Shown: piece after piece, positions 1-28,614 of the stretch | Layout of the letters: every line of letters starts with the position of its first letter | How positions within the stretch are numbered: the stretch's first letter is position 1 | Origin: Candidatus Bathyarchaeota archaeon | GTDB taxonomy: Archaea > Thermoproteota > Bathyarchaeia > Bathyarchaeales > Bathycorpusculaceae | Direction of reading: 5' to 3' | NCBI GenBank assembly: GCA_030672945.1 | Contig: DAOVFL010000001.1 | Coordinates: 1 to 28,614 of the forward strand | Length of the DNA stretch: 28,614 bases | Notes under the pieces: model-generated | What the model saw: only the letters and a program-made list of their open reading frames with translations | What the model was told of the DNA's origin: nothing | Databases searched by the model: none | Program-made: the position numbers and the translations under genes

Positions 1-298
1 GGTAGATTATTCTGACCTTCCCTATAGTATCCGCCTCTTCAACAGTTTTATCGTCTCTTATACGGTTTATTCTGGCAAAACGCAGAGCCATACCGCACTT
101 GTATTTTGAGCTTTCTTGGATCTCATTATATAATACCTCGACAACTATTTTAGGAACTACAATAACCCTTCTACCTTCCTCTTTTATGGTCAATTCTTTA
201 AGCCGCTTAGTCATTTCAATGATCTCTACATCCGTCAACCCCTTGAAGGTTTTACCAACCATCATATACCTTCTTTTTTCAACATCACGAGCAGCTAA
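1..298 (-). pseudogene. lig: Out-of-frame C-terminal OB-fold of the same DNA ligase, open to the window edge
   Basis: Manual translation from 298 down: LAARDVEKRRYMMVGKTFKGLTDVEIIEMTKRLKELTIKEEGRRVIVVPKIVVEVLYNEIQESSKYKCGMALRFARINRIRDDKTVEEADTIGKVRIIY. It has no stops and contains motif VI (RFARINRIRDDK). Not in the ORF track. Confidence 0.9.
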
Positions 299-1686
299 GT
301 AATAATATCACTACCACACTTGGCTTTCAGATAATAATCTGAAAGCCATTCATGCCTTCGACCATAACCATATTCAGCTGCAACAATAACCAAATCCAAG
401 GGTTCAAGAACGGGTTTTATCTTAAGCCAACGTTTTCCACGAATCCCAGGCGTGTATTCACTGTCAAGTTTCTTAGCCACCAATCCTTCATGACCAGCAT
501 CTATTGCCTCTTCCAGAAACCTTTCAGCCCCTTCAACTCTATCTGTAACCAATTGTTCTGGCAACGATATTCCCTCAGCATTTTCAACTAAGATTTTTCT
601 TCGCTGTGTATATGGAAATGAAACTAGGCTTTCTCCGTCAATGTAAAGTATGTCAAACAGATAAAGCTCAACAGGTATCTTTTCAATTATGGCTTCTATG
701 TTGTGAACCCTTTTGAATCTACGCATCAAATGTTGGAATGGAATAGGATGACCCTGGATGTCAACGGCAATAACCTCACCCTCCAAAATCGCCTTTTCCA
801 CCTTCACGTTCTTTCGAACAATTTCAACGATTTCCGGCAGACCCACTGTCACATCTGTCAGTCTTCTACTAAAAATCCTCACCTCATCACCACATTTGTG
901 AATTTGAACCCTTGCACCATCCAGTTTATACTCGAAAGCTGTTTCGCCACCATGCTCCTTCAAGGCTTCAGCAACATCACTTGCCGTCTGAGCCAACATA
1001 AGCCCAACAGGTCTAAGAACCCCAAACCCAACCTTCAATAAGGCATCTTCACCCTGCCTTTTTGCTATGGCAGCAACCTCTCCCACATTACCCAATGTCA
1101 TAGTTGCCTTCTGAACCGTTTCCAATGGAATCTGGAAAGCTTTGGAAACCGCCTGCTCCATCAAGCCTTCGTAAAAACCAGTTCTCATCTCACCTATCAA
1201 TATCTTAACTAGAAATTTCGCTTCAAGCGGTGACGCTAGACTTAAAAGGGTTGCTATGAGCCGTTCTTTCTTCACCCTTGAGCCCGACCCAACGGTTTCA
1301 GTTACAGCCTTAAAACTGTGCTTAACCTCCAGTATCGTCATTTTTCTCTCAAAAAGTGTTGACTGCTTGCCAACTTTGCTGATCTCAAAGAGTATTTTTG
1401 TTGCTGAGCCTACATCGCCAGTTTTTCCAAATGCTTCTGTGAAGGCTTTCCAGTCGGTCTTTGTTATGCGTTTTACTATTTCGCTAAGGGTTGCCCAGCT
1501 CACATCAAGGGTTTGTTGACTCCATTTTGGGAAAGGTCTTCCAAGAACCATGGATACAGCTGGTTCAACTTCTTCCACTTCTAAATCATTTAGGAAATCT
1601 GCAACGAAGCTTACCATAAGAAGCCGTTTGTTTGTTGTTTCAAGTTTTTCGCAAAGTTCCGCCAAAGCTTTGAAGGGTGTAGGCAT
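295..1686 (-). CDS. lig: ATP-dependent DNA ligase, N-terminal part (DNA-binding and adenylation domains), ended prematurely by a 32-nt insertion
   Basis: Motif I EYKLDGAR with catalytic Lys, ILEGEVIA, LYLFDILY, HEGLVAK, motif V RWLKIK. The ORF ends ..WLSDYY then LKAKCGSDIIT*, which derives from the insertion. Confidence 0.95.
   Translation of the reverse strand: MPTPFKALAELCEKLETTNKRLLMVSFVADFLNDLEVEEVEPAVSMVLGRPFPKWSQQTLDVSWATLSEIVKRITKTDWKAFTEAFGKTGDVGSATKILFEISKVGKQSTLFERKMTILEVKHSFKAVTETVGSGSRVKKERLIATLLSLASPLEAKFLVKILIGEMRTGFYEGLMEQAVSKAFQIPLETVQKATMTLGNVGEVAAIAKRQGEDALLKVGFGVLRPVGLMLAQTASDVAEALKEHGGETAFEYKLDGARVQIHKCGDEVRIFSRRLTDVTVGLPEIVEIVRKNVKVEKAILEGEVIAVDIQGHPIPFQHLMRRFKRVHNIEAIIEKIPVELYLFDILYIDGESLVSFPYTQRRKILVENAEGISLPEQLVTDRVEGAERFLEEAIDAGHEGLVAKKLDSEYTPGIRGKRWLKIKPVLEPLDLVIVAAEYGYGRRHEWLSDYYLKAKCGSDIIT
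300..348. repeat. 7-bp direct repeat (taataat at 300-306 and 332-338) plus a perfect 12-bp inverted repeat (321-332/337-348) marking the insertion in lig
   Basis: tggctttcagat-aata-atctgaaagcca. Deleting 32 nt between the direct repeats restores SDYYLAARD. Confidence 0.9.
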
Positions 1687-1742
1687 AATGTTAACCTTTA
1701 ATGTGCTCTATGTTTCCTGTTGTTACTAGGGAAATAAATGTT

Positions 1743-1750
1743 GTTTAAAA
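1743..1750 (-). promoter_or_regulatory. Putative TATA box (TTTTAAAC) for lig
   Basis: The same octamer lies 43-57 nt upstream of three minus-strand starts (lig, hsp20, Zn-finger gene). Confidence 0.5.
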
Positions 1751-1783
1751 TTTGAGAAAAAGGATTTCAGGATTAGCTTTATT

Positions 1784-2167
1784 TTAGAATGATTCTGCTA
1801 GTTTTGCTTTCACTTCTTTTATCTTCTTTTCTGTTTCTTCAGCTTTCTCTTTGTTTTTTAAGATTTTGTAGCAGTCTCGCGCATATTCTAGTGCACTTAC
1901 TCCGAATCTGTCAAAACCCTTGTCGAATGACAAATCAGCTGATTTCATAAAATATTCAAGAGCTGTTTCATAATCCTTGAGCATGTAGACGCATTCACCG
2001 GCCTTGTAAAACATGGATGTTGCATCAAAGAAGTTGTTTGCTTTCTGGTACAGTTCCGAGGCTCGTAGAAAATCTTCTTTGGCTTCATCGTATTTACCTA
2101 ACTCATAAAGAGCATATCCATCCTTATGCAGTTTAACAGGATCTTCCTTCACTTTCTCTTCACTCAT
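1784..2167 (-). CDS. Short TPR-repeat protein, alpha-SNAP-like helical repeats
   Basis: TPR patterns GYALYELGKYDEAKEDF and AGECVYMLKDYETALEYF. Likely start is MSEEK at 2167; the ORF track extends to 2176. Confidence 0.75.
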   Translation of the reverse strand: MSEEKVKEDPVKLHKDGYALYELGKYDEAKEDFLRASELYQKANNFFDATSMFYKAGECVYMLKDYETALEYFMKSADLSFDKGFDRFGVSALEYARDCYKILKNKEKAEETEKKIKEVKAKLAESF

Positions 2168-2318
2168 GTAGGTCAACTCACAACTTGCTATTACTCAACA
2201 TCAAACTCCCATTTAGATTTTCCCATCAAATAATCAATAAAAACAGTGACTTCAAGGCGTTGCAACATTAAAACTATTTAACAAGAGATAGTATGAAGCC
2301 TTAAGGGGGAGAAACACC

Positions 2319-3047
2319 GTGAAAATTTGTGATGTTCATGTTCATTTAGGAAAATCGGGACCATGGCAACCGTACGTGAAACCATCAATGTACGTGGATA
2401 AGCTCATACACTTATTTAAAAAATACAATGTTGAACGAGCTGTCGTTTTCCCAAATCCAAATGTTGGCGACAAATACCCCAAAATGAACGATTACATTGC
2501 AGACTGCGTAAAGAAGCATCCAAACCGCCTAATTGGTTTTGGACGGGTAGATCCGAGAAGAGAAGACGCTGCGGAAGAGTTGAATCGCATAAAAAACAGT
2601 TTAGGCTTAGCCGGGCTTAAATTGCATCCGATGGTGGAGTGTTTCAGACCAGATCATCCCTTCTTTGAAAAGTTCTTTGAAAAAATTAATGAACTGAAAC
2701 TTCCAGTGCTCTTTCACACGGGAACTGGATTTTCCTCACCAGGGTTAATCCTAAAAATCGCTAAGAAACATCCGAAGTTACCAATAATTTTAGGTCATTT
2801 AAGAGAAGCCGCCGTTAACGCTTTAGGAATGGCTGAGAACATTTATGTTGAAACTTCTGGCACTTTACCAGAGTTCATCGAGCTTTCAGTGGACATAGAT
2901 GAAGACAGAGTATTATTCGGCTCTGATGTTCCATATTACCGTTATCCCGTCCAGATAGCAATTGTGAAGGCAGCGGAAATCTCTCGAAAGGCGAAAAGAA
3001 AAATCTTCTACGAAAACTTTCAAAATCTGTTTATTAAAAAAGAATAA
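2319..3047 (+). CDS. Metal-dependent amidohydrolase (Amidohydro_2 TIM barrel)
   Basis: DVHVH, GLKLHP, VLFHTG, ILGH and VLFGSDVP give a complete metal-ligand set. GTG start after a purine-rich RBS. Confidence 0.9.
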   Translation: MKICDVHVHLGKSGPWQPYVKPSMYVDKLIHLFKKYNVERAVVFPNPNVGDKYPKMNDYIADCVKKHPNRLIGFGRVDPRREDAAEELNRIKNSLGLAGLKLHPMVECFRPDHPFFEKFFEKINELKLPVLFHTGTGFSSPGLILKIAKKHPKLPIILGHLREAAVNALGMAENIYVETSGTLPEFIELSVDIDEDRVLFGSDVPYYRYPVQIAIVKAAEISRKAKRKIFYENFQNLFIKKE

Positions 3048-3080
3048 GGATGGAAAACACTGACTAAATGGAGCAATATC

Positions 3081-4481
3081 ATGTCACTTAAATGTATTCA
3101 ATGCGGTTCAAAATCTCCACCTTATCCGCCAAAAAGCATGTGTGAAAAATGCGGAGGAATATTGGAATATGAGATTATTCTACAAAATAAACATAAGATC
3201 AAGTTTTCTGGCAAGCTTCGTTTTTGGAGGTATAGGGCGTTACTTCCTCCTGTAAGTAATATTATGAGTTTAGGTGAAGGTGGAACACGTCTACATAAGG
3301 CTAAGAGGCTTGCCAAAAAAGTTGGGTTGAATGATCTTTATCTAAAGGACGAAACCAGAAACCCAACCAACTCTTTTAGAGATCGTGCAGCAGCACTTCT
3401 AACTACAAATGCAATAGATCTTAAACATGACACATTAATCTGTGCAACCAACGGAAACCTAGGTGCTTCCTTAGCTGCCTATTCTGCAAAGGCTGGGTTA
3501 ATCTGTAATGTAATTGTTCCCAAACTTGTTGACGTTGGAAAACTGGCTCAAATGCTCGTCTACGACGCTGCCATTGAAGAGTTCGGAGTAACAGTCGACG
3601 ACTCCATAATCAGAGCTGAAGCTTTAGCCAAAGAAACTGGCTGGTATCAAGCAACCGCAGAGCTAAATCCGCTTGTAATTGAAGCACAGAAAACAATTTC
3701 CTATGAAGTCTATGAGCAGTTTGGTGTTCCAGACTGGCTTATAGTTTCCATGGGAGGAGGCGGAACCATATACTCAATATGGAAAGGCTTCAAAGAACTT
3801 GAACAGCTCGGAATAACGAATTCCATGCCAAGAATGATCGGAGTCCAACCTAAGGGATGCGCCCCCATAACTAGAACATTACTGGAAGGTCATTTCCAAC
3901 CATTAAAAATTTCGAAGCCATCTACCCGTGCACTGGCTGTACTAGTAGCTCACCCTCTTCAAGGCGAACTAGCTATAAAGGCGATAAAAGAATCAGACGG
4001 CTTGACTTTAACAGTTTCCGACTCTAAGATCTTCACAGCAGAACTTCAGATAGCTAAACTCGAAGGAATATTCGCTGAACCAGCAAGCTCTGCCACAATA
4101 GCAGCACTAAAAAAGCTTATCAAAGAAGAGCAAATCAGCAAAAATGAAAGTGTTGTATGCCTCATCACTGGAAGCGGACTTAAAGCCACAAATGTACTAC
4201 AAGCATTAACCAAAAAACAGAAGACAGCTGTTCTAGGCTTAGACATAAGCACAAAAGAAAAAATACTTCGAATCTTAAGCATAAAAGACACATACGGGTA
4301 TAACGCGTGGAAAAAACTGGGAAAAGTTATAACAAGAGCGGCCATATACCAACACCTAAACGAGCTCTCAGAAAAAGGACTAGTAGTAGGCTACGGAAAA
4401 AATGGAAAAAAATTCTTCAAAATAACAGAACGCGGTAAGAAAGTTCTACGTGCAATTGATGATATAAAACTTCTACTTTAA
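3081..4481 (+). CDS. Threonine-synthase-like fold-type II protein with Lys-to-Arg at the PLP site, fused to a C-terminal PadR-like winged HTH
   Basis: N-terminal CxxC..CxxC, SLGEGGT, NPTNSFRDR (canonical NPTGSFKDR), TNGNLG, SMGGGGT, EPASSA, TGSGLK. Residues ~391-466 read YGY..TRAAIYQHLNELSEKGL..FKITERG. Confidence 0.9.
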   Translation: MSLKCIQCGSKSPPYPPKSMCEKCGGILEYEIILQNKHKIKFSGKLRFWRYRALLPPVSNIMSLGEGGTRLHKAKRLAKKVGLNDLYLKDETRNPTNSFRDRAAALLTTNAIDLKHDTLICATNGNLGASLAAYSAKAGLICNVIVPKLVDVGKLAQMLVYDAAIEEFGVTVDDSIIRAEALAKETGWYQATAELNPLVIEAQKTISYEVYEQFGVPDWLIVSMGGGGTIYSIWKGFKELEQLGITNSMPRMIGVQPKGCAPITRTLLEGHFQPLKISKPSTRALAVLVAHPLQGELAIKAIKESDGLTLTVSDSKIFTAELQIAKLEGIFAEPASSATIAALKKLIKEEQISKNESVVCLITGSGLKATNVLQALTKKQKTAVLGLDISTKEKILRILSIKDTYGYNAWKKLGKVITRAAIYQHLNELSEKGLVVGYGKNGKKFFKITERGKKVLRAIDDIKLLL

Positions 4482-4492
4482 CCGGAAATGCT

Positions 4493-4522
4493 TAATTAGT
4501 ATAGTTACAACTATACTAATTA
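4493..4522. promoter_or_regulatory. Perfect 30-bp palindrome, candidate operator upstream of the ECF S-component gene
   Basis: taattagtatagtt-ac-aactatactaatta: two 14-bp arms with a 2-bp spacer, ending 8 nt before the ATG at 4531. Confidence 0.7.
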
Positions 4523-4530
4523 GATTTGAA

Positions 4531-5277
4531 ATGACCAGAGAAAAAGAAATATCTCCTTTCAACTTGGCGATTACGGCTGTCTTCACTGCACTCGTTTGTG
4601 TCGCAACAATGACGTTTTCCATTAATGTTCCTGCGACACGAGGTTTCTTCAATATAGGTGAATCGATGGTTTTTCTCTCCGCCCTCCTTTTCGGGCCTTT
4701 CGTTGGAGCTTTCGCCGGAGGAATAGGCTCCATGCTGGCTGATCTGCTGTTAGGCTTCCCGCATTATGCACCGGCTACGCTTATCATCAAGGCTTGTGAA
4801 GGCGCCTTCGTAGGAGCACTTAAGAAAAGAAATCCAAGGTTCAGTTCCAAACTTGAATGGAAATTCTTCACGCTGATCTTAGGTGTTGTTGCTGGTTTCT
4901 TACTGGGTTGGGTTGGCATGTCTTACTATAGTGGTGATGTAGAACTCAGCTTGGGTTCAAGTTCATTCATGTTCTATCTTCCAGCAGAGTTCTGGTTATT
5001 TCTCGGAGTCATAACTTCTCTGTCCATAATATTCTTAGGCTTCTTAGCTGATCCAGAGTTCGGTTGGACAGTTTTCTCAGTGATCACCGGTGGTTTCATC
5101 ATGGTTTTAGGATACTTCCTATACCAACAGTTCTTCATAGGCCCACTTTTCAACATTGAAGCTGTAGCCATAGCAGAAATACCAATAAATATCGGACAAA
5201 TGATTATAGGTGCAACAGTGGCATTACCAATAGCCAAAATAATTTGGCGAGCGCTCCCATACCTGAAAAAGAAATAA
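4531..5277 (+). CDS. ECF transporter S-component (HmpT/PdxU2/DUF1393-like) with an internal hydrophobic insertion
   Basis: AxxxA in TM1 (AVFTA), GFFNIGE, GPFVGAFAGGIGSMLADLLLG, YAPATLIIK..EG, NIGQMIIG. Polytopic, 248 aa. Confidence 0.85.
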   Translation: MTREKEISPFNLAITAVFTALVCVATMTFSINVPATRGFFNIGESMVFLSALLFGPFVGAFAGGIGSMLADLLLGFPHYAPATLIIKACEGAFVGALKKRNPRFSSKLEWKFFTLILGVVAGFLLGWVGMSYYSGDVELSLGSSSFMFYLPAEFWLFLGVITSLSIIFLGFLADPEFGWTVFSVITGGFIMVLGYFLYQQFFIGPLFNIEAVAIAEIPINIGQMIIGATVALPIAKIIWRALPYLKKK

Positions 5278-5301
5278 TCGCATGCTGCACAAAATATACA
5301 A

Positions 5302-6351
5302 ATGAGAGGGACAAATAGTTTGCATCTTCCTTTTGGAAAAATTCCCATAGACATTCTTCAGGAAGTTGTTTTCAAAAATCTGGGTGCGAAACGCACAGAA
5401 GTTGTTTTAGGTCCTGCCGCTGGGTTTGATGGCGCCGTCATAGACGTTGGAGATAAATCCATAATAGTTTCTACGGATCCTATTACTGGTGCAACAGAGC
5501 GAATTGGTTGGCTCGCCGTAAACATTAACGCAAATGATGTTGCCACATTCGGTGTTGAACCAGCATTCTTCTTATCATCCATCTTACTTCCTGAAAATGC
5601 AGATAAGAATACCGTTGAAACGATATGTATTCAAATGGATAAGTCTTCAAGAGATTTAGGGATGGCTATTGTTGGAGGACATTGCGAAGTAACTCCCAAA
5701 CTGACCAATCCAATAATTGTAGGCTGTGCTATGGGCATAACAGAAAAAGGAAACTACGTAACAGCGGGTGGAGCTAGGATTGGAGACAAGCTTATATTGA
5801 CCAAGAGTGCAGGAATCGAAGGCACAGCAATTCTGGCAGTGGATAGAGAAAAGCAATTGAAGAAAGCATTAAGTTCCACTATACTACGGAATGCCAAGAA
5901 ATTCTATGACCAAATAAGCGTGGTCAAAGATGCATCTGAAGCCATCCAAACACAAGGAGTTAATGCTATGCATGATCCAACAGAAGGCGGTGTGACCGGA
6001 GGAATCCATGAAATGGCAGATGCATCAAATCTAGGTGTAAAAATCATCGAGAAAGAAATTTCAATCCAACCAGAAACAGTTAAAATCTGCGAATTCTTTA
6101 AAATCGACCCACTACAACTAATAAGTTCTGGAGCCTTACTGATTTCCGCCAAACCAAACCTCGCAAACAAGGTAGTCAGAAGGTTAGAGCAATCCCACAT
6201 TCATGCCTCTATCATTGGGGAATTCGTGGAAAACCCGCAAGATCGCCTATTAGTAAAGGAAAATGGACGTATTCAAACCTTGCCAAGACCTGTTTCCGAC
6301 CATCTTTGGCTTATCATTCAAAGAGAGAAGGATTATTGGAAAAATGTGTGA
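5302..6351 (+). CDS. AIR-synthase (PurM/HypE/ThiL/SelD) superfamily protein
   Basis: GFDGAV, STDP, NINANDVAT, VGGHCE, GDKLILTK, AMHDPTEGG, SSGALL. Exact substrate is not assignable. Confidence 0.85.
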   Translation: MRGTNSLHLPFGKIPIDILQEVVFKNLGAKRTEVVLGPAAGFDGAVIDVGDKSIIVSTDPITGATERIGWLAVNINANDVATFGVEPAFFLSSILLPENADKNTVETICIQMDKSSRDLGMAIVGGHCEVTPKLTNPIIVGCAMGITEKGNYVTAGGARIGDKLILTKSAGIEGTAILAVDREKQLKKALSSTILRNAKKFYDQISVVKDASEAIQTQGVNAMHDPTEGGVTGGIHEMADASNLGVKIIEKEISIQPETVKICEFFKIDPLQLISSGALLISAKPNLANKVVRRLEQSHIHASIIGEFVENPQDRLLVKENGRIQTLPRPVSDHLWLIIQREKDYWKNV

Positions 6352-7075
6352 CATGTCCATAATAATAGCAACTAAGAATGAACAGGAATACTTGGAAAAA
6401 ACTCTGAAACACTTGAGTTTAGCCATGATTGAAGCAAAAAAAATGAACATAAATGTTGAACTCATCGTAATCGATGGTAGTAATGATAATACGCTTAGCA
6501 TAGCAAAGAAATTCACTGAAAAAGCATATTATCTATTATTACAAGGCGTCTCAAAAGCAAGGAACTACGGAGCCAAGTTATCTGAAGGTCAAATTCTAAT
6601 CTTTATGGATGCAGACACAATAGTGCAAAAAAACACTCTAGTTGACATCTTCAAAACTCTCCGAAATGAAACTGTTGTTTCAGTAATAACATATGTATTA
6701 CCAGTTCACTATCACATGTTACCGTTATCCGCAAAGATTTTCTACGCAATAGATAAAATCGCCATCAAAACTTGCGGTATAATAGGATTTCTTATACGGT
6801 TTTATAATAGAGGAGACATCGTGGTAATTAGGAAAACTGTTTTTAACATGGTAGGAGGTTTCGAAGAAAAACTGTACATGATGGAAATAACAACCTTGCT
6901 AGTCAACGCATCGAAATATGGACACATTAAAGTTCTATCCACTCCCGTATTTGAGTCAAGCAGGCGTCTAAAAAAATGGGGAGTAATAAAAAGTTATAAG
7001 ATCTGGTGGAAAAATTATTTCTCTTTCTATGTGCTTAAACACTTACATGATGTCAAATATGAAGTGGTCAGGTAA
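6344..7075 (+). CDS. Glycosyltransferase family 2
   Basis: IIIATKNE, VIDGSNDNT, ARNYGA, FMDAD (DxD), GGFEE, SSRR. Likely start is ATG 6344 or 6353, not 6263. Confidence 0.9.
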   Translation: MCDMSIIIATKNEQEYLEKTLKHLSLAMIEAKKMNINVELIVIDGSNDNTLSIAKKFTEKAYYLLLQGVSKARNYGAKLSEGQILIFMDADTIVQKNTLVDIFKTLRNETVVSVITYVLPVHYHMLPLSAKIFYAIDKIAIKTCGIIGFLIRFYNRGDIVVIRKTVFNMVGGFEEKLYMMEITTLLVNASKYGHIKVLSTPVFESSRRLKKWGVIKSYKIWWKNYFSFYVLKHLHDVKYEVVR

Positions 7076-7097
7076 GGTTTCAGAGAATCTCAAAAAA

Positions 7098-7835
7098 TCA
7101 GTGGCGTACCATTCTATTTGTCAGAAACTGGTAAATAGTGTATGCTGTGTAGAAACCATATGCTGGAACTAATCGGGTAATCATTTTGAAAGATCCACAC
7201 TTGATCGAATCAAGTATTATGTTTAAGCTACCACGCACTGTCCAAACGTTTAGAGGTCTATAATGAAGACAGTAAGGGTCATAACATGCAACGACTTCAT
7301 ATCCTTTCTCTGTTATCGATTCTTTGATGTAAGCATCCTCAAAGACATGAAGTGTGTCTGGGATTTTAATGTCTTTTACGGCATCACGACGAATCAATAT
7401 GTCGTGTGTTCCACCGCGTATATCAAATATTTTCCGTGTTATCCATAAAAATATCTTAAGTGTCGACGGATTATGAATGGTTGACCAAACTTCAATTCCG
7501 CAGATTGCACCTACATTTTCGTTTATGTATTTTATTGCCTTTTCAAACCAGTTTCTGCATAGTACAACATCACTATCGACAAACATGAACCAATCAGTTT
7601 CGACGTTCTTAATCCCTATTTGTCTTGCAGTTGCCCTCGTTCCATTATTCTGAATAACTTTTATGTTTCCATGTTTCCTGCTGAATGCATGTAAAACATC
7701 AAGAGTATTATCAGTTGAGTATCCATCGACAACAATTAGTTTTTTCACTGGGACATTTCTGTAAATTGATGTAAGACATTTCTCTAATATCCGCCCACTA
7801 TTCTTCGTGAGTATCACTACATCTACTGGTCCCAT
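7098..7835 (-). CDS. Glycosyltransferase family 2
   Basis: VVILTKNS, VVDGYSTDNT, ARQIG, FVDSD, ED motif. ATG at 7835; GTG at 7841 is possible. Confidence 0.9.
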   Translation of the reverse strand: MGPVDVVILTKNSGRILEKCLTSIYRNVPVKKLIVVDGYSTDNTLDVLHAFSRKHGNIKVIQNNGTRATARQIGIKNVETDWFMFVDSDVVLCRNWFEKAIKYINENVGAICGIEVWSTIHNPSTLKIFLWITRKIFDIRGGTHDILIRRDAVKDIKIPDTLHVFEDAYIKESITEKGYEVVACYDPYCLHYRPLNVWTVRGSLNIILDSIKCGSFKMITRLVPAYGFYTAYTIYQFLTNRMVRH

Positions 7836-7848
7836 ACCCACTAACCAA

Positions 7849-8463
7849 CTATTTCTTAACTAATACTCTAATAGTCAATCCGAAATAAGGTACCTTAAAT
7901 GATTTAAAAAATAACAGTTTGCCACCAACTTTAAGAGTCAAATCATAGAATGTCTCAACTTTGATGAAACCACATTCCAATTCGTTTTGAATTCCTTTTT
8001 CCCATTCATCTGGGAACCTGGTGTTAATATGCGTTTCATCATAATCTCTCATAATTTTCCTAATTGGTTTCTCCACAGCTTTGTTAGGTGTAGCGCAGAT
8101 CATGACATCCTTACACAGGTCAAACATGTTCCCCATTGTTTTTAAAGGATGTTCAAGATGTTCCAAAACATCAAAGCATGTTAGCAAATCGAACGTTTTC
8201 TTCTTGAATGGAAAACTTGTTTGCGCATCGCAGACTAGGAAATGCCCAGTATAATTTTTGTTTGCCTGTCTCACGCCATATCTAGATATATCTATACCAT
8301 AAGCCTCATAGCCTAAGGATTCTAAAACGTTAGTTGCATATCCGTAAGCGCAACCAACATCTAATGCTGCCTTACCTCGACCATTCAAAAGGTTTCGGTT
8401 TAAAACTCTTGACCCCCATTTAATGATTTCCAGAACATACCGTCTAACCTGCTGTTTTCTCAA
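7849..8463 (-). CDS. Class I SAM-dependent methyltransferase
   Basis: LDVGCAYG, GIDIS, CDA, FDLLTCFDVLEHL. The true start may be ATG 8512 with a +1 base (see findings). Confidence 0.9.
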   Translation of the reverse strand: MRKQQVRRYVLEIIKWGSRVLNRNLLNGRGKAALDVGCAYGYATNVLESLGYEAYGIDISRYGVRQANKNYTGHFLVCDAQTSFPFKKKTFDLLTCFDVLEHLEHPLKTMGNMFDLCKDVMICATPNKAVEKPIRKIMRDYDETHINTRFPDEWEKGIQNELECGFIKVETFYDLTLKVGGKLLFFKSFKVPYFGLTIRVLVKK

Positions 8464-8609
8464 CGGGTATCTTATACCTTTGTAATACTTCTTTTCAAAT
8501 TGCAGGCTTCATCAACTCTTTAATAGACCGTTATGGTTCCTAACTTATTGATTAAAGATTTTAATATAAAAATGGATAAAATTGTGGTGGAGTGACGTAA
8601 CATTTGGGT

Positions 8610-9650
8610 ATGGGATTGAAGAAAGCTGCAGGCATCGCTGTTCGTTCTCTAACTCCCAATAGGCCTTATCATGTGCAATGGTTTATCACAAGAAAATGCA
8701 ACTACCGTTGTAAGGGATGTAACGTTTGGCAGGAACAAGATACTGAAGAATTGACGACAGAAGAAATTAAAAGAGGATTAGATATCCTCAGAGAACTAGG
8801 CGTCATGGAGATCGTTTTATCTGGAGGAAACCCGCTTTTAAGAGAAGACATAGAAGAGATTATAAAATATGCTTCACGCTTCTTTATCACCACCATATAT
8901 GATAACGGCAGCATGGCTGCCAAGAAGATTGATGCCTTACGCAACGCTGATCTTGTTGCTATTTCTATAGACAGTCTAGATCCAAGAAAAAATGATTATG
9001 TAAAAGGTGTTAAGGGTTCCTGGAAAAAAGCCATACAAGCCGTTGAAAAACTGCATAAAGAGGGAATCCATGTAAGTGTAACACCAACCATTTCGCAATT
9101 CAATCTCTACGAAATTGTTGATTTCACTAAATACTTTTCAAAAAAAGGAATACCACTTTGGTATTGTCTATATTCTTATGATACCTCTGAGGATGCGGGC
9201 CAGCTTTTTAGGATTGGAAAGAAAAACGATGAGTTTATGATAACTGATAGGAAAGCAATGGTCAAACTCTGTGATTCCCTTATCAATATGAGAAAGAAAT
9301 ACAGCAATATCCTAATCACAAATGAAATATTAGAAGCCGTCAAGAATCTTTACTTAACAGGACAGAGAACATGGAAGTGTCGTGCACTTCAAAACTTCTT
9401 CGTTATAGATCACTTAGGCAGAGTCGCCGGGTGCCATCTCCATAAATCAGTAGCTTCAATTTTCAACCTGCCAAAAGTTTGGAAAAGCAAAAAGATGGAT
9501 GCAACGCGCAGGATTTACAGCGAATGCACTCAATGTACCTACCTTTGTTACATTTTTTATTCTCTTCACGGAAGTGTTCCCGGAAATCTACGGATAGCTA
9601 AAGAGCATTGGAGAAATGCGAAATTATTTTTGAAGAGAAACAGCCCTTAA
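8610..9650 (+). CDS. Radical SAM protein with SPASM/twitch-like C-terminus
   Basis: CNYRCKGC (CX3CX2C), SGGNPLL, ISIDS, C-terminal C..GC..CTQC..C. ATG 8610 (TTG 8604 possible). Confidence 0.9.
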   Translation: MGLKKAAGIAVRSLTPNRPYHVQWFITRKCNYRCKGCNVWQEQDTEELTTEEIKRGLDILRELGVMEIVLSGGNPLLREDIEEIIKYASRFFITTIYDNGSMAAKKIDALRNADLVAISIDSLDPRKNDYVKGVKGSWKKAIQAVEKLHKEGIHVSVTPTISQFNLYEIVDFTKYFSKKGIPLWYCLYSYDTSEDAGQLFRIGKKNDEFMITDRKAMVKLCDSLINMRKKYSNILITNEILEAVKNLYLTGQRTWKCRALQNFFVIDHLGRVAGCHLHKSVASIFNLPKVWKSKKMDATRRIYSECTQCTYLCYIFYSLHGSVPGNLRIAKEHWRNAKLFLKRNSP

Positions 9651-9795
9651 GACTCAAGTTCAGTAGAACAGAAATAATATCCGCTATTCTCTTTGTAAGC
9701 GCTTGATTGAAAATTCTGTGCATATAAAGTCTAACATAAAAAATGCTGTTACATCTAGAGTTGCACAATAAGGATGCCACGCGCTATTACTATTG

Positions 9796-10386
9796 TCAGT
9801 GATCCTTACAAGATTTTAGAACAACTTTATCTATGACCAGACATAAAATATGAAAAACTTCCTCCTTGTTCAGGCAGTTTGTGTCCAATATAAATTGAAA
9901 AGGTTCAAAATCTTCTCCTAAGCTGAAACCATAAAGCTTTTTATAAATGGTTTTTGTCTTCTCCTCCTTGCTCTTCAAAGCTGCTAAGGCTTTTTTGACA
10001 CTTATGCCATCTCTTCTGGCTATTCTCTGCGCCCTTTTTGTTTGGGAGGCTTCCAACCATATTTTGAAGCCTTTTTTAAGAAGCCATGGCATAGTCCAGC
10101 TGTCTAGGATTACGTCTCCCTGCCATGCTGTCTCCAGAAAATTCTTGTCAACAGTCTCGTCAAATCTTGGATCTTTTTTTCTCTTTTCCAGGAAACGTAG
10201 TCCTTCTCCGCTTTCCCACCATCCACGTTCAAGAGGCTTGTAGCCTTCTTCTATAGCTAAAGCCTTTAACACGTCTCCACCTGAATAATATTTCAGTTCA
10301 TATTTCCTGGCCAATATTTTTGCAAGTGTGCTTTTTCCGCTCCCAGCCATTCCACAAACGCAGATTACTATGGATTCTTTAACCAT
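9796..10386 (-). CDS. cmk: Archaeal cytidylate kinase
   Basis: P-loop GMAGSGKST, RAQRIARRD, position directly after eL34. Confidence 0.9.
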   Translation of the reverse strand: MVKESIVICVCGMAGSGKSTLAKILARKYELKYYSGGDVLKALAIEEGYKPLERGWWESGEGLRFLEKRKKDPRFDETVDKNFLETAWQGDVILDSWTMPWLLKKGFKIWLEASQTKRAQRIARRDGISVKKALAALKSKEEKTKTIYKKLYGFSLGEDFEPFQFILDTNCLNKEEVFHILCLVIDKVVLKSCKDH

Positions 10387-10410
10387 TATTTTAGAAAACC
10401 TCAACCTTAT

Positions 10411-10680
10411 CTAAAGAGTTCTTGCAGCTTGTTTCAAGAGGTTTTTAAGGCAGGTGGAGCATAATTGTCCTCCATAGAGCCTTGAAACCCTCCTTTTACT
10501 TCGATTCAGTTTGCGTGTTTCCAATGAGGAAGAATTCGGTAATCCACCTATTTTTCGACCGCAAAGATAACAATGATGTGAAGAGCCAACCTCCGGCTTG
10601 TAATGAATTGCTTTACCACCGCCAGGTAAGGCTTTGCGAACACGTTTTTTGCTTCTTGTGCGTTGACTGGGTTTTGGCAT
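10411..10680 (-). CDS. rpl34e: Ribosomal protein eL34
   Basis: MPKP..R..S, PGG, CxxCG, R.YGG.LC..C. Confidence 0.95.
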   Translation of the reverse strand: MPKPSQRTRSKKRVRKALPGGGKAIHYKPEVGSSHHCYLCGRKIGGLPNSSSLETRKLNRSKRRVSRLYGGQLCSTCLKNLLKQAARTL

Positions 10681-10686
10681 TTCTAA

Positions 10687-11172
10687 TCACTCCACACTTA
10701 CCAATCCGAACAAGTGCGAAAATGCTGTGCTGAAAAAGAAAGAAGATAAAAGATACCACCAAATAAGGGAGGAAAACTGCATTCCTATCAGCGGGATGGT
10801 TATTACTCCTATATTGTTGCTTACTCCTGGAAAAATCGCAATTAGTGTATTATGATAGAAGCCACCCAAGAATTGCCACATTAAGATTAGAGGTAGGAAA
10901 GTAATCAGCATTACCTTCATTGATTTCCACATCATCTTAGATTGAAGTTGAAGTATGTACTGCTGCTTCTTCATAAGTTTCTCTACACGTTTTTTATCTT
11001 TACTCTTTTGAGCTTTACGTAATTCCGCATTCCATTCTGAAACCTCTTTCCTTGAAGTCTTCGATTTTTCTGGATTTGTTAAGAGACGATTCAGCAGCGA
11101 GGTTAGTAAGGAGACGGCGGCTGCCAGTAGAAATATGAAAATCGTGGAAAAAGGAATGGTTGTCGGCAGCAT
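10687..11172 (-). CDS. DUF106 / EMC3-TMCO1 (Oxa1 superfamily) membrane insertase-like protein
   Basis: TM1, cytosolic coiled coil, then TMs with WWYLLSS. Conserved position after secY. Confidence 0.85.
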   Translation of the reverse strand: MLPTTIPFSTIFIFLLAAAVSLLTSLLNRLLTNPEKSKTSRKEVSEWNAELRKAQKSKDKKRVEKLMKKQQYILQLQSKMMWKSMKVMLITFLPLILMWQFLGGFYHNTLIAIFPGVSNNIGVITIPLIGMQFSSLIWWYLLSSFFFSTAFSHLFGLVSVE

Positions 11173-11234
11173 TTTACGTAACCTCTACAGCTTCTAATGT
11201 TATAATGGTGACTATAATTGTTTTGTTAATGGTT

Positions 11235-12680
11235 TTAGCCTCCAAACACTTTTCTGAAAGCTGGGTACATTTCAGCAGCTCTTTCCCGCATTAATATCTC
11301 ATAATACTGATAAATTATTCCGACAGAAAGCAGAATGCCCATTCCAGAACCGAAAACTCCAAAAAAGTCTGAAACACCAGCAATCAACGCTACGACTATC
11401 CCGCCAAGAATTGTGACAGTAGGAATGTAACGTTTAAGAATAGATTCAACAGCCCTTCCAGATCGCCTGTACCCTGGAATCTGCATACCTGCACCTACAA
11501 GTTGTTTTGCTACTGTCGATGGATCTAAACCGCCAACTTCAAGCCACGTAAGCGAAAAAACAACACAAAAAGCAACAAGAATCCCAAGATATACCAAAGC
11601 CTTGAAAGGATCTCCCATTACACCTGTAAAACTTCGTGGCGAAATCACATAATACACGAGTCCGCCTACAGGTGTAAGGCTTTCTTGGCCAACCTCCCCA
11701 ATCCATTCAAACTGCCCCATAAGATCAAGCCAGAAATTGGTTCCTGGAGGAGGTTGGCCACTCATGTTCCAGAAGATTTGGGAAAAGAAGTACACATTAG
11801 CGAAAAGTGCGGATGCAAAGATTACTGGAAGGTTGGATACGTATAAAAGTTTTATTGGATATCGACTGCGGAAGCCCTTGTAGCCAGCGTATGACAGCGG
11901 TAATTCAAGTTTCACTCCTTCCATGTACATGATTATCAGAAAAGCAGCAACTGTGACCATGAGCCCGAGTATAGAAGGGTTTTGACCTCTAAGTAACAGC
12001 ACAGTGACTGGTTCACCGACAGATAGAACTTGAGCTAAAGCTATAAAAATGCCATAGCTTCTAGGTTCACCTATGGCTATCGTAGGGGAAAAACATTGCC
12101 AGAAAATTCCCTGTGCAACCCCACCCATGATGAACAGGCTTATTCCGCTTCCGAATCCCCAACCTTTTTGAACCAGTTCATCCAACATTAGAACAATCAG
12201 CCCAGCTGCTAAGAGTTGAAGGAAAATAATTATAGATATTGTGCCAGGTAAGCTTTCACCGGGTGCATTATACATTCCACCAATTATGTATGCAGATGCT
12301 TGAACCCCCGTGAGAACTATGGAGAAGACTTTACTGGCTGTCGTGAATAGACTTCTATCTTCAGGACGTGACATGTCACAGTCTATCATTGATGAGCCAA
12401 CTAAAAGCTGTAGTATTAACCCTGCTGTGACTATTGGACCGATACCAAGTTCCATGAGGGTCCCACGACTGGAAGCAAAAATTATTCTGAGAGCAGCGAG
12501 CTCTCCAAGCTGTGTTGTTTTAATACCGTATAGGGGAATTTCAGTCATTATTAAGTAGATAATGAGAACTAATGCTGTCCAGAAAAGTTTTTCATTAAAT
12601 CGTACTTTACGTTCCGGAACCTTAATTTCCGGAACAATCCTAGCAATGGATTTAAATAGACTTAGAAACCTGCCAGCCAT
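11235..12680 (-). CDS. secY: Preprotein translocase SecY (Sec61 alpha)
   Basis: GTLMELGIGPIVTAG, GFGSGISLFI, YPIKLLYVSNLPVI, IPGYR, GSGMGILL. Confidence 0.98.
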   Translation of the reverse strand: MAGRFLSLFKSIARIVPEIKVPERKVRFNEKLFWTALVLIIYLIMTEIPLYGIKTTQLGELAALRIIFASSRGTLMELGIGPIVTAGLILQLLVGSSMIDCDMSRPEDRSLFTTASKVFSIVLTGVQASAYIIGGMYNAPGESLPGTISIIIFLQLLAAGLIVLMLDELVQKGWGFGSGISLFIMGGVAQGIFWQCFSPTIAIGEPRSYGIFIALAQVLSVGEPVTVLLLRGQNPSILGLMVTVAAFLIIMYMEGVKLELPLSYAGYKGFRSRYPIKLLYVSNLPVIFASALFANVYFFSQIFWNMSGQPPPGTNFWLDLMGQFEWIGEVGQESLTPVGGLVYYVISPRSFTGVMGDPFKALVYLGILVAFCVVFSLTWLEVGGLDPSTVAKQLVGAGMQIPGYRRSGRAVESILKRYIPTVTILGGIVVALIAGVSDFFGVFGSGMGILLSVGIIYQYYEILMRERAAEMYPAFRKVFGG

Positions 12681-12683
12681 GGA

Positions 12684-13133
12684 TTATCCGCTACTCTTCA
12701 GCTTATCTAATTCTTCTACGATTTGTCCATTAGCACTTCTTATTTTTTCAGCTGCTGACCTTGAACAGTATGGCACCTTCACAATCAGAGGTGTTGTAAC
12801 GTTGCCTGTGCCTAAAAGTTTTACGTAGCCGAGGTTTTCAAGGTCTATGAAGAATTTACCCTCTTCCTTTCTTATCGAGAGTTTCTCAGCCATTTCATCT
12901 AGCACTCCAACATTTATGATATTCTTTTTTCGCCTTAGACTTTTAGGTGAAGTGAAACCTCTCTTACCGAAATAGTCCGGTTCATATTTTATCACGTAGG
13001 TCCATTTGTGTTTATGGAACCCTGCCTTCCCATGACCTCCTCTCGATCCTCCTGCTCTATGCTGACCTACTCTGCCGTAACCGTGAGTTCTTGAACCACG
13101 TTGTTTTCTGATTTTTCGAAGTCTATGAGGCAT
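12684..13133 (-). CDS. rpl15: Ribosomal protein uL15
   Basis: RKQRGSRTHGYG..HR..GSRGG.G.AG..KHKW, FGKRGF, KLLGTG. Confidence 0.97.
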   Translation of the reverse strand: MPHRLRKIRKQRGSRTHGYGRVGQHRAGGSRGGHGKAGFHKHKWTYVIKYEPDYFGKRGFTSPKSLRRKKNIINVGVLDEMAEKLSIRKEEGKFFIDLENLGYVKLLGTGNVTTPLIVKVPYCSRSAAEKIRSANGQIVEELDKLKSSG

Positions 13134-13135
13134 TT

Positions 13136-13618
13136 TCAGCCAGCTACCTTGTCAATAGTTTTTCCTTCAAGAGCCTTATCTAATTGTATTTTGAGCACAC
13201 CGTTCTTATATGATGTATGCACGATGTCTGGAATCACTCTTTTAGGAAGATTTAAACTTTTATAATATCTCCGATTTGAAGCCTCAGCAGATAAGATTAA
13301 CCGTTGATCTTTCACATGAATTTTAAGATCTTCTTTTTCAAACCCTGCGAATTCCGTAACAACTATTATTTTATTCTTTTCTTCAAAAACGTCGACTAGA
13401 GGTTCACGCTTCCGCCATTTTCTTCCTCTACGGGCTTTCAAAAGATTATGTTTATAGTAATATGTTCCCCTTTTAGTTCTTGTATTATTAACCCGGTGTA
13501 GTTTAGGAGTCTTTTTGTTCTTAACTCTACCGAAGTCTCTGGAAATGTGAAATCGTTTTGAACCTTTTTTATGTCTTCGCCATCTCGCGCTCAAATATGC
13601 CTTCTCCTTGACTAACAT
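13136..13618 (-). CDS. Hsp20/alpha-crystallin-family protein with a highly basic N-terminal region
   Basis: REPLVDVFEE..VVTEFAG..KEDLKI..YYKSLNLPKRV..SYKNGVLKIQLDK. Its stop is 2 nt from the uL15 start. Confidence 0.85.
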   Translation of the reverse strand: MLVKEKAYLSARWRRHKKGSKRFHISRDFGRVKNKKTPKLHRVNNTRTKRGTYYYKHNLLKARRGRKWRKREPLVDVFEEKNKIIVVTEFAGFEKEDLKIHVKDQRLILSAEASNRRYYKSLNLPKRVIPDIVHTSYKNGVLKIQLDKALEGKTIDKVAG

Positions 13619-13660
13619 GGCATTTAAAAAGTAACTATAAAATGTATCGCATACAAAAAT

Positions 13661-13668
13661 GTTTAAAA
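13661..13668 (-). promoter_or_regulatory. Putative internal TATA box (TTTTAAAC) upstream of hsp20
   Basis: Lies in a 57-nt AT-rich gap within an otherwise tightly packed operon. Same octamer as upstream of lig. Confidence 0.5.
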
Positions 13669-13675
13669 TTGTGGT

Positions 13676-14164
13676 TCAGGTCATCCGCTTTATTAATTCA
13701 TTGATTTTTTCTCTACGATATCCAAGTTCGCCACCCATGCCATAGCCCTTCTTTACCTTTCCTTTGAAGCCTTTAGTTGGTGGATGTAGCCTAAAGACTG
13801 GTTTCACATCGGAAAGTTTCCAGTAGTCAGCATGGCAGTTAAATATTGCGTCCATGAGCTCTTCTAAAGATCTGTAACCATTTTCCTGTGCATACTTGTC
13901 TGTTAACTTCTTGTTGCCAAGAAGTTTTCCCCTTTCTTTTATCATCATGCTTACAGTTTCCATTGAGGCTTCACCCCAAGTGATGAAGTTTTGCGCCGTT
14001 TTCAACATTCCCAGGAATGAAGGTCGGTTATCAATTAAAACTGCATAGTTATTTCGTGCCAAGTTAAGCATTTGAAGGGTCCCCCTTACCTGCCGTGAGG
14101 CCCTAATTGTTCCTCGGATTCTCACAGCTACTAAGCATTTACGTTCTTTCACTTCTTCAGTCAC
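13676..14164 (-). CDS. rpl30: Ribosomal protein uL30
   Basis: AVRIRG, TLQMLNL, FRLHPPTKGFKG, GYRREKINELIKRM. Confidence 0.97.
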   Translation of the reverse strand: MTEEVKERKCLVAVRIRGTIRASRQVRGTLQMLNLARNNYAVLIDNRPSFLGMLKTAQNFITWGEASMETVSMMIKERGKLLGNKKLTDKYAQENGYRSLEELMDAIFNCHADYWKLSDVKPVFRLHPPTKGFKGKVKKGYGMGGELGYRREKINELIKRMT

Positions 14165-14806
14165 TTATCTCACCCAATCCATTGGTGTTATGAGGCTGTA
14201 TGTTCTCTTTAAGGCGTCAAAAACAGCGTATGCAAAAGATGGAACAGTTCTCGTTGAACCGTAACTTCTACTCCAGCAATCCTTTATGCCTGCAAGTCCA
14301 AGAATGACCTTTGCCACTTCACTTGCTACAAGACCTAAACCTCTTGGTCCTGGAAGAAGAACGATTCTCACGCCACCGCATTTCCCTTCAACTTTGAACT
14401 GCACTGAATGTGGTCTTCCACAACCGCATTTCCAGCTTCCACAACCTCTTCTAACAGGGACCAGATTTAATCGAGCATCCACCGCAGCCTTCTCTATAGC
14501 TGCCCGTACCTGTCTTGTTTTTCCAAAACCCAAACCAATGTAACCGTCCCTGTTTCCAACTGCAACCATTGCCTTAAACCTTGATTTTTCACCGGCATCT
14601 GTCTGTTTTTGAACCAGATTTACATCTATGACTTCTTCTTGAAGGCCTGGAAGCAAAGTATCTACAATTTGTGGTTCACGTATCCTCAGGCCTTCCATAA
14701 ATATTTCTTCAATAGATGCGATTCTGCCCTCTTGTATCATCTTACCAAGGCGTGTTTTAGGAACCCACCTTTCAAGACCTTCCAACGTTCTACGTGAACG
14801 TCTCAA
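14165..14806 (-). CDS. rps5: Ribosomal protein uS5
   Basis: [40 protein letters not shown]. Confidence 0.98.
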
Positions 14807-15408
14807 GCCTTTTTACCTCCATCGAGCGAAGCAGTTATATCCTTTTTGATTCTTGCAAAATGTTTAGGAAACCTTTCGGGAGCCAGTTTCTTCTCAAGAT
14901 ATTTTGAAAATCTAGTTTGATATTCTTCGGTGTTAGAAGTTAGAGTTTTCGCGTACTTCACAATATGCTCACCCTTTATCCTTTCTTCATCTGGAAGCTT
15001 CTCTTCACCATGAGGCACATTTACTCCAGCATCTAAAACACCCTTCAAAGCTGCAAAAACTCTTGCATTTCTTGTAGGAGAATGTAATCCTATGTCTAGA
15101 ATTGCTTCCTTTATACCTTTTGCTTTGGCTTTTAATCCGCAAAGAAGACCGGTTAAGTAGGATGCTGGAATGTTTCCTCTTGGAGCTTTCCACCCATGGT
15201 TTCTTGCAAGCTCTTTGCTATGCGCTGAAACTATGATCTCGTCCCCGTGAGGTTTAGCTATAATTATTTGCACAATCGTGTTCTTAAGTGAAACACGAGT
15301 GACCAATCTTGGTTTTCCAGAAAGCAACAGTGCTTTTCTTGCCTTGTAATCTGTTTTTCCTTCTCTTCTTCTTCGGAACGGAACACAATAGCGTGGCCCC
15401 TTTGCCAT
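14803..15408 (-). CDS. rpl18: Ribosomal protein uL18
   Basis: [39 protein letters not shown] overlap with eL19. Confidence 0.98.
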
Positions 15409-15863
15409 CAGCGTTTCCTCCAAAGTTCGTGCGTCTTCAAGTAACGCACCATGTCGGCGACGGACCCGAACCTTCCACTACTCGCCATCTTGTACGTGTT
15501 CCGATAAGTATTTTCAGTGATCATTCTGTTGGTTTTCAATTCACGAAGTTTCTTTCTCAAGGCTCGAATCTTGCTCATCCAAGCTTCTTTCTTGGAGATT
15601 TTTGCGTGGGATGAACTACTTCTGCTGCCTGGTCCACGTCGTCGTCCCTTTTTTTTCTTTTCATGTAAAATTCGCGCTCTTGCACGGCTTACACCTTTTT
15701 CTGGAAGCCGTTTAATGATTTCTTCATGGATTAATCTTCGAATCTCCTCTCTAGTTATAGCTACTTCCACATCATCCATCCTTTCAGGATTTATCCAAAC
15801 CCGATTCTGCCCAACTTTCAATATTTGTGCTGCCAGACGCCGCTGATTCTTTAGACTTGTCAT
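15408..15863 (-). CDS. rpl19e: Ribosomal protein eL19
   Basis: [43 protein letters not shown]. Confidence 0.98.
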
Positions 15864-16393
15864 CGCTTTTCTGCCCTCTTCTCACGTTTCTTGCTCTTCA
15901 TTTGTCTGCGTCTTATTTTTCCTTTTTCAGCTACTTTCGTTACTTCTTCCGCTTCTTCTGTCTCCTTTTCTTCTTCCACAGTTACTTCCTTAGCTTCTTT
16001 AAAATTCAGAATTTTTGCTTTTCTTTTTCTCGCTTCAACAATAATTCTAGTCCTTTTTCTTTTACCAACAGCATGTGCAATTCTTATGGCTTGAGCTTTG
16101 AAGTTGATTCCTTTAAGTTCTTCAACGTTGTGTACTATGACTTCTTTGTAGCCTGATGGGTGAAGACCTCTTGCAGCTTTTGGACTTCTGTATCCAACGC
16201 TCACGGTTGGCGGCCAACCTTTAATTTTCCTTCGCATTTTGTTGTCTATTCCTCTTGGCCTACGCCAGTTCTCCTTTAAGCGTTTGTATCTCCAGCTTTC
16301 CTGCCTAACAAATTTGGGTTTCTTCTTTTTTATGAGGGCCCTCAGTTTCAATGCTTTGCTTAAAGCAGCTGAGTCATGTTCCGTCATTGTCAT
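15860..16393 (-). CDS. rpl32e: Ribosomal protein eL32 with a ~45-aa charged C-terminal tail
   Basis: KPKFVRQESWRYKRL..WRRPRGIDNKMR, RGLHPSG, RIAHAVG. Confidence 0.97.
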   Translation of the reverse strand: MTMTEHDSAALSKALKLRALIKKKKPKFVRQESWRYKRLKENWRRPRGIDNKMRRKIKGWPPTVSVGYRSPKAARGLHPSGYKEVIVHNVEELKGINFKAQAIRIAHAVGKRKRTRIIVEARKRKAKILNFKEAKEVTVEEEKETEEAEEVTKVAEKGKIRRRQMKSKKREKRAEKR

Positions 16394-16938
16394 TCATCTG
16401 TTCCCTCGCTTTTTGCGTTAATGTATATACCGTCTAAGAAAACACGTGGATCTTTCCTTTTCACTCTGGTTCCTTGCTCGATATTAGCAGCTGTTTGACT
16501 TACATCTTCCAGGTTTGCGCCTTGAACGATTATGTCTTCACCTTGAACTTTGACGTGAACATTACCCATTATTTTGATTTTTCTTGGACTTCGTTCACCT
16601 GTGAAATTTTCAATTAGTATAATTTTGTCCTTAACTTTGACTGATATCGGAAAGTGAGAGAAAACTATTTTTAGCTTGTACGTGAAGCCTTTTCTGACTC
16701 CTGTAATCATATTTTGGATGTGTGAATAAATGGTGCCTACTAGAGCTGCCTCTTTTTTCCTTGGCCAATCAGCCCATATACGGATCATCTTCCCTTCAAG
16801 CTTGATTGATATTGGAGCGTGAGAAAAGTTTCGGATTAACGTGTCTTTTTGTCCTTTAACTGTAACTTTCCGGCTTTCTACTGAAACCTCTACGTCATCG
16901 GGAATTTGAATAATTTTGAATACTTCTATAGCTCGCAT
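16390..16938 (-). CDS. rpl6: Ribosomal protein uL6
   Basis: IPDDVEV, HIQNMITGV, HFPI, NFTGER, KDPRVFLDGIY. Confidence 0.98.
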   Translation of the reverse strand: MRAIEVFKIIQIPDDVEVSVESRKVTVKGQKDTLIRNFSHAPISIKLEGKMIRIWADWPRKKEAALVGTIYSHIQNMITGVRKGFTYKLKIVFSHFPISVKVKDKIILIENFTGERSPRKIKIMGNVHVKVQGEDIIVQGANLEDVSQTAANIEQGTRVKRKDPRVFLDGIYINAKSEGTDE

Positions 16939-16952
16939 TTAAGGCACCTTTT

Positions 16953-17336
16953 CTAATAAGCGAATGCTAATAGTCTGCCTCCAACGTGTTTTTCCTTTGC
17001 CTCCTTGTGAGAGAGAACGCCCTTTGGGGTTGAGACAACTAGTATGCCTACTTCTCTTGATGGGAGGAAATTCCTTTCCCATTCTTCAAATTTGTCTACT
17101 TTAACTGGGAATCGAGGTCTAACGGCCCCACACTTGTTTATTCTTCCTAGAAGTTGAACCTTGAACTTTCCGGAGCGGTCGTCATCAATGAATTCGAATT
17201 CTCCAATGTAACCGTTTAATTGCATAATCCTTAGAACTCTACCTAAAAGTTTGGAGGCTGGTTTAATCACGCATTCACGTTTGTTACGTGTCTCATTATT
17301 TATGATCGTTGTCAAACCGTTTGCTAAGGTGTCCAT
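16953..17336 (-). CDS. rps8: Ribosomal protein uS8
   Basis: [33 protein letters not shown]. Start at MDTL (17336). Confidence 0.98.
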
Positions 17337-17349
17337 CTTAGTTTCCTCA

Positions 17350-17514
17350 TTATTCATACTTTTTAAATCCGAGTTGTTTAGCTACTTCTCTGAAACATTG
17401 TCGGCATAAATATAAATTGTAGCGTCTAATAACAGGTCCATAAGACCCACATCTAACGCATCGTCTTGTTCCTTTCCCATATTTTCTTTCTTTTTCAAGT
17501 TTCTTTTTGTCCAA
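17350..17514 (-). CDS. rps14: Ribosomal protein uS14 (Zn-binding type)
   Basis: Below the ORF-track cutoff. Manual translation from TTG: [54 protein letters not shown]. Confidence 0.95.
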
Positions 17515-17531
17515 ACCCGTTTCTCCCTTAA

Positions 17532-18071
17532 CTATACTATCTCAATTCCCAAAGCATCTTTAACAAATACAATGGCTTCTTCCGTTGTTAAGATGTGTTT
17601 CGAACCGATTTTTGCTTTTTCTCTCCGCCTTCTTTTAACACGATATCCGGGGCGACTGAGAGAAACGCATACATCCATGCCGAAGATGCCGATTTCAGGT
17701 TCATATTTTACTCCCGGAATTTCAATATGTTCCTTTACGCCGAAGGAGAAGTTACCATACTTATCAAAGCAATTCTTTGAGAGTTTATTGTCGATGACCG
17801 GCAAAACTTTTTTTATGAATTCTATTGCCCTCTGCTTTCTAAGCGTTACAACGCAGGATATAGGTTCGCCTTTTCTTATTCCAAAGTCTCTGATAGTTTG
17901 CTTAGCATTTCTCTTGTTTGGATTTTGACCTGTTAACTCTCTCAGAACCCTTACAGCTTTTTCTAGTGGTTCCCCTGATTTCCCAACGCTGATGTTAATG
18001 ACACTCTTTTCAATTCTCGGTTTAAGCATAGGGTGTTCTTTCCATCTCTTTAGCAACTCACCCTCAGACAA
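17532..18071 (-). CDS. rpl5: Ribosomal protein uL5
   Basis: [38 protein letters not shown]. Confidence 0.98.
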
Positions 18072-18072
18072 T

Positions 18073-18831
18073 TTAGGCTGCCTCCAGCATAGATATTAAT
18101 GGTTGTTTTTCACCTATTACAAAAATGAAATTCAGAATTGTTTGGTAACTATTTTCTCCTTTGTCCTTAATCGTTACAATGGCGTTTCTACGCTTCTTTC
18201 CCTTCGTCTTTTCAATTTTAATTATCTCACCATATTTTCCGATGTTTTTTCCACTTATTATTAACCCAAAATGTTTTTCTTTCATTTCTATCTGCTTCAG
18301 GATTTGTCTTTCTGGCAAACTTATTTTCAAAGTATCTAGAGTATTGTAGACAACATCTCCTGAGTTCTTTGTATCGGTAATATTAACTAGTATGTTCGAA
18401 CCGTCATGCAGATTAAGTTGCATAAGCCCGTTTCTAACAACATTTTTGTTTGTAATTCTACACAGCTTGAAGTTTGATTCTTCCTTGTTGATCGGGTGAA
18501 GGATTAAACCCTTTTTGGATCGCAGTATGCGAAAGCATTCATCAACATCTGAAATGGAAATAACATCCATTAACCCCACAGGAAAGTTGTCTTTTCGCCT
18601 AACTTTTCCATCTACATGTACTTTTCCCTGTGAAACTATTAGTTTAGCCTCTTTTCTTGTTTTGGCGAACTTGAGAATGTCACGCAGAACTATGGCTAAT
18701 GGTAAGCAGTTTTCAAGAGAATGCGGTCCAGGGGATGGCTTTACAACCCAGAGGAACTCTTTCCTATGAATTGGCCAGAACCTCGGTGCGGGTTTACGTT
18801 TTAATCCTGTGGATGCTTCCTTTCTACCCAA
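18073..18831 (-). CDS. rps4e: Ribosomal protein eS4
   Basis: LKRKPAP.FWPI.RK, PGPH, VDGKVR, FPVGLMD, QLNLHDG.N. Confidence 0.98.
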   Translation of the reverse strand: MGRKEASTGLKRKPAPRFWPIHRKEFLWVVKPSPGPHSLENCLPLAIVLRDILKFAKTRKEAKLIVSQGKVHVDGKVRRKDNFPVGLMDVISISDVDECFRILRSKKGLILHPINKEESNFKLCRITNKNVVRNGLMQLNLHDGSNILVNITDTKNSGDVVYNTLDTLKISLPERQILKQIEMKEKHFGLIISGKNIGKYGEIIKIEKTKGKKRRNAIVTIKDKGENSYQTILNFIFVIGEKQPLISMLEAA

Positions 18832-18832
18832 A

Positions 18833-19489
18833 TCATTTTCCTCCTTTAGTTTTCTTGGTTGTTCTACGCCTAACCCTTGTTTTCTTCGTTTTCGGCTTCT
18901 CTTCCTTCCTGGTTTCTATGGGTTTCTTTTTCCTCGTTTTTTTTGCTTGTCTAGGTTTCTTTTGTTTTTCTTCTGTTTTATTTTCCGTTGGCGTCTTCGT
19001 TGCTGTCTTTTTTCTTCTTTTTGGTTTCTTTTTCAGAACTTTCTCTTCTACAGCCTCTTTTATTTCGGTAACCTCTTCTAGAAGAGGTTTTTCTGTAACC
19101 TTCTCTATTTTCTGGAGAGCCTTCCTTTTCCTTTCCAAAACTTGCTTTCGCCACTTATCCTTAAGATTCAACGTTATTATCATAATCTTTGAAGGGTGAA
19201 TGGGAAGGAATATTGCGGTTCCATCAGCTTTTTCTCGTGTCAACCCTTCAACGTAGATTCTATATTTTCTTCTGTCTACACGAGTAACTTTCCCTTCAAA
19301 TCCTTTACGGTCTCCTCGCATTATGCGAACTGTATCTCCGCTTCTAACTGGTAGAGTTCGTAATCCATGTGAGGTTTTAAGTTCTGGTGAGAGGGATGCC
19401 CCAAAATGTTTGTGGCGTATGTGGTCTGGTGCTTGGAAAAGCATTTTTCTTTGTTTTGTTGGTTTCGTTACAGGTTTTGTTGCATGCAT
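18833..19489 (-). CDS. rpl24: Ribosomal protein uL24 with a ~93-aa acidic-then-basic C-terminal extension
   Basis: PVRSGDTVRIMRG (KOW), IHPSK, DKWR. ATG 19489 follows a GGAGG RBS. Confidence 0.96.
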   Translation of the reverse strand: MHATKPVTKPTKQRKMLFQAPDHIRHKHFGASLSPELKTSHGLRTLPVRSGDTVRIMRGDRKGFEGKVTRVDRRKYRIYVEGLTREKADGTAIFLPIHPSKIMIITLNLKDKWRKQVLERKRKALQKIEKVTEKPLLEEVTEIKEAVEEKVLKKKPKRRKKTATKTPTENKTEEKQKKPRQAKKTRKKKPIETRKEEKPKTKKTRVRRRTTKKTKGGK

Positions 19490-19500
19490 GTTTTTTCCTC

Positions 19501-19941
19501 CTATATTATTATACTTGCTGCACTTGCTATTCTTGACCATCTTTCAGCAGCCTCTTTTGCTACTGGTCCGCGAATTTCTGAGCCTTTCATTTCGCCCTCA
19601 GGGGTTATTATTACTGCTGCATTATCTTCGAATTGGACCCAGACGCCGTCAGCTCTTCGGTAGGGCTTTCTTTGTCTTATGATTACTGCTTGGAAAATTT
19701 TTTTTCTCATGTCTGGTGTTCCACGTCTGACCGAGACAGTTATTCTGTCGCCTACTGCGCCTGATGGGACACGTCGTAAACGTCCTTTATAACCAATAAC
19801 TTGAATTAGCCTTATTTTCTTCGCTCCGGTGTTATCTGCACATATAAGAATCGAACCGACGAGTAACCCCCTTGAGATTTTTGGTCTTTGTCCAATCATT
19901 CCCCTGGCAATTAACGCTCTCGTTTTCGCCCTTGCAGCCAT
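19501..19941 (-). CDS. rpl14: Ribosomal protein uL14
   Basis: [32 protein letters not shown]. Confidence 0.98.
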
Positions 19942-19942
19942 T

Positions 19943-20260
19943 TCACTTCTCCTCCATCTTTTCGATAACAACAAATGACACTGTTTTGCCTATCGGGCGA
20001 CATTCAGATATTCTAACGCGGTTTCCTTCTTTTGCGTTTATGCATGGTGGATTGTGGCATGGGATGCGACTGTATCTTTTCTCATACCTCTTAAATTTTG
20101 GAACATAGTGAAGATAGTCACGTTTGACTATGACTGTTTTATCCATTTTGGCACTGGCGACCACACCTTCTAGGACATGACCCCTTATTGATAAGTCGCC
20201 GTGAAAAGGACAGTTTCTGTCGTTACACGTTTTTTTGGGTTTTTTGAAGGCCAGCGACAT
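19943..20260 (-). CDS. rps17: Ribosomal protein uS17
   Basis: [29 protein letters not shown]. Confidence 0.98.
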
Positions 20261-20541
20261 CACCATAACCTCATAACATGTTTTTTAAGGCGCGCTTCCG
20301 GTCGTCTCACAAGAAGTTTACCGTCAATTTCAACAGTTGTTCCATCAGAAAATGTGAAGTGAATAACAACTGAATTCTTTATGACTCTCTTTCTTTTTCC
20401 TTTACACGAAATTACGAATGTGTTTCTGGTTTCATCTATTATCTCGCCAGAGATTCCCACATACCCCTTATGTCTGCTTTCTGCAACCTTAGCTTTTGTT
20501 CCAATGAATTCGTAACGGATTATGTTTGGCGTTATCTTCAT
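20260..20541 (-). CDS. rnp1: RNase P protein component 1 (Rpp29/Pop4)
   Basis: EFIG, G.IIDETRNT, VEIDG.LL..RPE.RLK. Canonical position between uL29 and uS17. Confidence 0.95.
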   Translation of the reverse strand: MKITPNIIRYEFIGTKAKVAESRHKGYVGISGEIIDETRNTFVISCKGKRKRVIKNSVVIHFTFSDGTTVEIDGKLLVRRPEARLKKHVMRLW

Positions 20542-20777
20542 CTCCTCTTCTTCCTCTTAATCTTCTCTTCTGCAAGTCCAAGTTTCTTCTCACTCTCAAT
20601 TGTTAGTATTCGGGCAACTGTTTTACGTAGCTCCTTTATCCTAGCTGGGTTTTCTATTGTTCCACCTGCTTTTACCATTGTTTTTAGTCTGAGAAGTTCT
20701 GTTCTAACATCGTTGAGTCTTTTTATTCGCATTTCAGGAGACATATCACGTATTTCTTTAACTCTTATTATTGGCAT
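20538..20777 (-). CDS. rpl29: Ribosomal protein uL29
   Basis: EIRDMS, ENPARIKELRKTVARILT. Confidence 0.96.
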   Translation of the reverse strand: MPIIRVKEIRDMSPEMRIKRLNDVRTELLRLKTMVKAGGTIENPARIKELRKTVARILTIESEKKLGLAEEKIKRKKRR

Positions 20778-21476
20778 TTACTTAGCGGTCTCCTCTCTAC
20801 TTGTTTCTTTAGGTTTTTCTTCGGCTTTTTCTTTAAGTATTTCTTCTTCTGTTGTGTCTTCTTCTGTTTGTTCTTCTGGGAGGCTTTCAATTATTTGGGT
20901 TTTATCTGGGAACTTTGCGTCTGGAGGCATTATCCTAACCTTTACGCCAAGCATGCCTGATTTTAATTGAACGTGAACTTCGGCTTTCCTCGTGTATTTT
21001 AATGCTGGATCACCGCATTTCGGTAAGTATCCAGCTTTGAATTTTTCATATCTTGCCCTCGCTGTTCTTAGTTTTCCACTTATGCATATTTCCAAGCCAA
21101 GGGCTCCTGCCTCCATAACTTGATTCAACGCCCAATACCCTGAGCGTCTATAATGTATACCTCTTTGTAGGGCTGAGGCAATGCGTGAGGCAACAACATA
21201 AGCGTTTAATTCTGGAATCTCCATTTCGGAAACAGAAATTTGAGGGTTTGAAACTTTGAATTTTTCTTCTAGAATTCTTGAAAGTTCTCTTATTGTTTCT
21301 CCACCTCGACCTATCACTACGCCTGGACGCATGGCATAAATGACTATGTGCGTTCCCAAGGGAGTCTTTGACATGTTCACCCCGCCATAACCCGCCCTTA
21401 CAAGTTCTTTTTGAAGGAACTCGTCTATTTCGTTCTTCTTCATGGACTCGGATATGAAATGCTTGACAACAGACAC
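20778..21476 (-). CDS. rps3: Ribosomal protein uS3 with an acidic C-terminal tail
   Basis: RAGYGG, RPGVVIGRGG (KH), SGKL...RAR, GMLGVKVRIMPP. Confidence 0.98.
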   Translation of the reverse strand: MSVVKHFISESMKKNEIDEFLQKELVRAGYGGVNMSKTPLGTHIVIYAMRPGVVIGRGGETIRELSRILEEKFKVSNPQISVSEMEIPELNAYVVASRIASALQRGIHYRRSGYWALNQVMEAGALGLEICISGKLRTARARYEKFKAGYLPKCGDPALKYTRKAEVHVQLKSGMLGVKVRIMPPDAKFPDKTQIIESLPEEQTEEDTTEEEILKEKAEEKPKETSREETAK

Positions 21477-21964
21477 TACATTTTCTCTCCTGTTTCCGGT
21501 TGTTCCTCTAGAGCTACTTCAATATGGCATAGAGTCCCAATTTTTGGTGAACTCCTTCCAAATGCTCTTTGCATGTATCGCTTAATCTTCAGGCCGGGAT
21601 ATGCTGATGCGTGAATTATGCGTAGTTTTTCGGTGTCTAAGCCCTTATACTCAGCGTTGGCCTCTCCACCCTTAAGAATCTTCAGAATATGCTTTGCTGC
21701 TTTCACCGGGTACCTACCTGCATAAGCCTTCTCCAGTCCGTGGCGATGTCCAACCTTCTTTTTGAATCTTCTGAAGGGAACAGGTTTCTTCTTAGCTATA
21801 ACATCTCCAAGATACTGTTTTGCTTGAGTGAGCATCATGCCTTTAATTGTCCTGCAAACCTCTCTGGCTGATTTATGGGATACCCTAATCTCTCTTCCGC
21901 TTGCTTTCACGGTTTTCTCCGGATCTAATTCCCCTTCCGTTATGGAGTATCCCCATTTTGGCAC
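21476..21964 (-). CDS. rpl22: Ribosomal protein uL22
   Basis: SHKSARE, VPFRRF, GRYPVKAA, RAFGR. Probable GTG start MPKWGYS at 21964. Confidence 0.97.
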   Translation of the reverse strand: MPKWGYSITEGELDPEKTVKASGREIRVSHKSAREVCRTIKGMMLTQAKQYLGDVIAKKKPVPFRRFKKKVGHRHGLEKAYAGRYPVKAAKHILKILKGGEANAEYKGLDTEKLRIIHASAYPGLKIKRYMQRAFGRSSPKIGTLCHIEVALEEQPETGEKM

Positions 21965-22007
21965 TTTATAATCTCTCCAATTGTGCAATTGAACAGCTAA
22001 ATTGTGG

Positions 22008-22021
22008 TTTATATGGTTTTC
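22008..22021 (-). promoter_or_regulatory. Putative BRE/TATA (gaaaaccATATAAA) for the uL22-led operon
   Basis: A purine-rich run followed by ATATAAA, ~45 nt upstream of the GTG. Confidence 0.45.
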
Positions 22022-22136
22022 CATCAGTGTAAACATTTTTAAGGCTACTCTGTGTCTCTACAACAGCACGCGCTAATTTATTTAGAAAGTGAACATTCTT
22101 GATTTGCATTTTCAAAACAGAAAGGGGAAATTGCGA

Positions 22137-22744
22137 TTAAGTTATGAAGACGTTGCAGAAGGTGGGGGAGGAGGTGGCGGAGGTTGTAGGGGTGCCGACG
22201 ACGACTTCAATGAGAGATAAAAGTGCACAGCCGCCAACTGTGAAAATGACATTTAGAATCCAGCTTATCACAGTCCCAATATATGCACCGACAACTGGAA
22301 TAAATGCGAAACCAATTCCAAGGATTAACGAAACAACGATCACAATGATTATGAAGATAATAACTTCTCCCGAATTTTTGACAATAAAGTTAAACGATCT
22401 GTTTGTGCTCTCGATGGCATCTGTTCCCTCTATTAGGGCAGTGGTAATGATGAATAGAGCAACAGGAATTAATACAAATGTGATAAAGCACACATCTGAA
22501 ACAATGGCCGCTAGAATCAAAGTGCCTAATCTACTAGTGACAAGACTCACACTTTTCTTCATGTTCATGGGGTGTTCATTGATTATGTCGTTAGCCATAT
22601 CGACAATCATGCAGCTAGCTATAAATCCAATGATGGATGCCATAAAATGACCTAGCTAAACTATCCAAGGATTAGGGTATGCAACCTCGTAAAATCTTAG
22701 GTTTATCCAATCTCATACCATCCCTCTAATAGGGAAGACCACAT
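22137..22744 (-). pseudogene. Decayed polytopic membrane protein with a proline-rich tail
   Basis: In-frame TAG at 22656-22658 just upstream of MASIIG. One extra G near 22234-22235 shifts the end away from TVAAVHFYLSLKSSSAPLQPPPPPPPPSATSS*. The 5' end appears broken across several frames. Confidence 0.6.
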
Positions 22745-22766
22745 AGGCTAGTAATAGAAAGAATAG

Positions 22767-22901
22767 GTGAATAACAACCGCGCCGCGCGCGTCCCACAGG
22801 AGAAAGAAGCTCCTCAAATCTGCCCAACATGTGGAGGACCGCTAACATTTATTGACAAATATCAGAAATGGTATTGCCACAAGTGCCAAAAATACGCTTG
22901 A
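22767..22901 (+). CDS. 44-aa zinc-ribbon microprotein or gene fragment
   Basis: Manual translation from GTG: MNNNRAARVPQEKEAPQICPTCGGPLTFIDKYQKWYCHKCQKYA* (CPxC..WYCxxC). Not in the ORF track. Confidence 0.6.
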   Translation: MNNNRAARVPQEKEAPQICPTCGGPLTFIDKYQKWYCHKCQKYA

Positions 22902-23120
22902 ACAAGAATCCAATCTTCTGTATCACCCCTTATTTGTCCTGTTTGGAACACGTTTCATGTCCACGTACATTAATAGTAGATTTAATCGCTTCAGCACACG
23001 CATGACAAACTACAAACAATAAGAAGAAACAGAACGGGTACACCTAAAGGCAATTCCATGAAATGAACAAAGGGGTAATAGCACAGCAAAGCAAAAGCCA
23101 CATGCGTTGCCTCTATTATT

Positions 23121-23324
23121 CTATCTTTTCCACAAGTCCAAAACACGACCTGCCTTCACAAGCTTCCACTTACCAAAAAAACCCTTCTTATAAAAATGGT
23201 ATAAACCACACCGGGTGCACTGCATAACCCGCCTACCCTTTTTAAAGTCAAGCTCGTACAACTCTAAAGAGGAACCACAATCAATACACTTACCAACATA
23301 GGTTTTCTCGGTTTTATCACTCAT
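23121..23324 (-). CDS. 67-aa zinc-finger microprotein
   Basis: CIDCG..CTRCG. A TTTTAAAC box lies at 23373-23380, 49 nt upstream. Confidence 0.7.
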   Translation of the reverse strand: MSDKTEKTYVGKCIDCGSSLELYELDFKKGRRVMQCTRCGLYHFYKKGFFGKWKLVKAGRVLDLWKR

Positions 23325-23506
23325 TTGAAATCTTTCCTGCAAAGAGATTAGAATAAGATGAGACTGATTTATGTTTAAAACTTGCTAAACACGTTTACGC
23401 CTAGAATGACATTCAACTTCAACCATAAATAACAACTAACCAAATCTCGCACACGCTGTACAAATTTCCCAAACTATGCAAAGAACAAAAAAGGGAAAGT
23501 CAGACG

Positions 23507-23851
23507 CTATGGTGGAGGTGGTACACTACTTTCCGTTTCTTCTTCAAAGCGCAACTTGATTCCACCGATCCTTGGAGCAAGAAAGTTGTAAATCACTGCG
23601 ATAATCAACCCTTGTATGAGCCCTCCTATGAATCCCATTATTGGAAATAGTATGATTGACCCTAAGCCAAACAACATACCGAAACCAGTTAAGTCTACAC
23701 CGTTTGGCACTTGACCGACTATAGACATGATACTAGCCCAAAAAAAAATAGCCATTATGATACCAGCTATAAATCCTATTACTGCATTAATTGCTCCCAT
23801 CATCATTGCGAACGGCATTGCCGGTACGTTTCTTATTGTTCTTTCTTCCAC
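23507..23851 (-). CDS. Small membrane protein (DUF3566-like) with a PPPP tail
   Basis: Hydrophobic helices, GFIGGLI..YN..A..IGGIKL. Likely GTG start MEERTIRNV at 23851. A T-rich tract follows the stop. Confidence 0.65.
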   Translation of the reverse strand: MEERTIRNVPAMPFAMMMGAINAVIGFIAGIIMAIFFWASIMSIVGQVPNGVDLTGFGMLFGLGSIILFPIMGFIGGLIQGLIIAVIYNFLAPRIGGIKLRFEEETESSVPPPP

Positions 23852-24147
23852 ATAGACACATCCAATACTTTTCGTTTTTGTTAGTTGGAAACAGTGATCA
23901 TGTAAAGCTTTCCAGCCATTAACGTTCGGACCGCGTATAACTAAAATACTAAGGGATGTAGTAGGAGTGACATGACAAGGATAATAATCGAATCTTTCAC
24001 GCTGCATGGCTTTACACATGCACTAATGATCATGTACATTGAAGCGAGATTGAAATACTATCTTATTATCAAACCAGCGTGGCAAGGATTAGAAATATTA
24101 GCAACTTCTGTGCTTACCTAATATTCAAACCTTTAGGAAGCAGTAAA

Positions 24148-25797
24148 ATGTCGAAGCTCCGAGAGTCTCTGAAGTTTGATGAGTTCAAAGTTCTGGAAGA
24201 AACGTTGAGCGTGGATGATACCAAGGAGACGCCGACACCGATAAGAGCAAAATACGTCCTTGAAGGTGATGTGGTCTACCTGTACAAGGATAATGGAACA
24301 AAAGAAAGGATCGGCAGTTCAGAGTACTGGAATAGAATAAAAAAATTCGAAACAGATAAACGAGTGCGGTTGAGTACAACTATCGAGCATACAAATGACC
24401 TTTTAGATTGTGGTCTTTGTGATCAACATAAGAATTCCACGGCATTGTTAAACATAGTTCTAACGAACAGATGTAACTTGAGATGTTGGTATTGTTTCTT
24501 TTACGCTGAGAAGGCTGGTTTCATTTATGAACCAACGGTAGAAGAAATTAGAGAGATGATCGAGGCTGCTATAAGGTTTAATGGTTATGCACCGCCAATC
24601 CAACTCACGGGTGGAGAACCGACCATGAGGGGAGATCTACCGCAGATAATAAAGTTATGTAAAGACATGGGTTCATCTCACGTGCAACTGAACATAAATT
24701 CTGTGGAACCGGGGATAAAGTATTACTTGGATCCTGAGGTTGCAGTGAAGGAAGTAAGAAAATGGAAAGAAGCCGGCCTGAATACGATTTACACTTCTTT
24801 TGATGGGATAGATCCTAAAATCAACTTCAAAAATCACTATGAATCCCCCTTCGCTCTGGAAGCCTACTCAAAAGCTGGAATAAACAGTACGGTTCTCGTG
24901 CCTACAGTCTTCAAAGAAAATCTGAAAGAAGTTCCGAAGATAGTGAAGTTTGCAGCTATGCATATTGACAAGGGGATAAAAGGCGTCAATTTCCAGCCAA
25001 TTTCAGTCGTTGGCAATACTCCTGCAGAAAGGGAAAAATTCAGGGTTACTCAGTCAGACGTTTTAAACGAGTTAAAAGTTTTCGGTTTGAAGATTGATGA
25101 TTGGTATTCTATTCCAGCTGTAGACGTACTTGCCGATATCGTGGGTGGGAAGAAAAAGCATGTTCATTTTTACAACAACGAAAAATGTGGTGTTGCCACA
25201 TACGTGTACGTAGATGATGATAAGCTACATCCAATTACTGATTTCGTTGATGTTGATAGATTCTTAGAGGATTTAGACAAAATTGATAGAAGCATTTTAC
25301 ACAAAGCAAGTTTTGCTTTAAGTCTAGTGCCGAAAATAATACAGACAGGAGACCTGAGGAAGCCCTTGGCTAAAAAGATACACAAGTATATAGTTAGAGA
25401 CGAGTTACCGAATGGTGTTAGGATTTCCAGTATGCTTGATGAGATAATAGAAAAAGGTAATTACTCTGCTCTAGGCGAGTTCCATCAATACTTCTTATTC
25501 TTCGGTATGATGCATTTCATGGATCCTTACAACTATGACGTAAACAGAGTTCAGAGGTGTTGTATACATTACGGTTCACCTGATGGAAGGATTATACCTT
25601 TCTGCACCTACAACGTTTTTCCGAACGTCTACAGGGACAAGATATTGAAGGAGAACAGAATTAAAGATGCAAATCTAGAAAGAAAGTTGAACAAGGAGGA
25701 AAAGAAAAAGGCAAGATATGTTGCTGAATTTAGACATAGGATAGAAGAAGTAAAGAACTCTGATGTTTACAAGTCATACTACAGAGGACTATTGTAA
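24148..25797 (+). CDS. tes: Tetraether lipid synthase-like radical SAM protein (Tes/GDGT-MAS, MJ0619 family), divergent N-terminus
   Basis: DCGLC..HK, LTNRCNLRCWYC, QLTGGEPT, GVNFQP, CG.ATY, MMHFMDPYNYD..RVQRCCIHY.SPDGRIIPFCTYN. ATG at 24148. Confidence 0.85.
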   Translation: MSKLRESLKFDEFKVLEETLSVDDTKETPTPIRAKYVLEGDVVYLYKDNGTKERIGSSEYWNRIKKFETDKRVRLSTTIEHTNDLLDCGLCDQHKNSTALLNIVLTNRCNLRCWYCFFYAEKAGFIYEPTVEEIREMIEAAIRFNGYAPPIQLTGGEPTMRGDLPQIIKLCKDMGSSHVQLNINSVEPGIKYYLDPEVAVKEVRKWKEAGLNTIYTSFDGIDPKINFKNHYESPFALEAYSKAGINSTVLVPTVFKENLKEVPKIVKFAAMHIDKGIKGVNFQPISVVGNTPAEREKFRVTQSDVLNELKVFGLKIDDWYSIPAVDVLADIVGGKKKHVHFYNNEKCGVATYVYVDDDKLHPITDFVDVDRFLEDLDKIDRSILHKASFALSLVPKIIQTGDLRKPLAKKIHKYIVRDELPNGVRISSMLDEIIEKGNYSALGEFHQYFLFFGMMHFMDPYNYDVNRVQRCCIHYGSPDGRIIPFCTYNVFPNVYRDKILKENRIKDANLERKLNKEEKKKARYVAEFRHRIEEVKNSDVYKSYYRGLL

Positions 25798-25835
25798 GTG
25801 TCTAATTAGTTAGGCGCGCGCGCGGGCGGGTGCTG

Positions 25836-26990
25836 TCACATTCTCTTCATTAATCGGTTGATTATTGTCAGTTTCTGCATTTCAGAGGTTCCCTCATATA
25901 TCTCTGTTATTTTTGCACATCTGTGGAAGCGTTCAACATGGTAATCCGCCAGATATCCGTATCCACCATAAACTTGGATTGCCTCATCAGTAACTTCCAT
26001 TGCAACTCTGCCTGCGAAGGCTTTCGCCATAGAAGTTGCGACTGGATCAACTCTTCCTTGATCAAACAACCAAGCTGCCTTATAAGTTAGCATTCTTGCA
26101 GCTTCGATCTTGATCGCCATGTCAGCCAGTTTAAAGGATATTCCCTGGAATTTTATTATTGGCGACCCGAATTGTTTTCTGGTTTTAGCGTATTGGAATG
26201 CCCGTTCAAAGGCTCCTTGAGACATGCCGACGGCTTGAGCTGCCACTGTAATCCTTGTCTCATCGAAAAGCGCTAAAGTATAGTAGAAGCCTTTGTTTAG
26301 CTCACCTACAACGTTTTTTTCAGGCAGTTTGACATCGCTCAGTGAAAGAGAACCTGTGATGCATGGTCTAATGCCCCTCTTTCTTTTCAGCTTTGTAGCT
26401 TCCAATCCCTGTGTACTCTTCTCCATGAGGAATATGCTTTGACCCCTATGCGGTGGTGTGACGTTTGGGTCTGTCTGGCAAAGCACTATGAACGTGTCTG
26501 CTACTGGAGCATTTGTTATGAATTCTTTACTACCGTTGATGACCCATTCATCTCCACTTTTTACTGCTGTTGTATCCATGCGTGTTATGTCGCTCCCATG
26601 CTCAGGTTCTGAAAAGGCTGCAGCGGATATTGCGTCGCCTTTAGCCAACGGTGGAATGTACTTCTTCCTCTGTTCTTCGGTTCCATGTTTTAGAAGGATA
26701 TCTGGAACCATCAAGTTTCCAAGTGAAACTGCAGCTCCGAATCCTGGGTCCACCCTGCACATCTCCTCAACTACCATAGAGTCTTCGAGAAGACCATATC
26801 CTTGTCCATCATACTCTTCGGGAATCCTCATACTTGTGAATCCGAGTCTGGCTGCTTTCTTATAGAGTTCCATAGGGAATTTTTCTTTTTCATCGAAGTC
26901 TATGACTAGTTCTGGAGTAAACTCCTTTTCGCAGAATTCCTTGACGGCTCGTTTAATTTCCTTCTGTTCCTCACTTAATTCAAAATGCAT
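25836..26990 (-). CDS. Acyl-CoA dehydrogenase
   Basis: AFSEPEHGSD, INGSKEFITNA, R.QFG..I..FQ, AIQVYGGYGY, IYEGTSE. Confidence 0.96.
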   Translation of the reverse strand: MHFELSEEQKEIKRAVKEFCEKEFTPELVIDFDEKEKFPMELYKKAARLGFTSMRIPEEYDGQGYGLLEDSMVVEEMCRVDPGFGAAVSLGNLMVPDILLKHGTEEQRKKYIPPLAKGDAISAAAFSEPEHGSDITRMDTTAVKSGDEWVINGSKEFITNAPVADTFIVLCQTDPNVTPPHRGQSIFLMEKSTQGLEATKLKRKRGIRPCITGSLSLSDVKLPEKNVVGELNKGFYYTLALFDETRITVAAQAVGMSQGAFERAFQYAKTRKQFGSPIIKFQGISFKLADMAIKIEAARMLTYKAAWLFDQGRVDPVATSMAKAFAGRVAMEVTDEAIQVYGGYGYLADYHVERFHRCAKITEIYEGTSEMQKLTIINRLMKRM

Positions 26991-27017
26991 TTAGCCTTTC
27001 TCCTTTTCATATTAGAA

Positions 27018-28001
27018 TTATGACTTTTGCCCTTTTAACTCATATATTTTGCTTTGCAGTGGAGGCACTATCTTGAACAAGTCTTCAACAATGCCGTAGT
27101 CGGAGAAGTTGAATATTGGAGCTTTAGGGTCCTTGTTTACAGCTATGATCAGGTCTGAACTTTTCATTCCTAAAACATGTTGGAACGCACCGCTTATTCC
27201 AAGAGCAATATAAAGTTTTGGCTTTACTGTTTTTCCAGAAGTACCTACTTGGCGATCGTTTGGAAGCCATCCCTTGTCTACGATTGGTCTTGAGCAGGCA
27301 AGTACTCCTCCAAGGCTTTTTGCCAACTCTTCTACCGTGGCCATGTTGTTTTCATCCTTTATCCCTCGTCCAATACCAATCAGCATGTCTGCAGCTGTTA
27401 TGTCAACTCCACCCGGAGGAGGTAAGACATATTCGATGAAACGTTTATTGGTTATTTCCTCCGTCAGAGAAGAGGGTTTTTCCATGATCTCCCCATTCAA
27501 GGCGGGTTTTTGAGCCGTGAAAGCTGCTTGACGAACAGTAACAATGTAGCCTTCTGCCCTGCGGATGGTTGCTCTAACATTTACCTTACCACCGTACATC
27601 TGCCTTGTTACAAAGAAGGTTTCACCTTCAAACTTCAAGTCTATACAGTCTGTTGCAAGCGGCAATCCACACGCGACTGCAAGGCTTGGGGCTAGATCCA
27701 CACCAAATGACGTGTGTCCTATCATTGTTAGCAGCGGCTTATGTTCATTGATTAGGTTTATCAGCTCTTTCTTGTATGCTTCAGAGTTGAAGTTTTCCAA
27801 TTTCGCATCTTCAACGAGCAAAACCTTTTCCGCGTATTCTGAAATAGTTTTAGCCTGTTCTTTAACGTCTTTGCCCAGTAGAACTGCGGTTAGATCTGCA
27901 TTTGTTTTTTCAGCTATTTCTTTACCCTTAGTCAATATTTCGAAAGTTATGTCTCTGATTTGTCCCTGTCTATGCTCTGCTAAACAGAATAGCTCTGTCA
28001 T
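27018..28001 (-). CDS. etfA: Electron transfer flavoprotein alpha subunit
   Basis: GRGI, SRPIVD.GW, QVGTSGKTVKP.LYIALGISGAFQH, AVNKDPKAPIF. Confidence 0.97.
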   Translation of the reverse strand: MTELFCLAEHRQGQIRDITFEILTKGKEIAEKTNADLTAVLLGKDVKEQAKTISEYAEKVLLVEDAKLENFNSEAYKKELINLINEHKPLLTMIGHTSFGVDLAPSLAVACGLPLATDCIDLKFEGETFFVTRQMYGGKVNVRATIRRAEGYIVTVRQAAFTAQKPALNGEIMEKPSSLTEEITNKRFIEYVLPPPGGVDITAADMLIGIGRGIKDENNMATVEELAKSLGGVLACSRPIVDKGWLPNDRQVGTSGKTVKPKLYIALGISGAFQHVLGMKSSDLIIAVNKDPKAPIFNFSDYGIVEDLFKIVPPLQSKIYELKGQKS

Positions 28002-28614
28002 TTATATCAGCCCCCTTGATTTTATGATTTCAGCGATTTTAGTGGCAACTTCTTCCGGAGTTCCCTTAATGAATTCTGCCTGTTTCTCCACCGGAGGTGC
28101 AAACATCTTCTCTATCTTTATCCATGAACCTGCTTCACCAACATCATTTTCACTCAAGCCCACATCCGCCAAGCCTAGAACTTTTATCTCTTTCTTCATG
28201 GCTTTTCTAATACCCAAGATGGAAACATATCTTGGTTCATTTATTCCTGTCTGAACTGAAAGAACGGCGGGTAATTTCACTTCGACTATTTCTTCCAAAC
28301 CTCCTTCCAATTCGCGGTTAACCTTAGCAACGCCGTCGCCTAGCTCGATTTTCTTAATCATAGTTGCGTGGGGAATTCTAAGCATTTCTGCAAGTACTGG
28401 TCCAACCATTGTGCAGCCATCGTCGCTAGCTAAGGCACCAGTTAATATCAAGTCAAAGGGCAAACCTCCAATTGCACTGTACAAGATTTTTGCGATGGCA
28501 TAACTGTCAGAACCTTCAAACTTCTCATCTGTTAGCCTTATGGCTTTATCTGCTCCCCTAGCCAAGCACTTTCTTAACGTGCTATCAGCATCTCCAGCAC
28601 CCACAGTTACTGCT
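28002..28614 (-). CDS. etfB: Electron transfer flavoprotein beta subunit (5' end outside window)
   Basis: LARGAD, DLILTG, INEPRY. Frame is open to the window edge. Confidence 0.95.
   Translation of the reverse strand, partial: AVTVGAGDADSTLRKCLARGADKAIRLTDEKFEGSDSYAIAKILYSAIGGLPFDLILTGALASDDGCTMVGPVLAEMLRIPHATMIKKIELGDGVAKVNRELEGGLEEIVEVKLPAVLSVQTGINEPRYVSILGIRKAMKKEIKVLGLADVGLSENDVGEAGSWIKIEKMFAPPVEKQAEFIKGTPEEVATKIAEIIKSRGLI

Follow-up and report, generated by a model that had tools for sequence, protein, structure and literature searches.

Organization of the locus

The window analyzed here, a 28,614-nucleotide stretch of a Candidatus Bathyarchaeota genome, contains four closely spaced genes, all on the + strand and separated by intergenic gaps of 33, 49 and 24 nt. 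The first gene (positions 2319-3047) encodes a 242 aa protein of the Amidohydro_2 family of metal-dependent hydrolases and decarboxylases (PF04909; Pfam E-value 2e-29). The second (3081-4481) encodes a 466 aa protein, denoted REG hereinafter, in which Pfam detects a PALP domain (E-value 2e-72) and a PadR domain. It is followed by the genes for an ECF transporter S component of the PF07155 (PdxU/HmpT) family (4531-5277; 248 aa; Pfam E-value 1e-32) and for a 349 aa PurM-superfamily protein that consists of AIRS and AIRS_C domains and belongs to an ATP-utilizing family (5302-6351). Between the REG and S component genes lies a predicted operator, an inverted repeat with a 14+2+14 layout (4493-4522; no strand assigned). 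All four ORFs pointed out in an earlier sequence-only reading of this DNA are present, co-oriented and closely spaced as described there.

REG is a threonine synthase paralogue fused to a winged-helix domain

In the public records, REG is called a "threonine synthase", and the similarity to this enzyme (ThrC, EC 4.2.3.1; TIGR00260, NF004170/PRK05638) is extensive: the two have in common the fold, a zinc ribbon at the N-terminus and the majority of the invariant residues. REG exceeds the cut-off of the generic thrC model TIGR00260 (211 vs 167 bits), but NF004170, the best-matching model, which aligns with it end to end, scores below its own cut-off (378.3 vs 421 bits). The zinc ribbon (3093-3152, + strand) includes four cysteines, C5, C8, C21 and C24, which show at least 86% conservation in the fused proteins as well as in canonical ThrC. 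A canonical ThrC of 369 aa, with the motif SFKDR and a score above the NF005035 cut-off, is encoded elsewhere in the same genome (G000:C28), and REG is a paralogue of this Lys-bearing enzyme.

The AF2 model of REG (pLDDT 91.9) consists of a ThrC fold (residues 1-366), a disordered linker (367-388) and a winged helix-turn-helix domain (wHTH; 390-465); the best Foldseek matches to the model are ThrC structures, with TM-scores of 0.88-0.90 (by target). The C-terminal region, delineated as residues 390-466 (4248-4478, + strand) from the Pfam PadR and HTH_45 matches and the model, contains a PadR match at residues 395-457 (PF03551; 31.0 bits vs a cut-off of 27) and has the H-H-H-beta hairpin-H order of elements that is the winged-helix topology. 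The recognition helix (419-431) carries the conserved motif A-V/I-Y-Q-H-L, in which Y423 and H425 are conserved in 98% and 96% of the family, respectively. REG shares the winged helix and the C-terminal helix after the wing with the PadR-family regulators. Typical PadR proteins, however, are approximately 110-180 aa long and sense phenolics or drugs, whereas REG carries its wHTH at the C-terminus of an enzyme-fold sensor of 370 residues.

The principal departure from threonine synthase within the shared fold is the loss of the lysine that forms the Schiff base with PLP. In the respective motif of REG, NPTNSFRDR, this position is occupied by Arg100 (codon AGA, 3378-3380, + strand). All canonical ThrC have lysine at this position (100%), whereas the fused proteins of the REG family contain at least 10 different substitutes, including R, L, I, V, M and T. 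Among the 150 closest representatives at 50% identity, lysine is missing in 65 of the 71 scorable long, wHTH-bearing proteins but present in 61 of the 67 short ThrC homologs, and it is missing at all 22 loci of distant REG homologs that were examined. REG retains almost all of the other ThrC-invariant residues, including F/Y99 immediately before the lysine, N126, the glycine loop 225-228 and T363, and the residues on the substrate side of the ThrC pocket are also largely conserved. The fused proteins form a single clade (SH-aLRT 98), separate from threonine synthases. Some members of the family, including a nested clade of Bathyarchaeia, retain the lysine, so its loss is not obligatory for function. 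The earlier description of this protein as a fold-type II protein that lacks the catalytic lysine and is fused to a DNA-binding domain is thus borne out.

The possibility that REG is an enzyme as annotated, with either threonine synthase or some Lys-independent fold-type II activity, and that the wHTH serves only in autoregulation or has another role, draws on the TIGR00260 score and the conservation of nearly all ThrC-specific residues. Loss of the Schiff-base lysine is, however, incompatible with the catalytic mechanism common to fold-type II enzymes. Given also the variety of substitutes at this position, the score below the NF004170 cut-off and the canonical ThrC already present in the genome, an enzymatic role of REG appears extremely improbable.

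A conserved palindrome upstream of the S component gene

The arms of the palindrome (4493-4506 and 4509-4522), 14 nt each, are 100% complementary; the perfect palindrome reported between the regulator and the transporter is therefore real, with the qualification that its 2-nt center is not palindromic. It begins 12 nt past the REG stop codon and ends 8 nt ahead of the ATG of the S component gene, with its center 23.5 nt before this ATG, and overlaps the region where the TATA box and BRE of the S component gene are expected. The 22-bp core, TAGTATAG-N6-CTATACTA (4497-4518), is unique in the 850-kb genome when up to two mismatches are allowed. Of 76 related loci, 64 contain the core with at most two mismatches, including 37 perfect copies, and the center of the site lies 21-24 or 38-40 nt ahead of the first ATG in most loci of this set. 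In five genomes of 2.2-3.1 Mb, there is a single site per genome, at the REG locus only. The recurrence of the same core in the same place in related loci and its confinement to the REG locus in these five genomes put the palindrome far beyond chance expectation. At 10 loci where the S component and PurM-like genes are present but REG is missing, no operator is detectable at three or fewer mismatches; the site is lost together with REG.

A palindrome in this position could also be an RNA element, either the REG terminator or a hairpin in the 5' part of the S component mRNA, in which case the adjacency of the genes would reflect synteny without regulation. The location 12 nt after the stop codon and the predicted RNA fold (-15.1 kcal/mol, z = -3.5) are compatible with such an element, but no T-run follows the hairpin and the pattern of variation is different from that expected of it: changes in the arms are asymmetric in 44 cases and symmetric in only 6, and the spacer varies freely. 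Variation in the arms thus mostly breaks complementarity; what is conserved is the sequence of the arms and not their ability to pair, which indicates a protein-binding site. Considering further that the site disappears with REG even though the S component and PurM-like genes stay, and that in divergent gene arrangements a palindrome is located between two promoters, an RNA element is highly improbable.

Gene neighborhoods and distribution of the REG family

The REG family is represented in Bathyarchaeia, other Thermoproteota including Aigarchaeota-type lineages, Thermococci and Asgard archaea. Among 80 loci of Bathyarchaeia, the gene that follows REG encodes a PF07155 S component in approximately 73, whereas in three REG is followed by PdxS-PdxT, the two proteins of PLP synthase. 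In other families of Thermoproteota, REG homologs are divergent from an S component gene at 8 loci and from PdxS-PdxT at two, and these loci have the palindrome CCTATATATAGG in common. In one Asgard locus, the S component gene is located directly upstream of the REG homolog; in another, an S-EcfAA' cluster lies on the opposite strand at a distance of approximately 1.8 kb, with an HNH gene in between. In a single unassigned metagenome contig, PdxS-PdxT is divergent from the REG homolog. In all these other Thermoproteota, Asgard and unassigned loci, the REG homologs next to an S component or pdxST lack the lysine and the genes are arranged differently. Approximately half of the distant REG homologs adjoin unrelated genes, for example those for GatE and aCPSF1. 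Genes of amino acid pathways were not seen as candidate REG targets in the neighborhoods examined.

REG was found in only 21 of 41 relatives and also occurs in genomes that encode PdxS elsewhere, so it is dispensable. A search for PdxS came up empty in 38 of these 41 relatives, including 22 of the 25 high-quality genomes. With respect to the proposed four-gene module, the survey upholds the synteny of REG with the operator and the S component gene (approximately 73 of 80 loci), but REG itself is optional and the amidohydrolase does not belong to the core: its homologs adjoin REG, S component or PurM-like genes at no more than about 9 loci and in three different arrangements, which makes it an occasional accessory gene.

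The S component and the PurM-like protein

The S component scores far above the PF07155 cut-off (113.7 vs 26.7 bits) and contains approximately 6-7 hydrophobic segments, as befits a small polytopic membrane protein. At 248 aa, it is longer than the 170-190 aa forms encoded at other Bathyarchaeia loci. Because PF07155 also comprises S components for riboflavin, among others, membership in this family does not by itself reveal the substrate. Both PdxU and PdxU2/HmpT belong to this family (COG4720; PMC9997740), and HmpT/PdxU2 binds pyridoxamine (PMC4860826). The only significant sequence match of the S component in the PDB is HmpT (4HZU_S), the closest solved sequence, although the similarity is weak (E-value 1e-9 over approximately 90 residues). 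As with these group II transporters, EcfA and EcfT are encoded elsewhere: contig C99 of the same genome carries EcfT (CbiQ) and a truncated EcfA. From the similarity to HmpT and the regulatory context, the S component is predicted to be the subunit that binds a B6 vitamer.

The PurM-like protein shares the two-domain AIRS/AIRS_C ATP-utilizing fold with HypE and ThiL. HypE is the nearest family (TIGR02124, E-value 2e-39; PDB 2Z1E, E-value 8.5e-30), but the score of 135 bits is well below the cut-off of 251.6, and the protein ends in ...DYWKNV, without the C-terminal cysteine of HypE (tail PRIC); unlike HypE, it is also encoded in an operon with a vitamin S component. An assignment to ThiL likewise fails, the score being below the TIGR01379 cut-off (98.7 vs 184 bits; E-value 3e-28) and a canonical ThiL being encoded on contig C101 (262 bits). 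Nor is the protein PurM or PurL, canonical versions of which are present elsewhere in the genome.

The S component and PurM-like genes remain a tight co-directional pair in genomes without REG, and in another family the PurM-like gene is divergent from REG-S; this synteny suggests a possible enzymatic role of the PurM-like protein in B6 salvage. It is found in all 25 high-quality relatives, 22 of which have no detectable PdxS and 15 of which have no strong matches to the PdxK/ThiD family. Alternative B6 kinases are still to be found (PMC9997740). A more specific proposal, rather unlikely, is that the PurM-like protein is the missing non-orthologous enzyme of B6 salvage in these archaea, in the simplest form an ATP-dependent pyridoxal/pyridoxine/pyridoxamine kinase that would trap the vitamer taken up via the S component and so occupy the pdxK slot of the bacterial PdxR regulons, with the amidohydrolase involved in optional pre-processing. 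The amidohydrolase weakly resembles LigW and resorcylate-type decarboxylases over part of its length. The chemistry of both proteins on the imported compound is a matter of speculation.

The resemblance of the PurM-like protein to ThiL, together with the fact that HmpT was originally predicted to be an HMP transporter, raises the alternative that the locus handles thiamine precursors, such that the S component imports HMP or thiazole and the ThiL-like protein phosphorylates a thiamine intermediate. Against this stand the canonical, above-cut-off ThiL elsewhere in the genome and the replacement of the S component by PdxS-PdxT beside REG, with the same operator, in several independent lineages, as well as the pyridoxamine bound by HmpT; a thiamine precursor module is very unlikely. 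Of the B6- or B1-related ligand originally suggested, the B6 option is favored by pdxST as the alternative target and by HmpT as the closest solved S component, whereas a B1-related ligand is unlikely.

A putative archaeal counterpart of PdxR

In bacteria, the regulon of PdxR, a regulator of the MocR family, consists of pdxST, pdxK and pdxU, and the MocR family is reported to be missing in Archaea (PMC5320631). From its sequence, REG would be, like PdxR, MocR and GabR, a one-component regulator in which a PLP-enzyme fold is the sensor and a wHTH contacts DNA. Its neighborhoods and operators point to the same target set as that of PdxR, namely pdxST and a PdxU-type PF07155 transporter, often in divergent orientation. 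The two are not homologous: the sensor of PdxR/MocR is of fold-type I (aminotransferase) and that of REG of fold-type II (ThrC), the wHTH is N-terminal and GntR-type in MocR but C-terminal and PadR-like in REG, and in the archaeal proteins, unlike in MocR, the PLP lysine is usually lost. By functional analogy, REG thus appears to be a convergent analog of bacterial PdxR.

We consider it likely that REG is a transcription factor rather than a threonine synthase, namely a sensor of PLP-type B6 that represses the neighboring B6-type transporter operon via the palindrome. The ThrC-derived domain would keep the PLP pocket but, with Arg100 in place of lysine, could not form the internal aldimine; hence, as a sensor, it most likely binds PLP, or a phosphorylated B6 vitamer closely related to it, in a reversible manner. 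The PadR-like wHTH, presumably as a dimer, would bind the palindrome, and because the latter overlaps the core promoter of the S component gene, binding would be expected to turn off the S-PurM-like operon under B6 sufficiency. The position of the operator thus suggests repression, in contrast to the activation by the apo form that would be the counterpart in PdxR. The S component would dock on a shared EcfAA'T module and import a B6 vitamer, which would then be acted upon by the PurM-like enzyme and, at the loci that encode it, by the amidohydrolase. The public sequencing runs that hold the locus sequence are DNA runs only. The central idea of the sequence-only reading, a one-component regulator that evolved from an inactivated PLP enzyme of fold-type II and controls vitamin uptake, gains support from the synteny, the loss of the lysine and the joint loss of the operator and REG.

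REG might also regulate this operon in response to an effector other than the B6 pool, such as an amino compound bound as a PLP external aldimine, as GABA is in GabR, or a ThrC-type ligand, for instance O-phosphohomoserine. The largely conserved substrate-side residues, the Lys-bearing members of the family and the use of PLP plus a second effector by MocR regulators such as GabR (PMC5320631) are in line with this alternative. The recurrent targets, however, are the PdxU/HmpT-family S component and PdxS-PdxT, amino acid pathway genes do not appear among them, and there is a single operator per genome, so that a non-B6 effector seems unlikely compared with PLP or a related vitamer.

Implications

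A literature search yielded no published description of the REG module and no transcriptional regulator of archaeal vitamin B6 metabolism. Given the reported absence of PdxR from Archaea, the REG family would fill this gap and would provide a clear example of convergence, with the type II rather than the type I PLP-enzyme fold made into a cofactor sensor by fusion to a different wHTH. It offers for study a defined, predicted 22-bp operator and a regulon of a single operon. The systematic annotation of the family as "threonine synthase" distorts reconstructions of amino acid prototrophy. Finally, a candidate B6 transporter and a candidate for a new enzyme of salvage emerge from the locus, in lineages in which PLP synthase mostly was not found; this bears on the vitamin dependency of sediment archaea.

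Gene organization of the locus

Four forward-strand ORFs, separated by gaps of 33, 49 and 24 nt, encode an Amidohydro_2 family protein (amidohydrolase, Amh; 2319-3047), a threonine synthase (ThrC)-fold protein with a C-terminal winged helix-turn-helix (wHTH) domain, hereafter REG (3081-4481; Pfam PALP, E = 2e-72, and PadR at the C-terminus, 31 bits against a cut-off of 27), the S component of an ECF transporter (4531-5277; ECF-ribofla_trS, PF07155, E = 1e-32) and a PurM-like protein (5302-6351; AIRS and AIRS_C). An inverted repeat with perfect 14-nt arms (4493-4506 and 4509-4522) and a 2-nt centre lies between REG and the S component gene and ends 8 nt upstream of the ATG of the latter. The sequence-only reading of the locus as four co-oriented, closely spaced genes, with a perfect 30-bp palindrome in front of the transporter gene and a fold-type II protein that lacks the catalytic lysine and is fused to a DNA-binding domain, is thus borne out: REG combines the PALP and PadR domains and contains the motif NPTNSFRDR, the ThrC counterpart of which is NPTGSFKDR.

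The window is one contig of a Bathyarchaeia metagenome-assembled genome (MAG) of 850 kb, in 114 contigs, with 72% completeness; its nearest protein matches carry the names Candidatus Bathyarchaeia/Bathyarchaeota. A search for RNA evidence found the window sequence in DNA runs only, namely marine-sediment and cold-seep metagenomes. Downstream of the locus, the longest ORF for a GT2 glycosyltransferase (6263-7075) shares 89 nt (6263-6351) with the 3' end of the PurM-like gene; since its Pfam match only begins at residue 32, translation probably starts further downstream. On the minus strand upstream, the ATP-dependent DNA ligase ORF (463 aa; 295-1686) encompasses only the N-terminal and adenylation domains according to Pfam, and a separate minus-strand ORF of 88 aa (2-265) continues downstream of it; the ligase gene appears to be interrupted near 265-300.

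REG, a threonine synthase paralogue without the PLP-binding lysine

The genome encodes a canonical ThrC (369 aa, with the SFKDR motif) on a separate contig, C28 (NF005035, 437 bits against a cut-off of 301). Being a paralogue of the real enzyme and lacking its defining lysine, REG is very probably not a threonine synthase. The model NF004170/PRK05638 matches REG end to end, including the wHTH, with a score (378) below the cut-off (421). Among the best 150 matches from a homologue search over 1.84 billion representatives at 50% identity, the lysine is absent in 65 of the 71 long, wHTH-bearing proteins with a readable motif (replaced by R, L, I, V, M, T, F, S, Y, N or A) and retained in 61 of the 67 short proteins.

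In an alignment of 85 fused and 59 canonical ThrC proteins, nearly all ThrC-invariant positions are kept in the fused group, namely the zinc-ribbon Cys, E66, T69, K89, N94-P95-T96, S98, F/Y99, D101-R102, G125-N126, E201, K204-T205, the Gly loop 225-228, E333-P334 and T363-G-x-G-L-K368. The two groups differ universally only at the Schiff-base position, in part by construction since this position defined the groups; the retention of the remaining invariant positions does not result from the construction. The fused proteins form one clade (SH-aLRT 98) that comprises a subclade with hydrophobic residues at the Schiff-base position and an Arg subclade. A small lysine-bearing clade is nested within the latter, so that the lysine either returned once, through an R-to-K transition, or disappeared on several occasions. 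These lysine-bearing, wHTH-fused Bathyarchaeia proteins (~50% identity; L069, L070, L073-L075, L077, L079; P0125, P0128) still adjoin S component genes, with a related site of the TATTATAGTT-NN-AACTA type. At four loci of one Bathyarchaeia family (L117, L118, L120 and L121, in G142, G384, G034 and G393), an unfused ThrC-like paralogue with 41-42% identity adjoins REG in divergent orientation, a pair that may point to tandem duplication as the origin of REG.

An AlphaFold model of REG built on 80 family members (pLDDT 91.9) consists of the ThrC fold (residues 1-366), a disordered linker (367-388) and the wHTH (390-465), in which three helices are followed by a beta-hairpin wing and a last helix. 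The recognition-helix motif A-V/I-Y-Q-H-L is nearly invariant in the family (Y423, 98%; H425, 96%). Foldseek retrieved ThrC structures first (TM 0.88-0.90 by target), and the extra wHTH domain is present in none of the solved chains matched. No description of a ThrC-wHTH regulator was found in a full-text literature collection that includes only a minority of subscription journals.

REG adjoins genes of predicted vitamin B6 uptake or of PLP synthesis

Comparison of 80 Bathyarchaeia loci by tblastn, with ten representative ORFs confirmed by Pfam, showed that a PF07155 S component, in one of two forms (~245 aa and ~175 aa), is encoded directly 3' of REG in approximately 73 loci, and that the PurM-like gene comes next in approximately 62. 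At three loci (L021, L025 and L035), the position of the S component is occupied by PdxS (SOR_SNZ, 341 bits) followed by PdxT (SNO, 184 bits), the two subunits of PLP synthase. One of these, L021 (DATHCJ010000024.1), is filed under a 'Limnocylindrales bacterium' MAG and is a typical Bathyarchaeia REG-PdxS-PdxT-PurM locus (68% identity), probably misplaced through a binning error. At four loci (L044, L062, L063 and L072), a NAD_kinase_C protein of 240 aa is encoded 3' of the S gene instead of the PurM-like protein; all belong to one sub-lineage, which includes Ca. Bathyarchaeum tardum, and are therefore counted as a single event and as weak evidence.

The lysine is also absent from the REG homologues in all 22 more distant loci examined (20 from other Thermoproteota families, one from Aigarchaeota and one from Thermococcus). 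Eight of these loci have a divergent S gene and two a divergent PdxS-PdxT pair, and the rest adjoin unrelated genes, GatE and aCPSF1 among them. Some Arg-type homologues, away from B6 genes, directly follow conserved housekeeping genes: aCPSF1 in Thermococcus chitonophagus (L084) and a GatE-like gene in L129, probably also in L130-L132; the targets of these regulators would have to lie elsewhere in the genome. In a Promethearchaeota contig, the S gene is located directly upstream of REG; in a Hermodarchaeota contig (L159), S-EcfA-EcfA' is encoded on the opposite strand, ~1.8 kb from REG across an HNH/RRXRR endonuclease gene (2682-3968 of that contig); and a metagenome contig of unassigned taxon combines REG with divergent PdxS-PdxT. 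Members of the REG family from at least two phyla thus have either PLP synthase or a PdxU/HmpT-family transporter as their neighbour, in several independent layouts.

In the PDB, the S component has a single significant match by sequence, to 4HZU chain S (E = 1e-9), the HmpT subunit of Lactobacillus brevis, for which pyridoxamine binding has been shown (PMC4860826); PdxU and PdxU2/HmpT are listed as PF07155/COG4720 proteins (PMC9997740). Look-up of the S protein in a protein atlas returned generic family names only. EcfT and a contig-truncated EcfA are encoded in the genome and provide a module on which the S component can dock. The ligand had been proposed to be related to either B6 or B1. 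The HmpT match and pdxST as the alternative target favour B6, and the thiamine reading is rejected given that target and the canonical ThiL encoded elsewhere in the genome. A search for PdxS in 41 related genomes found none in 38, including 22 of the 25 that are at least 90% complete; although absence from MAGs is weak evidence, this pattern is consistent with dependence on B6 uptake. REG is present in 21 of the 41 genomes, and its phyletic distribution shows no clean anticorrelation with PdxS or the PdxK/ThiD family, REG being found also in genomes with PdxS.

The predicted operator

The inverted repeat 3' of REG has the conserved core TAGTATAG-N6-CTATACTA, which is found with at most two mismatches in 64 of 76 loci (perfect in 37). 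The same motif is present at all three PdxS loci. The core usually starts 12-46 nt past the REG stop codon, and the distance from its centre to the first in-frame ATG of the next gene is 21-24 nt or 38-40 nt in most loci (23.5 nt in the window). A position over the expected TATA/BRE elements is the usual geometry of archaeal repression. At the distant divergent loci, the region between REG and its S or PdxS neighbour contains CCTATATATAGG, a palindrome that is related to this core but distinct from it, beside a TATA-like element.

The window's genome contains the site only once; no second copy that could indicate autoregulation, upstream of the amidohydrolase gene or REG, was detected at up to two mismatches. 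In five genomes of 2.2-3.1 Mb, the operator is likewise confined to the REG locus, with 0-1 matches to the reversed control pattern. At L017 (G044:C3:1139891-1139929), two overlapping copies with a 17-nt offset are located 3' of REG. No operator was found at up to three mismatches in ten S-PurM loci of REG-less genomes. At one REG-less locus, L151, a degenerate relic survives ~60-85 nt before the start of the S-gene match; in it the TAGTATAG half-site is intact and the second arm is shifted.

RNA of the palindrome could fold at -15 kcal/mol. However, changes in the arms are asymmetric in 44 cases vs 6 symmetric ones and the spacer varies freely, a pattern that is compatible with two half-sites for a protein and speaks against selection for an RNA hairpin. 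The linkage to the S component, the conservation of the operator and its absence where REG is missing all support the proposal that a one-component regulator derived from a dead PLP enzyme controls vitamin uptake.

The PurM-like protein and the amidohydrolase

Neither the HypE cut-off (135 vs 252) nor that of ThiL (99 vs 184) is reached by the PurM-like protein, and the same genome encodes a canonical ThiL, two PurM and PurL. Identification as HypE is rejected given the score and the absence of the C-terminal Cys. A word-indexed homologue search retrieved close Bathyarchaeia relatives only, named "AIR synthase family protein" or "hydrogenase maturation factor", and the protein atlas again gave generic family names; homologues with 36-47% identity are widespread in the phylum. 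Orthologues are present in 39 of the 41 relatives and in all 25 high-quality genomes, REG-less ones included. In REG-less genomes, the S and PurM-like genes form a co-directional pair in 6 of 10 loci and are adjacent in other orientations in 2 more; in family f38, REG-S and the PurM-like gene are arranged divergently. Since the pair is kept without REG, the S component and the PurM-like protein constitute the tightest unit, with REG and its operator as an optional layer of control. This pairing, in a slot resembling that of pdxK, suggests that the PurM-like protein may modify the vitamer after import, perhaps as a kinase; B6 kinases of alternative types are noted as still to be discovered (PMC9997740).

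Of the expected companions of ThrC-wHTH fusions, the S component, the PurM-like gene and the conserved palindrome are each found at most of the Bathyarchaeia loci. The amidohydrolase adjoins the module in only about nine loci, arranged as Amh-REG, as S-Amh-PurM or REG-S-Amh, or as Amh-S-PurM. Its nearest solved relatives, with weak similarity, are non-oxidative hydroxy-aromatic acid decarboxylases.

Comparison with PdxR

In bacteria, the regulon of PdxR, a B6 regulator of the MocR family, consists of pdxST, pdxK and pdxU, and Archaea are stated to have no MocR regulators (PMC5320631). REG is not a MocR member because its sensor fold is different, its DNA-binding domain differs in kind and position, and the lysine is absent. 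The neighbours of REG, PLP synthase or a PdxU/HmpT-family transporter, match the composition of the PdxR regulon. The best explanation of these observations, and in our judgment a likely one, is that REG is a sensor-repressor that would bind a PLP-type ligand and repress an operon for B6 uptake and salvage; by analogy, the REG system would function in these archaea in the way PdxR does in bacteria.

Follow-up and report, generated by a model that had tools for sequence, protein, structure and literature searches.

The window, by which we mean the whole 28,614-nucleotide stretch of bathyarchaeal DNA analysed here, carries a gene whose product has the fold of threonine synthase (ThrC) and lacks the lysine that makes that fold catalytic. 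Is this a damaged gene, an enzyme that works by other means, or a protein that has left catalysis altogether? We consider it likely, from sequence comparison and in the absence of any binding, ligand or expression data, that the gene encodes a non-catalytic repressor built on the ThrC fold that senses pyridoxal phosphate (PLP) or vitamin B6, and not a threonine synthase.

Two Pfam domains score over their cut-offs in the 466-residue protein, PALP (1.7e-72) and PadR (2.5e-7), and its parts are listed in Table 1. The AlphaFold2 (AF2) model has a pLDDT of 92.7 and a TM score of 0.88 against Bacillus subtilis ThrC, and the top Foldseek matches are threonine synthases (TM 0.82-0.89). The N-terminal Zn-ribbon forms two beta hairpins in the model, is common to the non-fused archaeal ThrC paralogue and has Cys24 conserved at a level of at least 90%; with the ribbon at the N-terminus, no match to a GntR-type domain was obtained in the protein. 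[quoted passage not shown]

Codon 100 (nucleotides 3378-3380, within ETRNPTNSFRDRAA) is AGA, and phmmer alignments to solved threonine synthases (2zsj, 2d1f, 6cgq) place the encoded arginine opposite the Lys of NPTGSFKDR, so that the reading frame and the alignment together confirm the loss of the Schiff-base lysine reported in the first-pass annotation. The motifs which that annotation listed as retained are present (TNGNLG 123-128, SMGGGGT 223-229, EPASSA 333-338, TGSGLK 363-368). Its description of an otherwise intact ThrC fold is correct for the fold and too generous for the motifs, since three more of them differ from bona fide ThrC in the same alignments: STGNT has become TNGNL, NPYR has become NPLV and GNAGN has become GGGGT. 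In bona fide ThrC, as in the Thermus thermophilus structures, these three motifs bind the substrate phosphate. Asn126 presumably corresponds to the ThrC ligand of PLP O3', the MGGGGT loop to the PLP phosphate-binding loop, and the Thr of TGSGLK to the residue that contacts the pyridine N1. All fold-type II enzymes depend on the Schiff-base lysine for their transaldimination and proton-transfer steps, and with arginine in its place the internal aldimine that all enzymes of the fold use cannot form.

Table 1. Features of the fused gene and its surroundings, in window coordinates.
Feature	Position	Strand	Evidence and remarks
Amidohydro_2 protein	2319..3047	+	Pfam 2.2e-29; 33 nt upstream of the regulator gene, same strand
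ThrC-fold/PadR-wHTH fusion gene	3081..4481	+	Open reading frame; 466 aa; candidate B6-responsive regulator
N-terminal Zn-ribbon	3087..3173	+	Cys5, Cys8, Cys21, Cys24; CIQCG...CEKCGG
Fold-type II PLP-enzyme domain	3267..4172	+	Residues 63-364; Pfam PF00291 spans 63-364 (1.7e-72)
Arg100 codon AGA, Schiff-base Lys position	3378..3380	+	Alignment, homologues, codon usage, contigs
Asn126, GN motif, retained	3456..3458	+	N in 91% of fused-clade members
Gly-rich loop MGGGGT	3750..3767	+	Residues 224-229; in the fused clade G225 95%, G227 100%
TGSGLK	4167..4184	+	Residues 363-368; in the fused clade T363 96%, G366 100%, K368 96%
Flexible linker	4212..4241	+	Residues 378-387; AF2 pLDDT <50
C-terminal PadR-type wHTH and terminal helix	4251..4475	+	Residues 391-465; PF03551, AF2
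Perfect 14+2+14 palindrome	4493..4522		Candidate operator (no binding data); ends 8 nt before the transporter ATG
ECF-type S-component, PF07155	4531..5277	+	Candidate regulated gene; Pfam 1.2e-32; synteny
AIR-synthase-related (PurM superfamily) protein	5302..6351	+	Pfam AIRS, AIRS_C; under all NCBIfam cut-offs; no equivalog

AAA and AGA are one base apart and the genome is a metagenome bin, 72% complete, which leaves room for the suspicion that AGA is a sequencing or assembly error or that the gene is a decaying pseudogene. We regard this as next to impossible. Position 100 is arginine in 120 of 120 homologues of 72-85% identity, and the Arg codons in 41 fused genes from the genomes of relatives include CGN codons as well (AGG 17, AGA 15, CGA 4, CGT 2, CGC 2). 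Contigs from four marine-sediment runs that cover the codon have it unchanged, though differing elsewhere; these runs may include the source sample, and none of the runs listed as holding the sequence is of RNA. The first-pass annotation had held that relatives or reads with AAA would overturn its reading, and the same homologues and contigs decide that point in its favour: homologues, synonymous codons and metagenome contigs between them rule out a single-base error at codon 100. A pseudogene, for its part, is contradicted by the open full-length frame, the confident model and the conservation of many positions.

The loss of the lysine follows the fusion to the wHTH. Among 150 representatives, all 68 non-fused relatives have Lys at position 100, and the fused proteins have Leu, Arg, Ile, Val, Thr, Met and others. 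Within the fused clade, Lys occurs in only two representatives (P0121, P0124); a further four Lys-bearing proteins, about 620 residues long and with a long C-terminal extension, group with the non-fused enzymes. Of the positions conserved in Lys-bearing relatives, position 100 alone is lost in the wHTH-fused clade, where Lys drops from 100% to 3%, while F99, D101, R102, G125, N126, G225, G227, E333, T363 and G366 are kept at 86-100%. By analogy with ThrC, we take these residues to line the PLP site. Apart from position 100, then, purifying selection maintains that site.

On the tree, the wHTH fusion has a single origin and now ranges over Bathyarchaeia, several Asgard lineages, Nitrososphaerota, Methanomethylicota, Thermococci and Desulfurococcales. 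The Arg subclade is fully supported (100/100), but support for separating the fused from the plain proteins is 96% by SH-aLRT and only 73% by ultrafast bootstrap. Arginine is ancestral and maintained in one subclade, drawn from Bathyarchaeia, Jordarchaeia, Thermococci and Desulfurococcales; a second subclade of fused proteins has L, I, V, M or T at the position, and two nested clades have K. The proposal that a selected pseudoenzyme would conserve Arg across distant taxa therefore holds for the first subclade and fails for the second and for the two Lys clades. Related genomes are not independent samples, and two of the proteins (P0121, P0122) lie on short Logan contigs with almost no gene context. 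The two nested Lys clades also mean that an aldimine is possible in some members, which might even have kept some chemistry; this counts against a uniformly non-catalytic family.

Could the protein nevertheless still be an enzyme, or a bifunctional enzyme-regulator, that uses PLP non-covalently, uses another Lys or needs no cofactor, with the wHTH providing feedback control? The Lys clades would suit such a protein, as would the high conservation of its pocket residues and a score that passes the TIGR00260 thrC cut-off (211 against 167), and bifunctional enzyme-repressors such as BirA, PutA and NadR exist. We nonetheless find it very improbable, because the catalytic position varies across the fused clade in a way that does not suit catalysis (R, K, L, I, V, M, T, S, F, Y, H, N, A), because no Lys is specific to that clade (K89, K154, K204 and K368 are equally conserved in plain enzymes), because no fold-type II chemistry dispenses with the lysine, and because a separate, normal Lys-bearing ThrC that passes NCBIfam NF005035 is encoded in the same genome. 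The protein scores below the cut-off of NF004170 (378 against 421), a model named 'threonine synthase' whose own basis is Lys-less fused proteins (P0137 reaches 799.6 bits), so that passing such models is no evidence of activity. None of four model archaea in a control set passes NF004170. Source databases likewise name the homologues 'threonine synthase', and together with the TIGR00260 score and the make-up of NF004170 this bears out the prediction that automated pipelines would mislabel the gene. The idea of a pseudoenzyme turned sensor, put forward in the first-pass annotation, thus gains support from comparative evidence: Lys was lost along with the wHTH fusion, the PLP-site positions were kept, and a Lys-type ThrC exists separately.

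That annotation named no ligand; the predicted regulon points to vitamin B6. Immediately downstream of the regulator gene lies an S-component gene that belongs to PF07155, as do the B6 transporters PdxU and PdxU2/HmpT (PMC9997740). Members of PF07155 carry other substrates too, and the family is named for riboflavin; the S-component of the window fits no NCBIfam equivalog. The AIRS-like gene that follows it is co-located with the transporter gene in many relatives. Upstream, the Amidohydro_2 protein has an 80%-identical homologue in the same place in one related locus (L081), and in two genomes (G085, G367) a 29%-identical homologue comes after a second S-component behind the palindrome discussed below, and we regard it as a probable accessory member of the module. 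Across archaeal phyla, a PF07155, AIRS-like or pdxST gene lies within 4 kb in 27 of about 36 fused loci, versus 0 of about 44 plain ThrC loci, and in a Nitrososphaerales locus (L157) pdxST and the fused gene point away from each other. Four fused loci (L098, L116, L133, L152) have only unrelated housekeeping neighbours (GatDE, FttA, ribose-5-P isomerase, a permease, topoisomerase).

We did not find pdxS in the window's own genome, which at 72% completeness does not establish its absence, so that the pdxS link rests on relatives. PdxS was found in only 9 of the 121 genomes of the order. Because the own genome and most of the order show no PdxS, the regulon here is probably an uptake/salvage module. 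Searches of the own, 72% complete genome for pyridoxal kinase (PF08543) and PNP oxidase (PF01243) returned nothing, while the PF08543 search, run over five genomes, gave matches of about 457 residues with a complete Phos_pyr_kin domain in three relatives, possibly of ThiD type. This kinase and oxidase picture is patchy over the five genomes, and the two families do not settle the salvage route.

A candidate operator connects the regulator with these genes. The 22-bp core of the palindrome (4497-4518, TAGTATAGTTACAACTATACTA) has the form TAGTATAGTT-NN-AACTATACTA and ends 12 nt upstream of the PF07155 gene. In the window's own genome (72% complete) the motif search finds a single site, and in the order the motif is matched in 39 of 121 genomes, versus 1 for the reversed control. 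Of the 16 sampled genomes that carry the fused gene 13 have the palindrome, and of the 18 that lack the gene none has. Sites directly upstream of an S-component gene number about 38. Five exact and two near-exact sites stand upstream of pdxS-pdxT, covering 7 of the 9 pdxS genes detected across the order, and further sites precede a second S-component with an Amidohydro_2 gene (two) or with an AIRS-like gene (one). One match, at locus L063 in genome G282, lies close to no gene recognisable as a B6 gene and is probably due to chance.

Since the site falls within the 49-nt gap 3' of the regulator stop codon and could form a 14-bp stem, it might instead be an RNA hairpin (a terminator or 5'-UTR element) or an unrelated promoter feature, the Lys-less protein being employed in some other, unknown role. 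We give this very little credence. The palindrome stays with the transporter gene across a gap of about 700 nt in two loci (L013, L015), recurs at unlinked pdxS promoters, is AT-rich without a following T-run, and tracks the fused gene in the counts above; moreover its two arms do not change in step, with 48 changes that break pairing against 7 that preserve it. Given where the site lies, what it is composed of, how its arms vary and where its unlinked copies occur, we reject the terminator or RNA hairpin itself.

It is harder to set aside a regulator of the same architecture with another ligand, such as an amino acid or phospho-amino acid inherited from ThrC (O-phosphohomoserine, threonine), a PLP-amino-acid adduct or HMP-P, the thiamine precursor that resembles PLP, for which the B6 genes would be only part of the targets. 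The domain descends from ThrC-like enzymes, and in eight loci of relatives (L022, L023, L029, L080, L086, L089, L090, L091) the fused gene has a Lys-type thrC upstream of it on the other strand, mostly adjacent and up to about 0.9 kb off in L090. Earlier assignments of PF07155 were to the transport of HMP and riboflavin (Pfam name; PdxU2/HmpT), and the AIRS-like neighbour is distantly ThiL-like. Even so we judge another ligand unlikely: the palindrome precedes pdxS-pdxT in most pdxS-bearing genomes and, among the sites in genomes of the order, was never found upstream of thrC or thiamine genes; the motifs that we presume to hold the substrate phosphate are altered; and the conserved positions are those of the PLP site. 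That the ligand is B6 remains an inference from the regulon and from the retained PLP-site positions only, the roles of which are assigned by analogy with ThrC.

If the protein is a B6-sensing repressor, we envisage it working as follows. The ThrC fold would dimerise, so that two wHTH domains could bind the two half-sites. The centre of the palindrome lies about 23-30 nt before the start codons, which is where the TATA/BRE elements of leaderless archaeal mRNAs would be, and a repressor bound at that position should keep TBP/TFB away and so prevent transcription. The pocket without its Lys may bind PLP or another phosphorylated B6 vitamer reversibly and non-covalently, and its occupancy would set the affinity for DNA; when B6 is plentiful, the cell would shut off its uptake and salvage, together with de novo PLP synthesis in genomes that have it. 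Arg100 probably contributes a positive charge near the cofactor O3'/C4'/phosphate. Within the subclade Lys has replaced Arg100 twice with the B6 gene context kept, and the sister subclade has L, I, V or M. We lean, by a little, towards extending this reading to the whole wHTH-fused and mostly Lys-less clade, as the master regulator of B6 (PLP) that has seemed to be missing from Archaea and that would sense free PLP non-covalently, with a regulon that would include an undescribed salvage route made of a PdxU-type S-component, a PurM-superfamily ATP-utilising enzyme and an Amidohydro_2 hydrolase.

The nearest functional parallel is bacterial. PdxR regulons comprise pdxST, pdxK and pdxU, and MocR regulators, to which PdxR belongs, are reported to be absent from Archaea (PMC5320631). 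The predicted regulon of the fused protein matches that content in pdxST and a PdxU-type transporter, and, like PdxR and other MocR proteins (GabR, TauR), the fused protein joins a sensor domain derived from a PLP enzyme to a winged helix and would act as a dimer on repeated boxes, which here are putative. The parts, however, are unrelated: MocR proteins use a fold-type I (aminotransferase) domain with an N-terminal GntR-type wHTH and keep the PLP lysine and its aldimine chemistry, whereas the fused protein has a fold-type II (ThrC) domain, a C-terminal PadR-type wHTH, an extra Zn-ribbon and no such lysine. With threonine synthase (EC 4.2.3.1) it shares the fold and evident common ancestry (35-37% identity, TM 0.82-0.89 to solved ThrC), and it departs from the enzyme in the absent Schiff-base Lys, the three altered motifs, the added C-terminal wHTH, its B6-gene neighbours in place of threonine-pathway genes, and the true ThrC paralogue in the same genome.

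Archaeal ThiR offers a parallel in design, since it fuses a DNA-binding domain to a ThiN domain, an inactivated biosynthetic-enzyme domain that senses the end product of the pathway. ThiR is likewise an archaeal vitamin regulator with an inactivated enzyme domain as its sensor, but the two differ in folds, ligand and regulon and are unrelated in sequence. Among PadR proteins the classical members are short, with about 110-180 residues, an N-terminal wHTH and one or more C-terminal helices for dimerisation. The fused protein resembles them in its PF03551 wHTH with a C-terminal helix and in its palindromic putative operator, and differs in that the wHTH is an appendage C-terminal to a 380-residue enzyme-derived ThrC-like module. 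Classical PadR proteins bind their effectors at the dimer interface (on the family, see PMC5728393). A full-text search, outside which most subscription journals fall, turned up no description of a ThrC-wHTH regulator or of a B6 regulator in Archaea, and novelty is unproven. By analogy, our best reading of the fused protein is as a putative archaeal counterpart of bacterial PdxR.

For databases, the consequence is that thousands of entries, and the NF004170 'equivalog', carry the label 'threonine synthase' for fused proteins, which inflates the threonine-biosynthesis capacity inferred in metabolic reconstructions. The scarcity of PdxS in the order suggests B6 auxotrophy in sediment Bathyarchaeia. 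If the proposed role is true, PLP sensors would have arisen separately in Archaea and in Bacteria, each from another PLP-enzyme fold, and the fused clade would show cleanly how, in nature, an enzyme turns into a sensor when one catalytic residue is given up and the cofactor pocket retained; genes for B6 uptake and salvage would then be predictable in uncultured archaea.

The fused protein, in which a Zn-ribbon and a threonine synthase (ThrC)-type PLP fold are followed by a C-terminal PadR wHTH, has as its likeliest function, and in our judgement quite probably, that of a B6-responsive repressor. phmmer alignments with three solved threonine synthases (2zsj, 2d1f and 6cgq) place the lysine of NPTGSFKDR against R100 of the query, confirming the first-pass annotation that arginine stands in place of the Schiff-base lysine; every motif listed there was likewise found. 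Its description of the ThrC fold as otherwise intact holds for the fold but not for the motifs: three of them differ from bona fide ThrC in the same alignments (STGNT to TNGNL, NPYR to NPLV, GNAGN to GGGGT), so that the changes in the active site go beyond a single residue. We take these motifs to be the holders of the substrate-phosphate ligands in T. thermophilus ThrC structures. The AlphaFold2 model, with a 78-sequence alignment as input, has a mean pLDDT of 92.7; threonine synthases are its top Foldseek matches in the PDB (TM 0.82-0.89 by target), and the added wHTH is absent from every solved chain matched.

Features of the fused regulator and its surroundings
Feature	Position	Strand	Remarks
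Regulator ORF	3081..4481	+	466 aa
Codon 100	3378-3380	+	AGA = Arg, within ETRNPTNSFRDRAA
PALP domain	residues 63-364		Pfam E 1.7e-72
Disordered linker	residues 378-387		AlphaFold2 model
PadR wHTH	residues 395-457		Pfam 31 bits, cut-off 27
Confident H-H-H-E-E-H wHTH	residues 391-465		AlphaFold2 model
Palindrome	4493-4522		perfect, 14+2+14; gap between regulator and S-component
PF07155 ECF S-component gene	4531-5277	+	49 nt after regulator
AIR-synthase-related gene	5302-6351	+	next after S-component
Amidohydro_2 gene	2319-3047	+	33 nt upstream of regulator
ATP-dependent DNA ligase ORF	295-1686	-	463 aa
Ribosomal-protein/SecY cluster, archaeal	11235-22643	-	looks like one, from ORF sizes and order only

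All 120 homologues at 72-85% identity, which are Bathyarchaeia proteins named 'threonine synthase' at source, carry the arginine as S[FY]RDR. Among 41 fused genes in relatives' genomes its codons are AGG (17), AGA (15), CGA (4), CGT (2) and CGC (2), and the use of both Arg codon boxes reflects long purifying selection on the residue. The codon is also unchanged in Logan contigs of four marine-sediment runs, which have dozens of differences at other places; the runs belong to one study, possibly including the source sample. The homologues, the two codon boxes and the four-run contigs exclude a single-base error at AGA.

Among the best 150 aligned of 1.84 billion representatives searched, position 100 is lysine in all 68 proteins without a C-terminal extension. 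Where an extension is present the residue is L (20), R (15), I (15), V (6), T (5) or M (4), with F, S, Y, N, A or H as single occurrences; lysine and wHTH occur together only in the representatives P0121 and P0124, and four ~620-aa proteins have lysine plus an unrelated extension. Fused proteins form one clade in the PALP-core tree, and an IQ-TREE run that left out the Lys column and included the named loci gives the wHTH fusion a single origin (support 73/96). Within it are an R-subclade (100/100) of the query, other Bathyarchaeia, Jordarchaeia, Thermococci and Desulfurococcales, and a hydrophobic subclade (96/92) of Thorarchaeota, Nitrososphaerota, Methanomethylicota and some Bathyarchaeia. 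Two K-bearing clades, one Bathyarchaeial and the other from Promethearchaeia and Hermodarchaeota, lie inside the R-subclade and would serve as natural 'R100K' variants; parsimony at this position gives three changes, with lysine lost once and twice restored by an R-to-K reversion through a single transition. (The nested K-bearing members are loci L093 and L094 with P0121, and P0124 with loci L099-L103; locus L007 has AAA.) Because lysine has been exchanged in twice and the sister subclade has hydrophobic residues, Arg100 is not essential to the common function.

K-bearing relatives are at least 80% conserved at ~65 positions, and the fused clade has lost one of these alone, position 100, at which lysine falls from 100% to 3%. 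The clade remains 86-100% conserved at N94, P95, T96, S98, F99, D101, R102, G125, N126, G225, G227, E333, T363, G366 and K368, a set that presumably includes the ring-stacking Phe, O3' Asn, phosphate loop and N1 Thr of ThrC structures. This conservation predicts a PLP-shaped pocket that is retained and a covalent anchor that is dispensable.

Contig 28 of the same genome (850 kb, 72%-complete) carries another PALP gene, whose 369-aa product contains NSTGSFKDR, has no wHTH and passes NCBIfam equivalog NF005035 (437 vs cut-off 301); by this assignment a real ThrC is predicted besides the fused protein. The latter is predicted not to function as a threonine synthase, since the lysine that defines the family is missing from it. 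It still passes TIGR00260, and the curated 'threonine synthase' equivalog NF004170 (PRK05638) spans the wHTH and matches a Lys-less, Arg-bearing fused protein, P0137, end to end (799.6 bits, cut-off 421), so that mislabelling is built into the annotation models. The expectation that pipelines would call such proteins threonine synthase is borne out by these matches and by the homologues' source names; as far as sequence can tell, the name spread by NF004170 is probably wrong. Several relatives (L022, L023, L029, L080, L086, L089, L090, L091) have a Lys-bearing thrC (EGENPTGSFKDRGM, ~40% identical) in divergent orientation shortly upstream of the fused gene. The pair may go back to the duplication from which the regulator arose, or may be co-regulated; the thrC side of those loci showed no palindrome.

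The core of the palindrome, TAGTATAGTT-NN-AACTATACTA, is conserved directly before the S-component start as the remaining spacer diverges, and stays there even with ~700 nt between regulator and S-component. The 22-mer is unique in the window's genome and, allowing up to three mismatches, in four near-complete relatives; a fifth, G148, the only one of the five with PdxS, has a second copy 17 nt before pdxS-pdxT. When 121 genomes of the window's order were scanned with the degenerate pattern TANTNNAGTTNNAACTNNANTA, 39 matched (~48 sites), versus one genome for the reversed control. Neighbouring genes, assigned by tblastn and Pfam, place ~38 sites immediately before the S-component gene that adjoins the regulator, five directly upstream of pdxS-pdxT (G148, G313, G101, G336, G348), two upstream of a second S-component followed by a 29%-identical Amidohydro_2 homologue (G085, G367) and one before another PF07155 gene that has an AIRS-like gene behind it (G288); one site, in G282, has no recognisable neighbour and is probably a chance match. 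Only 9 of these 121 genomes encode PdxS (7 of the 87 of high quality), and none was found in the window's own 72%-complete genome; in 7 of the 9 the palindrome, exact or with one mismatch, precedes pdxS at the equivalent position. Dependence on imported B6 may be common among these sediment Bathyarchaeia.

Of 34 genomes of the order sampled for both gene and palindrome, 16 have the fused gene, 13 of them with the palindrome, and 18 lack the gene, none of them with the palindrome, a contrast that holds within genera g3 and g4 too; as related genomes are not independent, no statistical test was applied. The element does not fit an RNA stem, as its arms vary independently: differences at the free positions break pairing in 48 cases and keep it in 7, and of 31 distinct sites just 3 are perfect palindromes. 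Such variation fits a dimeric protein reading two DNA half-sites. Upstream of pdxS at locus L165 (G352:C176, ~position 1365) is a degraded look-alike with 13 of 20 core bases, which may, on weak evidence, be a decayed operator; in G352's family none of the 25 genomes sampled gave a palindrome match, and 4 sampled for ThrC-like proteins gave none at E <= 1e-20.

The order regulator, S-component and often AIRS-like gene is kept in relatives down to ~47% identity. The AIRS-like (PurM-superfamily, AIRS/AIRS_C) protein falls under every NCBIfam equivalog cut-off (HypE 135 vs 252, ThiL 99 vs 184, SelD 80 vs 125), and in many genomes its gene lies behind the palindrome together with that of the PF07155 transporter (also L073:3000-3879 and L136), so that it could catalyse an as yet undescribed, ATP-dependent reaction in B6 salvage. 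The Amidohydro_2 gene adjoins the regulator in the window and in L081 (80% identity), with L065 and L066 as further loci cited; its product, of unknown substrate, may be part of the regulon. Farther upstream, the ligase ORF lacks the C-terminal OB domain, and its syntenic counterparts in L005 and L006 encode 564 aa with DNA_ligase_A_C, which fits a separate first-pass claim of a disruption near 300-348.

Among the GTDB species genomes scanned, the fusion occurs in Bathyarchaeia, Jord-, Prometh-, Hermod- and Thorarchaeota, Nitrososphaerota, Methanomethylicota, Thermococci and Desulfurococcales. A PF07155 S-component, AIRS-like gene or pdxST lies within 4 kb, downstream, convergent or divergent, at 27 of ~36 fused loci (pdxS-pdxT is divergent in the Nitrososphaerales locus L157), and at none of ~44 plain K-type ThrC loci. 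The S-component also adjoins the K-bearing fused genes of Asgard archaea, so gene context is independent of the residue at the site.

Lysine loss with wHTH fusion, the kept pocket, the operator-like site and its B6 gene targets support the initial reading of a pseudoenzyme turned sensor. Beyond these features and the domain anatomy, which the data establish, the mechanism is inferred. The ThrC fold would probably serve as the dimerisation interface, placing two wHTH domains on the palindrome, whose centre ~23-30 nt before start codons is where TATA/BRE would be expected for leaderless transcripts; with the palindrome occupied, initiation would be blocked. The proposed ligand is PLP or a different phosphorylated vitamer, binding reversibly in the pocket that lacks lysine; that it acts as co-repressor rather than inducer is a guess from homeostatic logic.

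Described prokaryotic B6 transporters include PdxU and PdxU2/HmpT, both COG4720/PF07155 (PMC9997740), and PdxR regulons comprise pdxST, pdxK and pdxU (PMC5320631), so that the regulon inferred here mirrors that of PdxR. MocR regulators are absent from Archaea (PMC5320631). The fused regulator has no domain in common with PdxR: its fold is type II rather than type I, its wHTH is PadR-type and C-terminal rather than GntR-type and N-terminal, a Zn-ribbon is added and the lysine is absent. A PLP-fold sensor fused to a wHTH is of a kind already known, and the present variant is, by the literature searched, new.

Follow-up and report, generated by a model that had tools for sequence, protein, structure and literature searches.

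The locus analyzed here raises the question of whether a gene named threonine synthase in databases encodes an enzyme or a regulator and, in the latter case, what the protein senses and which genes it controls. The gene is located in a window of 28,614 nt (the whole stretch of DNA analyzed) from Candidatus Bathyarchaeota archaeon, contig DAOVFL010000001.1. The original prediction was that its product consists of a threonine synthase (ThrC)-like protein with a PadR-like winged helix-turn-helix (wHTH) domain fused to its C-terminus. Our analyses point to a candidate repressor that would act as a dimer on the uptake and synthesis of vitamin B6 and would bind a B6 phosphate non-covalently, a reading to which we assign a probability of about 0.8. 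Annotated wrongly as threonine synthase, it apparently represents a family of B6-responsive repressors in archaea that has not been described before. The features of the locus are collected in Table 1.

Table 1. Features of the regulator locus, numbered from the first nucleotide of the window.
Feature	Positions	Strand	Basis
Regulator: zinc ribbon, ThrC-like pseudo-enzyme domain and PadR-type wHTH	3081-4481	+	PRK05638-like family; ORF, Pfam, homologues, model
N-terminal zinc ribbon, CxxC-x12-CxxC (C5, C8, C21, C24)	3093-3152	+	Cys conservation
PALP fold-type II domain, candidate B6-phosphate sensor; N126, Gly loop 225-227, E333 and T363 kept	3267-4172	+	Pfam PALP, Foldseek, column counts
Arg100 (AGA) replacing the ThrC Schiff-base Lys; NPTNSFRDR vs NPTGSFKDR	3378-3380	+	Alignment to Aquifex ThrC 2zsj
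PadR-type wHTH; recognition helix TRAAIYQH at 4332-4355	4251-4481	+	Pfam, alignments, full-length model
Predicted promoter element of the ECF S gene, directly adjoining the operator: BRE-like (CGGAAA) plus AT-rich, TATA-like sequence	4483-4498	+	Cross-locus base composition
Candidate operator TAGTATAGTT-AC-AACTATACTA; perfect 14-bp arms 4493-4506 / 4509-4522	4497-4518		Repeat, cross-locus conservation, matrix
ECF S component, HmpT/PdxU2-like, first predicted target	4531-5277	+	PF07155; sole solved relative 4HZU_S
AIR-synthase/HypE/ThiL-fold protein, second gene, co-oriented	5302-6351	+	Pfam/NCBIfam matches; neighbourhood

ORF 3081-4481 (+) encodes 466 amino acids in a single frame lacking internal stop codons, and the peptide in which the wHTH had been recognized corresponds to residues 391-456 of this uninterrupted frame. 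The possibility that two genes were joined by a lost stop codon is excluded, because all of the 120 closest homologues carry the fusion: they are 464-493 residues long and contain both PF00291 and PF03551. These best 120 homologues are 72-100% identical to the regulator, the named ones all belonging to Bathyarchaeia, and remoter full-length members are present in Desulfurococcales, Thermococcales (Pyrococcus and Thermococcus) and Odinarchaeia. The fusion is thus genuine, ancient and widely distributed, and databases know it only under an enzyme name. In Thermococcales (L177-L179, L240-L242), the regulator gene is consistently located 3' of genes for a proteasome subunit and an aCPSF1-type nuclease, with no adjoining transporter gene.

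The C-terminal sequence had been described as a PadR/ArsR-type pattern, of which the PadR part was borne out by an HMM scan: positions 4251-4478 taken alone match Pfam PadR (PF03551) with 35.1 bits (E = 1.3e-8; gathering score 27), the match in the full-length protein spanning residues 395-457, whereas the ArsR and HTH_20 matches to this tail are weak and under cut-off. The nearest solved relatives of the domain are the PadR proteins 9qbc (E = 0.0012) and AphA (1yg2, E = 0.02). A wHTH fold is also predicted in the AlphaFold model of the full-length protein, in which three helices (the third spanning residues 419-431) are followed by a beta-hairpin wing (435-448) and a C-terminal helix, at pLDDT values of 80-93; folding the wHTH alone from its single sequence gave a poor model. 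Residues Q424 and H425, at the end of the recognition helix, are invariant family-wide.

The full-length model, built with 91 sequences (mean pLDDT 89.6, pTM 0.85), consists of a ThrC body, a linker (residues 376-388, low confidence) and the winged helix. Pfam PALP matches residues 63-364 (E = 1.7e-72), and threonine synthases rank first when the model is used as Foldseek query (ThrC 6nmx: E = 6e-31, TM 0.86 by target, 36% identity). The zinc-ribbon cysteines are near-invariant among the 120 homologues, and C5, C8 and C24 are invariant in the wide alignment of 91 sequences. Two copies modelled together with PLP gave a homodimer score of 0.86 (best control 0.00), which scores the interface and leaves the ligand unscored; 20 of 30 solved homodimers and one of 23 monomers pass the mark set for this score. 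Contacts agreed between runs by at least 48%, with pLDDT of at least 86, and the interface runs through the PALP domain, the confident contacts including no wHTH residues. The score probably reflects likeness to solved ThrC dimers.

The architecture had not been recognized as that of a characterized regulator. This holds for the literature insofar as our searches, whose coverage leaves out most subscription papers, found no description of the fusion family, but not for the databases, as NCBIfam PRK05638 (NF004170), named "threonine synthase", already models the whole architecture. This model of 442 positions matches residues 3-458, including the wHTH (E = 3.9e-113); its score of 378 bits is under the curated cut-off of 421, and it is still the best-scoring family with full-length coverage. 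The enzyme implied by its name is contradicted by the active site: the PRK05638 members retrieved have an Arg at the position of the catalytic Lys.

A true or bifunctional threonine synthase with an accessory wHTH, as the annotation has it, would agree with the ThrC fold, with a TIGR00260 thrC match of 211 bits (cut-off 167) and with the presence of a canonical thrC gene adjoining the regulator in some genomes, but the Schiff-base Lys is missing from 162 of the 169 wHTH-bearing members. Among these 169, the position is occupied by R in 146, by L in seven and by K in seven, followed by M and Y, and it is R in 120 of the 120 close homologues. The ThrC loop STGNT reads TNGNL in the regulator, and the substrate-site Arg (NPxR) is gone; the Thr residues of this loop and the NPxR Arg are substrate-site residues in Thermus threonine synthase. 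At the positions of T124, T127 and R199, the fusions have N/D, M/L and S/V/A/G/T, respectively (N124, L127 and V199 in the regulator studied here). The same genomes encode Lys-bearing, wHTH-less ThrC-like proteins elsewhere, the Lys being present in all 24 intact wHTH-less paralogues, 22 of them with T124/T127/R199. Moreover, the predicted targets include no threonine genes. The seven fusions that do carry a Lys form one clade (support 1.0) nested among those with Arg and are likewise devoid of the other ThrC residues, which suggests that their Lys is a reversion. We consider it very improbable that the protein is a threonine synthase.

Column counts over the 169 wHTH-bearing members support the preferred reading of a B6-phosphate sensor, since N126, E333 and G227 are found in all of them and T363 in 162. 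The equivalents of N126, G227, E333 and T363 hold the ring and phosphate of PLP in fold-type II enzymes. Judged by its sequence, the ThrC-derived domain looks catalytically dead, and a cofactor pocket that is kept while the catalytic residues are stripped is what would be expected of a sensor binding B6 phosphate non-covalently. Arg100 may, however, block PLP binding rather than permit it. The clade of Lys-bearing fusions (L069, L070, L073-L075, L077 and L079), in which the non-ThrC substrate site is kept and several loci have a TATTATAG-type operator, possibly senses PLP covalently and would then form a natural comparison pair with the Arg members.

At six loci (L137, L138, L139, L213, L215 and L216, in G014, G044, G056, G417, G378 and G369), a canonical Lys-bearing thrC is divergent to the regulator gene or a few kb away, which may be a relic of the ancestral duplication. 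Between the two genes in L137-L139, no operator was detected with a loose core pattern. The PALP tree leaves the monophyly of the wHTH-bearing members unsettled because its outgroup branch is long.

The inverted repeat to which the original prediction tied the regulator starts eleven bases past the regulator stop codon and has a 2-bp spacer between its arms, and our follow-up upheld this tie. Allowing up to four mismatches, its 22-bp core, TAGTATAGTT-N2-AACTATACTA, recurs no more than 260 nt past the 3' end of the regulator gene at 74 of 79 loci (0-1 mismatch in 50), and in the window it ends 12 nt ahead of the following start codon. In the 850-kb genome of this archaeon, it has the top matrix score (36.7 bits; next best 12.4), with only two other positions at 8 bits or more, and no second convincing site was found by matrix scan of this 72% complete genome. 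Across loci, the sequence relative to the operator is A-rich at -12 to -9 and T/A-rich at -7 to -1, which we interpret as a probable BRE plus TATA box. A dimer bound to the operator would span the region between the TATA-like box and the start site, which would be a repressing position. At one locus, L098 (G108:C69:15177), a good copy of the motif precedes a radical-SAM-like gene instead of a B6 gene, and is either an extra regulon member or due to chance.

Alternatively, the palindrome could form a hairpin in RNA or be bound by another factor, with the fusion protein acting on other targets. The stretch does fold as RNA (-13.5 kcal/mol, z -4.6), and in principle the adjoining gene and the motif could belong to different factors. 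Among 43 distinct sites, though, departures from the consensus break a pair 51 times, against seven compensatory changes and nine G-U pairs, and a second, overlapping copy lies 17 nt away in 20 loci. We reject an RNA hairpin on the strength of these pair-breaking departures and overlapping copies, which argue that the operator acts as DNA. The spacer is always 2 nt, most of the site probably precedes the transcription start, and the occurrence of the site tracks that of the regulator across pdxS promoters (see below). Taken in both its forms, we regard this alternative as improbable and treat the palindrome as the candidate operator of the regulator.

An ECF S gene is present near the regulator in 74 of 80 loci, and an AIR-synthase-fold gene is found within 5 kb in 62 of 80. 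S-component genes unlinked from the regulator are still preceded by the operator, often with an amidohydrolase gene behind them, and in distant Thermoproteota, related palindromes sharing the AGTT-N2-AACT core are located ahead of S-component genes (6-10 bits in G250, G170 and G198). The sole solved relative of the S component is 4HZU_S (HmpT/PdxU2), a protein from which pyridoxamine was extracted (PMC4860826). Four of the six named HmpT pocket residues (E41, H84, Q87, Y120, N140 and Q143) are matched, by E44, Y195, N220 and Q223; H84 and Q87 are replaced by K87 and E90, which are invariant in 55 neighbours. That just four of the six match counts against the B6 reading. The S component has 248 residues, compared with 166 in HmpT, and contains a hydrophobic insertion (approximately 105-180) that is missing from some relatives.

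The amidohydrolases that follow the S component behind operators (L088, L092-L097, L046 and L059) belong to one Amidohydro_2-like subfamily, the members compared being 50-70% identical to each other, and are candidate enzymes of B6 salvage or degradation. An Amidohydro_2 gene (2319-3047, +) is also located directly upstream of the regulator gene, without an operator, a position shared only by L001 and L060. Its membership of the module is unsupported, as it neighbours the regulator in only two of 80 loci, is not preceded by an operator and shares just 27-30% identity with the subfamily behind operators elsewhere. Elsewhere in the window, the DNA ligase ORF 295-1686 (-) ends abruptly after 463 residues (564 in the L001 orthologue), possibly because the C-terminal domain is truncated or because of a frameshift or an error in the assembly, and two ORFs of about 170 residues each (22137-22643 and 23507-24019, both -) have no Pfam matches.

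Genes for B6 synthesis allowed the B6 link to be examined. A weight matrix trained on transporter sites alone, for which the background is about two positions of at least 8 bits per 850 kb, was applied to the upstream regions (300 nt) of 29 pdxS genes from Bathyarchaeia. A site scoring 8.5-24.9 bits is located directly before the pdxS start in all seven genomes with a close regulator (58-72% identity), whereas the other 22 upstream regions score -6.5 or lower. The comparison is not an independent statistical test, because the seven positives come from three genera of two families and the negatives from other families. The PdxS of one positive genome, G282, falls in a distant PdxS lineage, and its sister G007 has neither regulator nor site, which points to a separate recruitment. 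Another family contains six genomes in which pdxS is head-to-head with the gene for a distant full-length member. The intergenic regions of these divergons (L217, L228, L229, L231, L233 and L234) contain an ATATATG-N9-CATATAT-like palindrome, which the matrix did not score, and their regulators have a longer wHTH and L or M at the Lys position. Given the operator before both transporter and pdxS, together with this divergent clade, uptake and synthesis, two unrelated B6 functions, appear to share the regulator.

The same regulator and operator could respond to an effector unrelated to B6, such as the thiamine precursor HMP-phosphate, or the old substrate pocket could accommodate an amino acid or a phospho-amino acid. 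Hydroxymethylpyrimidine was the substrate to which HmpT was initially assigned (PMC4860826), the downstream gene has a ThiL-like fold, an amidohydrolase whose substrate is not assigned belongs to the regulon in some genomes, and the substrate-site residue K154 is retained. Weighing against such an effector are the motif before pdxS in all seven of these regulator-bearing genomes, the divergent regulator-pdxS arrangement in a separate clade, and the retention of the PLP pocket with loss of the ThrC substrate residues. Such an effector is therefore unlikely in our view, and a B6 phosphate remains the preferred ligand. The different motif of the divergent-pdxS clade and the housekeeping context of the Thermococcales gene also count against the B6 reading.

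Only 33 of the 351 genomes of the class contain pdxS, the present one (72% complete) showing none, and PdxK was found above cut-off in none of 61 relatives; the weak PdxK matches, mostly frames of about 460 residues, were taken as ThiD-like. Most of these archaea would therefore depend on salvage, which makes the co-oriented gene with an ATP-binding fold a candidate B6 kinase. Alternative B6 kinases are still to be found (PMC9997740). That the AIR-synthase/ThiL-fold protein is such a non-orthologous kinase is speculative, and we propose it only tentatively. Equally tentative is the wider idea of a B6 salvage module new to archaea and encoded in full by this locus, in which a Lys-less fold-type II sensor would read free B6 phosphates non-covalently and repress an HmpT-like transporter together with the AIR-synthase/ThiL-fold gene, whose product would be the missing B6 kinase where PdxST and PdxK are both absent.

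In the mechanism that we propose, the ThrC-derived domain would have lost catalysis and form a ThrC-type dimer, which would most likely bind a phosphorylated B6 vitamer non-covalently, either PLP or one of PMP and PNP, for which a Schiff base is not required. The 22-bp palindrome, which begins where the TATA box ends on its 3' side, would be contacted by the pair of PadR-type wHTH domains, and the bound dimer would block TBP, TFB or RNA polymerase. When B6 is plentiful, uptake (the S component and the gene behind it) and, where present, pdxST would be switched off. Binding of the protein to the site and to a B6 vitamer is inferred, as are the direction of control and a ligand that promotes rather than releases binding. 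The liganded form would thus occupy the operator and keep transcription of uptake, salvage and synthesis genes from starting, and this co-repression was chosen because the site lies downstream of the TATA box of supply genes. The original idea of an enzyme-fold sensor with a C-terminal wHTH is upheld, and sharpened to an N-terminal domain without catalytic Lys and to predicted vitamin B6 gene targets.

The regulator shares with ThrC (6nmx, 2zsj and 1uim) the fold, the predicted dimer face and the Asn, Gly loop, Glu and Thr of the PLP pocket, but differs in the Lys-to-Arg and STGNT-to-TNGNL changes, the lost substrate-site Arg and the added wHTH. With PadR regulators (9qbc and AphA), it shares the sequence pattern and topology of the wHTH. 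PadR proteins dimerize and bind ligand via their own terminal helices, whereas in the regulator both the predicted dimer face and the pocket come from an enzyme fold of 370 residues. ThiR is an archaeal one-component factor with a vitamin-pathway enzyme fold as sensor and vitamin genes as targets; its vitamin and fold are others than those of the regulator. Another such archaeal factor, RbkR, remains an active kinase, and its sites are located upstream of promoter elements, suggesting activation (PMC5397151). RbkR also resembles the regulator in using a vitamin-pathway enzyme fold as sensor and vitamin synthesis and uptake genes as targets, but vitamin and fold differ and the site here is downstream of the TATA box.

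In Bacteria, the PdxR proteins of the MocR/GabR subfamily likewise join a wHTH to a sensor derived from a PLP enzyme. MocR proteins combine an N-terminal GntR wHTH with a fold-type I aminotransferase domain, mostly activate pdxST and are stated to be absent from Archaea; the PdxR regulon comprises pdxST, salvage and pdxU transport genes (PMC5320631). The regulon predicted here by comparative genomics, pdxST and B6 transport genes, is similar, but in this protein the ThrC domain is of fold-type II and has lost the Schiff-base Lys, the wHTH is of the PadR type and C-terminal, and the operator is placed where it would allow repression. It is thus predicted to be PdxR-like in action and is unrelated in architecture, MocR membership failing on both domains.

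We found no described archaeal regulator of vitamin B6 genes in the literature. If our reading is true, the family fills the gap left by the absence of MocR/PdxR across several archaeal lineages, and its sensor fold is new among the PLP regulators that we found described. It would also put right the "threonine synthase" annotation, which is widespread and can lead metabolic reconstructions astray, and the regulon points to candidate B6 salvage enzymes. Orthologues are encoded by Pyrococcus and Thermococcus, both of which are in culture, and a defined 22-mer makes up the operator.

Follow-up and report, generated by a model that had tools for sequence, protein, structure and literature searches.

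A gene encoding a small heat-shock protein lies between the ribosomal protein genes uL30 and uL15 of a Bathyarchaeia genome and is conserved there throughout its family. Sequence comparison shows its product to be a derived orthologue of the operon-resident archaeal Hsp20 (the Sulfolobus Hsp20.1 or NF041800 type). Placement of an Hsp20 gene between uL30 and uL15 is already known in archaea; what is new is the basic derivative without an IXI motif. We tentatively read this protein as a polyanion-binding alpha-crystallin-domain (ACD) protein that would act on rRNA or ribosomal particles, and we hold this with a confidence slightly short of even. The window, the whole stretch of DNA analysed here, comprises 28,614 nucleotides and comes from a Bathyarchaeia MAG of 0.85 Mb that is 72% complete.

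A minus-strand open frame of 160 aa at 13136..13618 is flanked by uL30 (13676..14164, minus strand; Pfam Ribosomal_L30, E 4.9e-9) and uL15 (12684..13133, minus strand; Pfam Ribosomal_L27A, E 2e-15). Residues 77-152 of this frame match Pfam HSP20 (PF00011) with E 7e-10 and 39.3 bits against a cut-off of 20.8, bearing out a sequence-only reading that had recognised an alpha-crystallin-domain gene between the two ribosomal genes. That reading had let the frame extend to 13618, and here it needed correction. In 99 related loci the codon preceding the conserved S-A-K-W-R-R is TTG in 76, ATG in 9 and GTG in 5, and leucine codons other than TTG almost never occupy this position. A Shine-Dalgarno-like sequence, AAGGAGAAGG (13600..13609, minus strand), corresponds to a GGAG/GGGG run located 7-12 nt 5' of the start codon in nearly all loci, and a few related loci carry a stop codon immediately 5' of the start. 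Start-codon usage, the Shine-Dalgarno match and these stops show that the gene occupies 13136..13594 (minus strand, stop codon 13136..13138), beginning at TTG 13594 and not at the ATG 13618 of the longer frame. The predicted product of 152 aa is further supported by a 77-sequence alignment (A2) and by dN/dS values well below 1.

Full-length homologues number 567; most are 152 aa long and start with M/L-S-A-K-W-R-R, and an internal stop was found in just one of 80 species loci. We conclude that this is a functional, vertically inherited gene. The idea that TTG marks a weak start was rejected, as uL30 and uS5 in the same loci mostly begin with TTG or GTG too. Start codons in the family follow a sharp, conserved split within one cluster: uL30 uses TTG in 36 loci, GTG in 18 and ATG in 4, and uS5 mostly TTG, while ATG opens uL15 in 79 of 79 and secY in 75 of 75.

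The minus-strand cluster runs from uL22 (21476..22036) to uL30, the Hsp20 variant, uL15, secY (11235..12680, minus strand, assigned by tblastn synteny), a gene for an EMC3/DUF106-type insertase, eL34 and a cytidylate-kinase-like gene. The Hsp20 variant stands directly 5' of uL15, at a distance of 1-30 nt, in all of the 80 best loci of the GTDB species collection. The complete order uS5-uL30-Hsp20-uL15-secY is present in 63 of them; uL30 is upstream in 66, and at the 14 loci without it Hsp20, uL15 and secY are still together. All 24 sampled genomes of the family, covering 17 genera beyond the window's own, carry the variant at this junction, and five more bring the count to 29 of 29 genomes with contig context. 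The position is thus not unique to the window's genome, a possibility that had been named as grounds for abandoning the earlier interpretation.

Coupling to uL15 is tight. The stop codon of the Hsp20 variant lies 2 nt from the uL15 ATG, the distance reported before, and among 69 loci the gap is 1-4 nt in 57 and sometimes negative, the two genes then overlapping. We noticed that the last Hsp20 codons, …GCN-GGT-TAR (window 13139-13150), are conserved at 1-4 nt before the uL15 ATG and that the Hsp20 frame of several species extends over the uL15 start; the codons of the V-A-G tail may be kept because uL15 needs them for ribosome binding, and not for the residues that they encode. The notion of a dedicated chaperone of uL15 was set aside, as the two partners would each be strongly basic (pI 10.7 for the Hsp20 variant, 10.4 for uL15) and adjacency alone is no ground for binding.

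Some further features of the window were noted. The cluster begins at uL22, and the usual uL3-uL4-uL23-uL2-uS19 block is not directly upstream (22137-24019); the frames in this region, at 22137..22643 on both strands and at 23507..24019, have no Pfam match, and a radical-SAM gene comes after them. At 3081-4481 on the plus strand a 466-aa protein combines a PLP-dependent enzyme domain (PALP, E 2e-72) with a C-terminal PadR-like winged-helix domain (E 2.5e-7).

Upstream of the Hsp20 variant we found a promoter-like element, GCGATACATTTTATAG (13635..13650, minus strand), whose CGATA..TTTTA core is invariant in the loci of 66 species, the proteins at these loci being just ~50% identical. Written as a 16-nt consensus, GCGATAC[A/G]TTTTATAG, the element is conserved far better than the protein encoded downstream. 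This is the only exact copy of GCGATACATTTTATAG in the window's own genome; a slightly varied motif precedes the operon Hsp20 copies of three other families in the survey described below (f7 and f19, whose copies are of the standard type, and the sister family f2). The element is also retained at loci with divergent upstream genes, where no read-through is possible since those genes point away. Going by what is usual in archaeal promoters, we read GCGATACATTTTATAG as a possible promoter of the BRE/TATA type, which may contain a regulator site in addition to the TATA box. The uL30 stop is separated from this element by a T-rich tract (13651..13669, minus strand), seen on reading the sequence and as a T-rich consensus in alignment A3, which may represent a transcript end or an attenuator of the upstream unit. 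If the promoter reading holds, the spc cluster would be split into …uS5-uL30 and Hsp20-uL15-secY…, and the separate promoter-like element together with the 1-4 nt distance to uL15 suggests that Hsp20-uL15-secY form one expression unit. RNAalifold placed zero pairs in the 5' region of 66 aligned sequences, and a search of 13000-14300 returned no Rfam families. An RNA thermometer, a leader structure and a GATAC…GTATC hairpin were dropped on the strength of the RNAalifold result.

The predicted structure of the protein falls into three parts. An AlphaFold2 model from a 77-row alignment places a helix at residues 3-15, low-confidence sequence at residues 16-60 (pLDDT 42-55) and a beta-sandwich at residues 61-142 (pLDDT ~90), the last corresponding to the seven- or eight-stranded beta-sandwich ACD of small heat-shock proteins (sHsps). 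This domain (13169..13414, minus strand) is predicted by a 4RZK profile and by Foldseek to be of the short type without a beta6 loop. Sequence and fold agree in naming the ACD of Sulfolobus solfataricus Hsp20.1 (PDB 4RZK) as the nearest solved structure, with a profile E of 1e-25 and a Foldseek match to 4rzk_A of TM 0.90, rmsd 1.1 A and 40% identity. EFAGF replaces ELPGV, the exchange of LPG for FAG pointed out earlier. The C-terminal tail (…K-T-I-D-K-V-A-G; 13139..13168, minus strand) has no IXI/V motif, and the absence, already suspected, is real: [IVL]-x-[IVL] occurs in none of 76 family tails, compared with 31 of 34 other Hsp20s. The C-terminal IXI ties sHsp dimers into large oligomers. 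A homodimer prediction with residues 56-152 and alignment A2 returned no answer (score 0.00), which speaks neither for a dimer nor against one.

Two existing family models bear on classification. The NCBIfam model NF041800, 'archaeal heat shock protein Hsp20', scores 91.6 bits with the variant, below its cut-off of 140, and aligns only the ACD (model positions 69-153); proteins named by NCBI with this model are of the paralogue type described below. GvpH had also been proposed for comparison, but its family, PF05455, gave no match at E up to 0.01, and the neighbouring genes are ribosomal and not those of gas vesicles.

The N-terminal arm (residues 1-60; 13415..13594, minus strand) comprises the predicted helix at residues 3-15 and a Lys/Arg-rich stretch predicted to be disordered. 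Counted from the TTG start, it holds 26 K/R and 2 D/E in about 62-64 residues, a net charge of +24; the earlier count for residues 1-71 of the 160-aa frame, 28 K/R and 2 acidic, was correct. Its K+R fraction of 0.41 compares with 0.39 for eL19 and eL32 from the window, each taken at its most basic stretch of 64 residues. Over 23 representative family sequences the arm averages 62 residues, 21.4 K/R, 3.8 D/E, a net charge of +17.6 and a pI of 11.5, and the remainder of the protein is likewise basic (pI 9.2). The pI of the whole protein is 10.7 in the variant, where K+R make up 0.28 of residues, and 10.4 as the family mean, compared with ~7 in the paralogues. The N-terminal region of sHsps is typically hydrophobic and aromatic and serves client binding and oligomer stabilisation. 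No such region is present in the predicted-disordered arm with its K+R fraction of 0.41; the hydrophobic fraction is 0.20 in the window protein and 0.26 as the family mean, versus 0.29 in the paralogues.

The arm is conserved. Among 77 sequences that share 38-68% overall identity with the window protein, S2, W5, R6 and R7 vary little or not at all, and the motif S-x-K-W-R-R is invariant in the family alignment. Median dN/dS by the Nei-Gojobori method (NG86) was 0.24 for the arm and 0.12 for the domain in 42 close pairs, values that are descriptive only because the pairs are not independent. They show the arm to be under purifying selection and to evolve about twice as fast as the ACD, as would suit a disordered region in which composition is what counts and partners are unspecific.

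Its origin is local. When the arm was aligned by hhalign with the N-terminus of the standard Hsp20, 50 columns matched with a probability of 88.5% and E 2.7e-6, so that the arm is a normal Hsp20 N-terminus that diverged in place and not an acquired module. A profile of the arm found nine matches in 1.84 billion representative proteins; the six inspected belong to the same Hsp20 family, and so the arm has no relatives among ribosomal proteins in this search. Neither Pfam nor the profile search of the 1.84 billion representatives revealed a ribosomal-protein family or known RNA-binding motif similar to it, and with the arm alone as query the ESM Atlas gave scores of at most 0.82, which is noise level. 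The resemblance to a ribosomal-protein extension put forward in the sequence-only reading therefore stands for composition, K+R being at the level of ribosomal proteins, and falls for the module itself, which is a diverged Hsp20 N-terminus.

We surveyed 1-5 genomes from each of 30 Bathyarchaeia families, denoting the window's GTDB family f1 and its sister family f2. An Hsp20 gene occupies the uL30/uL15 junction in f1, f2, f7, f14, f16, f19 (one of two genomes), f20, f22, f27 (one of two) and f32, and also in f3. In 16 of the surveyed families uL30 abuts uL15, and in f28, f29, f34 and f35 no Hsp20 was seen at the junction, but there uL30 lies far away or does not appear in the sequence covered. 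Outside Bathyarchaeia, 3 of 21 sampled Thermoproteota families have a junction Hsp20. Of the expectations attached to this gene position, conservation across the window's family held up; the insertion as such is special neither to this genome nor to the basic form. In two other Bathyarchaeia families (L140, 1522-2201, and L150, 1525-2198) about 670 nt without an Hsp20 match separate uL30 from uL15, and one of these gaps holds an opposite-strand frame of 155 aa; the junction can have occupants other than Hsp20. An Hsp20-family gene inside the S10-spc cluster has been described in Thorarchaeota and Odinarchaeota, with horizontal transfer proposed (Tirumalai et al. 2023, Archaea 2023:5512414, PMC10833476). 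The best 120 matches of the standard operon Hsp20 were all from Bathyarchaeia, with no Asgard homologue among them, and the Asgard copies are outside our tree, so their relation to the present copies rests on that publication.

The operon Hsp20s of the other families begin with a W-W-K-R-R-R-R patch, followed by an acidic helix (F-D-E-F-D-R-L-E-D-M-M-D-E-M-M) and a Y-G-F-S…G-P-D-G-K-P…E-F-G-N segment. Their N-terminal net charge is about 0 (neutral or acidic), and most have an IXI motif, for example G-E-P-I-K-I-E. The polycationic arm is found in f1 and f2 only, f3 being intermediate (+10). IXI is kept in f2 and f3 and lost in f1, in 76 of 76 sequences. Forms with net charges of +10 and +16 that retain IXI thus stand between the standard type and the window's family.

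A maximum-likelihood tree of the ACD was built from 94 columns, with the f7 copy L118 left out; owing to the small number of columns, many of its forks are unresolved. The f1 clade (98/90) has f2 as its sister (98/87), followed by f14+f27 and then by f19. These fall within a moderately supported group (84/79) made up of most operon copies and four non-operon rows, and the main clade of non-operon paralogues (96/89) is separate from it. For the f16 copy the tree gives only an unresolved basal position, and the stem branch of the family clade is long. The comparison with canonical Hsp20s that had been called for thus places f1 with the operon copies and apart from the main paralogue clade, as far as 94 columns of ACD can tell. 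Synteny directly 5' of uL15, the tree and the promoter motif all mark the variant as operon-resident, sharing descent with the other operon copies. Together, the tree, the common promoter motif, the hhalign result and the intermediate forms point to descent from the operon-resident standard type. A canonical paralogue of 197 aa, ending in P-I-S-V-D, is encoded on another contig of the window's genome and is present in most genomes of the family. Another genome of the genus encodes yet a third type of Hsp20 (L176, G001:C2:291253-292695). This protein has 250 aa and no IXI; its long N-terminus is rich in Lys and Glu and resembles a coiled coil, and a linker rich in Pro and Lys leads from there to the ACD.

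These results can be assembled into a course of events. In f1 and f2 the N-terminus of the operon Hsp20 was remodelled in place, from about neutral to a disordered Lys/Arg arm of some 62 residues and about +17; the ACD turned basic as well, and f1 lost the IXI oligomer anchor. With a canonical IXI-bearing paralogue remaining elsewhere in the genome, the operon copy could, following a duplication of function, have been freed from the ordinary holdase job and become a small, non-oligomerising ACD 'head', probably a dimer or a monomer, equipped with a polycationic arm that could bind polyanions. Given the fixed co-expression with uL15 and the translocon, rRNA or ribosomal particles would be its most likely targets, and the protein would be a ribosome- or RNA-associated chaperone made along with the ribosomal proteins and not only under stress. 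Ribosome binding cannot be deduced from residence in the operon, because neutral, IXI-bearing Hsp20s hold the same junction elsewhere; nor does location say anything about it, because the gene had its place in the operon long before the basic arm arose. Polycations have other ligands too, among them DNA, acidic proteins and anionic membranes.

The family offers a natural experiment, in which operon and canonical copies coexist and intermediates are alive in sister families. In the operon copy the two sHsp features on which an oligomeric holdase depends are gone, and a charge typical of the RNA-binding extensions of ribosomal proteins has been gained. To our knowledge, the presence of Hsp20 genes in the most conserved ribosomal gene cluster of archaea has been noted and never explained. 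Should the arm bind rRNA or ribosomes, sHsp evolution would be linked to ribosome biogenesis or protection, and the function of the uL30-hsp20-uL15 arrangement as a whole would become more accessible. The RNA/ribosome-binding idea can be tested cheaply, on a protein of only 152 aa that is readily expressed.

The reading that survives best beside polyanion binding is that of an ordinary ATP-independent holdase, merely co-transcribed with ribosomal genes, whose basic arm is a lineage variation related to acidic clients or solubility. We consider it somewhat unlikely. In its favour, standard Hsp20s sit at the same junction in other lineages, the variant retains an intact ACD that closely resembles SsHsp20.1, variability is a known property of sHsp N-termini, and the sister family keeps IXI despite its basic arm. 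It sits poorly, however, with an arm that is extremely cationic and poor in hydrophobic residues and with an IXI missing from every family sequence. The canonical paralogue persists alongside, which suggests a division of labour, and the stem branch is long, as expected for functional change. If the arm is only a compositional quirk, the protein becomes a well-documented but ordinary sHsp variant.

A step beyond polyanion binding would be a true ribosome-bound factor of this lineage. The variant would then be a ribosomal protein new to science and specific to the lineage, or else a chaperone constitutively tethered to the ribosome, where it would meet nascent chains or rRNA during assembly. 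On present comparisons this is unlikely. Were it true, the translation machinery would have its first known alpha-crystallin-domain component, and the retention of Hsp20 genes beside uL15 across TACK and Asgard archaea would be explained.

The arm might bind something other than RNA, namely DNA, as in a nucleoid-associated protein, or anionic membranes near the Sec translocon. A disordered polycationic arm with a short amphipathic basic helix at residues 3-15 could bind any polyanion, and secY and the EMC3/DUF106 insertase gene follow in the unit. We regard these targets as improbable, given that Pfam and the AlphaFold2 model revealed neither a DNA-binding fold nor a membrane segment in the variant, and that the neighbourhood argument would be equally valid for the neutral standard Hsp20s.

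More improbable still is a post-transcriptional regulator whose arm binds leader or intercistronic RNA of the Hsp20-uL15-secY message and thereby tunes translation of uL15 and SecY. Such a scheme resembles the autoregulation of ribosomal proteins. The tight coupling to uL15 and the conserved 5' region would suit it, as would the precedent of IbpA, an sHsp that regulates its own translation according to a preprint (bioRxiv 10.1101/2020.04.20.050740). The leader, however, shows no conserved RNA secondary structure or Rfam match, and most of the conserved block coincides with the TATA-like box or precedes it, so that the conservation is at the level of DNA.

To a structural, stoichiometric ribosomal protein derived from an sHsp and specific to the lineage we give a similarly slight chance. 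Encoding within the ribosomal cluster, presence in every sampled family genome, and a K+R content and pI matching those of ribosomal proteins are what one would look for in such a protein. The arm, on the other hand, evolves faster than its own ACD, the gene has its own promoter-like element, distribution is limited to one or two families, and Pfam and the profile search gave no homology to any ribosomal-protein family.

An annotation artefact, in which the N-terminus is untranslated and the protein starts near R-E-P-L-V-D-V, had been conceded in advance by the sequence-only reading; it has nothing beyond the unusual composition in its favour and is refuted by a start codon and Shine-Dalgarno sequence conserved 62 codons upstream, by the conserved N-terminal alignment with its invariant S-x-K-W-R-R and by the purifying selection seen in the arm's dN/dS.

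Among known systems the closest is SsHsp20.1 of Sulfolobus/Saccharolobus (4RZK), which has the same short ACD without a beta6 loop and an N-terminal W/R patch homologous to that of the variant. The variant differs from this protein and the NF041800 type in the Lys/Arg arm that replaces the acidic helix and the Y-G-F-S…G-P-D-G-K-P…E-F-G-N segment, and in the loss of IXI. SsHsp20.1 is active as a dimer, whereas the S. acidocaldarius orthologue forms 24-mers, as stated in a review (PMC9133787). That an alpha-crystallin protein can act on RNA or translation has a precedent in E. coli IbpA, which, according to the preprint, represses its own mRNA (bioRxiv 10.1101/2020.04.20.050740). IbpA has a canonical N-terminus and IXI and lies outside a ribosomal operon, and the Hsp20 variant for its part comes without an RNA element that we could find. 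E. coli Hsp15 has a role at the 50S and an S4-like RNA-binding fold, not an ACD, and no homology with the Hsp20 variant is implied. It is described as a nucleic-acid-binding heat-shock protein (Korber et al. 1999, as cited in PMC9133787). The copies of Thorarchaeota and Odinarchaeota (PMC10833476) likewise place an Hsp20 gene inside the S10-spc cluster; in contrast to the horizontal transfer proposed there, the family studied here presents vertical inheritance together with the promoter and a derived state reached stepwise.
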